Part shown: positions 1 through 64,000 of the stretch, piece by piece
Layout of the letters: each line of letters begins with the position of its first letter
Numbering within the stretch: position 1 is the stretch's first letter
Source: Macrostomum lignano
Lineage: Eukaryota
Assembly (NCBI GenBank): GCA_002269645.1
Contig: NIVC01000681.1
Coordinates: forward strand, 32,469-96,468
Direction: 5' to 3'
DNA length: 64,000 bases
Program-made: the position numbers and the translations under genes
The notes under the pieces: generated by a model
What the model was told of the DNA's origin: nothing
What the model saw: only the letters and a program-made list of their open reading frames with translations
The model's database searches: none

Positions 1-452
1 GAGATTGTTTAGGTGTGACATTGTTCAGGTGTAAGATTGTTCAGGTGTGACATTTTTCAGGTGTGAGGTTGTTCAGGTGTGAGATTGTTCTGGTGTGAGA
101 TTGTTCAGGTGTGAGGTTGTTCAGGTGTGAGATTGTTCAGGTGTGAGATTGTTCAGGTGTGAGATTGTTCAGGTGTGAGATTGTTCAGGTGTGAGATTGT
201 TCAGGTGTGAGATTGTTCAGGTGTGAGACTGTTCAGGTGTGAGATTGTTCAGGTGTGAGATTGTTCAGGTGTGAGATTGTTCAGGTGTGAGATTGTTCAG
301 GTGTGGGATTGTTCAGGTGTGAGATTTTTCAGGTGTGAGATTGTTCAGGTGTGAGATTGTTCAGGTGTAAGATTGTTCAGGTGTGAGATTGTTCAGGTGT
401 GAGATTGTTCAAGTGTGAGATTGTTCAGGTGTGAGATTGTTCAGGTGTGAGA
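1..452. repeat. 16-bp minisatellite (gagattgttcaggtgt)n, intronic
   Basis: Direct tandem copies from the window start; follows the donor of exon 629-501. Confidence 0.95.
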
Positions 453-500
453 TTTTCCTCTTATTTCTTCAGACAGGTACCAATCCAATAACCCACTTAC

Positions 501-3500
501 GACAAAGAACTCTTCTGTGTTTCACTTTTCGCTCGCATTTGCAGTTTCGCTTTCTGTAGGTCACCTTGGTAACCACCTTGGTGTTGTCAGATCTGCACTT
601 TGTCTCCGAAATAGAATTCTTTGGGCATTCTAGAAGGGAAACAAACTTGGATATATTTTTATCATGTACCATAGGCTTGTGTACCTGCAGAAATGTTAGC
701 TAGCAAACTTACTTGTGGCCTTTTTATCCACCTTTTTAGCCTTGATGCACTTTTGGCCTTTCAGCTTCTGGGTGACCGTCACCGTGATTAGCACATTACG
801 GCGGCACTTCACAGTTCGAGCGGGTTTGGGGCAAGCTGGAGAGGGGTTGTTTTGGAACATAGACACTTGAGTACATGCGCACGACCTCAAAGGGTCTGAT
901 AGCCCGCCACCCCAAAATCAACCCTCAACCCCACGGGGGTATGATAGTCCGCAAACCAACCACTCTCAACCCCACGGGGGGTCTGATACATGTAGCCCGC
1001 CACCCCAGAATCAACCCTCAACCCCACGGGGGGTATGATAGCCCGCCACCCCACCACTCTCAACCCCACGGGGGGTCTGATACATGTAGCCCGCCACCCC
1101 AGAATCAACCCTCAACCCCACGGGGGGTATGATAGCCCGCCACCCCACCACTCTCAACCCCACGGGGGGTCTGATACATGTAGCCCGCCACCCCAGAATC
1201 AACCCTCAACCCCACGGGGGGTATGATAGCCCGCCACCCCACCACTCTCAACCCCACGGGGGGTCTGATACATGTAGCTTGCCACCCCAGAATCAACCCT
1301 CAACCCCACGGGGGGTATGATAGCCCGCCACCCCACCACTCTCAACCCCACGGGGGGTCTGATACATGTAGCCCGCCACCCCAGAATCAACCCTCAACCC
1401 CACGGGGGGTATGATAGCCCGCCACCCCACCACTCTCAACCCCACGGGGGTCTGATACATGTAGCCCGCCACCCCAGAATCAACCCTCAACCCCACGGGG
1501 GTATGATAGCCCGCCACCCCACCAATCTCAACCCCACGGGGGGTCTGATACATGTAGCCCGCCACCCCAGAATCAACCCTCAACCCCACGGGGGGTATGA
1601 TAGTCCGCAAACCAACCACCCTCAACCCCACGGGGGGTATGATAGCCCGCCACCCCACCACTCTCAACCCCACGGGGGGTCTGATACATGTAGCCCGCCA
1701 CCCCAGAATCAACCCTCAACCCCACGGGGGGTCTGATAGCCCGCCACCCCACCACTTTCAACCCCACGGGGGTCTGATAGCCCGCCACCCCACCACTTTC
1801 AACCCCACGGTGGGTCTGATAGCCCGCCAGCCCCAGCCCTCACCGCATCTCCTCTTCATTTTGACTTTCTTGACCAAACAGGCGTATCGGTTCTGCGGCG
1901 GTGGCAGCAGCACAACCCGACCAATGGTGAGCTCCGTAGTCTGAAATCCAGTCTCTTTATTGCAGGGTCCCGCCTTGAGCGGCGCCATGACTGGCCGGCA
2001 CATTTTTTTCTGCTTTGTCTCGGCGGGACATTTTGTTTTTTTATCGCAACGGTTTTTTTCGCGATTCAACCGATAAACTGTGGTGCACTTTCGATTCCAT
2101 TTAAGCTTGGGATCCGGTTTCAGCTCTACTTTGGTTTTCGGGCAGCCTGCGGAAGGGATAGCAAAGATATTGAGAATCTGACATTAGGGACATTAGGACA
2201 GTAAGCCCTCATATTTAAAAAGGTATAAAATTTCATAAATCTTCCATATTTCAGAAAACCCCCACATTTCATAAATCTCCCATATTTCATAAATCTCCCA
2301 TATTTCATAAATCTCCCATATCTCAGAAATCTCCCATATTTCGGAAAATCTCCCATATTTCAGAAATCTTCCATAATTCATACATCTCCCTCATTTCAGA
2401 AATCTCCTATATGTCATAGATTTCCCATTTATAGATTTCCTTTTTCATAGCTTTCAAATATTTCATAGATTTCCCATATTTCATAGATTTCCCATATTCC
2501 ATAAATCTCCCATATTTCAAAAATGGCCCATATTTCATAACATTCCATATTTCATAAAGATCCCATATTCCATAAATCTCCCATATTTCAAAAATGGCCC
2601 ATATTTCATAAACATTCCATATTTCATAAAGATCCCATATTTCATAAATCTCCCATATTTCAAAAATGGCCCATATTTCATAAACATTCCATATTTCATA
2701 AAGATCCCATATTTCATAAATCTCCCATATTTCGGAAATCTCCCACATTTCATAAATCTCCCATATTTCGGAAATCTCCCACTATTTTAAGAACTCAGTA
2801 AAATTTTATTACGACAAATCACTCGACGCTTCTTGTGCTTTTTCACGCAGGCGCAGCTGACCAGCTTGTGATAGGTGAGGGTCACGGTCTGGTAGCCCCG
2901 CTTGCCGCAAGCCGATTTGTGCTCGCTTCTGTTCTCGTCACATTCTGTTTGAAAGAAAATAAGACTAATTAGATAACGAGGCATTCGACTTTAAAATGGC
3001 GCAGTTTTCAAGCTAATTTCAAGCCCGTGGAAACTCACTGATTGGAACGTTGGTAGTTTTGACAGTTTTTTTGCAGCGCTCGGCGCCTTCGGTGAATCGG
3101 TAGTCTCGGATCACGAAGCGTTTCTTCTTGTTTTCGCAACGCTTCGTGCGATAGTTTAATAAGTGGCAGGCTGAAATGATTTTTTTAGTTATGAATGCGG
3201 CTTCATGGTTGCCAAGGAAGGCGCTATAAACACCCCATATTATATTGTGTTGTGTTAAGAAAAGATGCTGTTTGCTAAGGGAACTAGAATCTTGTTGCTA
3301 GGGGAGGCCATACTGTTGCTAAGGCAAAAACGCCATGGTTCTAAGGTAACGACATTGTTGCTAAGGGAAAATTAGACTGTTGCTAAGGAGACACAACACT
3401 GTTGCTAAGAGAAAATCAGAATGTTGGTAAGGAGACACAACACTGTTGCTAAGGGAAAATCAGATTGTTGCTAAGGAGACACAACACTGTTGCTAAGAGA

Positions 3501-6500
3501 AAATCAGATTGTTGCTAAGGAGACACAACACTGTTGCTAAGAGAAAATCAGACTGTTGCTAAGGAGACACAACACTGTTGCTAAGAGAAAATCAGAATGT
3601 TGCTAAGGAGACACAACACTGTTGCTAAGGGAAAAACAGATTGTTGCTAAGGAGACACAACACTGTTGCTAAGAGAAAATCAGAATGTTGCTAAGGAGAC
3701 ACAACACTGTTGCTAAGAGAAAATCAGACTGTTGCTAAGGAGACACCACACTGTTGCTAAGGGAAAATCAGATTGTTGCTAAGGAGACACAACACTGTTG
3801 CTAAGGGAAAAACAGATTGTTGCTAAGGAGACACAACACTGTTGCTAAGAGAAAATCAGACTGTTGCTAAGGAGACACAACACTGTTGCTAAGGGAAAAT
3901 CAGATTGTTGCTAAGGAGACACAACACTGTTGCTAAGAGAAAATCAGACTGTTGCTAAGGAGACACCACACTGTTGCTAAGGGAAAATCAGAATGTTGCT
4001 AAGGAGACACAACACTGTTGCTAAGGGAAAATCAGATTGTTGCTAAGGAGACACAACACTGTTGCTAAGGGAAAAACAGATTGTTGCTAAGGAGACACAA
4101 CACTGTTGCTAAGGGAAAATCAGATTGTTGCTAAGGAGACACAACACTGTTGCTAAGAGAAAATCAGACTGTTGCTAAGGAGACACAACACTGTTGCTAA
4201 GAGAAAATCAGACTGTTGCTAAGGAGACACAACACTGTTGCTAAGAGAAAATCAGACTGTTGCTAAGGAGACACAACACTGTTGCTAAGGGAAAAACAGA
4301 TTGTTGCTAAGGAGACACAACACTGTTGCTAAGAGAAAATCAGAATGTTGCTAAGGAGACACAACACTGTTGCTAAGAGAAAATCAGACTGTTGCTAAGG
4401 AGACACCACACTGTTGCTAAGGGAAAATCAGATTGTTGCTAAGGAGACACAACACTGTTGCTAAGGGAAAAACAGATTGTTGCTAAGGAGACACAACACT
4501 GTTGCTAAGAGAAAATCAGACTGTTGCTAAGGAGACACAACACTGTTGCTAAGGGAAAATCAGATTGTTGCTAAGGAGACACAACACTGTTGCTAAGAGA
4601 AAATCAGACTGTTGCTAAGGAGACACAACACTGTTGCTAAGGGAAAATCAGATTGTTGCTAAGGAGACAACACACTGTTGCTAAGGGAAAATCAGATTGT
4701 TGCTAAGGAGACACAACACTGTTGCTAAGAGAAAATCAGACTGTTGCTAAGGAGACACAACACTGTTGCTAAGAGAAAATCAGACTGTTGCTAAGGAGAC
4801 ACAACACTGTTGCTAAGGGAAAATCAGATTGTTGCTAAGGAGACAACACACTGTTGCTAAGGAGACATGAGGATATTAAATTTTGTATCACGCAGCAATT
4901 TTACAGCGTAGCAACAATCTCAAACTCACCGCAAGGAATCTTTTTAACTCGAGTTCGTTTGACGCATCTGCAATTCCGGGTCTGGTGCTTCACGAACGTG
5001 ATCAGGCGCTGGCCAGCCGACCGGCCTTTCCGTGCGCCCCGGCATCGGCCGTAGATTGGGGTTTCCTCCTCCAGGCAGTCTGCAAAGTGTACAGTCAGGA
5101 ACTACTTTGCGGCTGTTTGGGGAGGACAGATGACCCTATTATTGGGGAGGTCAGCTGCCCCCTGCTCAGAGTAGAGTAGAGTAGAGGAGGTCAGCTGTCC
5201 CCTACTCAGAGTAGAGTAGAGTAAAAGTAGAGGTCATCTGCCCCCTACTCAGAGTAAAGTAGAGTAGAGTAGAGAAGGTCAGCTGTCCCCTGATCAAAAA
5301 GGGAGATTATCTTAATCCAAATTAAACAAACGTCGAGAGACAGACAGCTCGCATGACTCACAGACAGGTGTCCGTTGAAAGCTGACCGACCGCTTGCAAA
5401 CACCACGAATGAGAAGGTGCGACACTTTGACAATTTCCAAAGATCGATGCTTTACACACTTACGCCGTTTGGTAGGCTTTGGACATCCTAAAATGTGTTT
5501 TTTTCATTTATAAAAAGTTTAAATTGGTTTGTTAGAATTGAGATCATTGGTGAATAGCGGCAGATTTAAAACACCAGATATGTTTCAGCTATGGTTTTGC
5601 GGCATATCAAAAGAGCTGAAGGTGGCGGCACATCAAAAGAGAAGGAAGCGCGAAGGTGGCGGCACATCAAAGAGAAGGAAGCGAAGGTGGCGGCACATCA
5701 AAATAGAAGGAAGCGAAGGTGGCGGCACATCAAAGAGAAGGAAGCGAAGGTGGCGGCACATCAAAGAGAAGGAAGCGAAGGTGGCGGCACATCAAAGAGA
5801 AGGAAGCGAAGGTGGCGGCACATCAAAAGAGAAGGAAGCGAAGGTGGCGGCACATCAAAGAGAAGGAAGCGAAGGTGGCGGCACATCAAAATAGAAGGAA
5901 GCGAAGGTGGCGGCACATCAAAGAGAAGGAAGCGAAGGTGGCGGCACATCAAAGAGAAGGAAGCGAAGGTGGCGGCACATCAAAGAGAAGGAAGCGAAGG
6001 TGGCGGCACATCAAAAGAGAAGGAAGAGAAGGTGGCGGCACATCAAAGAGAAGGAAGCGAAGGTGGCGGCACATCAAAAGAGAAGGAAGCGAAGGTGGCG
6101 GCACATCAAAGAGAAGGAAGCAAAGGTGGCGGCACATCAAAAGAGAAGGAAGAGAAGGTGGCGGCACATCAAAGAGAAGGAAGCGAAGGTGGCGGCACAT
6201 CAAAGAGAAGGAAGCGAAGGTGGCGGCACATCAAAGATAAGGAAGCGAAGGTGGCGGCACATCAAAGAGAAGGAAGCGAAGGTGGCGGCACATCAAAGAG
6301 AAGGAAGCGAAGGTGGTGGCACATCAAAGATAAGAAAGCGAAGGTGGCGGCACATCAAAGAGAAGGAAGCAAAGGTGGCGGCACATCAAAGATAAGAAAG
6401 CGAAGGTGGCGGCACATCAAAGAGAAGGAAGCGAAGGTGGTGGCACATTAAAGATAAGAAAGCGAAGGTGGCGGCACATCAAAGAGAAGGAAGCGAAGGT

Positions 6501-9500
6501 GGCGGCACATCAAAGATAAGAAAGCGAAGGTGGCGGCACATCAAAGAAGAATAACGACATATTTTACAGATACAAGAAAAAAGCTGTTTTTTTCAGAAAT
6601 TACCAATGCTACTACTGAAATCCCAAAGTTTAAATCCCCACGCTTACGGCAGCGAAGCCGAAGCCGTTTGACCCGCTGGTGGCAGACGCATTTGCGCAGG
6701 CTGTGGTGCACCCAGGTGTCCACCCGGCTCCCGTCGGATCCGCAGCGGCCCCGGCGGTACAGCGGCTTGCTGGGGCACTCTGCAGTAGCGTTGAGGGAAA
6801 AGGGGTTGCGCTGAATTCGTGGGCTGGAGGAGAGGATGAAGCGAATGAAGATGGAGGGAGGCAGTGGGAGACAGAGAGAGTTGGAGGGAGAGAGGAGGAA
6901 GGGATATAGGCAGGTAAGAGGGAGGTATGGAGAGGGGAGAGAGGGAGAGAGGGAGAGGGGAGAGAGGGAGAGGGGGAGAGAGGGAGAGAGGGGAGAGGGG
7001 AAGAGAGGGAGAGGGAAAGAGAGGGAGAGAGGGAGAGAGGGAGAGAGGGAGAGAGTAAAGAGAGGGAGAGGGGGAGAGACGGAGAGTGGGAGAGAGGGAG
7101 AGAGTAAAGAGAGGGAGAGGGGGAGAGAGGGAGAGTGGGAGAGAGTAAAGAGAGGGAGAGGGGGAGAGAGGGAGAGTGGGAGAGAGGGAGAGAGGGAGAG
7201 AGTAAAGAGAGGGAGAGAGGGAGAGTGGGAGAGAGTAAAGAGAGGGAGAGGGGAGAGAGGGAGAGAGGGAGAGAGGGAGAGTGGGAGAGAGGGAGAGAGG
7301 GAGAGAGTAAAGAGAGGGAGAGAGGGAGAGAGGGAGAGAGTAAAGAGAGGGAGAGGGGGAGAGAGGGAGAGAGTAAAGAGAGGGAGAGGGGGACAGAGGG
7401 AGAGTGGGAGAGAGGGAGAGAGGGAGAGAGGGAGAGGGGGAGAGGGAGAGGGGGAGAGGGAGAGGGGGAGAGGGAGGCAGACACAGCAGAAGCATCCCTC
7501 ACTATTCGGTATGACTTTCTCGTCCTCCTCAGCCAGACACAGTCCGTCAACCAGCTTGTACTTGGTTGAGTAGATGGTCTCGACCTGATCAGCTGAGCAC
7601 ACCCGTCTGTGCACCGGCCTTGGACAGCCGCAGACCTCTTTGGTCCGTTTGACCACCGATTTGCACTTGCAGTTGCGCCTGCGAGTCTCTCGAGTAGTCA
7701 CTATGCGTTGCTTCTTGGTGCACTTGCCACGCTTCACCTCAAATTTCCTGGGACAGTCTGGAATGAGTAGGAGTAGATTGGCGCTGACATGGGTGACTCA
7801 GATGACTCAGGTGACACTGAATTGGGTGACTCAGGTGACTCAGGTGACACTGAATTGGGTGACTCAGGTGACACTGAATTGGGTGACTCAGGTGACACTG
7901 AATTGGGTGACTCAGGTGACACTGAATTGGGTGACTCAGGTGACACTGAATTGGGTGACTCAGGTGACACTGAATTGGGTGACTCGGGTGACACTGAAAT
8001 GGGTGAATCAGGTGACACTGAATTGGGTGACTCAGGTGACACTGAAATGGGTGACTCAGGTGACACTGAAATGGGTGACTCGGGTGACACTGAAATGGGT
8101 GACTCAGGTGACACTGAATTGGGTGACTCAGGTGACTCAGGTGACACTGAATTGGGTGACTCAGGTGACACTGAAATGGGTGACTCAGGTGACACTGAAA
8201 TGGGTGACTCAGGTGACACTGAAATGGGTGACTCAGGTGACACTGAATTGGGTGACTCAGGTGACACTGAATTGGGTGACTCAGGTGACTCAGGTGACAC
8301 TGAATTGGGTGACTCAGGTGACACTGAAATGGGTGACTCAGGTGACACTGAAATGGGTGACTCAGGTGACACTGAATTGGGTGACTCAGGTGACACTGAA
8401 ATGGGTGACTCAGGTGACACTGAATTGGGTGACTCAGGTGACACTGAATTGGGTGACTCGGGTGACACTGAATTGGGTGACTCAGGTGACACTGAATTGG
8501 GTGACTCAGGTGACACTGAAATGGGTGACTCAAACCATCATATTAAGCGCATGACAGCAGCTCAACTTACGAACTCTTCGAGTAATTTTGCACAAGTGCC
8601 CGATGCACTGGCCGTCTTTCATTTCGTATTTTTTCTCTAGCTTAACAAGGACTCCACGAATGCACCGGGTCTTTGTGCGGTTCTTTGGGCAGGCTGAAAT
8701 TCGATGAAGTAATCGATTGAATTCTGTTTTAATAACATATTTAGAGTCAATCACTTCCTACTAATCCAAAGATTTTTATAGTTTCTATGAATTCCTAATG
8801 ATTTCCATTTAGTTTTCAATAATTTTCCATGTAGTTTCCATTGGTTTCCATTTAGTTCCCATTGGTTTCCATTTAGTTCCCATTGGTTTCAATTTAGTTC
8901 CCATTGGTTTCCATTTAGTCCCCATTGGTTTCAATTTAGTTCCCATTGGTTTCCATGTAGTTCCCAGTGGTTTCCATTTAGCTCCCATTGGTTTCCATTT
9001 AGCTCCCATCGGTTTCCCTTTAGTGATCAAAAAGAAAAGGAAAACTAAAAACAACAAAATAGAAATACAGTTAATTTTATAGCATGCTACTCATAATAAG
9101 TAGGTCTTACCGCATCGCACCTGCCGGTTGTAGACGCGTTTCAAGCATTTGCAGTTGTAAGGATAATAATTAACGTAGGTCTTCGTGCGCCATCCTTTTA
9201 CGCAATCCGAGGATTTCACTGTGTTTTCGCCACACTCTGTAGTGGTGAAAAAAGTAGGCAACAAAAAAACACTTTTTACTTTTAAAAATGTAAGTTGAGA
9301 AATGTAAATTATTGCTCACTGATTCGTACAACAGAAGTGGTTCGCTTCAGGAGGCACCTGCCATCAACCAGGTGTTGCACATATCGATGCTTATAAACTC
9401 GATTGCCGCGGCATTCATGCTCGATTCGAGATTTTTCGCAACCTGAAATCGATTGTTTTTGAAAAACAATAAATACTACTATTAGTAGGAAAAAGTAGCA

Positions 9501-12500
9501 AGAATTTTTATTTCGTTACAAAGCTTTTTTAAATACGAAAATATTTAAACTCAAAAAATTACCCAATACTACTAAGAATAGATCAAAAAGGTTGAAAAAA
9601 TAGAATAACTATTACTATCGAATACTACTATAAGTAGATAAAAGCAGCAAAAAAGATAACGAAATACTAAATATCTGAATAGGTGGGATATTTCAGCGAC
9701 AGCTGATCCGAATCCATCGAGAGTTTTTATAGTCATTCCCCAGGGTGCACAGCGTTGATTATGTGAAATGGAAATTTTCCGTAAACAAAATCTAACCCGG
9801 CTATAGTGCCTTAACTCCATGCTATATTATTTTCCCTAAGAATCGCTACCATGAGTAGCTAAAATCGAAAGACGTACGGCACCGCTCCCGATGCGAAGTC
9901 ACCCTGGTAACGCAGACGCAGTCGCGAGCCTCTTCAACGAGCTGTCGAACAACTCGATAGCCGTCAGATTGACAGCGAGACACCCGCCTGTGCAGCTTGC
10001 CCCGGCACTCTGCGATGGTGGTAGATTAAAGCTAGCTAGAAAGTAATAAAAAAGTACAAATACTAGCTGAGTTCTAGTTTGTAGTAGCTTACTAATTGGT
10101 TTCTTGCGTACAGCGACGCTGCGCTTGCAGGCGGACTTGGCGCCGTCCATTTTGTGGGTGACGGCTTTCACAATCCAGACATTGTCGTCGCACTTCTCGG
10201 TTGTGTAGTCCTTGCCGCAGCCTGGCGTTGTTATTGCTTATTTAAATAGTTAAGGCCGAATATTTTTAAGTAGAAAACTATTGACTAACCAGTCAAACAC
10301 GCCACCCCACTCTGCCCCGCTCAACAGCCACCCCACTTCCTGCCCTATTTAACACCCACCCCACTCCATGCCCCATTTAACACCCACCCCACTCCCTGCC
10401 CCATTTAACACTCACCCACTCCATGCCCCATTTAACACCCACCCCACTCCCTGCCCCATTTAACACTCACTCACTCCATGCCTCATTTAACACCCACCCC
10501 ATTCCCTGGCATGTTCAACACCAACCTACTCTCTGCCCAAAAGTGCGCCAACTCACCGCACTTCTCGTAGGTGATCCGCCTCCGCTTAACGCACTCGCAG
10601 CCCCGTCTCTCCTGATTGTACAAAATCACCCGACGGTAGCCGTTGAAAGCGCACGAACTTTTCACCGGCCGATACTTTTTGTTGCAGACTAAATATGGTA
10701 CAGCATGGGGGATACTTTCAATGCTAAGAAAGGTAGGTAAAACAGGTGAAATATAAAGGTCACTCACCAATTGGCTTCTTAGTGACCTTGACCTTCTCCT
10801 TGCAGCGCCCGCCTCGAAGTTGAAACCTACGAACCATGGAGTGCAGAACGCTACCCCGGCAGTAGCTGTTGCGCTGCGGCTTCGGACAGCCTGTTTCCAT
10901 TGACACCGCAAAATCGATATCATTTCTAAGCCCTAATAAAAGTACAAGTTACTAATGAAAAACTCACAGCACTTGACAGTTCGCTTTTTAACGGGTCTGA
11001 CGCAACGACAATTGCGAACTTCCGCCCAGGTTTCAGTCACCGTCTGGCTGCAGTCCGCTCTGCAGCTTGATCGCGACTTCACTCGGTTCTTTGGGCAAGC
11101 TGGGTTGGATTGCGATGCTTATACTAGTTACTCCGTATGTCTTAGCTTACAGTACACTGCCCGCTTCAACTACATGTATGCACCACTGTCACTTGCTATT
11201 CTGCGCCTACCTCACTTCCTGCCCCTCATCTACACCCACCTCACTTCCTGCCCCTCATCTACACCCACCTCACTCCCTGGCCCTATCCTGTACCTGTACC
11301 CACCTCACTCCCTGCCCTATTCTGTACCTGTACCCACCTCACTCCCTGCCCTATTCTGTACCTGTACCCACCTCACCCCCTGCCCTATTCTGTACCTGTA
11401 CCAACCTCACTCCCTGCTCTATTCTGTACCTGTACCAACCTCACTCCCTGCTCTTTTCTGTATCTGTACCCACTTCACTCCCTGTCTTTCCTCTGCACCC
11501 ACCTCACTCCCTCCCCCTCATTTGCGCCCACTTCACTCCCTGCCCCTCATTTGCGCCCACCTCACTCCCTGCCTCTTTTCTGCACCCACCTCACTCCCTG
11601 CCTCTTTTCTGCACCCACCTCACTCCCTGCCGGTTTTCTGCACCCACATCACTCCCTATCCCTATTCTGCACCCACATCACTCCCTATCCCTATTCTGCA
11701 CCCACATCACTCCCTATCCCTATTCTGCACCCACATCTCTCCCTATCCCTATTCTGCACCCACATAACTCCCTATCCCTATTCTGCACCCACATCACTCC
11801 CTATCCCTATTCTGCACCCACATCACTCCCTATCCCTATTCTGCACCCACATCACTCCCTATCCCTATTCTGCACCCACATCACTCCCTATCCCTATTCT
11901 GCACCCACATCTCTCCCTATCCCTATTCTGCACCCACATAACTCCCTATCCCTATTCTGCAGCCACATAACTCCCTATCCCTATCCTGCATCCACGTCCC
12001 TCCCTATCCCTATCCTGCATCCACATCACTCCCTATCTCTTTTCTGCACCCACCTCACTCCCTGCCTATCTTCTACACCCACCTCACTCCTTGCCCCCCA
12101 TTTGCACCCACCTCACACATTGTCCCTTCTCTGCACCCACCTCACTCCTTACTCAAAAAGCATAATAAAACTCACATATGGGAATTCGCTTAACTTTAGT
12201 CTCAACTTTGCAAGAGTTTCGCTTCAGCCGGTAAACAGTGCTAATACGCATTTTCACATTGCCGTCGCACCTGGTTCGCACCTTCGTCTTCGGACAGGCT
12301 GAAGTGTGAAGAGTTTTCGAGTAACTAATGCACAACATGAGCTAGAGTCAGAGTCAGGCACAACCGTGAGCGGACTCACCGCAGCGAACTCGGACACGTT
12401 TTCTAGTAGTCCGACACCGGCAATTCCTGTAGGTGGTGCGCAGCTCAGTGACTGTCATGAACAGACCCCGACAGGTGCCGGGTTTCTTGCGCACTCCAAC

Positions 12501-12676
12501 GGTGCAGTCGGGCTTCAATGCTACCTGCTTTGTGTAGGCTGTGCACGCGAAATTCACTACCTTCTCGCCAGACTCAATCCGATACAGACTGTTATCGATG
12601 CAGCGGGTGCGTTGGGTTGCCGGCTTGCACTCTGGGATTGATTGATTGATTGACTGATTCGATTGACTGATTGATA

Positions 12677-12711
<35 letters not shown>

Positions 12712-12740
12712 TGATTGATTGATTAGTTTGATTAATTGAC

Positions 12741-12799
<59 letters not shown>

Positions 12800-12824
12800 T
12801 TAATTAAATGGTTGATTGGTTGAC

Positions 12825-12863
<39 letters not shown>

Positions 12864-12901
12864 TTAATTAAATGGTTGATTGGTTGACTGATTGATTGAT
12901 A

Positions 12902-12969
<68 letters not shown>

Positions 12970-13126
12970 ATAGATTATTAGATTGATTGATTAGTTTGAT
13001 TAATTGATTGATTAATTGATTGATTGATTATTCGATTGATTGATTTGATTGATTGATTAGTTTGATTAATTGACTGATTGATTGATTGATTGACTGATTG
13101 ATTGATTAATTGATTGGTTGATTGAT

Positions 13127-13203
<77 letters not shown>

Positions 13204-13204
13204 C

Positions 13205-13253
<49 letters not shown>

Positions 13254-13276
13254 CTGATTCGATTGACTGATTGATA

Positions 13277-13315
<39 letters not shown>

Positions 13316-13344
13316 TGATTGATTGATTAGTTTGATTAATTGAC

Positions 13345-13405
<61 letters not shown>

Positions 13406-13428
13406 AATTAAATGGTTGATTGGTTGAC

Positions 13429-13467
<39 letters not shown>

Positions 13468-13505
13468 TTAATTAAATGGTTGATTGGTTGACTGATTGAT
13501 TGATA

Positions 13506-13573
<68 letters not shown>

Positions 13574-13724
13574 ATAGATTATTAGATTGATTGATTAGTT
13601 TGATTAATTGATTGATTGATTATTCGATTGATTGATTTGATTGATTGATTAGTTTGATTAATTGACTGATTGATTGATTGATTGACTGATTGATTGATTA
13701 ATTGATTGGTTGATTGATCGATTG

Positions 13725-13779
<55 letters not shown>

Positions 13780-13780
13780 C

Positions 13781-13839
<59 letters not shown>

Positions 13840-13938
13840 ATTCGATTGATTTGATTGATTGATTAGTTTGATTAATTGACTGATTGATTGATTGGTTGAT
13901 TGATTGATTGATTAATTGATTGGTTGATTGATCGATTG

Positions 13939-14033
<95 letters not shown>

Positions 14034-16882
14034 TATTGATTTATTGATTGATTTATTGATTGATTGATTCGATTGATTGATTGATTGATTGAATTATTGA
14101 TTGATTAATTGGTTGGTTGACTAACTGACTTACTGACTGAAAGATTTTCTATCTTATAAATGAATTTTTCCACGTAAACAAGTACTTTAAATTATACTTT
14201 CCGAGAAGCGTTAGACAATTTATGCAGCAATTTTACCTGGAGTGCATCGTTTCTTAGTGCTGAGCTTTCGCCTCTTGCACACGCAGTCGTCAAGGTAGAC
14301 AGTCAGGCTGGTCTCGATGCGGTAGCCGCTGCGACTGCACTTGGTGCGGCTGTACTTGGTGCCGATAGGGCAGTTCCGGTCTGGAGGGGAACAGCAAAGG
14401 ATGGAGGAGGCTGCAAGCGGGGAAGCTGAAGTAAATACCTTTAGCGACTTCACCCGACAAACAAGCGCTGACTTCTGAGCACAATACCAGCAAGCCAAAT
14501 ACGGTACAGTACGCAGGCACGCACTCATGGACACGCTCACACAGGGCACTGAGACCCCATCAGCAGTAGATTCGGGCAGTTCTCACCAGCTCGAGTCCGC
14601 TTGACTTTTTTCTTCCTGGAGCAGCTGTCTCCCTCATAGCTGATGGTGGTGAGGTACAGAATCCGGCCAGAGATGCAGTGCCTCACGTGACGAGTCTTGG
14701 GACACGTGACTCCCACAGAGCCGTCTGCTGATCCTTCGGAGCTTGCTGTGAGAGAAAAATGTATGAGATGCATGCAGGGGGAGAATGGCTGCTGCCCCCT
14801 CCCCTCAGACCCCTCAGTGGCTGCTGCCCCCTCCCCTCAGACCCCTCAGTGGCTGCTGCCCCTCCCCTCAGACCCTTCAGTGCCTGCTGCCCCTCCCCTC
14901 AGACCCTTCAGTGCCTGCTGCCCCTCCCTCAGACCCTTCAGTGCCTGCTGCCCCTCCCTTCAGACCCTTCAGTGCCTGCTGCCCCTCCCCCCAGACCCTT
15001 CAGTGCCTGCTGCCCCTCCCCTCAGATCCTTCAGTGCCTGCTGCCCCTCCCCTCAAACCCTTCAGTGCCTGCTGCCCCTCAACCCCAGATCCTTCAGTGC
15101 TTGCTGCCCCTCCCCTCAGATCCTTCAGTGCCTGCTGCCCCTCCCGTCAGACCCTTCAGTGCCTGCTGCCCCTCCCCTCAGATCCTTCAGTGCCTGCTGC
15201 CCCTCCCCTCAGATCCTTCAGTGCCTGCTGCCCCTCCCCTCAGATCCTTCAGTGCCTGCTGCCCCTCCCCTCAGATCCTTCAGTGGCTGCTGCCCCTCCC
15301 GTCAGACCCTTCAGTGGCTGCTGCCCCTCCCCTCAGATCCTTCAGTGCCTTCTGCCCCTCAACCCCAGATCCTTCAGTGGCTGCTGCCCCTCCCCTCAGA
15401 CCCTTCAGTGCCTGCTGCCCCTCAACCCCAGATCCTTCAGTGGCTGCTGCCCCTCCCCTCAGACCCTTCAGTGCCTGCTGCCCCTCAACCCCAGATCCTT
15501 CAGTGGCTGCTGCCCCTCCCCTCAGATCCTTCAGTGACTGCTGCCCTCCCCTCAGATCCTTCAGTGCCTGCTGCCCCTCAACCCCAGATCCTTCAGTGCC
15601 TGCTGCCCCTCAACCCCAGATCCTTCAGTGACTGCTGCCTTTTCCCCTTAATTTTCGACTTGCTTTCAAATTAAAACTGGACAGAACGAAAAATGAGACA
15701 AAGAACAATGCACTATTAGTAAACTCAGTCTGATGTTGATGTCATTTGCTAGAGCAAATGAAATTAATTGTTTCAGTGGAGATCAAGATTGATAGATCGG
15801 TAATAATTACAAAAAATCAAAAAGTACAAAATGCTCTCTAACTCGAATTTCGGCCGGAAGATGGAGGTACGGGCGCAGGTGCCGCGGCGGGAGCGGAGGC
15901 TTTAGCGGAGACGAAAGCAGCTGCAGCAGGGGCCTTCGCCTTCGCCTTCCCCTTGTCCGGCTTAGGCTCGACCGCTTCGCCCAAAAGTTCATCCATGCTG
16001 GCTCCCATGTAGCCTGCGGGATAGCCGCCCAGCGTAGAAACTGGCATCTGTTTCCTTTTTCCTCAGGCCACTTGCTGCCTACATATGCACCTGTAGCTGT
16101 ATTGGCCCACTACATTTAGAATAGATTTTCCAAGGTGAGGAATGGCTGTTTAGGTAGTGGACAGGATAATTAAGATAGTTAGTCACAAGAACAGGTGTCA
16201 CGCACGGCTTTAAGACGTAATTTAATACTCAGTAGTATAGTAAGTAACCTTCAAGTATGAATAAGTATGAATACATACAACTATTTGATACAGGTGTGAG
16301 GCGTGGCTATAAAGATAATTAAGATATAATTAACCAATTGATAAAGGTGCGAGAAGCGGCTATAAAGGTAATTAAGGTAATTATTCAATTAATACAGGTG
16401 CGAGAAACGGCTAGCTCGTATAAAGGTAATTAAAAATTAGATACAGGTGTAATACACGGCTATAAAGGTAATTGATCATTACATGCAGGTGCGAGACACG
16501 GTTTTAAATATAATTAAGATAATTAATCAATTAATACAAGTGAGAGACTGATCAGATGGGTAATTTAATTTAAAATTGAGAGAATTAGCTAGCACAAAAG
16601 TATGATAATAAACTAGAAGAGTGCTAAACACAGATATTGCACTGTTGATAATAAGGGTACATGTAAACATATAACCAGTCAATGCCCAGAGGAGACCATC
16701 ATAGTATAGTGTCTAGGAGAAAAGCAATGAAATCCTTGACCCAGAACTGGCTCACCATCCGAAGCGAATGACTGCTGTACAGCGCAGCACAGCACAGCCG
16801 CCAGGATGAAGATAAGAGACAGCCTGCGCCATACCGCAAATGGTGCGGCGGCTTCCAACTTCAAAGCTGCTGCAGACACCAT
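501..16882 (-). CDS. Secreted modular Cys/Lys/Arg-rich repeat protein, multi-exon; 3' end lies beyond the left edge (>=~1175 aa in window)
   Basis: Hand-spliced exons (minus): 16882-16756 (MVSAA...LIFILAAVLCCAVQQSFASD, signal-peptide-like), ~16061-15843 (weak acceptor), 14745-14587, 14380-14237, 12631-12380, 12298-12176, 11099-10968, 10890-10768, 10688-10557, 10221-10093, 10009-9878, 9442-9320, 9236-9111, 8693-8571, 7757-7503, 6779-6648, 5487-5362, 5079-4930, 3170-3039, 2944-2813, 2146-1844, 835-713, 629-501. All have GT..AG boundaries, internal exons are multiples of 3, the frame stays open, and each encodes CP(K)x..C..C or C..C..CxC..C modules. Confidence 0.85.
890..1835. repeat. Composite minisatellite with 94-bp period (two related ~47-bp subunits), fills intron 1843-836
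   Basis: Repeated agcccgccacccc...ctcaaccccacggggg; identical ORFs recur at 94-nt offsets (1011, 1105, 1199, 1293). Confidence 0.95.
2215..2782. repeat. Degenerate ~18-19-bp minisatellite (ataaatctcccatatttc)n
   Basis: Tandem copies inside intron 2812-2147. Confidence 0.9.
3330..4865. repeat. 44-bp dimeric minisatellite (ctgttgctaaggagacacaaca / ctgttgctaagagaaaatcaga)
   Basis: Alternating 22-bp subunits inside intron 4929-3171. Confidence 0.95.
5155..5285. repeat. Short degenerate repeat (agagtagagtagaggaggtcagctgtcccctactc)
   Basis: About 3 imperfect copies in intron 5361-5080. Confidence 0.7.
5615..6547. repeat. 31-32-bp minisatellite (gaaggtggcggcacatcaaagagaaggaagc)n
   Basis: Tandem copies in intron 6647-5488; source of several spurious ORFs. 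Confidence 0.95.
6870..7475. repeat. GA-rich low-complexity tract (gagaggga)n
   Basis: Polypurine tract in intron 7502-6780. Confidence 0.95.
7790..8532. repeat. 24-bp minisatellite (gggtgactcaggtgacactgaatt)n
   Basis: Tandem copies in intron 8570-7758. Confidence 0.95.
8805..9020. repeat. 21-bp minisatellite (ccattggtttccatttagttc)n
   Basis: Tandem copies in intron 9110-8694. Confidence 0.9.
10300..10510. repeat. ~28-bp repeat (aacacccaccccactccatgccccattt)n
   Basis: About 6-7 imperfect copies in intron 10556-10222. Confidence 0.85.
11200..12150. repeat. ~29-bp minisatellite (ctgcacccacatcactccctatccctatt)n with divergent flanking variants
   Basis: Tandem copies in intron 12175-11100. 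Confidence 0.9.
12636..14135. repeat. (GATT)n microsatellite, ~1.5 kb
   Basis: Fills intron 14236-12632 and abuts the acceptor. Confidence 0.95.
14785..15640. repeat. ~31-bp minisatellite (cccctcagatccttcagtgcctgctgcccct)n
   Basis: Tandem copies in intron 15842-14746; unit resembles the adjacent acceptor/exon junction. Confidence 0.95.
16190..16570. repeat. Old degenerate repeat (atacaggtgcgagaaacggctataaaggtaattaa-like)
   Basis: Recurrent caggtg..cggct.taaa motifs in the first intron. Confidence 0.65.
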
Positions 16883-17807
16883 TTAACACAGGTCCTGTCG
16901 CTAACTACAGCTGAATCAGACTATTAATAAACTTCTAAAGCATACAATGCAACTGAAGAAAGCTAACAATTTATCTAGAACCTAAAGAGCTAATTGCAGA
17001 GCTACTCTCGGCTAGCGAGAAAATTCCTCTAACAGCTGTTCAACAGAAGAAGTCGACACTTGAGCTGGACTATCTGAAGATCTGGAGCTAAAATATGCAT
17101 ACTCGAGAGGATGAGGAGTTTTAGATCCCAGAAAGGAAGGTCGAAAGAAAAACTAAAGAATTTTTTTCGTTAATAAAGAGTGGCTATACTTTTAGCACCA
17201 CAGCAGGAGTTATTGCTAAATGCCAATTTTATCATTTTTTGAGATCCAATGAGTAAGACAAGTGGAAAGAGTCGAGCTGTCACTCAGACTATTCAGGTGC
17301 CTTCAGAATAGCAAATTCCAAAACTGTGCATTAATACTACGGAAATTTTGTTGGCCATTTTTATCGATTGAAAGCAACTTGCAATTTTTTTAGTCCTGGC
17401 CAAAAATTCAGGGGAGGGGGCAGATTAAACCATAAATTACAATACGCTCGATAGTATTGACTATAGCATTTTCCAATCCAGAGCAAGCAATTTAATCCTT
17501 ATTGGGAGAATCAAGCTATTGAAGACTTGTTTCTCATTGTCAATGGCCAAAAGGGGGTCTATGGAGCAACCAATCTGGGCGCGCAATTAAGCCTTTTCAC
17601 AGTGCTCGTGTATCCTTTATGAATAACTTCACTGAAATAACGTCTGCAAATAGATGGCATATCAAAAAACGATTGACATCAACACTTTGATTTCAGAGAA
17701 ACCAATCAAAACAGGCAAAGGCAAAACCATGGCATACAGTATAAGCCGACAACAATCGTGTCTCTCAAAACAGTGTTGAACAGATTGAAATCAAACCCGA
17801 TCAATGT

Positions 17808-18360
17808 TCAGAGATTTTCTTCCTCATTTAAGCAGCGCGGGATAATGCGAAGCATCTGCCGAAACCAGCCGCCGCATTTGGCTACTGTGATCTCAGCCGT
17901 TGCCTCCTCCGCAATCCGATGAAGAACGATCGTACGCGCCACTCGAGCAGTGTTGTCTCTGGCGGTGGATTGTCCAATTCGATTTGCACCTGTGGCTGCG
18001 CAAGTTGCCGCTTGATGGCCGCCTTCAAACAGGAATGCGGCCATACTACAACCTGCCAGTTCAGCTCAAACTGCTGGGGGATCCTCAGCCCGTCATGATG
18101 ACTAAGAAGTTGTCGGCATTGTCTACATCATCTCGATTGTTGACAGCATGGAGCAGCTCCTCGACAAATGTGTGACCGACAATCTTGTGGTGTACCAAGC
18201 CGAGATTTGGTGCCACTGTCTGCAGGACATTGACCTGAACCCCTCGCTGCATGTCCAAAACACGTCGGACTCGCTGGCCACGTCTGCTGCGTCCTTGGGA
18301 CCGGCGAGTCCAAATGTTGAAACCGGTCTCATCAACATAGATGAGGCGACGTTCAGGTGG
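17808..18360 (-). mobile_element. Decayed IS630/Tc1-mariner (DDE_3-type) transposase fragment
   Basis: Minus-strand translation LIYVDETGFNIWTRRSQGRSRRGQR...RGVQVNV...GLVHH (first catalytic D) and C-terminal EEATAEITVAKCGGWFRQMLRIIPRCLNEE; frameshifts and a deletion around the YSPxLNPIE region. Confidence 0.75.
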
Positions 18361-18789
18361 ACATTAGACTGACCCACTGATTGTTTAGACTGATAAATTA
18401 GTTATACCTGTTTGACAAATTGATCTATATATTTGTCTAGGCTACAAAATCTAATGTTTATTAACTACTTACAAGCGTATTGTTTCTTGTGTCTGTCTGA
18501 CTCTAGGTTGTTATATATATTGGTGGTGTTCCTTAGTGAAGTTAGTCTGTTCATCAAATTGCTACTATGCTTCGTGTTTGCATATTATCGCCGCTAAAGT
18601 TCTATGTTGTTAATGTACGCTGTTGTCTATGGTACTAAGCTTTACTTTCGAAATATACTCGCACAAGTTATAAAAACATTCACAAAATACAAATATGCAT
18701 ACGAGTTTTTTATTTATTGGTCAGCCATAGACAATTGCAGCGGGCGGGCAGCCGTGCATTTCACCCCGTTTCAACATGCTTAGGCTAAC

Positions 18790-19772
18790 TATAATAAAGC
18801 TAATCAAAGCCACTGCCAAAAATTGGCCATAGACAATAAAGCCAATCAAAGCTACTGCCACAAATCGGCCATAGACAATAGAGCCAATCAAAGCCACTTC
18901 CACAAATCGGCCATAGACAATAAAGCCAATCAAAGCCACTGCCACAAATCAGCCATAGACAATAGAGCCAATCAAAGCCACTGCCACAAATCAGCCATAG
19001 ACAATAGAGCCAATCAAAGCCACTGCCACAAATCGGCCATAGACAATAGAGCCAATCAAAGCCACTGCCACAAATCGGCCATAGACAATAAAGCCAATCA
19101 AAGCCAGTGCCACAAATCAGCCATAGACAATAAAGCCAATCAAAGCCACTGCCACAAATCGGCCATAGACAATAAAGCCAATCAAAGCCACTGCCACAAA
19201 TCGGCCATAGACAATAAAGCCAATCAAAGCCACTGCCACAAATCGCCCATAGACAATAAAGCCAATCAAAGCCACTGCCACAAATCGCCCATAGACAATA
19301 AAGCCAATCAAAGCCACTGCCACAAATCGGCCATAGACAATAAAGCCAATCAAAGCCACTGTCACAAATCGGCCATAGACAATAAAGCCAATCAAAGCCA
19401 CTGCCACAAATCGCCCATAGACAATAAAGCCAATCAAAGCCACTGCCACAAATCGGCCATAGACAATACAGCCAATCGAAGCCACTGCCACAAATCGGCC
19501 ATAGACAATACAGCCAATCAAAGCCACTGCCACAAATCGGCCATAGACAATAAAGCCAATCAAAGCCACTGCCACGAATCGGCCATAGACAATAAAGCCG
19601 ATCAAAGCCACTGCCACAAATCGGCCATAGACAATACAGCCAATCAAAGCCACTGCCACAAATCGGCCATAGACAATACAGCCGATCAAAGCCACTGCCA
19701 CAAATCGGCCATAGACAATAAAGCCAATCAAAGCCACTGCCACAAATCGGCCATAGACAATAAAGCCAATCC
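18790..19772. repeat. 42-bp minisatellite (gccatagacaataaagccaatcaaagccactgccacaaatcg)n
   Basis: About 23 near-identical copies, intergenic. Confidence 0.95.
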
Positions 19773-20439
19773 AACGGACAGGTCTAAATTTTAAGCTTTA
19801 GTCGCCCAAGACCGCAAGCCAAGCCAGGCTGTTCAAATTAGCACTGCTCCGGCCCTGGCTAAAAGAATTTCAAAGCAATTATATTCTGGCTACAAAACAT
19901 TTAGAATAGTCTAGAGATCAGAGCGTGAAAATGTCAAACAGGAGAGTCAATATAGAATGATAGGCTGTTTTTTGAGACACACCCGTTATACATATTCGTA
20001 TATACAAACTACATTATAACGTCAGAAATGTGTATTTCATCGTTTATAATATCTACTGGTACATGATTATTTAGGTAGTTGCAATTAAAAAAAATGCAAA
20101 ATCAAAGCTTAGACCGTAGTAATTATATAGCTTCTATATAAGAGCATACATGCAGCTAAGTGTATGCTAATATGATTGCAACGGCAAGGAATGTGATAAC
20201 GATGTTATGATGATATCCTTTAATATCAACTAATTACCAAGCAAAAATATAAATAAACATATTCTCTTTAGTTAGAATAAATGACAGAGATTGTTTGTTC
20301 AAGTTTTTTTATTAAATTGATCAGATAAGCAAGCTAAAAATTAATAGAAGAATTCTGCAAAATTGACACAGGCAAGGATATTGGTTAGAGAGGAAGAGGG
20401 GAGAAGAGGGGAAAGAGGAAAGAAGAAAAGAGGCAGACC

Positions 20440-21540
20440 TGGCAGAGGGAAGGGAGAGAGGAGGGAGAGAGGGAGAGAGGGGGGAGAGAGGGAGAGAGGG
20501 GGGAGAGAGGGAGAGAGGGAGAGAGGGAGAGAGGAGGGAGAGAGGGAGAGAGGGAGAGAGGGAGAGAGGAGGGAGAGAGGAAGAGAGGGAGAGAGGAGGG
20601 AGAGAGGGAGAGAGGGAGAGAGGAGGGAGAGAGGGAGAGAGGGAGAGAGGAGGGAGAGAGGGAGAGAGGAGGGAGAGAGGGAGAGAGGAGGGAGAGAGGG
20701 AGAGAGGGAGAGAGGGAGAGAGGAGGGAGAGAGGGAGAGAGGGAGAGAGGGAGAGAGGAGGGAGAGAGGGGGAGAGGGAGAGAGGAGGGAGAGAGGAGGG
20801 AGAGAGGAGGGAGAGAGGAGGGAGAGAGGGAGAGAGGAGGGAGAGAGGGAGAGAGGAGGGAGAGAGGGAGAGAGGGAGAGAGGAGGGAGAGAGGAGGTAG
20901 AGAGGGAGAGAGGAGGGAGAGAGGGAGAGAGGGAGAGAGGGAGAGAGGGAGAGAGGAGAAAGAGAGGGAGAGAGGGAGAGAGGGAGAGAGGGAGAGAGGA
21001 GGGAGAGAGGGAGAGAGAAGGGAGAGAGGGAGAGAAGAGGGAGAGAGGGAGAGAGGAGGGAGAGAGGGAGAGAGGGATAGAGGGAGAGAGGAGGGAGAGA
21101 GGGAGAGAGGGATAGAGGGAGAGAGGAGGGAGAGAGGGAGAGAGGAGGGAGAGAGGGAGAGAGGGAGAGAGGGAGAGAGGAGGGAGAGAGGGAGAGAGGA
21201 GGGAGAGAGGGAGAGAGGGAGAGAGGGAAAGAGGAGGGAGAGAGGGAGAGAGGAGGGAGAGAGGGAGGGAGGAGGGAGAGAGGAGGTAGAGAGGGAGAGA
21301 GGAGGGAGAGAGGGAGAGAAGAGGGAGAGAGGGAGAGAGGAGGGAGAGGGAGAGAGAAGGGAGAGAGGGAGAGAGGGAGAGAGGGAGAGAGGAGGTAGAG
21401 AGGGAGAGAGGGAGAGAGGGAGAGAGGAGGTAGAGAGGGAGAGAGGAGGGAGAGAGGGAGAGGAGGGAGAGAGGGAGGGAGGAGGGAGAGAGGGAGGGAG
21501 AGAGGGAGAGAGGAGGAAGAGAGGGAGGAGAGGAGAAAGG
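20440..21540. repeat. GA-rich low-complexity tract
   Basis: Polypurine gagaggga/gagaggag repeats. Confidence 0.95.
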
Positions 21541-21773
21541 AGGGAAAGGGTGATAGAAAGGCGACATGAAGAGAATCATTAATTAGAGAACAGAGTGAGC
21601 GCTATAAAATGTAGTTCAACTGCAATATATTCAATACACCAAAACACTAGAAACAACAGCTTAGGCTGCATAAAAGCACAGAGAGCAGATCAAAACAGAT
21701 CATCAGGAGAGCTCAGTAGACTTACATCATATTGACTCAACTGATTATAGAGTTACAAAAAACAACAATCAAT

Positions 21774-24700
21774 CTAGCCAGGTCTATAAGCCGGAGCAAT
21801 TGCCCATTGTGGCACACCCATTGGCACAGACCTGCTGCTGACCACCTGGGGATGCCTGACGCACTTGGCCAGCTGACAGCGCTGCTTAATGGTGGCAAAT
21901 CTCAGCGTGAAAGCTTCATCAAGTCGCTGCTTCATCTCGCGCATCCGGTCGGACTGCCAGGGCAGGTCGCGAACTCTCAGAGTCTCGTCTTCGTCTTCTT
22001 CGTCGGATGAGGTGACATCTCTGGTGAGCACAACTCGGTATTGTTCGAGTTCGTCTGGCGTCAGACTTGGCAGCAGGGCTTCGAATGCCTTCTGGCGGCG
22101 ACCGAGTTTCTGAAAATATCGGCTGATTCTATTGTAGATGATCTAGTGGCGCTTAAATAGATGGTCTAGTGGCGCTTAAATAGATAGTCTAGTGGCGTTT
22201 AAATAGATAGTCTAGTGGCGCTTAAATAGATGGTCTAGTGGCGCTTAAATAGATGATCTAGTGGCGCTTAAATAGATGGTCTAGTGGCGCTTAAATAGAT
22301 GGTCTAGTGGCGCTTAAATAGATGGTCTAGTGGCGCTTAAATAGATGGTCTAGTGGCGCTTAAATAGATGGTCTAGTGGCGCTTAAATAGATGGTCTAGT
22401 GGCGCTTAAATAGATGGTCTAGTGGCGCTTAAATAGATGGTCTAGTGGCGCTTAAATAGATGGTCTAGTGGCGCTTAAATAGATGGTCTAGTGGCGCTTA
22501 AATAGATGGTCTAGTGGCGCTTAAATAGATGGTCTAGTGGCGCTTAAATAGATGGTCTAGTGGCGCTTAAATAGATGGTCTAGTGGCGCTTAAATAGATG
22601 GTCTAGTGGCGCTTAAATAGATGGTCTAGTGGCGCTTAAATAGATGGTCTAGTGGCGCTTAAAAAGATGGTCTAGTGGCGCTTAAATAGATGGTCTAGTG
22701 GCGCTTAAATAGATGGTCTAGTGGCGCTTAAATAGATGGTCTAGTGGCGCTTAAATAGATAGTCTAGTGGCGCTTCATTAGATGATCTAATGGCGCTTCA
22801 TTAGATGATCTAGTGGCGCTTAAATAGATGGTCTAGTGGCGCTTAAATAGATGGTCTAGTGGCGCTTAAATAGATGATCTAGTGGCGCTTAAATAGATGG
22901 TCTAGTGGCGCTTCATTAGATGATCTAGTGGCGCTTCATTAGATGATCTAATGGCGCTTCATTAGATGATCTAGTGGCGCTTAAATAGATGGTCTAGTGG
23001 CGCTTCATTAGATGATCTAGTGGCGCTTCATTAGATGATCTAATGGCGCTTCATTAGATGGTCTAGTGGCACTTAAATAGATGGTCTAGTGGCGTTTAAA
23101 TAGATGGTCTAGCGGCGCTTCATTAGATGATCTAGTGGCGCTTAAATAGATGGTCTAGTGGCGCTTCATTAGATGATCTAGTGGCGCTTCATTAGATGAT
23201 CTAATGGCGCTTCATTAGATGGTCTAGTGGCACTTAAATAGATGGTCTAGTGGCGTTTAAATAGATGGTCTAGCGGCGCTTAAATAGATGGTCTAGTGGC
23301 GCTTAAATAGATGGTCTAGTGGCGCTTCATTAGATGGTCTAGTGGCGCTTCATTAGATGATCTAGTGGCGCTTGAATAGATAATCTAGTTTGAATAGATT
23401 ATCTAGTGGCGCTTAAATAGATGATCTAGTGACGCTTAAATAGATGATCTAGAGACGCTTAAATAGCTGATCTAATGGCATTTAACTAGATAGATTATCT
23501 AGTGGCGCTTGAAAAGGTGATCCAGTGACACTTAAACAGATGAAGTTGTCAAATTTAGAGCGGGAAGTGATAATACTTCTGCGAACAGACGAGCTCTAGG
23601 AATAATACGACATTAAAATAATAACCAACACTAACCGCTTTTTGACGTTTGCCTTTACGCCAAACTGGACGATTGCGCAGACAGAAAGATTGCATGGATC
23701 GGAACTCTAGGTAGCAGGCGGCTGGAAGGAAATAAAATAAATATTTTAACTGACACTGAATACTCTTACAATTAATATGGACTTCCAGGTGATGAGATCA
23801 AAGGTGTGCTCAAAACTGGGGAGTTCCAGGTGTTACAGGTGTGCTCAAAACTGGGGAGTTCCAGGTGTTACAGGTGTGCTCAAAACTGGAGTTCCAGGTG
23901 TTACAGGTGTGCTCAAAACTGGGGAGTTCCAGGTGTTAAAGGTATGCCTAAAACTGGGGGTTCCAGGTGTTAAAGGTATGCTTAAAACTGGGGGTTCCAG
24001 GTGTTACAGGTGTGCTGTGCTTAAAAAAAAGAATTTCATAAGAATAGTTGGATGCTTACTAAAATCACGCATTTTAATCAACGAAAATAAACTCAATGCT
24101 AGTGTAAAAAATAAACAAACCATACTCACACAGCCAGTTTTCCTGATCAGACTCAAAATCGGCACTGATCTGACCATGCGAGATTACATTCTGCGCCACA
24201 GTCTGATTCGAATTCTCAGTCCAACTGCAAAATAATCAGCAGTGATATACCATTATTTTATCCTCTTTATCAGCTTTATTAACGGGAAAAATATCTACAT
24301 CTGCACTCACGGCTTTGAAAAGTCGAATAGGTGAGGCCCGCTGCCTCTTAGTGTCTTGTAAGCCTCTTTGAGCACACTCTGAAATTGAGGACTACGTTTG
24401 TAATCGGATATCTATTGAGGAATTTTACGAATCGCTAATTTGGGATCAACTCTGATGGGATCTAGAAATATCCCTTAGGATTTGTGATTAACTCAATCTT
24501 GTTGGGATCTAGAAATATCCCTTAGGATTTGGGATCAATTCAATCTTGTTGGGATCTAGAAATATCCCTTAGGATTTGGGATCAATTCAATCTTGTTGGG
24601 AACTAGAAATATCCATTAGGATTTGGGATCAATTCAATCTTGTTGGGATCTAGAAATATCCCTTAGGATTTGGGATCAATTCAATCTTGTTGGGAACTAG

Positions 24701-27092
24701 AAATATCCCTTAGGATTTGGCATCAATTCAATCTTGTTGGGATCTAGAAATATCCCTTAGGATTTGGGATCAATTATATCTTGTTGGGAACTAGAAATAT
24801 CCCTTAGGATTTGGGATCAATTCAATCTTGTTGGGATCTAGAAATATCCCTTAGGATTTGGGATCAATTCAATCTTGTTGGGAACTAGAAATATCCATTA
24901 GGATTTGGGATCAATTCAATCTTGTTGGGAACTAGAAATATCCCTTAGGATTTGGGATCAATTCAATCTTGTTGGGATCTAGAAATATCCCTTAGGATTT
25001 GGGATCAATTCAATCTTGATGGGATCTAGAAATATCCCTAAGTATTTGGGATCAATTCAATCTTGATGGGATCTAAAAATATCCCTTAGGATTTGGGATC
25101 AATCCAATCTTGTTGGGAACTAGAAATATCCATTAGGATTTGGGATCAATTCAATCTTGATGGGATCTAGAAATATCCCTAAGGATTTGGGATCAATTCA
25201 ATCTTGATGGGATCTAGAAATATCCCTAAGGATTTGGGATCAATTCAATCTTGATGGGATCTAGAAATATCCCTTAGAATTTGGGATCAATTCAATCTTG
25301 ATGGGATCCAGAAATATCCCTTAGGATTTGGGATCAATTCAATCTTGATGGGATCTAGAAATATCCCTAAGGATTTGGGATCAATTCAATCTTGATGGGA
25401 TCTAGAAATATCCCTTAGAATTTGGGATCAATTCAATCTTGATGGGATCCAGAAATATCCCTTAGGATTTGGGATCAATTTAGGATCAATTGAATCTTGT
25501 TGGGATCTAGAAATATCCTTAAACATTTGGGATCAATTTAATCTTGATGGGATCTAGGGAAGCATTTGAGATCAATTCAATCTTGATGGGATCTAAAAAT
25601 ATCCCTAAGTATTTGGGATCAATTCAATCTTGATGGGATCTAAAAATATCCCTTAGGATTTGGGATCAATCCAATCTTGTTGGGAACTAGAAATATCCAT
25701 TAGGATTTGGGATCAATTCAATCTTGTTGGGATCTAGAAATATCCCTTAGGATTTGGGATCAATTCAATCTTGATGGGATCTAAAAATATCCCTTAGGAT
25801 TTGGGATCAATCCAATCTTGTTGGGATCTAGAAATATCCCTTAGGATTTGGGATCAATTCAATCTTGATGGGATCTAGAAATATCCCTAAGGATTTGGGA
25901 TCAATTCAATCTTGTTGGGAACTAGAAATATCCCTTAGGATTTGGGATCAATTCAATCTTGATGGGATCTAGAAATATCCCTAAGTATTTGGGATCAATT
26001 CAATCTTGATGGGATCTAAAAATATCCCTTAGGATTTGGGATCAATCCAATCTTGTTGGGAACTAGAAATATCCCTTAGGATTTGGGATCAATTCAATCT
26101 TGTTGGGATCTAGAAATATCCCTTAGGATTTGGCATCAATTCAATCTTGATGGGATCTAGAAATATCCCTTAGGATTTGGGATCAATTCAATCTTGATGG
26201 GATCTAAAAATATCCTTTGAAAGTTAGGAGAAATTCAGTCTTTCTATTTTACAGTCTAAAAATCACAAAATGCTGTGCCTGAAGAGTGGCCACCAACCCG
26301 CATGTGCGCAGTTCCGCCAACATTAATTCGGTTCTTGTGCATCTCAACGACGGAGCCAGGGATCTGCTGATGCTGTTGTTGGTGTTGTTGCATCATCAAG
26401 CTCCCAAACGTCATAGAAACCGACGATGGCCCAGCATCCGTCATAGTAGGACAATCTTCATCAACTAAACCAGCATCATCATCCTCATCATCATCATCAT
26501 CAATAATAACGATTGTGTTAAGCGGATTAGGAGATTCAGCCTCTTTAACGCTACAATCTCCTCGATGATGCCTCCATTGGCTACTATTTGCAGTAGTATT
26601 ATCAGCAGTTGAATTCAAATCTGGTTTCGGCGACATACTGGGCGGCTCAGCTAATTCTTCATCATCATCAGCATCAGCATGGCGTTCCAGCTTCACGGGA
26701 CAGACTTCTCGATCAGTCGATAAGCGTCGTTTTAACGACGGAATAGAATTAAGCTGACCACGACTCAGACTATCACTATTCTCATCCGAGTTCTCATTGC
26801 CAATATTTTCATGTCTATTTATTGTTTGCTCATTGTCGTTACTAGCAGTAGTATCAGTAGTAGTTGGCGCATTATTAGAATCTAGATTATTTAATTTGCG
26901 TTGCAGATCGGTAGCGCAAGGCTGCATAGCGCCAATCAGTTGAATGTGCAGATTGGCTGTCAGTCGCATGGCGCCAAGGAGCTCGTCCATAGACATGCTG
27001 TCTAGCAGCATGCCAGCGTTGAGAAGGGTGGACTCAAACAGTGTCAGGGCTGAGAATGGCAGCACTGGTGCTGAGGAGGCGGTAGCTGCCAT
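21774..27092 (-). CDS. C14orf93-like domain protein, paralogue A (~459 aa, 5 exons)
   Basis: Exons 27092-26298, 24378-24311, 24224-24130, 23721-23636, 22109-21774 join in frame (phases 0,2,1,0). Gives ...SVLKEAYKTLRGSGPHLFDFSKPWTENSNQTV...WLSACYLEF...KLGRRQKAF...RDVTSSDEED..LRVRDLPWQSDRMREMKQRLD...SSRSVP..PQWA, matching the recalled C14orf93 C-terminal motif order (GACVAYF, MSDEED, P.FR, LD, SDRLP). Confidence 0.75.
22137..23530. repeat. 23-bp minisatellite (tctagtggcgcttaaatagatgg)n
   Basis: Fills the last intron of paralogue A. Confidence 0.95.
23795..24015. repeat. ~35-bp repeat (gtgctcaaaactggggagttccaggtgttacaggt)n
   Basis: About 6 copies in intron 24129-23722. Confidence 0.9.
24440..26215. 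repeat. 47-bp minisatellite (gggatctagaaatatcccttaggatttgggatcaattcaatcttgtt)n
   Basis: Fills the first intron of paralogue A. Confidence 0.95.
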
Positions 27093-27239
27093 GATAAATG
27101 ATAGATTTTATTCTAAATTCTATTTAAAACTTGCTCTGTACTTCCGTTCGATAGGCTCCATAAAATTTAATCAGCGAGTGCGTTCAGATCCGGTGTGCTT
27201 AATAAATAGCAAAGTTGATTATGAAAAACTGCTAGTGTT

Positions 27240-28040
27240 CCAGATCATGATCAAGGTGGAAAATAGATCCCATCAATAGGAATCCCATCTCATGATCGTA
27301 GGAATCCCATCTCATGATCAAGGTGGAAAATAGATCCCATCAATAGGAATCCCATCTCATGATCGTAAGAATCCCATCTCATGATCAAGTTGGAAAATAG
27401 ATCCCATCAATAGGAATCCCATCTCATGATCAAGTTGGAAAATAGATCCCATCAATAGGAATCCCATCTCATGATCAAGTTGGAAAATAGATCCCATCAA
27501 TAGGAATCCCATCTCATGATCAAGTTGGAAAATAGATCCCATCAATAGGAATCCCATCTCATGATCAAGGTGGAAAATATATCCCATCAATAGGAATCCC
27601 ATCTCATGATCAAGGTAGAAAATAGATCCCATCAATAGGAATCCCATCTCATGATCAAGTTGGAAAATAGATCCCATCAATAGGAATCCCATCTCATGAT
27701 CAAGTTGGAAAATAGATCCCATCAATAGGAATCCCATCTCATGATCAAGTTGGAAAATAGATCCCATCAATAGGAATCCCATCTCATGATCAAGTTGGAA
27801 AATAGATCCCATCAATAGGAATCCCATCTCATGATCAAGTTGGAAAATAGATCCCATCAATAGGAATCCCATCTCATGATCAAGATGGAAAATAGATCCC
27901 ATCAATAAGAATCCAATCTCATGATAAAGTTGGAAAACAGATCCCATCTCATGATCAAGTTGGAAAACAGATCCCATCTCATGATCCAAGTTGGAAAACA
28001 GATCCCATCTCATGATCAAGTTGGACAACAGATACCATCA
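27240..28040. repeat. 45-bp minisatellite (atctcatgatcaagttggaaaatagatcccatcaataggaatccc)n
   Basis: Tandem copies just upstream of the paralogue A start codon. Confidence 0.95.
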
Positions 28041-28459
28041 ACAAGAATTCCGAGCTACATAAAGAGAATCAAATAGGATTATTAACCCAGAGACTTCGTT
28101 CTGAGAAATCTGAATATAATATTGTTAAAGATAGTAAGTAATAGAAAGCAGTGTATTCGTTTAATTTTACAACACTTTTCAGCAATGCAGAAATGAATGC
28201 CAAAAATTATTGGCAATTAGACAAATTACAAAATGCACTGAATTTAAACACTCGTAGATATACATGTATATACATATTTTTAAATAAACACGGCGATTTT
28301 AACGAACAGGTTTTGGGATTGCACTTCTCCAAACGTAATGACTAATCAATTATTAGTTACTGACAACGTAAAAACAGAGACTAGCTAAATAAAATCTTAA
28401 ATTATTAAAATTCATGTCCTGCAATCAGAAAGGACTACTAAATATCATGGCGGACGTAA

Positions 28460-28960
28460 TGATATCAGAAGATACCGGTTGGATGTTGAGATAATGGTTG
28501 GGTGCTAGAAAATACCGGTTGCTTGTCAGAAAATACAAGGTGTCAGGAGATACCGGTTGAGTGTCAGGGGATACCGGTTGGGTGTCAGGAGATACCGGTT
28601 AGATGACAGGGGATACCGGTTGTGTGTCAGGAGAGACAACTGGGTGTCAGGAGATACCAGTTGGGTGTCAGGAGAGACAACTGGGTGTCAGGAGATACCA
28701 GTTGGGTGTCAGGAGAGACAACTGGGTGTCAGGAGATACCAGTTGGGTGTCAGGAGAGACAACTGGGTGTCAGGAGATACCAGTTGGGTGTCAGGAGAGA
28801 CAACTGGGTGTCAGGAGATACCAGTTGGGTGTCAGGAGAGACAACTGGGTGTCGGGAGATACCAGTTGGGTGTCAGGAGATACCAGTTGGGTGTCAGTAG
28901 ATACCAGTTGGGTGTCAGGAGATACCAGTTGGGTGTCAGGAGAAACCGGCTGGGGGTCAG
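28460..28960. repeat. 41-bp dimeric minisatellite (gggtgtcaggagataccagtt / gggtgtcaggagagacaact)
   Basis: Alternating 21- and 20-bp units. Confidence 0.9.
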
Positions 28961-29048
28961 AAAAATACTACTTGATGTCAAGCCAGGACATTTGGTTGCC
29001 GGAATTCAAATTAGTAAATTGTCAACTGATTCAGCAAGAGTCAATTGA

Positions 29049-32000
29049 TTAGTTACTGCCGCTACTACTAGCTCCAGCAGTAGTATTGTCAGCAGCTGCA
29101 GCAGGCTTCCTAGCCCAGTCTAAACCGTCGTAAACAGGCGCTGGTCGATCAGAGTACACGCCAGATTGTCGACGAACAACCGGAGCAGAGGCTGCTGCGA
29201 CGGAGTCCAGCCGATTCTTCAGCTGACGCAGCTCCTCGCTCTCCCAGGTGAGCTCGCGAACTCGAAGCGGTTGGCTCTGCTCGTCGGCTGTTTGTTGATC
29301 AACACCGTCGCCTGCTGTCGAAGTGTCCTCTTCGTCTGAGCTGGTGTAGTCTCGATTGAGCACTGCCGACTCAATTTTGGTTCGGGTGGCGGGGTCAAGC
29401 TCTGATCTGATCGAATCGTAGGCTTTCTGGCGACGGTTCAGCTTCTGGGTAAGGGAGAGCGGGTCAGGTGTTTTAGAGCCAAAATTGTTTCCATATCGAT
29501 TGAGTAGGCTTTACACGTGAGAGCGTCACTTTACAGGCTATTAGGACATTAGCCTGCAGGTTACTAGGACATTAGCCTACAGGCTATTGGGACATTAGCC
29601 TGCAGGCTATTAGGGCATTAGCCTACAGGCTATTAGGACAGTGCCTACAGGCTATTAGGAAATTAGCCTGCAGGCTATTAGGACATTAGTATATCTACAG
29701 GCTATTTGGACATTAGCCTAGAGGCTATTAGGACATTAGCATGCAGGCTATTAGGACATTAGCCTGCAGGCTATTAGGGCATTAGCCTACAGGCTATTAG
29801 GACAGTAGCCTACAGGCTATTAGGAAATTAGCCTGCAGGATATTAGGACATTGGTCTACAGGCTATTAGGACAGTGCCTACAGGCTATTAGGAAATTAGC
29901 CTGCAGGCTATTAGGACATTAGTCTACAGGCTATTAGGACAGTGCCTACAGGCTATTAGGACATTAGCCTGCAGGATATTAGGACATTAGTCTACAGGCT
30001 ATTAGGACATTAGCCTGCAGGATATTAGTCTACAGGCTATTAGGACAGTAGCCTACAGGATATTAGGACATTAGCCTGCAGGATATTAGGAAATTAGTCT
30101 ACAGGCTATTAGGACAGTGCCTACAGGCTATTAGGAAATTAGCCTGCAGGCTATTAGGACAGTAGCCTACAGGATATTAGGAAATTAGCCTGCAGACTAT
30201 AAGGACATCAGTCTATCTACAGGCTTTTAGGACATTAGCCTACAGCTATGAGCAGGTTAGCCTACAGGATATTAGGACATTAATTAGCCTACAGGCTATT
30301 AGGACATTAGCCTACAGGCTATTAGGATATTAACCTACAGGTTATTAGGACATTTGCCAACCAACAGACCATAAAGAGATTAACCCATCAACTTTAAAAT
30401 TTAGTACATATATTAGAACAAAAAACTTTAGTCTGACATGCACATAAGTGACAAATTATTGTTAAATGAGACTGCAATGCAGGCCCAGACAGCACTTCAT
30501 TGGCTGATGCAACTCACAACCTGCAGCCTAATCAAAGATGACACCTTTCCCTTACGCTGCTGCTCCTTGAAATTTCGTTTTAAAAATTGATTGTACCAAC
30601 TATGAAAGTATTTGTTAGCGGCGTCTGAAAGTTAATTGAAAATTGAGGTTGACTTTTTATGGGCATTAGTTAGCTACTACTCACAGTAAAATATAAAAAA
30701 TTGTAAGCATTGCATGGCCAAAAAATTAATTTTTTTCTAGAAATCTATTTAGAGACAGAAAGCAGATGAAAACGGTACCCAGGCCGTAGGAGTAGGAACG
30801 TTTCAAAAATTGGGGGGTCAGGACTCGTTTTAGCGCCGCAGACACTCATTTTGACGCCGCAGGCACCCATTTTAGCGCCGCAGGCACCCATTTTAGCGCC
30901 GCAGGCACTCATTTTGACGCCGCAGGCACTCATTTTAGCGCCGCAGGCACCCATTTTAGCGCCGCAGGCACTCATTTTGACGCCGCAGGCACCCATTTTA
31001 GCGCCGCAGGCACTCATTTTAGCGCCGCAGGCACTCATTTTGACGCCGCAGGCACCCATTTTAGCGCCGCAGGCACTCATTTTAGCGCCGCAGGCACTCA
31101 TTTTGACGCCGCAGGCACCCATTTTAGCGCCGCAGGCACTCATTTTAGCGCCGCAGGCACTCATTTTGACGCCGCAGGCACCCATTTTAGCGCCGCAGGC
31201 ACTCATTTTAGCGCCGCAGGCACTCATTTTAGCGCCGCAGGCACCCATTTTAGCGCCGCAGGCACTCATTTTAGCGCCGCAGGCACTCATTTTGACGCTG
31301 CAGGCACTCATTTTAGCGCCGCAGGCACTTATTTTAGCGCCGCAGGCACCCATTTTAGCGTCGCAGGCGCTATGTTTTGTCGTCCTGCAGCAAAATGCAT
31401 TCATGCAATGCAGCAAAAAGTCTACATTTTACATTTAAAATGTGGAGGGGCCAGATACCATTACTGGCCCCACTGTCCATCCCCGTTTCTACGCCTATGA
31501 CCCAGGCTAAGAAGCGTCCCGGAGTCACTTGCGCCGCTCCAGAGGCTTTTCAATCTGGTTGCAGGTAACACGGGTAAAATAGGAAATAAGTGACTCCAGA
31601 CAACTCTTAAACGATGAGATGTCACGGTACAAGTCGCCAAAGAGAGCCAATTTGAGGCGTTTTATTGTCTGCGACTCTGAAACGACTCTATGACCGTACA
31701 GTTGTATCTGAGACATGTTCAAGTCGCTGTAGAATCACTGAGTTGCGTTTAAAGCGCATTTATACCAACACTATTCAGTCTACTTGAGTCAGTAGAAAGT
31801 TAAGCGCCAACACAACTTTTTTGTGACTCTTTCACGATTCTGCAACTGGCGTGATGACGTCATTAAAAAGTCGCAAGAGTCGCCTCAGAGACGCTAGAGT
31901 CACTAGTGAGGTGATGGAAATTAATCTTTAGCGATTATTGTCACGGAAGAACTTATTTAACAAAGTACCAATCTTACCGATATGTAGCGTAAATAGCTTT

Positions 32001-35000
32001 ATAAGGCTAAAATATAAATATAACACACACGGCCCAAAATCTTAAACGAACCCAGCTTACAAAAAAAATATTCTTCTGCCGATCAAACGACTTCTGGACT
32101 TGTACTTGCAAGCGTCGTTTTTTAGCGCAAGGCTTCAACGTCCAAGTGTAGTAATTCTGCATGTAAATATTGCTAGACCCTAGAATTCAGAACCGCAAAT
32201 CGTCATTAAATCTGTAATCAACAGAAGAAAACAAACAAAATAAACCAGAGACCAACAAATGTAGCGAAAAATCGGCCTTCAAAACAAACGACTACGATTA
32301 TAACAAAAGTATTTTTCTAAAAGACATAGATAAGTTAGGAGGCTTACAACAGCAACGCTGCGCACTTTGGCGACTGTAGCATCAATTCTCAGTTGGTTTT
32401 GAGCTCTCTTAGCGCTTGGCTTCAGATTGCAACGAAACCACCTGGCAACGTAGGCACCAGCCACACCTGCAAACAAATTATTTTATTGCACAACAATTTT
32501 CGAATCTATATAGTTAATTGAAAAACAACATACATGACAAGCTAATTGACAAAATCTGCGCAAAATGTTTTTGTCAGATCTAGAACTACTATAAGTAGGA
32601 TAAAATATGAGGCATTATATTTTTGTTAAAACAGTGGATTACCCGAAATATTAAGCTAATTAGTTGATTATAATCATACAAATGAATTTGAGTGCAACTA
32701 GTAACAGATTGCACTATTAAAACGTTATGAAACAAAACAAGTAAAGAACGAAAAAATATTTTAAACGGCCTTGCAATGCGCAAATTTCGCTACATTAGCT
32801 TAAATGCACTACTTAAATTAGAAATGCACACATTTTTTTATTTTTTATTTAAACTTTAGGACTTTAAACTACTAAAGCCGATGAAACAGACATCTACGCC
32901 AAGAAGCATCCCAGAGCCATTTGCATCGCCCCATATTCGTTGCCGGTGTTAGCAGGTAAAATAGGAAAGAAGTGACTTTTTTTAGACGACACACTCAAAC
33001 AAGATGTCACGGTGCAAGCCGCCAAAAAATTGTCAAAGAGTCGCCCAAAAATCACTTTGAAGCGTTCTATCTCACATAAATCAGAGTCACATCTGACATG
33101 AATCAGAGTCACATCTCACATGAATCAGAGTCACATCTCACATGAATCAGAGTCACATCACACATGAATCAGAGTCACATCTCACATGAATCAGAGTCAC
33201 ATATCACATGAATCACAGTCACATCTCACATGAATCAGAGTCACATCTCACATGAATCAGAGTCACATCTCACATGAATCAGAGTCACATCTCACATGAA
33301 TCAGAGTCACATCTCACATGAATCAGAGTCACATCTCACATGAATCAGAGTCACATCTCACATGAATCAGAGTCACATCTCACATGAATCAGAGTCACAT
33401 CTCACATGAATTAGTCACATATCACATGAATCAGAGTCACATCTCACATGAATTAGAGTCACATCTCACATGAATCAGAGTCACATATCACATGAATTAG
33501 TCACATATCACATGAATCAGAGTCACATCTCACATGAATTAGTCACATCTCACATGAATCAGAGTCACATCTCACATGAATTAGTCACATCTCACATGAA
33601 TCAGAGTCACATCTCACATGAATTAGTCACATCTCACATGAATCAGAGTCACATCTCACATGAATCAGAGTCACATCTCACATGAATCAGAGTCACATCT
33701 CACTTGAATCAGAGTCACATCTCACTTGAATCAGAGTCACATCTCACATGAATTAGAGTCACATCTCACATGAATCAGAGTCACATCTCACATGAATCAG
33801 AGTCACATCTCACTTGAATTAGAGTCACATCTCACATGAATTAGAGTCACATCTCACATGAATAGCTATTACTATATTCTTCAGAAGACAAACAAAAACT
33901 GAAAAATTCTCACTGTGCCAAGCGGCTATGTTAGCCGGTTTGTGCGGACCCAGCTCGAGAGCCCGTTCGATAACCTTAGCAGCCGCTCGAACATTCGCTG
34001 CGGCAGAGTAGGACAAATTAAAATCGAATACATCGGTACCGCTTTCATCTTTCAACACTCGGTAAGCTTTACGAAGTGTTGTCTTCCATTCGTTAGATAA
34101 TTCGCCTGGAAAATTGTCGGACATTGTCATTGAGACATTTTCACTGCTGCTGGACAGTCGAGGCACTTTGGGGGCTGCCGGCTGGCTGCCTGTATCGAAC
34201 AGAGGGCGCATATCTGTCTCAATTAGTATGCAGTCGTCTTCTTCTTCTAGCTGCTCTTCTGCTAAAGTTTCCTGCATTGATTCCGTTTTAGGGCCGTCTA
34301 GGATTTGCTTGCCACTGCAGATAGCTACGGATGACGGGACAGCAGCAGCAGCAGCAGCAGTCGTGGCAGGTGGTGGAGGGCACTGGGTGAGAGAAAAGAA
34401 CAATTTTAATTAGTTTGGCTTTCAGAGTTCCTGACTAATGACTTCATTTGTTTAACAAATATGCTTCCCTACCACCACTGTTGCTTCCCTACAACCATTG
34501 TTGCTTCCCTACAACCATTGTTGCTTCCCTCCCCCACTGTTGCTTTCCTCCCCCACTGTTGCTTCCCTCACCCACTGTTGCTTCCCTCCCCCACTGTTGC
34601 TTCCCTCCCCCCACTGTTGCTTCCCTCCCCCCACTGTTGCTTCCCTCCCCCACTGTTGCTTCCCTCCCCCCACTGTTGCTTCCCTCCCCCACTGTTGCTT
34701 CCCCACCCCTAGTGTTGCTTCTTTTTCCCACAGTCTTAGCCAAACAACATACCAAACTGTGCTCATCAGCCACATTAGCCAGTCGCTGCACAGTGGGATC
34801 CAGCACCTCTAACAGGTGGCCATGGAGCTGAGCAACAATTTTAAAAGCCAAAAGCAGATCCCGCACAGCCATGCTATCAATAAGCATAGTGGCACTAGAA
34901 ATGGTGCACTCAAACATGGTCAGCGGAGAGAATGTGCCAGCAGAAGCAGCACTTTGAGAATTTGAATGTGGCATATAGGATGCAGCTGTGGCGGCCATTG

Positions 35001-35043
35001 CTTTAGTTTTGATTGACAGTGGGAAATATGCATGCATTGGCAT
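29049..35043 (-). CDS. C14orf93-like domain protein, paralogue B (~450-460 aa, 5 exons)
   Basis: Exons 35043-34732, 34382-33914, 32466-32348, 32156-32061, 29444-29049 join in frame. Shares with A the N-terminal FSPLTMFECT..MLIDSM motif, TTLRKAYRVL..FDF, and the last exon KLNRRQKAY...RDYTSSDEED..LRVRELTWESEELRQLKNRLD...SDRPAP..DWA. Exons 3-4 are less certain. Confidence 0.7.
29530..30355. repeat. ~22-23-bp minisatellite (ctacaggctattaggacattagc)n
   Basis: Tandem copies in the last intron of paralogue B. Confidence 0.9.
30830..31370. repeat. 21-bp minisatellite (ttttagcgccgcaggcactca)n
   Basis: Tandem copies in the last intron of paralogue B. Confidence 0.95.
31500..31670. repeat. Dispersed repeat, copy 1 (homologous to 32895-33070)
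   Basis: Shared colinear blocks aagaagc.tccc.gag, gtaaaataggaaa.aagtgact, agatgtcacggt.caag.cgccaa. Confidence 0.7.
32895..33070. repeat. Dispersed repeat, copy 2
   Basis: Same blocks as 31500-31670; runs directly into the 22-bp array at 33075. Confidence 0.7.
33075..33862. repeat. 22-bp minisatellite (ctcacatgaatcagagtcacat)n
   Basis: Tandem copies in intron 33913-32467. Confidence 0.95.
34462..34720. repeat. ~20-bp minisatellite (ccactgttgcttccctcccc)n
   Basis: Fills the first intron of paralogue B, starting just after the donor. Confidence 0.9.
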
Positions 35044-35521
35044 AATAGTTGTACTGTCTTTTATAGTTTTAAATAATTTACTTATAAAATTTTATTCATG
35101 CAACTTACAATGTAAGATGTAATTTAAGTGCTCATAGTTTCATACATGCGCAATCCCCAGGTAAAGGGCCTACCTGAACAAATACAGACGTAATACTAAT
35201 TAGATGACGAGGCATTTAGCCCAAATAGTAAAGTTATAGTTACTACCACTGTTTACCCACTAACGTTAATTTTTCTTATATTTCTTTCACATTTGTTGAT
35301 CAGAGTTTCATGGTCAGTGTAAATCGGGGGGGGGGGGTAGCGCATATATGCGTACTTTTGAAAATTACCTAAATGTTTACTTTGTTATCATTTTGCATTT
35401 TACATAAAGAGGCTACTAGGCCTACTCCAAGAAAGGAAAAAAGGAAAAGGGGAAACAAGGAAACAAATGTTCATAGAAGAGGAAATAGAAAAAAAGGAGA
35501 AAGAAAACAAAAAGGAAGTTA

Positions 35522-36301
35522 TGAGGGCTGCCCCAAAAGTAGTGCTACTTTTCACTACATCTCTTGTTCTATTGATCTAAATAACATAATTTTGCACAGA
35601 TTTTTAGTTGAAACTTTCTTCTTCATATTAACTTTAATATCCTTAAAAACAGGCAATGGAAACAAAAGTTATTAACTAAAATGTAGCAGGACCTTGACCA
35701 TAGACTTACAGTAAGTCAACAAGTTAACAAAATTTCAAAGTGGTAGCTGACAAATGGGTAATTAGCTGCAGTGAATGCTGCAAAATGACTGCGGTAAATG
35801 ACTGCTAAGACACATGAGCCAATAAAAGTTGAGCATAAATCTTAGCTCAACTCTGCCCTATCCCCCAAAGGGTGTATATCACACTTCTGAGCAATACTTG
35901 AATGCACATCTAGGACTTTTAGTGCAGCAAAAGGAGGGAACAAAAAGCAATAAAGCTTAAGCCCAATTTGAAATATTCTACTGCTTTAAAAGCTATATGC
36001 TTTTACAAGTTTTTCCATAGATATATCTTTGTCATAGCAGCCTAACAAGGAAGTCTGAGTGCATTCAATCAAAAGTACTTTTGCTACTTTCCGCTAGCTG
36101 GTCAAATTACTATAAGTCTATGATCCAGCTATTGCTAAACTTTTGCTCATAACTTTTATTTCTATATTGTCTATTTTTAATGATGTTAAAGTTGATATGA
36201 AGAAGAGAGTTGCTGCTATAAATCTATGCAAAATTATGTTTTTTGGATTAGTAGAACAAGAGATATAGTGAAAAGTATCACTACTTTTGGGACAGCCCTC
36301 A
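35522..36301. mobile_element. Non-autonomous mariner/Tc1-type element with ~165-bp terminal inverted repeats
   Basis: TA|tgagggctgccccaaaagtagtg... at 35522 and reverse complement ...ctacttttgggacagccctca|TA ending 36301. Inverted similarity continues ~165 nt; the TA flanks fit a Tc1/mariner TSD; no transposase ORF. Confidence 0.8.
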
Positions 36302-37351
36302 TATAACAAGATTACTTGAATAAACCACATTGCATTTTTTGTTAAAAGTAAGTTACATAGCTAGTACTATAAATTAGGACATTGTGGTTGCCAATATATA
36401 CAAATAAAGAACAATAAGAAATTATTATAAGCTTTTAAATATATTACCTTATTAAAAACCTTATGTTTTAGTTTCCTTTATTTATTTATAAATGTTTATT
36501 TTAAAAATCTTATGCTACTAATAAAAATAGAAATGCTTTGCCTTTAGGAATAAAGAACATACATATGGAATACACATACATTGCCATTTAGTAGAATATT
36601 TCTAATTCCAATAATACTAATTACGATATAATCTATTCTAGAAATAAGCAGAGTCATATGGCAAAACCATATAAATAGTATTTTTTTATATTGGCAATGG
36701 TATAGGACCTTTGAAATAAATACAACTATTAAAAAAAGGTTAAACTTCTCTTGTATAACAATATAAGCTTATTAGCATGATTAGAACTAGGATAGGCTAG
36801 AATATACAAAGGTATATTCAGCATGCCAGGGAAGTATGAAAGACTAGGCCTATGGGCTATGGTCTGCGATGCTTCATGCCTACCCATATCTCTAGTAGGT
36901 CAAGGCTAGTGGGAGGTCTATACCCTCTGTTTGTCTCTGATAGCTGCAGACCCCCCCACACTATCTTTAAGTCAACTTAGGGGTACTCATCCCCGCATGT
37001 GTTCAAGGCAAACCCTAGGGCTGCTAGACTGACTAGGCTCCAATGCTACTAACCTATCTAGTAGCTTTGACTGAACTTAGATATGCAGGTCTAGCTTGCA
37101 AGCTTGCAAGCTATGGTACTGCTTAATGTACCCCATAATGTGTAAGGTGTTTGACAATGCAAATGGGCTAGAAGGCCAGGGGATTATCTGGTTGCTAACA
37201 GTCTTTTTTCTTTTTCTTTTTCCTCTTTTTGTGACTTAGCTCACTTTCTCCCATTTTCAGCTATGGCATCCTTTGCTTCTTTTAATCCCGCTGAAGCTGG
37301 GACCCCAACAATTTTGGCCAGTGACTTTGGCACCAATATTGCACTACAAGG

Positions 37352-37762
37352 TAGAGGTCGGATGGGATTAAAGTCTTTGGGTGGGATTGGGATTGGGAAT
37401 AATTTTTTTCTTGGGATTGGGATCAAGATCGGGAATTGGGAATTGGGATCAGGTCTTTTAGTGTATTGTCCATGTAAAGTTAAACAAAATTGAGAAAATA
37501 TTGTCAAGATCAAGAAGTAAAACACAACAAAATTGATATGAAGTTTTGTAACCAACAAAGTAAATAATGTAACAATATTAATAACAAGTACAAGTTAAAG
37601 CAAAATACCTTCAAGTAATCACTAATTCTATAAATTATTAATCAAAAGACCTGTTCTCAAATCTTGAGTTTTTTAGGGTTGGGATTCTGGTCCCACAGGA
37701 ATTCAATTTTCCTTGGGATCCCAAGATTTCGGGATTGGGATCAGGATCCCGTCTGACCTCTA
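37352..37762. mobile_element. hAT-type MITE
   Basis: 17-bp TIR tagaggtcggatgggat / atcccgtctgacctcta (2 mismatches) with an 8-bp TSD ctacaagg / ctaccagg (7/8). Confidence 0.75.
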
Positions 37763-39012
37763 CTACCAGGGGCAGATGATGGGCTTGCCACCAGCTTGTC
37801 TAATAACATGCCTACATGGCCTAAGTCTATAATCTACTTTGGCCTGAATCAACTGACCATCTTCCATTGTGAAGAGCAGAAAGATGATCAAGCCAAGTAT
37901 GCTAAGGCTTGCAAAACTAGAACTGGAGCCTTCTAGCCTTTAGTGTATACTGGTGTGAGTTTTGGTGTTCGTTGTGTTGGCTGTTTTGGGGGTTGGCCTG
38001 CGCTAGGGGGTCGGGCACGCTTTTATTCACCTGAACTTATATCGATCGGAATGTACGCGCGTACATAATGAATGACAAATATATATATCGACTAACTTGG
38101 CCTTTGAGCCCTCGTACTGATTATTTCTCGCAATTCTGGTCTTACACTGTGAAATGACCTTGCAATTTTTTTCTCCAATATGTAAGTCATGGAAATAGCA
38201 ACACTGCTTAAAATCTCTTAAAAATATAATATACTATAGTGTGCATACTATTTCATAGCTTAGATTTTATAGCTCAAATTAAGACTTAACCTTAAATAGT
38301 AAAGAGAGATAAATTATAAGTTAGAGTTTTTAGCCAATATTTTATGTGTTATATAGCTATGGCTAGGGCCTATGCCTATGCCTATGGCCTAGGCTAGCTA
38401 AAATAGGCCTAAAATAGCACCAAAACAGAAATAAAACAAGACTAGTTTTTTATTTCTTTTTTAATTTGAATTTGATAAGTTTAGAAGCCCAAGCTTGCAG
38501 GCGTAAACAACTTGCTAATTGGTTCAGCAATAATGTACATTGGCCAGTCCACTGAATGTACATGGCAGATGGCACAGCTTTAGCCTTTAGGCTGGAATTC
38601 CGAGAAAGGCAATAAAATTGGGGCGGGGCAGGTTAGTGTGGAAAGGCGCGGTCGGAGGTTTAAGTGGGGGGTAAGAGCCAATAAATGAGCCTTAGCTTTA
38701 AAAATACATTTAAATTCTTCTGTTTAACTTGCTACTAAACTAAAAGTAGCCTGCATGCAAATGTGCTGAGTGGCCTATCTAGTTAATTGTAGTATCTGTG
38801 ATTAGGCTTAGCCTTTGGTCCGTTAAGAAATATTTGTTGAATTAATTGATGTAATCAATTTACATCATACTCTCTGCCCAAGTTAGGCCTAACAATCAGT
38901 TTACCTGCTAACCTGCTCAGTGGTTTCATACTAAAGCCCATGGCCATATGACCTTTGAAAGAAAAAATGCATTCAATCGAAATAAAATTGGAGTCTAGGA
39001 CGCGTCTTCAAT

Positions 39013-39273
39013 GGGCCTTTTCATATACCAATTCCAGAACCAGAATCGGTTCGGAACTCCAAGAAAAACAGCAATATAGTTCTATTAAACTCTGTTTATA
39101 TTTGACTGCCTTAACAACCTAACTCAGCACAATTTTTCACTTTCTTCTTGGCGATTGTCATTCAAAAATAAAAACTTTATAGCACGTATCTCCCTCTAGT
39201 TATGGAGACAAAAAGTTATACTTCACAAATTGGTTCTGGTTCTGGAACCAGAGCAAGCAATATGAAAAGACCC
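39013..39273. mobile_element. Small MITE-like inverted-repeat element
   Basis: gggccttttcatat..ttccagaaccagaa at the left, reverse complement ttctggttctggaa..atatgaaaagaccc at the right; flanked by AT on both sides. Confidence 0.55.
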
Positions 39274-40261
39274 ATTGATCGTTAAAAGAATATTTCTTGG
39301 AAAACACATTTAAAAAGCATAAAATAAACACTTGATAAAACAAACTCAATTGAAGGATAGTTAATATGCATTGACTAATGCCGTTGCACTAAGAAATTAC
39401 AAAATTGTACAAAGTTTTTCATTCTGTTTTGTTGCTAAATTTGACTAGATTGTCACTGTATCTTCTTTCGCCGATTTTGTTGATGTTGAATCTCTGTTGC
39501 TGAATTTAAGGCTGTTAAGTAGGATTTTACATTAAAATTAAATATTTAACAAAGTAAATTGCGCCACGATTGTACCTAAAAGCTTCCCATATTGGTTTTT
39601 TTAAAGTACAGGACGCCTGTGATTTTATAGCTGGTTGATGTGGTATTACATGTAAAAATAAAGATAACATGATTATACACAAAAACATTAATTACAACAT
39701 CACAGAGAGAGAAATACAGTACAAGCGCATAAAACACAGCACAAGCAAGGCGAGTATACATGTAATGTGATGAGTCAGAGACTCTAAGAAGAACAGATTG
39801 GTGGCTAAAAGTAAGAGTATGATTAGTACATCATAGGTCTTACAGACTCTGAGCAGAGAAATAAAATTTGGCAAAATAAAAGGATTAAGTATGAGTAAAT
39901 ACATCACATAAATAGAATAAATGAGAAAAATTAGTATATTAAGTGGATAACAAATAAATGGCTACAACTATACGAGTAGGCCTTAAAGACTTTATTAATT
40001 GGTCCAATAATAAATATCCAAATACTCGAAGAACATCATCAGAAAAAAAACTAATAAGTTAACTAATAACAAATAAATTTTGCGCCGAAAGAGCTCCGGT
40101 TCCATGCACACGGCGTCAGAGTCGAAAAACAATTGTGCAAACAATGACAGAGGAGCAGAATAAATCGCAGAGCAGAGAGAGCAGAAATACCATTAAAGTG
40201 AAAAAGGCACCGTGTACGGCGACAAAGACTGAAATAGTTAAATGGTAAGTTCGACCCATCA

Positions 40262-41270
40262 GGATGTGCCGCTGTGGCAGAGCAGCTCCCGGAGGCTCCT
40301 GCCCTTGGAGTAGGCTGGCAGCACCGGGCCTCGCAGTTTCGTGCCAACTGGTCCCTCACCTTGGTAGCCAGGGCGTCGGAGGTCGCACAGTGCGGCAGGA
40401 TCAGCGGGATGGGCCGGGTTGTGCAGTTGGCGCCGTGTGGAATTCGAGTCCTCAGGACCTCGATGAGCTTGGACTCTTGGCGCTGACGCCGCTCGTTAGC
40501 TCTGGATCCTGTGCCCTTGCGTGTTCAGTTGCCGGTGAAGGCGAAGTCCGCCAGGCTGTGGCCACCGCTGGTGAAGTTGCGCGCCACCGGAGTGTCGCGG
40601 CCCCGGGCGTGCCGGATGTCACCGATGTGCGCCAGCGTGCGGCCACGGATGCTGTTGGCAATCTCGCCGACTTAGTCCGTGTGGTCGCACCGGCGACAGA
40701 ACACGGCGCAGACGGCGTTCGCCGCGTTGCAGTCGATCCTCTGACAGATGATGAGTTGGACCGATGTGGCATCTGCATCGGGGCAGACGGAGGTGAACCT
40801 TGGGTGCGCCTGGCAGCACTTGCAGAGCCGGGCCGGGTTGCACGGCAGGAAGCCGAACTCCCACCTTCTGGTCGGGTAGAAGCCCAGCTCCGTCAGCACT
40901 TCGTACGGAGGAAGCGTCGGCTGTAGCCTTGGTGCTGCACCAGATTCGACATCAGCCCGGTGCACGCTGCATCGAAGTCGGCCATCCGGGGTACCGCCGG
41001 GCGTACCCCTGAGGATCTGGGACTTTACCACGCCCCGGAAAGTCCGCTTAGGATGGAAGGGCTCGGCTGTCGGTGGGCTTGAAGAACAACCTGCAGGTTC
41101 CCAGGCTCTTGTTGTAGCCCTCGCGGTCCTAGATGTCCAGGAAGTTGACCTCTGTACTGCTGTAGCTCAGTTGAAGCCGGGTGTTCAGGTCGAGGGCGTC
41201 CAGATGTTGGTGGGACTGGACCAGCTCCGCGTCTGTTCCCCGTCACACTCCAAAGACGTCGTCGATTCTA
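40262..41270 (-). mobile_element. Decayed Penelope-like retroelement: RT C-terminus + GIY-YIG endonuclease, 5'-truncated
   Basis: Minus-strand translation with stops/frameshifts: RIDDVFGV*...EVNFLDI*...FKPTD..HPKRTFRGVVKSQILR (PLE RT), Cys linker PCNPARLCKCC, then ICQRIDCNAANAVCAVFCRRC...VGE...RGRTLAHI..TPVARNF...H...RQRQESKLIEVLRTRIPHGAN (GIY-YIG). Confidence 0.85.
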
Positions 41271-41469
41271 ACTTTCGACGTTAGATTTCGACGGCAAATT
41301 TCGGCGGGCAATTCGTCTGCGAGAATTTCTCATGTTTCTGATGAAGCTGGGCAGTCTGATGACGATCGGCTGCAGAAAGAGACTTCTTCAGGGCTATGTA
41401 CTAGCTCTATAGCTTACTTTATCAGCACCATAGCTTAATCTTGTTCTCTCCATACCTATACCTTACTCT

Positions 41470-42120
41470 TGTTAGCTCATAGTTACCCTTGTAAACTCCA
41501 TAGCTTACCCTTGTAAACTCCATAGCTTACTCTTGTTAGCTCCATAGCTTACTCTTGTTAGCTCCATAGCTTACTCTTGTTAGCTCCATAGCTTACTCTT
41601 GTTAGCTCCATAGCTTACTCTTGTTAGCTCCATAGCTTACTCTTGTTAGCTCATAGTTACCCTTGTAAACTCCATAGCTTACTCTTGTTAGCTCATAGTT
41701 ACCCTTGTAAACTCCATAGCTTACTCTTGTTAGCTCATAGTTACCCTTGTAAACTCCATAGCTTACTCTTGTTAGCTCATAGTTACCCTTGTAAACTCCA
41801 TAGCTTACTCTTGTTAGCTCATAGTTACCCTTGTAAACTCCATAGCTTACTCTTGTTAGCTCATACTTACCCTTGTAAACTCCATAGCTTACTCTTGTTA
41901 GCTCATACTTACCCTTGTTCTCTCCATAGCTTACTCTTGTTAGCTCATAGTTACCCTTGTAAACTCCATAGCTTACTCTTGTTAGCTCATAGTTACCCTT
42001 GTAAACTCCATAGCTTACTCTTGTTAGCTCATAGTTACCCTTGTAAACTCCATAGCTTACTCTTGTTAGCTCATAGTTACCCTTGTAAACTCCATAGCTT
42101 ACTATTGTTAGCTCCATAGC
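41470..42120. repeat. 22/42-bp minisatellite (catagcttactcttgttagctc +/- atagttacccttgtaaactcc)
   Basis: Direct tandem copies; same family as 47367-47755 and 48215-48765. Confidence 0.95.
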
Positions 42121-42599
42121 CATAATTCTTTCATAAATTTTCAGTACAAAGGCAAGCTATAAAATATTTTCAAACAAAGCAACCAATACAGTAATATTTT
42201 AATTGAATGGGCTAAAACTTCCTCTGTCCAGAATCCATAAAATATTGATGAGGCTAGGCTGGGATCCAGATAATGACTCAATTTCAGCCGCTCAGGTAGA
42301 GGTAGCCAATTAATCCAATTAAATAGCAAGCTTTTAATTCTACTGCTTTGGTCCAGAAACACAAGATAAGAAATACTAATGACATAAACATATACACATA
42401 CCTAAGACAAAAACAAGTCGGAGGTGGGGCGTTTATAACCGCCAATGCGGGGTTAGGGAGCTTTAACGCTTTTCAGTTTATTAGGAGTCGCAGCAACACG
42501 CTATGCTTGATGAGACCTGCACTGAAATTTAAAAATACATTTAAAACAGCCAAGTAGTCAAAGCGAGCTATAATGTGGGTGAAGAGTCAGGCTAAGCCG

Positions 42600-45500
42600 A
42601 TGAAGAGAGTAGGCTAAGGTGAGAACAGGTGTAGGCTAAGGTGGGAACAGGAGTAGGCTAAGGTGAGAACAGGTGTAGGCTAAGGTGAGAACAGGAGTAG
42701 GCTAAGGTGAGAACAGGTGTAGGCTAAGGTGAGAACAGGAGTAGGCTAAGGTGGGAACAGGAGTAGGCTAAGGTGGGAACAGGAGTAGGCTAAGGTGAGA
42801 ACAGGAGTAGGCTAAGGTGGGAACAGGAGTAGGCTGTGGGAACAGGAGTAGGCTAAGGTGGGAACAGGAGTAGGCTAAGGTGGGAACAGGAGTAGGCTAA
42901 GGTGGAAACAGGAGTAGGCTAAGGTGGGAACAGGAGTAGGCTAAGGTGAGAACAGGTGTAGGCTAAGGTGGGAACAGGAGTAGGCTAAGGTGAGAACAGG
43001 AGTAGGCTAAGGTGAGAACAGGAGTAGGCTAAGGTGGGAACAGGAGTAGGCTAAGGTGAGAACAGGAGTAGGCTAAGGTGAGAACAGGAGTAGGCTAAGG
43101 TGAGAACAGGAGTAGGCTAAGGTGGGAACAGGAGTAGGCTAAGGTGAGAACAGGTGTAGGCTAAGGTGAGAACAGGAGTAGGCTAAGGTGGGAACAGGAG
43201 TAGGCTAAGGTGGGGACAGGAGTAGGCTAAGGTGAGAACAGGAGTAGGCTAAGGTGGGAACAGGAGTAGGCTGTGGGAACAGGAGTAGGCTAAGGTGGGA
43301 ACAGGAGTAGGCTAAGGTGGGAACAGGAGTAGGCTAAGGTGGAAACAGGAGTAGGCTAAGGTGGGAACAGGAGTAGGCTAAGGTGAGAACAGGTGTAGGC
43401 TAAGGTGGGAACAGGAGTAGGCTAAGGTGAGAACAGGAGTAGGCTAAGGTGGGAACAGGAGTAGGCTAAGGTGGGAACAGGAGTAGGCTAAGGTGAGAAC
43501 AGGAGTAGGCTAAGGTGAGAACAGGAGTAGGCTAAGGTGAGAACAGGAGTAGGCTAAGGTGGGAACAGGAGTAGGCTAAGCCGATGAAGAGAGTAGGCTA
43601 AGGTGAGAACAGGTGTAGGCTAAGGTGGGAACAGGAGTAGGCTAAGGTGAGAACAGGAGTAGGCTAAGGTGAGAACAGGAGTAGGCTAAGGTGAGAACAG
43701 GTGTAGGCTAAGGTGGGAACAGGAGTAGGCTAAGGTGAGAACAGGAGTAGGCTAAGGTGGGAACAGGAGTAGGCTAAGCCGATGAAGAGAGTAGGCTAAG
43801 GTGAGAACAGGTGTAGGCTAAGGTGGGAACAGGAGTAGGCTAAGGTGGGAACAGGAGTAGGCTAAGGTGAGAACAGGTGTAGGCTAAGGTGAGAACAGGT
43901 GTAGGCTAAGGTGAGAACAGGTGTAGGCTAAGGTGGGAACAGGAGTAGGCTAAGGTGAGAACAGGAGTAGGCTAAGGTGGGAACAGGAGTAGGCTAAGCC
44001 GATGAAGAGAGTAGGCTAAGGTGAGAACAGGTGTAGGCTAAGGTGGGAACAGGAGTAGGCTAAGGTGAGAACAGGAGTAGGCTAAGGTGGGAACAGGAGT
44101 AGGCTAAGGTGAGAACAGGTGTAGGCTAAGGTGGGAACAGGAGTAGGCTAAGGTGAGAACAGGAGTAGGCTAAGGTGGGAACAGGAGTAGGCTAAAGTGA
44201 GAACAGGAGTAGGCTAAAGTGAGAACAGGAGTAGGCTAAGGTGAGAACAGGAGTAGGCTAAGGTGAGAACAGGAGTAGGCTAAGGTGGGAAAAGGAGTAG
44301 GCTAAAGTGAGAACAGGAGTAGGCTAAAGTGAGAACAGGAGTAGGCTAAGGTGAGAACAGGAGTAGGCTAAGGTGAGAACAGGAGTAGGCTAAGGTGGGA
44401 ACAGGAGTAGGCTAAGGTGAGAACAGGTGTAGGCTAAGGTGAGAACAGGTGTAGGCTAAGGTGAGAACAGGTGTAGGCTAAGGTGAGAACAGGAGTAGGC
44501 TAAGGTGAGAACAGGAGTAGGCTAAGGTGAGAACAGGTGTAGGCTAAGGTGAGAACAGGAGTAGGCTAAGGTGAGAACAGGAGTAGGCTAAGGTGAGAAC
44601 AGGTGTAGGCTAAGGTGGGAACAGGAGTAGGCTAAGGTGAGAACAGGAGTAGGCTAAGGTGGGAACAGGAGTAGGCTAAGCCGATGAAGAGAGTAGGCTA
44701 AGGTGAGAACAGGTGTAGGCTAAGGTGGGAACAGGAGTAGGCTAAGGTGAGAACAGGAGTAGGCTAAGGTGGGAACAGGAGTAGGCTAAGGTGAGAACAG
44801 GTGTAGGCTAAGGTGGGAACAGGAGTAGGCTAAGGTGAGAACAGGAGTAGGCTAAGGTGGGAACAGGAGTAGGCTAAAGTGAGAACAGGAGTAGGCTAAA
44901 GTGAGAACAGGAGTAGGCTAAGGTGAGAACAGGAGTAGGCTAAGGTGAGAACAGGAGTAGGCTAAGGTGGGAAAAGGAGTAGGCTAAAGTGAGAACAGGA
45001 GTAGGCTAAAGTGAGAACAGGAGTAGGCTAAGGTGAGAACAGGAGTAGGCTAAGGTGGGAACAGGAGTAGGCTAAGGTGGGAACAGGTGTAGGCTAAGGT
45101 GAGAACAGGAGTAGGCTAAGGTGGGAACAGGTGTAGGCTAAGGTGAGAACAGGTGTAGGCTAAGGTGAGAACAGGAGTAGGCTAAGGTGAGAACAGGAGT
45201 AGGCTAAGGTGAGAACAGGAGTAGGCTAAGGTGAGAACAGGAGTAGGCTAAAGTGAGAACAGGAGTAGGCTAAGGTGAGAACAGGAGTAGGCTAAGGTGA
45301 GAACAGGAGTAGGCTAAGGTGGGAACAGGAGTAGGCTAAGGTGAGAACAGGTGTAGGCTAAGGTGAGAACAGGTGTAGGCTAAGGTGAGAACAGGTGTAG
45401 GCTAAGGTGAGAACAGGAGTAGGCTAAGGTGAGAACAGGAGTAGGCTAAGGTGAGAACAGGTGTAGGCTAAGGTGAGAACAGGAGTAGGCTAAGGTGGGA

Positions 45501-45660
45501 ACAGGAGTAGGCTAAGGTGAGAACAGGTGTAGGCTAAGGTGAGAACAGGTGTAGGCTAAGGTGAGAACAGGTGTAGGCTAAGGTGAGAACAGGAGTAGGC
45601 TAAGGTGAGAACAGGAGTAGGCTAAGGTGAGAACAGGAGTAGGCTAAGGTGGGAACAAGA
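42600..45660. repeat. 22-bp minisatellite (aggagtaggctaaggtgagaac)n, ~3 kb
   Basis: Roughly 140 copies; its reverse complement matches the 41470 family unit at 16/22 positions. Confidence 0.95.
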
Positions 45661-45694
45661 GCAGCCTACTAGCGTATTAGAGAAATATCTACAC

Positions 45695-45950
45695 CCACAA
45701 TCTCAACATTCTTCACATTCTCCACATTCTCCACAATCTCCACATTCTCCACAATCTCCACATTCTCCACATTCTCCACATTCTCCACATTCTCCACATT
45801 CTCCACATTCTCCACATTCTCCACAATCTCAACATTCTCCACATTCTCCACATTCTCCACATTCTCCACATTCTCCACATTCTCCACATTCTCCACATTC
45901 TCCACATTCTCCACATTCTCCACAATCTCCACAATCTCCACAATCTCACT
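45695..45950. repeat. 9-bp repeat (ccacattct)n
   Basis: Direct tandem copies. Confidence 0.95.
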
Positions 45951-46464
45951 TGCCTTTACTAATTTCTTCTCTTTCCTCTACCAATCTTCCCATCATTATT
46001 GTGGTGTTGAGGGGATATCAGGGAGATGAGTGGAGATCGGGAAGGTGAGGGAAGATTGGGGAGGTGAGAGGAGATTCTGACTGGAACTTTTAACAGTTTT
46101 TCTATAACAGTCCAATGGACATAATTGTTTCCTAGTCATCTATGCTATACCCAGCTGGGTCATAAGTCAAACCCCTTTGTGTTAGCAGCCTACGCCAGGT
46201 CAAGACTATTGTTTGTGGACCTTGGATGGGAGTGGACAGATGAGAGGGTGAAAAGTTACGGCACTTGTAGTGAAATTTTTGGCCTTTTTTCCAACCTTAA
46301 GAGTCATATCTTCACTGTGATCTCTTAATGTGCAGAGACACAATTTCAATATTCAGTTGCCCCTAACATTACCAAATGAACACACTTTTGAGTTGCTTTC
46401 TACTAATTTCTTCGGCGGTCAATTGAGGCGGTCAAATCGAGGCGGTCAAATTGAGGCGGTCAAT

Positions 46465-47370
46465 TGTCATGGACTCGCTTTGCGATTTTCGGCTATGAGA
46501 TTGAGGAAGGAAAATGCAGGATTGACGCTCTGTCGAGACAGCTTTGAAAACTGCGACTCTGAGACTGACTCGTTTCATCATGCAGTGAAGATCACAGAAG
46601 GTTTGGTTACGATTGATGACCTGAGAGAGGGAGTTGGAGGGGTCGTAGCCTAGTGGTTAGAGCTTCGACTCACGACTGAAAGGCGGGGTTCGATTCCCGA
46701 TCCCACTCGGAACAATTTGTGTCCTTGAGCTGCTCAAGTTGAGCAAGACACTTAACTCTGAATTGCTTCAGTTCACCCAGCTGTAAAATGGGTGCCAGCA
46801 TTAGCTGGGGTAATTGAGGGTGTGTGGCGACCTCCCAGTCCTTGGACTGAACAGCCGTACGTAGCCTTCAGATTCGCCGCGCAATAGCTGCGGCTGAGCT
46901 GTCGGTTTCACATCTGCCTATCAACGCAGGTTTAATCGATTATTATTAATTATTATTATTATGAGAGAGGGAATTCTTTGATATTCGCTGCTTCAGAGGC
47001 TTAAACACAGAATTAGGTCATTCGGTGGGGGTCAAGTCTCTCAGTTGGAACGGCCGTACCAGCTTGCCGCGATGCGCTCTGTCGAGAACGGTTTGGTCAA
47101 CCATGGTTCCAGGATGTTCCGCCGCACCATTCACCGCAGGCGCATCCTGAAGACTGGGTATGATGAGGTGCATCCCAGTGCTGAAACACCAAGGCACATG
47201 TTTCAAAGGAGTTTTTGTGGCCAGGACTTAACCGAGATGTTCGTCAGTTTGTCGAGCGATGTCAGCTGACAGACAGCCTGTGTCTCAGAGAAAATCACAC
47301 TTGACTAGCTGAGAGACCGTCATGGTCTCGGGTCCTCATGGATCACTGCGACGTGCCTGGTGTCGGGCTT
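46465..47370 (+). mobile_element. Decayed Ty3/Gypsy pol fragment (RNase H end, connection, integrase H2C2 and start of core), interrupted by a SINE
   Basis: Translation with frameshifts: WTRFAIFGYEIEEGK..DALSR; LLQRLKHRI..RPYQ..SVENGLV..GSR; RRRILK..H; LWPGLNRDVRQFVERCQ; ERP.WSRV.MDHCDVPGVG. Confidence 0.7.
46633..46961 (+). mobile_element. tRNA-derived CORE-type SINE, copy 1
   Basis: A box tagcctagtgg and B box ggttcgattcc; central gtgtccttgagc..aagacacttaactct..gcttcagttcacccagctgtaaaatggg resembling the MIR CORE; (att)n tail; 11-bp TSD tgagagaggga at 46622-46632 and 46962-46972. Confidence 0.85.
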
Positions 47371-47755
47371 ACTCTTGTTAGCTCCATAGCTTACTCTTGT
47401 TAGCTCCATAGCTTACTCTTGTTAGCTCCATAGCTTACTCTTGTTAGCTCCATAGCTTACTCTTGTTAGCTCCATAGCTTACTCTTGTTAGCTCCATAGC
47501 TTACTCTTGTTAGCTCCATAGCTTACTCTTGTTAGCTCCATAGCTTACTCTTGTTAGCTCCATAGCTTACTCTTGTTAGCTCCATAGCTTACTCTTGTTA
47601 GCTCCATAGCTTACTCTTGTTAGCTCCATAGCTTACTCTTGTTAGCTCCATAGCTTACTCTTGTTAGCTCCATAGCTTACTCTTGTTAGCTCCATAGCTT
47701 ACTCTTGTTAGCTCCATAGCTTACTCTTGTTAGCTCCATAGCTTACTCTTGTTGG
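47367..47755. repeat. 22-bp minisatellite (gcttactcttgttagctccata)n
   Basis: Highly homogeneous tandem copies. Confidence 0.95.
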
Positions 47756-48214
47756 CTTGATTTCTCCCCTTAGCTTATTTGCGCGTATATTTTCAATGTA
47801 AGAACAAGCTTTAAAATATATTCACTAGCCAATGCATAAATTCATTTTAATTTAATGGACTAAGACTCCCTCTTTCCTGAATCCATGAAATATTGATGAG
47901 GCTGTGCTGGTTCCCGGATATTTCGTCAAATACAGCAGCGCAGGTAGAGATATCTAATTAAATATAAAAGCTTTTAATTCTATTACTTTGGTCCAGAAAA
48001 ACAAAAGCAAGTTCTTCATACGGGCACTGTGGTGGGGGTGGGGGGGAGGCGTTCAACCGGCTGAGCGGTTTTAGGGGGGTATGGAGCTTTATTCGTCCCA
48101 GCTGGCCGCTATAATTGATGAGACCAAAACGATAAAATCTACACTGAACTAATAAATTACATTGAAAAAAAATCAGCCAAGGAGTTAAAGCGAGCTATAA
48201 TGTGGGTGCAGAGT

Positions 48215-48945
48215 GACTCTGAGTGACCCATAGATGACTCTTGTTAGCCCCATAATTGACTCTTGTTAGCCCCATAGATGGCTTTTGTTAGCCCCATAGA
48301 TGACTCTTGTTAGCCCCATAAATGACTCTTGTTAGCCCCATAGATGGCTTTTGTTAGCTCCATAGATGACTCTTGTTAGCTCCATAGATGACTCTTGTTA
48401 GTCCCATAGATGACTCTTGTTAGCCCCATAGATGACTTTTGTTAGCTCCATGGATGACTCTTGTTAGCCCCATAGATGACTCTTGTTAGCCCCATAGATG
48501 ACTCTTGTTAGCCCCATAGATGACTCTTGTTAGCCCCATAGATGACTCTTGTTAGCCCAATAGATGACTCTTGTTAGCCCCATAGCTCACTCTTATTAGC
48601 CCCATAGCTCACTCTTATTAGCCCCATAGATGACTCTTGTTAGCTCCATAGCTTACTCTTGTTAGCTCCGTAGCTTACTCTTGCTTGCTCCATAGCTTAC
48701 TCTTGCTTGCTCCATAGCTTACTCTTGCTCGCTCCATAGCTTACTCATTGCTTGCTCTATAAGTTACAGGAGTAGGCTAAGGTGAGAACAGGAGTAGGCT
48801 AAGGTAAGAACAGGTGTAGGCTAAGGTGAGAACAGGTACTGTAGGCTAAGGTGAGAACAGGTGTAGGCTAAGGTGAGAACAGGTGTAGGCTAAGGTGAGA
48901 ACAGGTGTAGGCTAAGGTGAGAACAGGTGTAGGCTAAGGTGAGAA
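48215..48945. repeat. Abutting opposite-sense 22-bp arrays (ccatagatgactcttgttagcc to ~48765, then aggtgtaggctaaggtgagaac)
   Basis: Switch from the 41470-type family to the 42600-type family at ~48768. Confidence 0.9.
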
Positions 48946-49202
48946 CGAGAGCAAGCCTACTAGCGTACGAGCTATTAGAGAAGGATTAGTTACTCTTCAT
49001 TGATGGCCTCTCATTGGTTAAGTTGGCAAGTTCTCAACAATGCGAGCCTGTACTGGCTAAAAGAGCCGGGTGGGGTTGGCTAAAAACCTGCTACCCAGCC
49101 CCAAGTCAATTGCATGGAAACGGATGACGCATTTGTAGCAACCAAGCAGCGAGATTATATTTTTTCACACAATCCGCTTGGTTTTGAGTCTGCACTCAGC
49201 TA

Positions 49203-51010
49203 ATGAAGCATTTCCCTCCAATGGATCCACTTGCTGTTATCCTGACCATCTCTTTGATGGCATTGATGATGTTTCTGCCCGCCGCCGGTTCAGCCTCCAC
49301 CGGGTCAACCTACGGCAGCTCGGACAGCCCCAGCAACAGCACTCTGCCTCCGACTTTCGCGGTAGTCGATGCCAGCGGCTCAATCCAGTGCTCCATGCGC
49401 TGCTCTGAGAGGCCGAACTGTCACGGCTTCTACTATTGGACTGAGAACCCGACGGTGTGCGAGCTGTTCAACACTTCTGTGTTATACTGGCGACCCTCGT
49501 GGACTGCTGTGGACCAGCCGTATGAATTCTTCGTCAACGATGCTGGTGAGTGTTTGTGTAGCTTTTTTGCGACAGAAAGTGGCCGCAACCCCAAGGGCGC
49601 CAATATACTCGTAGCGTGCTTTGGTGCTTTGGTTTCTTAGTTGCCGCTCCTGTCTCCCGGTGGGCGCCCCCTGTCTCTTGGTACGCGATCTTTGACGTAA
49701 GAGACAAGAGACGTAATGGTGGACGTCTCTTGTCTCCGGGTGGGCGCCCCTTCCGTACAGCAACCGTCGTCGGCGATGTCTGGCCTACCTTCCCGACGTG
49801 TATGACGAATACATGGGTGTAGTTTTACATTACACCGACGTTCAACCGACGTATGACGTCGTTATCCATCAATGTAATGGTAAAACACATATTTTTTACC
49901 GACGGCGATCTCCTGTCTCCTAGGCCGGTGGAAGAGGTGGTAAAAGTTGAGCTCCTGTCATTTGTAGGGCCTACCTGGATATCTGTCTCATAAAGTTCTC
50001 TCACAAAGTTTTTGGAGGAGAGAGTAATTTTTATGGGGACCAGTGAGGGAGGGGTTGCGACGCTTCCCAATCTGTGTACTCTACTGGTAGAGCCGCAGAG
50101 GCGTAAAGAATTAATTCGATGCAGGCCCAAGTGTTTGACGGTTCGTATGAAAAGTAAAGCGAAGCACAGGTTTAGATTGAAAAAAATCGATAATCTTTGA
50201 CTGTCTTTAAAGTGTTTAATCAAAAACTGGAGGTCGGAGGAAAAGACAAGCTACGCGGGACCACTCAGACCAAAACACTCCAAGCGAAAAGCTCACAGTC
50301 TCTGTGGATTTAACAACCGACTTTGTTTTTTTTCACGGCTTATGTTCACATACATAGCTAGCCCTCTGTTGAGCGCAGTAAAATTATCTGATTGACAAGT
50401 TTTCTGACTGTAATGTACCATTTTTTGTCTGCTTACTTCGGGGAGTAGCCAGGGGGGGGGACAACGAGGGGCCTTGCCTCCAAACAAAGCAAAAATGATA
50501 AAATCCCTTGGAGCAGAGAGCGCTTTAATAGCAACGAGTGTGTCCGCATGTGTTCGTTAATTATAAAATGTTACCGTAAAACAATCTGACAACGCGAACC
50601 CGTTTTCAGCTCCACAGAAGCTACAATTCGTCAACTGCAGCCAACATTCGGTAGCCTACAGCGGCGTGTGCACTCGAAACATTGACGGCAACACGGATTC
50701 GAACTTCTTTAATGGCTACTGCATTCACACCAACGGATTATCTGACCAATGGTGGGAGGGCAGCCTAGTCCAGACAGCTGTTGTGGCTTACGTCACTGTG
50801 TACAACAGGCTGGATATGTCTCCGGAGCGGTTGAACGACTTTGAAATACTTGTGGACGACGTTATCTGCGGCAGCGTGAAGGTGACGCAGCATTTCGAAG
50901 TGAGAAACGTGACCTGCGGCATGACTGGAAGCAGAGTTCGCGTACTGAGTCATGTCAATGATTACCTAAACATGTGCGAGCTCGAGGCATACGGCTTCTA
51001 CATTCAGTAG
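49203..51010 (+). CDS. Secreted PAN/Apple-like + F-type lectin (fucolectin) domain protein (~247 aa, 2 exons)
   Basis: Exon 49203-49545 (hydrophobic signal, Ser/Thr linker, CSMRCSERPNCHGFYY...CELF) and exon 50610-51010 (IDG..CIHT..QWW..NRLDMSPERLNDFEI..CG..VTC..G..VRV..LNMCELEAY), joined in phase 1. H-x26-R-x-D-x4-R fucose-binding motif counted intact. Confidence 0.85.
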
Positions 51011-51189
51011 TTCTGGGGCTCCTTACGCACGTGGGACCAATTGCATGCTTCTGCTTGTGCTCCCTACTTGCAACTTCCATTTTTTCTGATGCACTGCCAC
51101 CGACTTATATATCCCAGCAGTCTAGCGCGGCGCTCTAATGTTCTTACGCCCAGGCTCGATTTCAAATGCAGTTACATTAATTTTAGGCA

Positions 51190-51460
51190 AAATTTGAATC
51201 TCGACTAGGCTCTGCTCGTGCACTTAACAGCATTGAAGGTCAACTCCTAAGGCACAGTGAAGTGTGCATGCCTAACGATAAATAAAGTTAAAGCCGCTGT
51301 ACATTCCTGTGCCAGTCTGTGCCTGTGCGTATGACTGCGTACGTATCCGCGCGCTTGTGTGCCTGCTCAGGAGAGTTGGCGGAATGGGCAGTAATGCCTC
51401 TCGCCGGTTGTGTGACAATGTCGCTTAAAGTGCGCCAGGATGCGCACAGCTCCTGCCTCC
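51190..51460. repeat. Duplicated non-coding segment, copy 1 (uninterrupted)
   Basis: Colinear with 52830-52965 + 53680-53825 (gcacagtgaagtgt.catgcctaacgataaat; cgtacgtatccgcgcgc; ctcgccggttgtg.gacaatgtcgcttaaag). Confidence 0.8.
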
Positions 51461-52829
51461 TCCTTCGCTCGGACCGGATGTTTTAGTCTCGGGAAACTCA
51501 GCCTTCGGGTTGAGCCCGGCTGCTATCCACCTCTGAACCTGCGGCTGTCTGTGCAGTCTCGCGTCCTTATCAATTACGCGTAATGTATTGTTTGAGTGAG
51601 TTGCTCTTTTTAATCTCTACATGTATTTACACCTTTCAGTGGCAAAGTTTAACTGTTAACTTACTTTTATTTGTCAATACGAGTTCTAAGAAAACCCAGC
51701 AATATTTTCAGTTCCTTCGGAATCATCTACTCAGTCAGTGGCAACTTATTTTCAATTATAGATAGTTATAACTGTCTTGGTTGGAATTTTGAGTTCTAAT
51801 TTTTCCGTTATTGATTCAATTTAATCAGTGTAACGTACTAGCCTGTAAACAAGCTTTAACCGAGAGATTATACTGTAAAAAAGATTTGTTTTACTAGAGA
51901 ATGCTATTTTTGTAATATAGCTGTTACTCTCGCACGGTGGTCGAGTGGTGTTGAAGGACGACGTATTGTCGCAAATCGTGCAGTATTTTTCAAATTTCAC
52001 TAGAAAATGCGTATAGATATCTTAAATAGCTACTTTTCTGCGTTTTTTATATGACCATGTCTTTATATTCTTAAAAGCGTTTTTGATGAGACAATTTTAG
52101 AGAGCAATGTACTGTTTGTGTCTGTTTGATGTTTGCTATAATAATGTCTAAAAAAGTTTTTCAAGATTTTTTAATTAAATGCAGTCTATCATGTATCAAT
52201 CATCTATAAACACAGCGACTTCAAGTTTTACAGATAATGTGAAATAGATGACCAAAAATACTACGAGTACAAGATAGCCTATCAAATTTTGGAAAAATTG
52301 CTCAAGATATGTATTTAGTTAAACACAAAAAATGCTTCCATCGGTTCGATATGAGAGAATTACAAGCCTTGACTGAGATGAAATGGGTAGGTGGGTTACC
52401 GCTCCATTTTGTTTAGCAGGCATTCTCCAGTAGCAGTAATCGCTAACTGTACAGTGATGCGTGATGTTGTGAGGTCTAACAATAGACGTTGCTAAGCAGA
52501 TAGGATAGAGATTTTCAGAAAGTTTAATATTTGTACAGTTGGCGCTAGGAAAACTTTTGGAAGGAATAGAGTTAGAAGCGATTGATAATGATCATTTGTC
52601 TCTCTTCACCCTGCTCATAGATATCTTGATCAAAATATCCCGGCGCTCTGATCCCCGTGCTGATCTCAGTCACTTTAAAGACGCATTAAGCTAGGAGTCT
52701 GGACTGGGCAAAAATATTTTACTGAGTAATTTTATGGCAAAGTTGAAGACTTGGCTTGACTAATAGAACTTATCTGCATTGGATTTTTGCAAGTCGTCTA
52801 TCGTGGCACTTCGATGTGCCAGGCCCGGG

Positions 52830-53825
52830 AATCTCGGCTTGGCTCTGCTCGTAAAATTAAAGTTATCGAGGGCCAAACACCAAAGCACAGTGAAGTGTAC
52901 ATGCCTAACGATAAATGAAGTTAGGGCCGCTGCATGCACGCTTCTGTGTGAGTGTCTGCATGTGTATCCAAATGACTCTCCAAATGTCTATCTAAATGTC
53001 TCTCCAAATGTCTATCTAAATGTCTCTCCAAATGACTCTCCAAATGTCTCTCCAAATGTCTCTCCAAATGTCTCTCTAAATGTCTATCTAAATGTCTTTC
53101 CAAATGTCTCTCTAAATGTCTCTCCAAATGTCTCTCCAAATGTCTCTCCAAATTTCACTCCAAATGTCTTTCCAAATGTCTCTCCAAATGTCTATCTAAA
53201 TGTCTCTCTAAAGGTCTCTCCAAATGTCTCTCTATATGTCTTTCCAAATGTCTCTCTATATGTCTCTCCAAATGTCTCTCCAATTGTCTATCTAAATGTC
53301 TCTCCAAATGTCTCTCCAAATGTCTCTCCAATTGTCTATCTAAATGTCTCTCCAAATGTCTATCCAAATGTCTCTCCAAAGGTCTCTCCAAATGTCTCTC
53401 TAAATGTCTCTCCAAATGTCTCTCCAAATATCTCTCTAAAGGTCTCTCCAAATGTCTCTCTATATGTCTTTCTAAATGTCTCTCCAAATGTCTCTTCAAA
53501 TGTCTCTCTATATGTCTTTCCAAATGTCTCTCCAAATGTCTCTCCAAATGTCTCTCTATATGTCTTTCCAAATGTCTCTCCAAATGTCTCTCTATATGTC
53601 TTATAAATGTCTCTCCAAATGTCTCTCCAAATATCTCTCCAAATGTCTATCCAAATGGCTCTCCAAATCTGTATCCAAATGTGTGTCTGTGCCTATGACG
53701 CGGACCGTACGTATCCGCGCGCGTTGGTGTGCCTGCTGAGAGGAGTCGTAGGAATTGGCAGCAATTGCATCTCGCCGGTTGTGCGACAATGTCGCTTAAA
53801 GAGTCCCAGGGTGCACACAGCCCCC
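52830..53825. repeat. Duplicated segment, copy 2, split by a 12-bp minisatellite (aatgtctctcca)n at ~52965-53680
   Basis: Flanks align to 51190-51460; the array sits between the two halves. Confidence 0.85.
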
Positions 53826-54411
53826 TGACTCTAATTAGAAACAAAAATCTGAATAGAAAAATGAGCTATATTTTTGCTTGTATCTGAAAATTTGAGTGTA
53901 GCTGCTGGAAAAACATCCTTTTTTCTTTTTTCTGCCTTTTTAGCATTCTTCTACTACCTTAGGTACAATTAGTAGACTGACGAGACATGGGCACTTGAAA
54001 CGGTTCTTTTCGGCGAACCTTTGGCACCCGACAGAGTTCTTATAAGTTTAGCACTAATAAGACACGAGGAACGAGACAAGTAAACGACACTCTGAACTAT
54101 GGCATTTGGGGACGGCGACGCGACGAGAGTAGGACGAGAGGTAAAACCATGAAATTTTGCTCTTAATCTTAAATATGAAATTCTGGAACAGTACAGATAT
54201 TTATTATCTTTGATAGAAAGCAACCGTGGGGTAAATTTAGTACGAACGTAGTACTAAACAAATAATATTACCAAAAAATAAATATACACGCACATCCAAA
54301 CCACTTACTAACAATAACAACGGACAATATCTGACAGCTGAAATGTGGGTTTTATAGCGGTTAAAACAGCAGCTGTGCTGGTAAAGATCAAAGAAGCGTT
54401 TTAAAACCAGT

Positions 54412-55395
54412 CTAAGGTCCCGTCCAGGTGGACATGTAAGCCGGTGGTTTCGAGATTTGCATTTTTCCGCCAACTCGTTCTTTGCGAATTCGTCGCTCAA
54501 CGGGCATTGGAATGCTGACTGGCAGCTTTCGGCTCTGCATCTCCTTGTACAGCTTGTACAGAGCGGCGCGCTCACTGCCCGTGGCGCTGTTCAACAGTTG
54601 CGCAACAGCCTGCGCGTTCTGCACGTTGCTCAACTGGCGCAGGTCGGCTACGCGCATGAAACCGCTGGCCGGGTCGCAGATGTGCGCCTCGTAGGTTGTC
54701 CGAGTCCGAGTGCCGAACGTCGGACCGCTGAGACCGCCTGCTGGGATGATGCCGGGGGCGGCTCTGGCGGGCTGCTGGCCGAACCGGGTGAGCGGAACCG
54801 CCAGCTCGGCCGGGGCTGCCGGCGGCTTGCCGAACGCTCCGCGCGACGTGCTGCTCCGATCGTAGACAACGGCTCGACCGTCGATGCCCAGAAGGGAAAT
54901 CGCTCGCTGGCCAACGTCGAAGCTAGTTGGTACGCCCAGATAGTCGTGCTGGTAAGTTGACCGGCATTTGCCTCGAACAGCCCTGTCGAAGGACTCATTA
55001 GTGAGCTTTGGCTTCTGTTCCTGTAGAGGTTCGGTTGGCGACTGGCTCTCCTCACTTGCCGACGTGGCGGCGGCGGCAGTGGATTCGATCTTCTCCGTGG
55101 CGGTCATTGGCCTGCGGTAGCGCCACATCATGAACTCCTGATTCGGATGCGGATTGTTGTTTCGCACGCCTCTGGCGCTGGCGGCGCGTTCGGGACACGA
55201 CCTACCTGGTGGCAGGCGCGTCTTAGAGAAATACTCGCGATTGTACGTCGTGGTCATGAACAAGTCGTTGAATGAGTTTCCGGGCGCCAGTTCTTTGGCT
55301 GGCGGTACGACGCGTTGAATCTGCGAGCTGGCCGGTCGAAGTGCGTTGCTAGGCTGCGGGGCGGTTTGAATTTTCTGTATTACTGCGAGTGGCAT
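54412..55395 (-). CDS. Probable TEX26-like / Mn-motif (microtubule-inner-protein-like) protein, 3' ORF
   Basis: 327-aa non-repetitive GC-rich ORF with FMTTTYNREY, RSTYQHDYLG, RFG..APGIIP, RTTYEAH and a helical LLNSATGSERAALYKLY end, in the motif order I recall for TEX26. Splice to the upstream ORF is not resolved. Confidence 0.6.
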   Translation of the reverse strand: MPLAVIQKIQTAPQPSNALRPASSQIQRVVPPAKELAPGNSFNDLFMTTTYNREYFSKTRLPPGRSCPERAASARGVRNNNPHPNQEFMMWRYRRPMTATEKIESTAAAATSASEESQSPTEPLQEQKPKLTNESFDRAVRGKCRSTYQHDYLGVPTSFDVGQRAISLLGIDGRAVVYDRSSTSRGAFGKPPAAPAELAVPLTRFGQQPARAAPGIIPAGGLSGPTFGTRTRTTYEAHICDPASGFMRVADLRQLSNVQNAQAVAQLLNSATGSERAALYKLYKEMQSRKLPVSIPMPVERRIRKERVGGKMQISKPPAYMSTWTGP

Positions 55396-55494
55396 AAGAC
55401 TGATCTACCTACTGCATCGCTTGAACTTTCGTCTCGATGCGGTGGTCCTCTATTTTTAGAGCATTTCAAAGCCGATTGAGAGTTTCATGCATGG

Positions 55495-56145
55495 CTAGTG
55501 CCTGCGTTCACTCACCGAAGGCTCAGGCGGTTGATAGTAATAATTATGCGTAGTCTCGTAGCTGTTTACGTAGCTGAGACTTCTCTCCGCCATGTCAACA
55601 TCGCCCGCCACTCCGCTAACAATGCCGCTGGTGTCGCAGTCGGACGCCGAGCCGCGCTGCTGCTGAAGAAGCCTCGGCGCTGCAGTCCGCGGCCTCCATC
55701 GTCGCCCGTCCTGAGTCGCAGGTTCTTCGGCTCCGCAGCCGGACTGCGGAGTAGCCGAGCGTCCACTCGTCGCTCTGGGCCGTCCGTCCTGAGCTTCCGC
55801 TTTGATGGCACTGGAAAGTTCGAGCGCAGTGAGCAGCTCCAGAGCTCTGGCCTTCTCAGCTGGATTGCTGGTTGAATCGCAGAATCTCTGCAGCACGGGC
55901 TTCATGCTGGCATTCAGCGACACATTCGCTAGGTTAACGTCGGTGCCGACAAGCTGCGGCTGCGACGATGACATCGCGGGAGGCAGGGCTCCTGTAGCAA
56001 CGTCGTCTTCATCGCACGAACAGTCCATGCTACGAACTAGTTTTGCGGAGCTCCTACTGTTGCAGTAAGAGATCTCTTCTACGGTCTTTTTAGTCCCGCC
56101 TGGCCAAGCTTGTAGAGAATAAAAACTGCACTGTGAGTGCCTCAC
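55495..56145 (-). CDS. Upstream ORF, probably the 5' exon of the same TEX26-like gene
   Basis: Open non-repetitive frame ending YVNSYETTHNYYYQPPEPS followed by a strong donor |GTGAGT at 55515; first Met at 56028. Confidence 0.5.
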   Translation of the reverse strand: MRHSQCSFYSLQAWPGGTKKTVEEISYCNSRSSAKLVRSMDCSCDEDDVATGALPPAMSSSQPQLVGTDVNLANVSLNASMKPVLQRFCDSTSNPAEKARALELLTALELSSAIKAEAQDGRPRATSGRSATPQSGCGAEEPATQDGRRWRPRTAAPRLLQQQRGSASDCDTSGIVSGVAGDVDMAERSLSYVNSYETTHNYYYQPPEPSVSERRH

Positions 56146-56431
56146 CTATGCCATGCACAGAAGCTTTAGGCCAGTTCGTTGCTATGCAACAGGTAGGCGC
56201 TGCGGCGCTGAGTTAGAGAAAAAGAGCAGTCCCTCTGCCTGGGGTCTCTCGCCTTTCAATTTATTCTCTATCGCTGGAAGCGCTGCTTCACTTCTCACTT
56301 CTCATCTCTTCCCCCTGTGTGTGTTTTTTATGTCAACTGGAACGCTGTATAGTTATATGGAGCCTGGCAGATGTACTCAATAGACTGAGTACCTTTTAGG
56401 AGAGAAATAGTACGGAAATATGGAACAAGAG

Positions 56432-56640
<209 letters not shown>

Positions 56641-56881
56641 TTCATTTTGACCTTTTTTACCAGAGCTATCTAATCAATTAGTTCTCTTCATAATTATGAA
56701 GCAGTTCAAAGCCCATTGCAGACGTGCTTTTGCAGAAAATTCCCACAAATTCCAGCAAAGGGGAACATTTTCCGACAAATCGTTTGTTCTCCTCTATAAA
56801 ACAGAGCCTAAATTTCCTTGGGAACCTACCTTTCGAACTATCTATCTAAGCTAACTTGAGCACACATCTCAATCAGAAGCA

Positions 56882-59800
56882 ATGGGCAGTTCCGCATCTA
56901 TGTTCAGTAATACCTATGTTGCAGAGGGTCTTGACTACACACTGGAGTTCGAGACGGAGCCGTTTGCTGAGGGCAGCTGCCGGCTCGCTTTCCGGGGGGT
57001 CTACCGGGGCAGCGGTCCGAAAAATGGCATGCAGTGCGTCACTAAGGTGAGCAGTGTGTGTCACTAAGATGAGCAGTGTGTGTCACTAAGATGAGCAGTG
57101 TGTCACTAAGGTGAGCAGTGTGTCACTAAGGTGAGCAGTGTGTCACTAAGGTGAGCAGTGTTTCACTAAGGTGGGCAGTGTGTGTCACTAAGATGAGCAG
57201 TGTGTCACTAAGGTGAGCAGTGTGTCACTAAGGTGAGCAGTGTGTGTCACTAAGGTGAGCAGTGTGTGTCACTAAGGTGAGCAGTGTGTCACTAAGGTGA
57301 GCAGTGTTTCACTAAGGTGAGCAGTGTGTGTCACTAAGGTGAGCAGTGTGTCACTAAGGTGAGCAGTGTGTCACTAAGGTGAGCAGTGTGTGTCACTAAG
57401 GTGAGCAGTGTGTGTCACTAAGGTGAGCAGTGTGTCACTAAGGTGAGCAGTGTTTCACTAAGGTGGGCAGTGTGTGTCACTAAGATGAGCATTGTGTCAC
57501 TAAGGTGAGCAGTGTGTCACTAAGATGAGTAGTGTGTGTCACTAAAGTGAGCAGTGTGTGTCACTAAGGTGAGCAGTGTGTCACTAAGGTGAGCAGTGTT
57601 TCACTAAGGTGAGCAGTGTGTGTCACTAAGGTGAGCAGTGTGCCACTAAGGTGAGCAGTGTGTCACTAAGGTGGGCAGTGTGTGTCACTAAGATGAGCAG
57701 TGTGTGTCACTAACATGAGCAGTGTGTTTCACTAACGTGAGCAGTGTGTCACTAAGGTGAGCAGTGTGTGTCACTAAGGTGAGCAGTGTGTGTCACTAAG
57801 GTGAGCAGTGTGTGTCACTAAGGTGAGCAGTGTGTCACTAAGGTGAGCAGTGTGTCACTAAGGTGAGCAGTGTGTGTCACTAAGGTGAGCAGTGTGTCAC
57901 TAAGGTGAGCAGTGTGTCACTAAGGTGAGCAGTGTGTGTCACTAAGATGAGCAGTGTGTGTCACTAAGATGAGCAGTGTGTTTCACTAAGGTGAGCAGTG
58001 TGTCACTAAGGTGAGCAGTGTGTGTCACTAAGGTGAGCAGTGTGTCACTAAAGGTGAGCAGTGTGTGTCACTAAGGTGAGCAGTGTGTGTCACTAAGGTG
58101 AGCAGCAGCTTCAGTGCCTGATTCACTATATTACTAATCCTATTTAAAGCTTCCATCTTGCTTATAACCCCCCACAAAGGTTTTCAAAGATGGCGTGGCA
58201 AGGTCCGCAGCTCGACACTACTACATTGATGCAAGGTGCAGTGTGGTGGCTGAGGGCTACGCCAGGACCTACAACCGCCTGTTCATGCCATCCAAGCCGT
58301 TGCACTTCATTCAGCCAGTTCTGGCGAGGTATAATCCATATTTATATTTATAAAGATGATTATCGCGTATTTTAAAATGGACTTTAACGATCTATACGTA
58401 TCGGGCAGATTTTCAACGACAGCTCAGCCGCAGCTATTGCGCGGCGCATCTGAAGGCTGCGTACGGCTGTTCAGTCCAAGGACTGGGGGGGGGGGGGTCG
58501 CCACACACACCCTCAATTACCCCAGCTAATGCTGGCACCCATTTTACAGCTGGGTGAACTGAAGCAATGCAGAGTTAAGTGTCTTGCTCAAGGACACAAA
58601 CTGTTCCGAGTCGGGTCGAGAATCGAACCCCCGACCTTCAAGTCGTGAGTCTGATGCTCTAACCACTAGGCTGCAACCTCCAAACTCACTGATAAACACA
58701 AACTGTATTTGAGAATGGCTACTTACTAATCTACTGTATAGTTTATAATGACCGACACAAAAATTTTGCTAAAAAAACCTTAAACTTCAGCGCCTTACTT
58801 ATTCAAATTCCCCAACTCAGAACTCAAAAGCTGGCCTACTCAAACCTGGACTCGGCCGGGGTGCTCAGCATTGGAGATTACATTGCCGTAGAAGACTACA
58901 TACCTGGACATTACAGAAAATTCAACTCCAACACGGGTTGGTTTCTGGACGATGGAACGGACCCGGATCTGACCATTCCAGCGTTCAGTCATTTCACTTA
59001 CCACCACTCTGGTGGGCGACTGCTTGTGTGCGACATTCAGGTGAGATTGAGCTGCCCGCAAAGGGCTCTTGATAACTGGAGTGCACATAGACGTATGGAC
59101 CCTTTATAAAGATGATCAAAGAGTGCAGGAGTGGAAAGACCCCCACAGAGAAGATAATCAAAGAGTGCAGGAGGGGAAAGACCCCCACAGAGAAGATAAT
59201 CAAAGAGTGCAGGAGGGGAAAGACCCCCACAGAGAAGATAATCAAAGAGTGCAGGAGGGGAAGACCCCCACAGAGATAATCAAAGAGTGCAGGTGTGGAA
59301 AGCCCCCATCACAGAAATAATCAAACAGTGCAGGAGTGGAAAGACCCCCTCCCCCCACAGAGATAATCAAAGAGTGCAGGAGGGGAAAGACCCCCACAGA
59401 GATAATCAACTGGTGCAGGAGTGGAATGATCCCCACAGAGATAATCAAAGAGTGCAGGAGGGGAAAGACCCCCACAGAGATAATTAAAGAGTGCAGGAGT
59501 GGAAAGACCCTCACGAAGATAATCCAAGAGTGCAGGAGTGGAAAGACCCCAGCAGAGATAATCAAAGAGTGCAGGAGTGGAAAGACCCCCACAGAGATAA
59601 TCAAAGAGTGCAGGAGGGGAAAGACCCCCACAGAGATAATTAAAGAGTGCAGGAGTGGAAAGACCCTCACGAAGATAATCCAAGAGTGCAGGAGTGGAAA
59701 GACCCCAGCAGAGATAATCAAAGAGTGCAGGAGTGGAAAGACCCCCACAGAGATATCAATTGGTGAAGGAGTGGAAAGACCCCCCACAGAGAAGATAATC

Positions 59801-60356
59801 AATTGGTGCAGGAGTAAAAAGACCCCCACAGAGATAATCAATTGTTGCAGGAGGGTAAAGACCCCCACAGAGAAGATAATCAAAGAGTGCAGGAGTGGAA
59901 AGATCCCAATTGAGATAATCAAAAGCGACCCAGACAAAACTCCGACCTCTCCGTCCATCCTCACCCATCAAGGGTGTGCTCAGCTCCGAGGGCTACACTC
60001 TGACGGACCCGGCGATTCACTCGCTTCGCCAAGAGTTCGGCGCCACAGATCTCGGCGCGCTGGGCATGGCCAAATTTTTCAAACGGCATCGCTGCGCCCG
60101 GGCCTGCCGGGACTGGCGGCTGCCTCACCTGTGCGCGACTGAGAACGAGAAGACAATCGCGGCGATGAAGGAGACTGAGAAGAGAATGGACGGCGGGTTG
60201 GGTGTCAGCCAGCTGACGCGACGCAAATCGAGGGCCTACGCTGGCCAGCTGAACTCCGCCCAGAGGACCATCAATGCGGCCTTCCGCGACCGCGACTGGA
60301 GCCTGCCGGATGTCAACGACGGAGACGCCAACGGCGACGCGGATAATGATGACTGA
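56882..60356 (+). CDS. Stand-alone alpha-kinase (eEF2K/MHCK family catalytic domain), ~305 aa, 4 exons
   Basis: Exons 56882-57046, 58180-58328, 58821-59040, 59973-60356 join in frame (phases 0,2,0). Motifs EPFAEGSCRLAF, CVTKVFK, VEDYIPGHYRKFNSN, AFSHFTYHHSGGRLLVCDIQG, LTDPAIHS, FGATDLGALGMAKFF..HRC...C. Confidence 0.92.
57035..58105 (+). repeat. 20/22-bp minisatellite made of the exon1-intron1 junction (gtcactaag|gtgagcagtgt)n
   Basis: Unit is a copy of the kinase exon end CAG TGC GTC ACT AAG plus donor GTGAGC. Confidence 0.95.
58395..58685 (-). mobile_element. tRNA-derived CORE-type SINE, copy 2, in alpha-kinase intron 2
   Basis: Reverse complement aligns along its length with 46633-46935 (A/B boxes, CORE-like block, 3' region). 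Confidence 0.85.
59105..59925. repeat. ~39-bp minisatellite (gagataatcaaagagtgcaggagtggaaagacccccaca)n
   Basis: Fills alpha-kinase intron 3. Confidence 0.95.
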
Positions 60357-60567
60357 TTGGTTGATTGATTGATTGGTTTGTTGATTGATGCATTGATAGA
60401 TCAATTTAATGATTGATTATTTGCTTCAACAATTGTTAGATTGATTAGTTGATTGTTAAGTTGAATGGTTGATTGATTGATTGCTTAAATGAATGGTTGG
60501 TTGATTGATTGATATATTGATTGATTGATTTATAGATTGATTGATATATTGATTGATTAATTGATTA

Positions 60568-60654
<87 letters not shown>

Positions 60655-60704
60655 TATATATGGATTGATTGATTGATTGACTGATTGCTTGGATGATTGA
60701 TTGG

Positions 60705-60753
<49 letters not shown>

Positions 60754-60880
60754 AGATCGATTAATTGATGGATCATTTGCTTCAACGAATATTCGATTGA
60801 TTAGTTGATTTTTAGATTTAATGGTTGATTAATTTATTGATTGATTGATTGATTAATTGACTAAGTGATTGTTTTATTGA
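60355..60880. repeat. (GATT)n degenerate microsatellite
   Basis: Starts at the kinase stop codon. Confidence 0.9.
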
Positions 60881-61507
60881 TTGGTAAATTTCGCTTGTTT
60901 TATTATTGATTAATCTATTTTTGTGTTTTGATTGTTTAATTAAACAATGAGGACTTATACGAGTACTACGAACTTCGGATACTGTATTTATACGATTTGA
61001 AAATGTCAATCAAGACAGAATTACGCAATTTTATTTTAATTGATTTCCGCCGTCATTCGTAAGATCCCAAAGGAATTCAAAAGTAAGTCTCATGTCCTAC
61101 TTGAAGTAGACGGAAATCTATAAGCATATTTTCATCATTTTGATTGAAAAAATCTCTCTGTCCCGATTGTTTTATAATTTGCAAATTTCAACTTTTTAGC
61201 TACTTACCATTCTGTTATCGTCTAAAGAAGCGAACGGTTTGGAACGGTCTGCTGCAGTTCTCGGATCTTTTAATAAAATATGTTTGCATTATTTATCAGC
61301 AAAGCTCTGGAAACAGTTATAAAATAATAAAGAAATTTGTACTACTTTCAGTAGACAGAAAACATTTTCAATTAATTTTATAAGAAATATTAAATTAGTT
61401 GTCTTAAATTAGTGATTTTTTAACTCTTAACTGCCGATTTAAAATAGAACAACCAAGATTTAAAAAATATTGAAATGATTCGATTTGAGAAAAAAATTTG
61501 ATTAGAG

Positions 61508-61580
61508 CGACCACGCCAGGACTCGAACCTGGAATCTTCTGATCCGTAGTCAGACGCGTTATCCATTGCGCCACGCGGCC
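61508..61580 (-). tRNA. trnR-ACG: tRNA-Arg (anticodon ACG)
   Basis: GGCCGCGTGGCGCAATGGATAACGCGTCTGACTACGGATCAGAAGATTCCAGGTTCGAGTCCTGGCGTGGTCG, 73 nt, 7-bp acceptor stem, T-loop GGTTCGA, downstream oligo-T Pol III terminator. Confidence 0.97.
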
Positions 61581-61984
61581 CTCGCTTCTACTATGCTGAA
61601 AGTGGCATTGTAAACAGTCAACTATAAGCAAGGTTCTATTGTGTGAGTTTGATTTACTTTCTGATCAAACAATGCGACAGGCCTGTCAATGTACATTCAT
61701 CTATGTACAGTACAGTACCCGGTATGGGACAGACCAGTAGTTATGTCTACACCTGTTAACGTGCACAGCTTGCTCTGTGTGGGTTATGAGTTACTTTGAT
61801 TTTGTAATATATGTGCCCTAGCTGCTATTCACTCTTAAACATGACACTTTAAAATGTGCCTGTAGCTATTTCATATTCTGAATGGTAATTCATCAACTGA
61901 TCTAAAAGGCCTTTGATCCAGAATTGATTAAAGTTCATCAACAAGCTTCTTCCAAATTTGTTACAAGCGTATTGCCCCTATATC

Positions 61985-62752
61985 GCGAACCTAGACAGTG
62001 ACCCTAGACAGTGAACCTAGACAGTGACCCTGGACAATGACCCTAGACAATGACCCTAGACAGTGACCCTAGACAGTGACCCTAGACAGTGAACCTAGAC
62101 AGTGACCCTGGACAATGACCCTAGACAATGACCCTAGACAGTGACCCTAGACAGTGACCCTAGACAGTGAACCTAGACAGTGACCCTAGACAGTGACCCT
62201 GGACAATGACCCTAGACAATGACCCTAGACAGTGAACCTAGACAGTGAACCTAGACAGTGACCCTAGACAGTGAACCTAGACAGTGACCCTAGACAGTGA
62301 CCCTGGACAATGACCCTAGACAATGACCCTAGACAGTGAACCTAGACAGTGAACCTAGACAGTGACACTAGACAGTGAACCTAGACAGTGACCCTAGACA
62401 GTGACCCTAGACAGTGAACCTAGACAGTGAACCTAGACAGTGAACCTAGACAGTGACCCTAGACAGTGACCCTGGACAATGACCCTAGACAATGACCCTA
62501 GACAGTGAACCTAGACAGTGAACCTAGACAGTGACCCTAGACAGTGACCCTGGACAATGACCCTAGACAATGACCCTAGACAGTGAACCTAGACAGTGAA
62601 CCTAGACAGTGACCCTAGACAGTGAACCTAGACAGTGACCCTGGACAATGACCCTAGACAATGACCCTAGACAGTGACCCTAGACAGTGAACCTAGACAG
62701 TGACCCTAGACAGTGACCCTAGACAGTGAACCTAGACAGCGACCCTAGTGGC
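61985..62752. repeat. 13-bp minisatellite (agtgaccctagac)n
   Basis: Direct tandem copies; the same unit recurs at 63845-64000. Confidence 0.95.
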
Positions 62753-63300
62753 TTTCATAAACCAGCCAGTCTCAGACTACTCCTCGTGCTTGTAGTGAAC
62801 CATTCTCGTAGATAGCCTCCTTCAATGACAATCCTTTGATGGATTTAAGAAACAATAAACAACTGTACACTCATACTCGTACGTCTATTTAAGTCACCCG
62901 ACGCCCTGAAACATAATCTGAACTGCTGTACATGCATGCAGTACAATTAGTCAAGGTCAGACCAGCCTCAAAGCTTCACTCTTGTATGGAATGCTATTTT
63001 TATGTAACAGAAGAAGAACATTCTCAACACGTGAGCTTTTCACGTGTCTTTTCACGATGCCTAAATAGCATCATCATCATCAGGCCCTGGGACCTGATGT
63101 GCATATTTTTTCCTTCCCCATTCCCCAGCCCTATTGACACATTCCATAACCAATGAGAGAAGCTAGCGTTTCTCAGCAGACTTTGGCTGTATGACTGTAA
63201 GGAGAGGCATGAACTGGCGTGTTGACACACAATCGGCATCACGTGAATCCAGCTTCCTCAGCTCCCAGCTCCCGCCCAGCAGCGCACATGACCAGCGCTC

Positions 63301-63308
63301 TATAAATA
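63301..63308 (+). promoter_or_regulatory. Possible TATA box (tataaata)
   Basis: Consensus match 33 nt upstream of a candidate ATG at 63334; supported only by position. Confidence 0.25.
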
Positions 63309-63333
63309 CTGCATGCGGCAAAACTAGGAAAAC

Positions 63334-63824
63334 ATGAAGAAAGGTTATTGATTGCTGACAATTTCTTTCTGCATTGACTCATTTTCTAGCCTCAATGTCG
63401 GACAACTTCTTTGTCTATCGCCAACGGTCGCGCAGTGTCACCTTGGCTCCGGCTCCGTCATCGACTCCAGAAGTCGATGCAGTTGTCGCAACTCCGACAG
63501 TCCTGACGATGCAACAGCTGCTAGGCGACGTTCAATGGACGATCATTCGTGCAGTTCGCAACTGATTCGATCGGCTCTGGTGCCGCTAGTTCAGCCTGGT
63601 CGAGTCCGTGGCGGCAGCGGAGACCGGCCAGCAGACGCGGCGTCGGTGCTCGCTGTTTGACGACACCGAAAGCGATTGGAAGTCGGCGAACTCAGCCAGC
63701 TTCTGCTGCGACGGCTGCTTGCCAGCTGCGGATGAAGCAGCCGCCGGCATTGAAGAGGAGAAAGAGCCAACGACAGCAACAGTTGTATTTGGACGACGCC
63801 TGCTAGCCAGTGCTAGGAGCTGCT
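63334..63824 (+). CDS. Possible 5' part of an unknown gene running off the right edge
   Basis: ATG AAG AAA G|GT (63334-63343), phase-matched acceptor at 63390. ORFs 63374-63565 and 63608-63871 share a frame and could be joined by a 36-nt GT..AG intron (63554-63589); strong donor |GTGAGT at 63825. No recognisable domain. Confidence 0.3.
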
Positions 63825-63844
63825 GTGAGTGGTCCTTGGCAGCG

Positions 63845-64000
63845 ACCCTAAAGAGTGACCCTAGACAGTGACCCTAGACAGTGACCTAGACAGTGACCCT
63901 AGACAATGACCCTAGACAATGACCCTGGACAATGACCCTAGACAGCGACCCTAAGCAATGACCCTAGACATTGACCGTAGACAGTGACCGTAGACATTGA
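63845..64000. repeat. 13-bp minisatellite (agtgaccctagac)n, second block
   Basis: Same unit as 61985-62752; truncated by the window edge. Confidence 0.9.

What the first reader, a model, noticed from the sequence alone, without database searches (positions are those of the whole stretch)
501..16882. Giant secreted protein of strictly alternating 3-Cys / 5-Cys basic modules
Seen: after a signal peptide and an Ala/Pro/Lys linker, the protein alternates module A (C-P-K-x~6-C-x~18-C, e.g. ACPKNRTKTRC...DGQC) with module B (C..C..CxC..C, e.g. KCPKNSISETKC...RNCKC..VLC). There are about 12 AB dyads of ~85 aa, most with 8 Cys, very Lys/Arg-rich and divergent in sequence but fixed in Cys spacing. It lacks the Trp motifs of TSP1 and I cannot assign it to a named domain. 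Inference: a disulfide-stapled, beta-hairpin-rich, polycationic fibre such as an adhesive, cement, eggshell or matrix component. I recall similar CCCPKP-type repeats in unannotated flatworm proteins but cannot verify this.
Basis: partly seen in the sequence, partly recalled or inferred. Interest (0 to 1): 0.75.

Follow-up and report, generated by a model that had tools for sequence, protein, structure and literature searches.

The report
Flatworm polycationic cysteine-repeat secreted protein
The region holds the first half of a real Macrostomum lignano (flatworm) gene for a secreted, very basic protein made of tandem 8-cysteine all-beta units from an undescribed repeat family found so far only in flatworms, free-living and parasitic; what it does has not been tested.

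Summary
On the minus strand, 16882 to 501, 23 GT-AG exons, every internal one in phase 1-1, encode a signal peptide, an uncertain Ala/Pro/Lys linker exon and 12 strictly alternating A (3-Cys) and B (5-Cys) modules.

The window is 100% identical to M. lignano contig NIVC01000681.1. The gene is BOX15_Mlig022069g3 (PAA78532.1, 2,136 aa) and continues 22.6 kb past the window start. The full protein has 18 AB dyads, one extra A module, VWD-C8, and two ShKT domains.

- **Known families:** the dyad has no Pfam, PDB-sequence or Foldseek match. It gives no profile similarity to TSP1 or CTCK domains.
- **Fold:** AlphaFold2 predicts an all-beta fold (pLDDT 93.5). Each module is one short strand plus a long hairpin. 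A covarying optional cysteine pair (p = 1e-25) supports the B hairpin.
- **Origin:** A and B are diverged copies of one ~42-aa module.
- **Charge:** about +18.6 per dyad, pI about 10.2.
- **Distribution:** a profile search of 1.84 billion proteins found 55 relatives. Every named one is a flatworm, up to 5,275 aa.

It is neither Mlig-ap1 nor Mlig-ap2. I infer a disulfide-stapled polycation that is cross-linked through VWD-C8 and binds polyanions in a secretion or matrix. Expression site and function remain untested.

The parts
16756..16882 (-). Exon 1. ATG at 16882. Signal-peptide-like N-terminus MVSAAALKLEAAAPFAVWRRLSLIFILAAVLCCAVQQSFA/SD. Phase-1 donor GTGAGC.
   Evidence: Start of NCBI model PAA78532.1. 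The signal peptide is read from the sequence (basic n-region, hydrophobic core, SFA cleavage-like motif) and was not run through a predictor.
15843..16013 (-). Possible Ala/Pro/Lys linker exon (...KPDKGKAKAKAPAAAAFVSAKASAPAAAPAPVPP...). 171 nt, phase 1-1, weak donor GTTAGA.
   Evidence: Included in UniProt A0A1I8IWZ4 and skipped in NCBI PAA78532.1, so inclusion is unresolved.
14587..14745 (-). Exon A1 (module A, 3 Cys).
   Evidence: A-module HMM E = 9e-5
14237..14380 (-). Exon B1 (module B, 5 Cys, CxC).
   Evidence: B-module HMM E = 1e-10
12380..12631 (-). Fused exon A2B2.
12176..12298 (-). Exon A3.
   Evidence: E = 2e-15
10968..11099 (-). Exon B3. It carries the optional extra Cys (CRADC), matched by a CC junction to the next dyad.
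10768..10890 (-). Exon A4.
10557..10688 (-). Exon B4.
10093..10221 (-). Exon A5. The polypyrimidine tract before its acceptor is weak.
   Evidence: Present in both public models.
9878..10009 (-). Exon B5.
9320..9442 (-). Exon A6.
9111..9236 (-). Exon B6.
8571..8693 (-). Exon A7.
7503..7757 (-). Fused exon B7A8.
6648..6779 (-). Exon B8.
5362..5487 (-). Exon A9.
4930..5079 (-). Exon B9.
3039..3170 (-). Exon A10.
2813..2944 (-). Exon B10.
1844..2146 (-). Fused exon A11B11, a divergent dyad of 101 aa with the CxC motif lost.
   Evidence: Dyad HMM gives only 15 bits, E = 8e-5.
713..835 (-). Exon A12.
501..629 (-). Exon B12. It ends in the phase-1 donor GTAAGT at 501, and the gene continues beyond the window start.
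   Evidence: The continuation is seen in L001 26883-49468.

Best explanation
The region is the 5' 55% of BOX15_Mlig022069g3, a Macrostomum lignano gene for a 2,136-aa secreted protein.

**Shown**
- After the signal peptide come 18 back-to-back AB dyads and one extra A module, with no linkers between them.
- Each dyad is about 85 aa, has 8 conserved Cys and carries about +18.6 net charge.
- A and B are diverged copies of one module of about 42 aa.
- The protein ends in a VWD-C8 assembly and two ShKT domains.
- The dyad belongs to an undescribed family, seen so far only in Platyhelminthes.

**Predicted**
- Each module is a short strand plus a long beta hairpin, held by disulfides.
- A has 3 Cys and B has 5, so at least one disulfide must link the two modules. 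This would make the dyad the structural unit.

**Inferred**
- The chain forms an extended, protease-resistant, unglycosylated polycationic rod.
- The rod is disulfide cross-linked or multimerised through its C-terminal VWD-C8 region, as in mucins, VWF and invertebrate adhesive proteins.
- It binds polyanions such as sulfated glycans, glycocalyx or mucus electrostatically.
- It would therefore act as a cohesive or matrix component of a glandular secretion. The logic is the same as for the cohesive protein Mlig-ap1, but with a folded rather than a low-complexity cationic region.
For: - **Gene model and identity:**. The window is 100% identical to NIVC01000681.1, and two independent public models join the same exons.
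- **Dyad conservation and significance:**
- **A and B related:** hhalign probability 94.8%, E = 5e-8.
- **Fold:** AlphaFold2 gives pLDDT 93.5 for a dyad, with strands 6-12, 15-26, 29-40, 47-51, 58-69 and 72-83. The same pattern repeats in a two-dyad model with pLDDT 89.8.
- **Independent check on the fold:** an extra Cys 2-5 residues after the second Cys of B occurs together with an extra Cys just after the last Cys of B in 34 of 34 cases. Without the first, the second occurs in only 8 of 109 cases (Fisher p = 1e-25). This is what is expected if those two positions face each other at the base of the predicted hairpin.
- **Charge:** K+R 301 against D+E 81 in the window-encoded part, pI 10.2-10.3, and only 2 N-glycosylation sequons in the 1,564 aa of repeats.
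- **C-terminal domains:** VWD E = 1e-27, C8 E = 4e-8, and ShK in 2 stretches at 20.7 bits against a cutoff of 20.9.
- **Mlig-ap1 precedent:** cationic K/R flanks plus VWD-C8-TIL. Heparin blocks attachment and cations block release (PMC6410801; PMC9229212).
- **D-assembly polymerisation in mucins and VWF:** established knowledge (Javitt et al. 2020, listed but not read).
Against: - No expression site, proteomic detection or phenotype is known. Six tryptic peptides of the protein were absent from the held (truncated) mass-spectrometry tables of footprints and tails. The gene id was absent from three papers' supplements and from all searchable main texts.
- Wunderer et al. state that no further adhesive candidates were found in M. 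lignano.
- The family also occurs in parasitic flatworms that lack duo-gland adhesive organs. Those relatives are much less basic (K+R about 15%, D+E about 11%). The ancestral role may therefore be general matrix, and the polycationic character is specific to this lineage.
- A single C-terminal VWD-C8 is not proof of multimerisation.
- The rod shape and the disulfide map are not measured, because I had no access to model coordinates.
Confidence: 0.45

Rival explanations
1. It is a general extracellular-matrix, basement-membrane or surface-coat protein. The dyad family would be a flatworm-specific structural matrix module, and this gene a Macrostomum paralogue with the same role rather than a gland product. 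The charge would serve to bind heparan-sulfate-like matrix glycans.
For: The family is kept across Macrostomorpha, Cestoda, Trematoda and Monogenea as very large proteins with 20-48 dyads, some with VWA, and with PAN-like and ShKT-like cysteine segments that I read by eye in the printed relatives. These are typical matrix-protein architectures. An Echinococcus member was auto-named collagen alpha-3(VI) because of its VWA domain.
Against: This gene has a different C-terminus (VWD-C8-ShKT, with no VWA or PAN) and is far more basic than the parasite proteins. VWD-C8 is more typical of secreted gels and adhesives than of basement membranes. No localisation data exist for any member.
Confidence: 0.25
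2. It is a reproductive secretion, for example egg cement or shell-gland product, prostate or seminal-fluid component, or mating-related material.
For: M. lignano has cement, shell and prostate glands with many uncharacterised secreted products (PMC5977470 and PMC4490696, listed). Basic, cysteine-rich repeat proteins build other egg coverings, such as avian CREMP.
Against: Nothing like a VWD protein appears in the BLAST summary table of the seminal-fluid screen. No identifier match was found. Flatworm eggshell precursors are classically Tyr/Gly-rich and quinone-tanned rather than Cys-rich (my own knowledge).
Confidence: 0.15
3. It is a defensive or antimicrobial mucus component. Arrays of cationic, disulfide-stapled beta hairpins would bind microbial surfaces, and the ShKT domains would add toxin-like activity.
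For: Very high positive charge on beta-hairpin modules. Two ShKT domains at the C-terminus. VWD-C8 could anchor it in a mucus gel.
Against: There is no amphipathic pattern, no processing sites between dyads, and no similarity to any defensin or toxin family. ShKT domains are common in non-toxic worm matrix proteins (my own knowledge).
Confidence: 0.1
4. It is an annotation artefact or pseudogene, in which open frames among repeats are wrongly joined.
For: The two public models disagree at the 5' end and on the linker exon. The introns are crowded with minisatellites that create long spurious ORFs.
Against: There are 23 exons with intact frames, uniform phase 1-1 and canonical splice sites. Cys is conserved at 95% or more across 215 dyads from many species. 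Module hits occur only on one strand of this gene. Homologues occur on intron-free contigs that look like transcripts.
Confidence: 0.03

Closest known systems
Mlig-ap1, the cohesive protein of the M. lignano duo-gland adhesive (Wunderer et al. 2019, PMC6410801)
   Same: Same species. It is secreted and large. It combines a very long Lys/Arg-rich cationic region with a VWD-C8(-TIL) assembly. The proposed action is electrostatic binding to anionic glycans.
   Different: The cationic regions of Mlig-ap1 are low-complexity Gly/Arg/Lys repeats (KSRKVN occurs 84 times) with few Cys. Here the cationic region is made of folded 8-Cys dyads, and KSRKVN occurs 0 times. Mlig-ap1 also has a C-type lectin and 17 EGF domains, is 5,407 aa long and lies on another scaffold. 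The two are not homologous in the repeat region.
Thrombospondin type-1 repeats, and the midkine/pleiotrophin domains with a similar fold
   Same: Small, elongated, three-stranded antiparallel modules stapled by disulfides, rich in Arg/Lys and binding sulfated glycans. This is my own knowledge of those families, set against the predicted strand pattern.
   Different: There is no WxxW or CSxTCG motif and the Cys spacing differs. Pfam TSP_1 gave no hit at E up to 10. hhalign against seven TSP1 repeats of Mlig-ap2 gave 0.07% probability. Foldseek did not retrieve any such structure.
C-terminal cystine-knot (CTCK) domains of mucins and VWF
   Same: Module B (C-x9-10-C-x3-G-x12-13-CxC-x10-C) looks like the second finger of a CTCK. 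One dyad-only fragment carries the automatic name 'CTCK domain-containing'.
   Different: There is no CxGxC ring motif, so no knot is possible. No Pfam cystine-knot hit was found. hhalign against the Mlig-ap2 CTCK gave 0.12% probability.
Gel-forming mucins, VWF and echinoderm Sfp1-type adhesive proteins (VWD-C8-TIL D assemblies)
   Same: The C-terminal VWD (E = 1e-27) and C8 (E = 4e-8) lie outside the window. These modules drive disulfide-linked assembly of secreted polymers.
   Different: There is only one D assembly, placed at the C-terminus. There is no Pro/Thr/Ser mucin region. The bulk of the protein is a different, unnamed repeat.
[quoted passage not shown]
   Same: A structural secreted protein made of many tandem disulfide-rich modules, each with an N-terminal loop over a small beta hairpin, and about 10% Cys.
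   Different: CREMP modules have 4 Cys (pairs 1-3 and 2-4) and flexible linkers. No sequence relation was found. The comparison is an analogy only.

Membership tests
Unnamed flatworm AB-dyad repeat family (defined here) | An 8-Cys pattern C-P-x7-C-x18-C-x12-C-x9-10-C-x16-17-CxC-x10-C in tandem, linker-free copies. | tested here: met
   12 dyads in the window and 18 in the full protein, with E = 1e-11 to 1e-25 each. The same eight Cys are at least 95% conserved in 215 non-identical dyads.
Unnamed flatworm AB-dyad repeat family (defined here) | Restricted to Platyhelminthes. | tested here: inconclusive
   There were 55 hits at E <= 1e-3 among 1.84 billion representatives. Of the 20 looked up, every one with an organism name is a flatworm. 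Planarians and schistosomes were not specifically checked.
Thrombospondin type-1 repeat (Pfam TSP_1) | A match to the family profile, and the WxxW / CSxTCG motifs. | tested here: not met
   No Pfam hit at E up to 10. hhalign probability 0.07%. Trp is 0.4% of residues.
Cystine-knot / CTCK | CxGxC plus CxC ring-forming motifs, and a match to cystine-knot profiles. | tested here: not met
   CxGxC is absent from the consensus. No Pfam hit was found. hhalign probability 0.12%.
VWFA-domain proteins (the source name of A0A1I8IWZ4) | A von Willebrand factor type A domain. | tested here: not met
   No VWA hit in P0001, P0002 or P0003 at E up to 10. A distant relative, P0011, does have VWA (E = 3e-20).
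VWD-C8-TIL D-assembly proteins (mucin/VWF type) | VWD followed by C8 and TIL. | tested here: met
   VWD E = 1e-27 and C8 E = 3.8e-8 in the C-terminal part outside the window. TIL itself was not detected, and only a weak EGF_3-like Cys stretch was seen (E = 0.02).
VWD-C8-TIL D-assembly proteins (mucin/VWF type) | Disulfide-linked multimerisation. | not testable with these tools
   This needs non-reducing gels or electron microscopy of the native or recombinant protein.
ShKT domain proteins | A six-Cys ShK-like domain. | tested here: inconclusive
   Pfam ShK matched in 2 stretches, E = 6e-4, 20.7 bits against a cutoff of 20.9. The ...C-x3-C-x2-C ending (CRRTCGLC) is visible twice in the sequence.
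Mlig-ap1 (M. lignano adhesion protein 1) | Low-complexity GRK repeat flanks (KSRKVN 84 times), C-type lectin, VWD-C8-TIL, 17 EGF domains, 5,407 aa, scaf1170. | tested here: not met
   KSRKVN occurs 0 times in the model and in all 72 family proteins. No lectin or EGF array is present, and the protein is 2,136 aa. The ap1 sequence itself was not available for alignment.
Mlig-ap2 (M. lignano adhesion protein 2) | 255-aa and 221-aa repeats, TSP1 repeats, 14,794 aa. | tested here: not met
   The ap2 sequence read from the paper's supplement has unrelated repeats. Its TSP1 and CTCK parts show no profile similarity to the dyad.

The most novel reading that the evidence does not exclude
The AB dyad may be a new extracellular fold specific to flatworms, building rigid rods stapled by four disulfides per dyad. 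On this reading, the giant orthologues in tapeworms, flukes and monogeneans (20-48 dyads plus VWA, PAN and ShKT) form a core matrix or surface component special to the phylum. The highly cationic Macrostomum paralogue with VWD-C8 would be an unrecognised cohesive component of a secretion, such as egg cement, mucus or rhabdites, or a missed part of the temporary adhesive.
Probability: 0.3. Interest if true: 0.7.

Novelty: new variant of a known kind. Interest (0 to 1): 0.55.

Why it matters
Large modular secreted proteins with cysteine-rich repeats and a VWD assembly are a familiar kind of protein. The repeat used here is not familiar. It has no Pfam model, no solved or similar structure and no literature, and its database entries carry misleading automatic names (VWFA, CTCK, collagen VI).

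Three things would follow from defining it:
- Dozens of very large flatworm proteins, including ones from Echinococcus, Paragonimus and Dicrocoelium, would get a correct annotation.
- Bioadhesion research in M. lignano, which has RNAi, in situ hybridisation and transgenesis, would gain a testable candidate. This is a folded polycation that could be compared directly with the low-complexity polycation of Mlig-ap1.
- Protein designers would gain a compact, confidently predicted, disulfide-stapled beta module.

Tried and rejected
- **Pfam:** scans of my model, single dyads, P0001, P0002, P0003, P0008, P0011, P0012 and P0015 found nothing for the repeat.
- **PDB sequence profile search:** only a chance hit at E = 1.4.
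- **Foldseek against the PDB, one-dyad and two-dyad models:** only long hairpins of GFP barrels, E >= 0.05, TM 0.2-0.35.
- **hhalign against TSP1 repeats and the CTCK of Mlig-ap2:** no similarity.
- **Identity with Mlig-ap1 or Mlig-ap2:** rejected.
- **Optional Cys at the tip of the A hairpin (column 28) paired with the optional Cys in B (column 58):** not supported. They co-occur in only 3 dyads.
- **Expression and literature hunt:** the gene and accession ids occur in no searchable text. Six tryptic peptides are absent from the truncated Wunderer mass-spectrometry tables. The VWD-annotated transcripts there are other proteins. There was no match in the supplements of PMC5977470, PMC7336406 or PMC5816591, and no supplement is held for PMC10786194.
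- **Tool failures:**
  - A second word-indexed search with a diverse 29-dyad alignment returned nothing, although members are in the database.
  - A seven-row alignment of overlapping double dyads was misregistered by MAFFT. I replaced it with four non-overlapping ones.
Full report
**What is in the sequence.** The minus strand between 16882 and 501 carries short open segments. Each segment encodes one or two cysteine modules. Scanning for splice sites gave one consistent solution. It has 23 exons with GT-AG borders. Every internal exon is a multiple of three in length and in phase 1-1.

Exon 1 (16882-16756) starts at an ATG and encodes a signal-peptide-like sequence. A possible 171-nt Ala/Pro/Lys linker exon lies at 16013-15843. 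After it come A1, B1 through A12, B12 in strict alternation. Three exons hold two modules each (A2B2, B7A8, A11B11). The last exon in the window ends at 501 in a GTAAGT donor in phase 1, so the gene continues beyond the window.

About 70% of the intronic DNA is minisatellite arrays, usually one array per intron. These arrays account for the many long spurious ORFs.

**Identity.** The conceptual protein is 100% identical to UniProt A0A1I8IWZ4 of Macrostomum lignano. The same 90% cluster holds NCBI PAA78532.1 (BOX15_Mlig022069g3, 2,136 aa).

Window 1-26882 is 100% identical to contig NIVC01000681.1 of assembly GCA_002269645.1. On that contig the gene spans 39.5 kb, of which 22.6 kb lie beyond the window start.

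The two public models agree on every module exon. They differ at the 5' end:
- The UniProt model adds upstream exons and includes the linker exon.
- The NCBI model starts at the ATG at 16882 and skips the linker exon.

**The repeat.** The 12 dyads in the window are 83-101 aa long and 23-38% identical to one another. Seven Cys columns are invariant and the eighth is nearly so. The full protein has 18 complete dyads placed end to end with no linkers (aa 56-1619), followed by one more A-type module.

In 215 non-identical dyads from the whole family, the eight Cys are at least 95% conserved. The consensus is CPkp-x5-C ... y.L..g.C ... v.Cp ... g.C...g.r.vt ... nCkCv ... C.

A and B are related to each other (hhalign probability 94.8%, E = 5e-8). 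The first, second and third Cys of A align with the first and second Cys of B and with the second Cys of its CxC motif. The dyad is therefore a duplicated module of about 42 aa, in which B gained two cysteines. A has an odd number of Cys, so at least one disulfide must leave the module. This fits the dyad being the structural unit, but it is an inference.

As a control, module HMMs run against all six frames of the 64-kb window hit only this gene's exons.

**Predicted structure.** AlphaFold2 with the other dyads as the alignment gave pLDDT 93.5 and pTM 0.57. The model is all beta. In each module a short strand is followed by a hairpin of two 12-residue strands. A two-dyad model repeats the same pattern with pLDDT 89.8 and pTM 0.50.

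There is independent support from optional cysteines. An extra Cys 2-5 residues after the second Cys of B is always accompanied by an extra Cys right after the last Cys of B (a CC or CCC junction). This holds in 34 of 34 cases, against 8 of 109 when the first extra Cys is absent (p = 1e-25). Those two positions sit opposite each other at the base of the predicted B hairpin.

I could not read the model coordinates. The disulfide map and the overall shape therefore remain inferences.

**Not a known domain.**
- Pfam found nothing in the repeats at E up to 10.
- A PDB sequence-profile search gave only a chance hit.
- Foldseek against the PDB gave nothing below E = 0.05. The matches were the long hairpins of GFP barrels, at TM 0.2-0.35.
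- Profile comparison with seven TSP1 repeats and with the CTCK of Mlig-ap2 gave probabilities of 0.07% and 0.12%.
- The automatic source names 'VWFA domain-containing' and 'CTCK domain-containing' for dyad-only fragments have no Pfam support.

**The rest of the protein.** Outside the window, the C-terminus has VWD (E = 1e-27), C8 (E = 4e-8), a weak EGF/TIL-like Cys stretch and two ShK-like domains.

**The family.** A profile search of 1.84 billion representative proteins found 55 with E <= 1e-3 and 23 with E <= 1e-10. I looked up 20 of them. Every one that carries an organism name is a flatworm:
- M. lignano paralogues Mlig008915 and Mlig019034.
- Cestodes: Echinococcus granulosus (5,275 aa, mis-named collagen alpha-3(VI)) and Sparganum proliferum.
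- Trematodes: Echinostoma caproni, Paragonimus kellicotti and Dicrocoelium dendriticum.
- Monogeneans: Protopolystoma xenopodis and Cichlidogyrus casuarinus.

A second-iteration HMM counts up to 48 dyads per protein. Some relatives have a VWA domain. By eye, the printed relatives also contain PAN-like and ShKT-like cysteine segments.

The parasite proteins are only mildly basic. The Macrostomum proteins and some unnamed transcripts are extremely basic.

**Charge.** The window-encoded mature part has 301 K+R against 81 D+E and a pI of 10.3. The repeat region of the full protein carries +334 net charge, about +18.6 per dyad. It has only two N-glycosylation sequons in 1,564 aa.

**Relation to known M. 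lignano adhesive proteins.** Mlig-ap1 is a 5,407-aa cohesive protein. Its cationic regions are low-complexity Gly/Arg/Lys repeats (KSRKVN 84 times) flanking a C-type lectin, VWD-C8-TIL and 17 EGF domains. Mlig-ap2 is a 14,794-aa protein with 255-aa and 221-aa repeats and TSP1 domains (PMC6410801; PMC9229212).

The present protein has none of these repeats and a different architecture. It is a distinct gene. It does share the design logic of Mlig-ap1, which is a long polycation joined to VWD-C8. In that system heparin blocks attachment and cations block release. This is the precedent for the electrostatic mechanism proposed here.

**Function.** I found no direct evidence:
- The gene and accession identifiers occur in no searchable paper.
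- Six tryptic peptides are absent from the held, truncated mass-spectrometry tables of footprints and tails.
- Three supplements searched by gene id or by likely BLAST annotation terms gave nothing.

The best-supported reading is a secreted, disulfide-stapled polycationic repeat protein that is cross-linked through VWD-C8 and binds polyanions in a secretion or matrix. Which secretion or matrix is open. The rivals are listed with their tests.

**Verdict.** The flatworm recollection is correct. The functional class (adhesive, cement, eggshell or matrix) is plausible but untested.

The gene is already in public databases as a hypothetical protein. What is new is the definition of the dyad as an undescribed repeat family found so far only in flatworms.

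Noticed in passing
window 1-16882, introns of the gene: 1-454, 900-1821, 2230-2787, 3312-4862, 5618-6547, 6917-7476, 7834-8532, 8802-9024, 10296-10538, 11196-12148, 12636-14120, 14789-15639: About 70% of the intronic DNA is minisatellite arrays, mostly one distinct array per intron. Periods run from 4 to 94 bp with up to 368 copies. Similar arrays continue elsewhere in the window, for example at 18793-19771. They generate many long spurious ORFs on both strands.
   Followed up: partly
window 16756-18028, minus strand: The two public gene models disagree at the 5' end. UniProt A0A1I8IWZ4 adds upstream coding exons (for example within 17882-18028) and enters exon 1 at an internal acceptor near 16858, which buries the signal peptide. 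NCBI PAA78532.1 starts at the ATG at 16882. The linker exon 16013-15843 is present only in the UniProt model.
   Followed up: partly
P0001, P0002 and P0008 (database entries for this gene and its copies): The automatic names 'VWFA domain-containing protein' and 'CTCK domain-containing protein' are attached to fragments that consist only of dyads. Pfam finds neither domain in them. The Echinococcus relative is named 'Collagen alpha-3(VI) chain'.
   Followed up: yes
window 49203-49640 and 50666-51010, plus strand: A neighbouring gene appears to encode a secreted protein. It has a hydrophobic N-terminus, a weak PAN_1 match (E = 0.003) and a NedA-like galactose-binding domain (E = 3e-8).
   Followed up: partly
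window 26256-27092, 33825-34403 and 34489-35043, minus strand: These are long ORFs with no Pfam match. The first and third share an N-terminal motif (...F/LT.FE.T...A.ML.DSM..ELL...), which suggests two paralogous genes of unknown function.
   Followed up: no
window 54412-55395 and 55495-56145, minus strand: Two further long ORFs (327 and 216 aa) in a GC-rich stretch have no Pfam match.
   Followed up: no
L001 31556-32219, minus strand (outside the window, in an intron of the gene): The source annotation calls a 210-aa gene on the opposite strand inside an intron of Mlig022069g3. It has no Pfam hit on record.
   Followed up: no
family alignment: In some relatives the A position is occupied by a B-type module, with CxC plus a terminal Cys. 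The two extra Cys columns co-occur (17 dyads, p = 1e-5). Dyads can therefore be 5+5 as well as 3+5, and the total stays even.
   Followed up: partly
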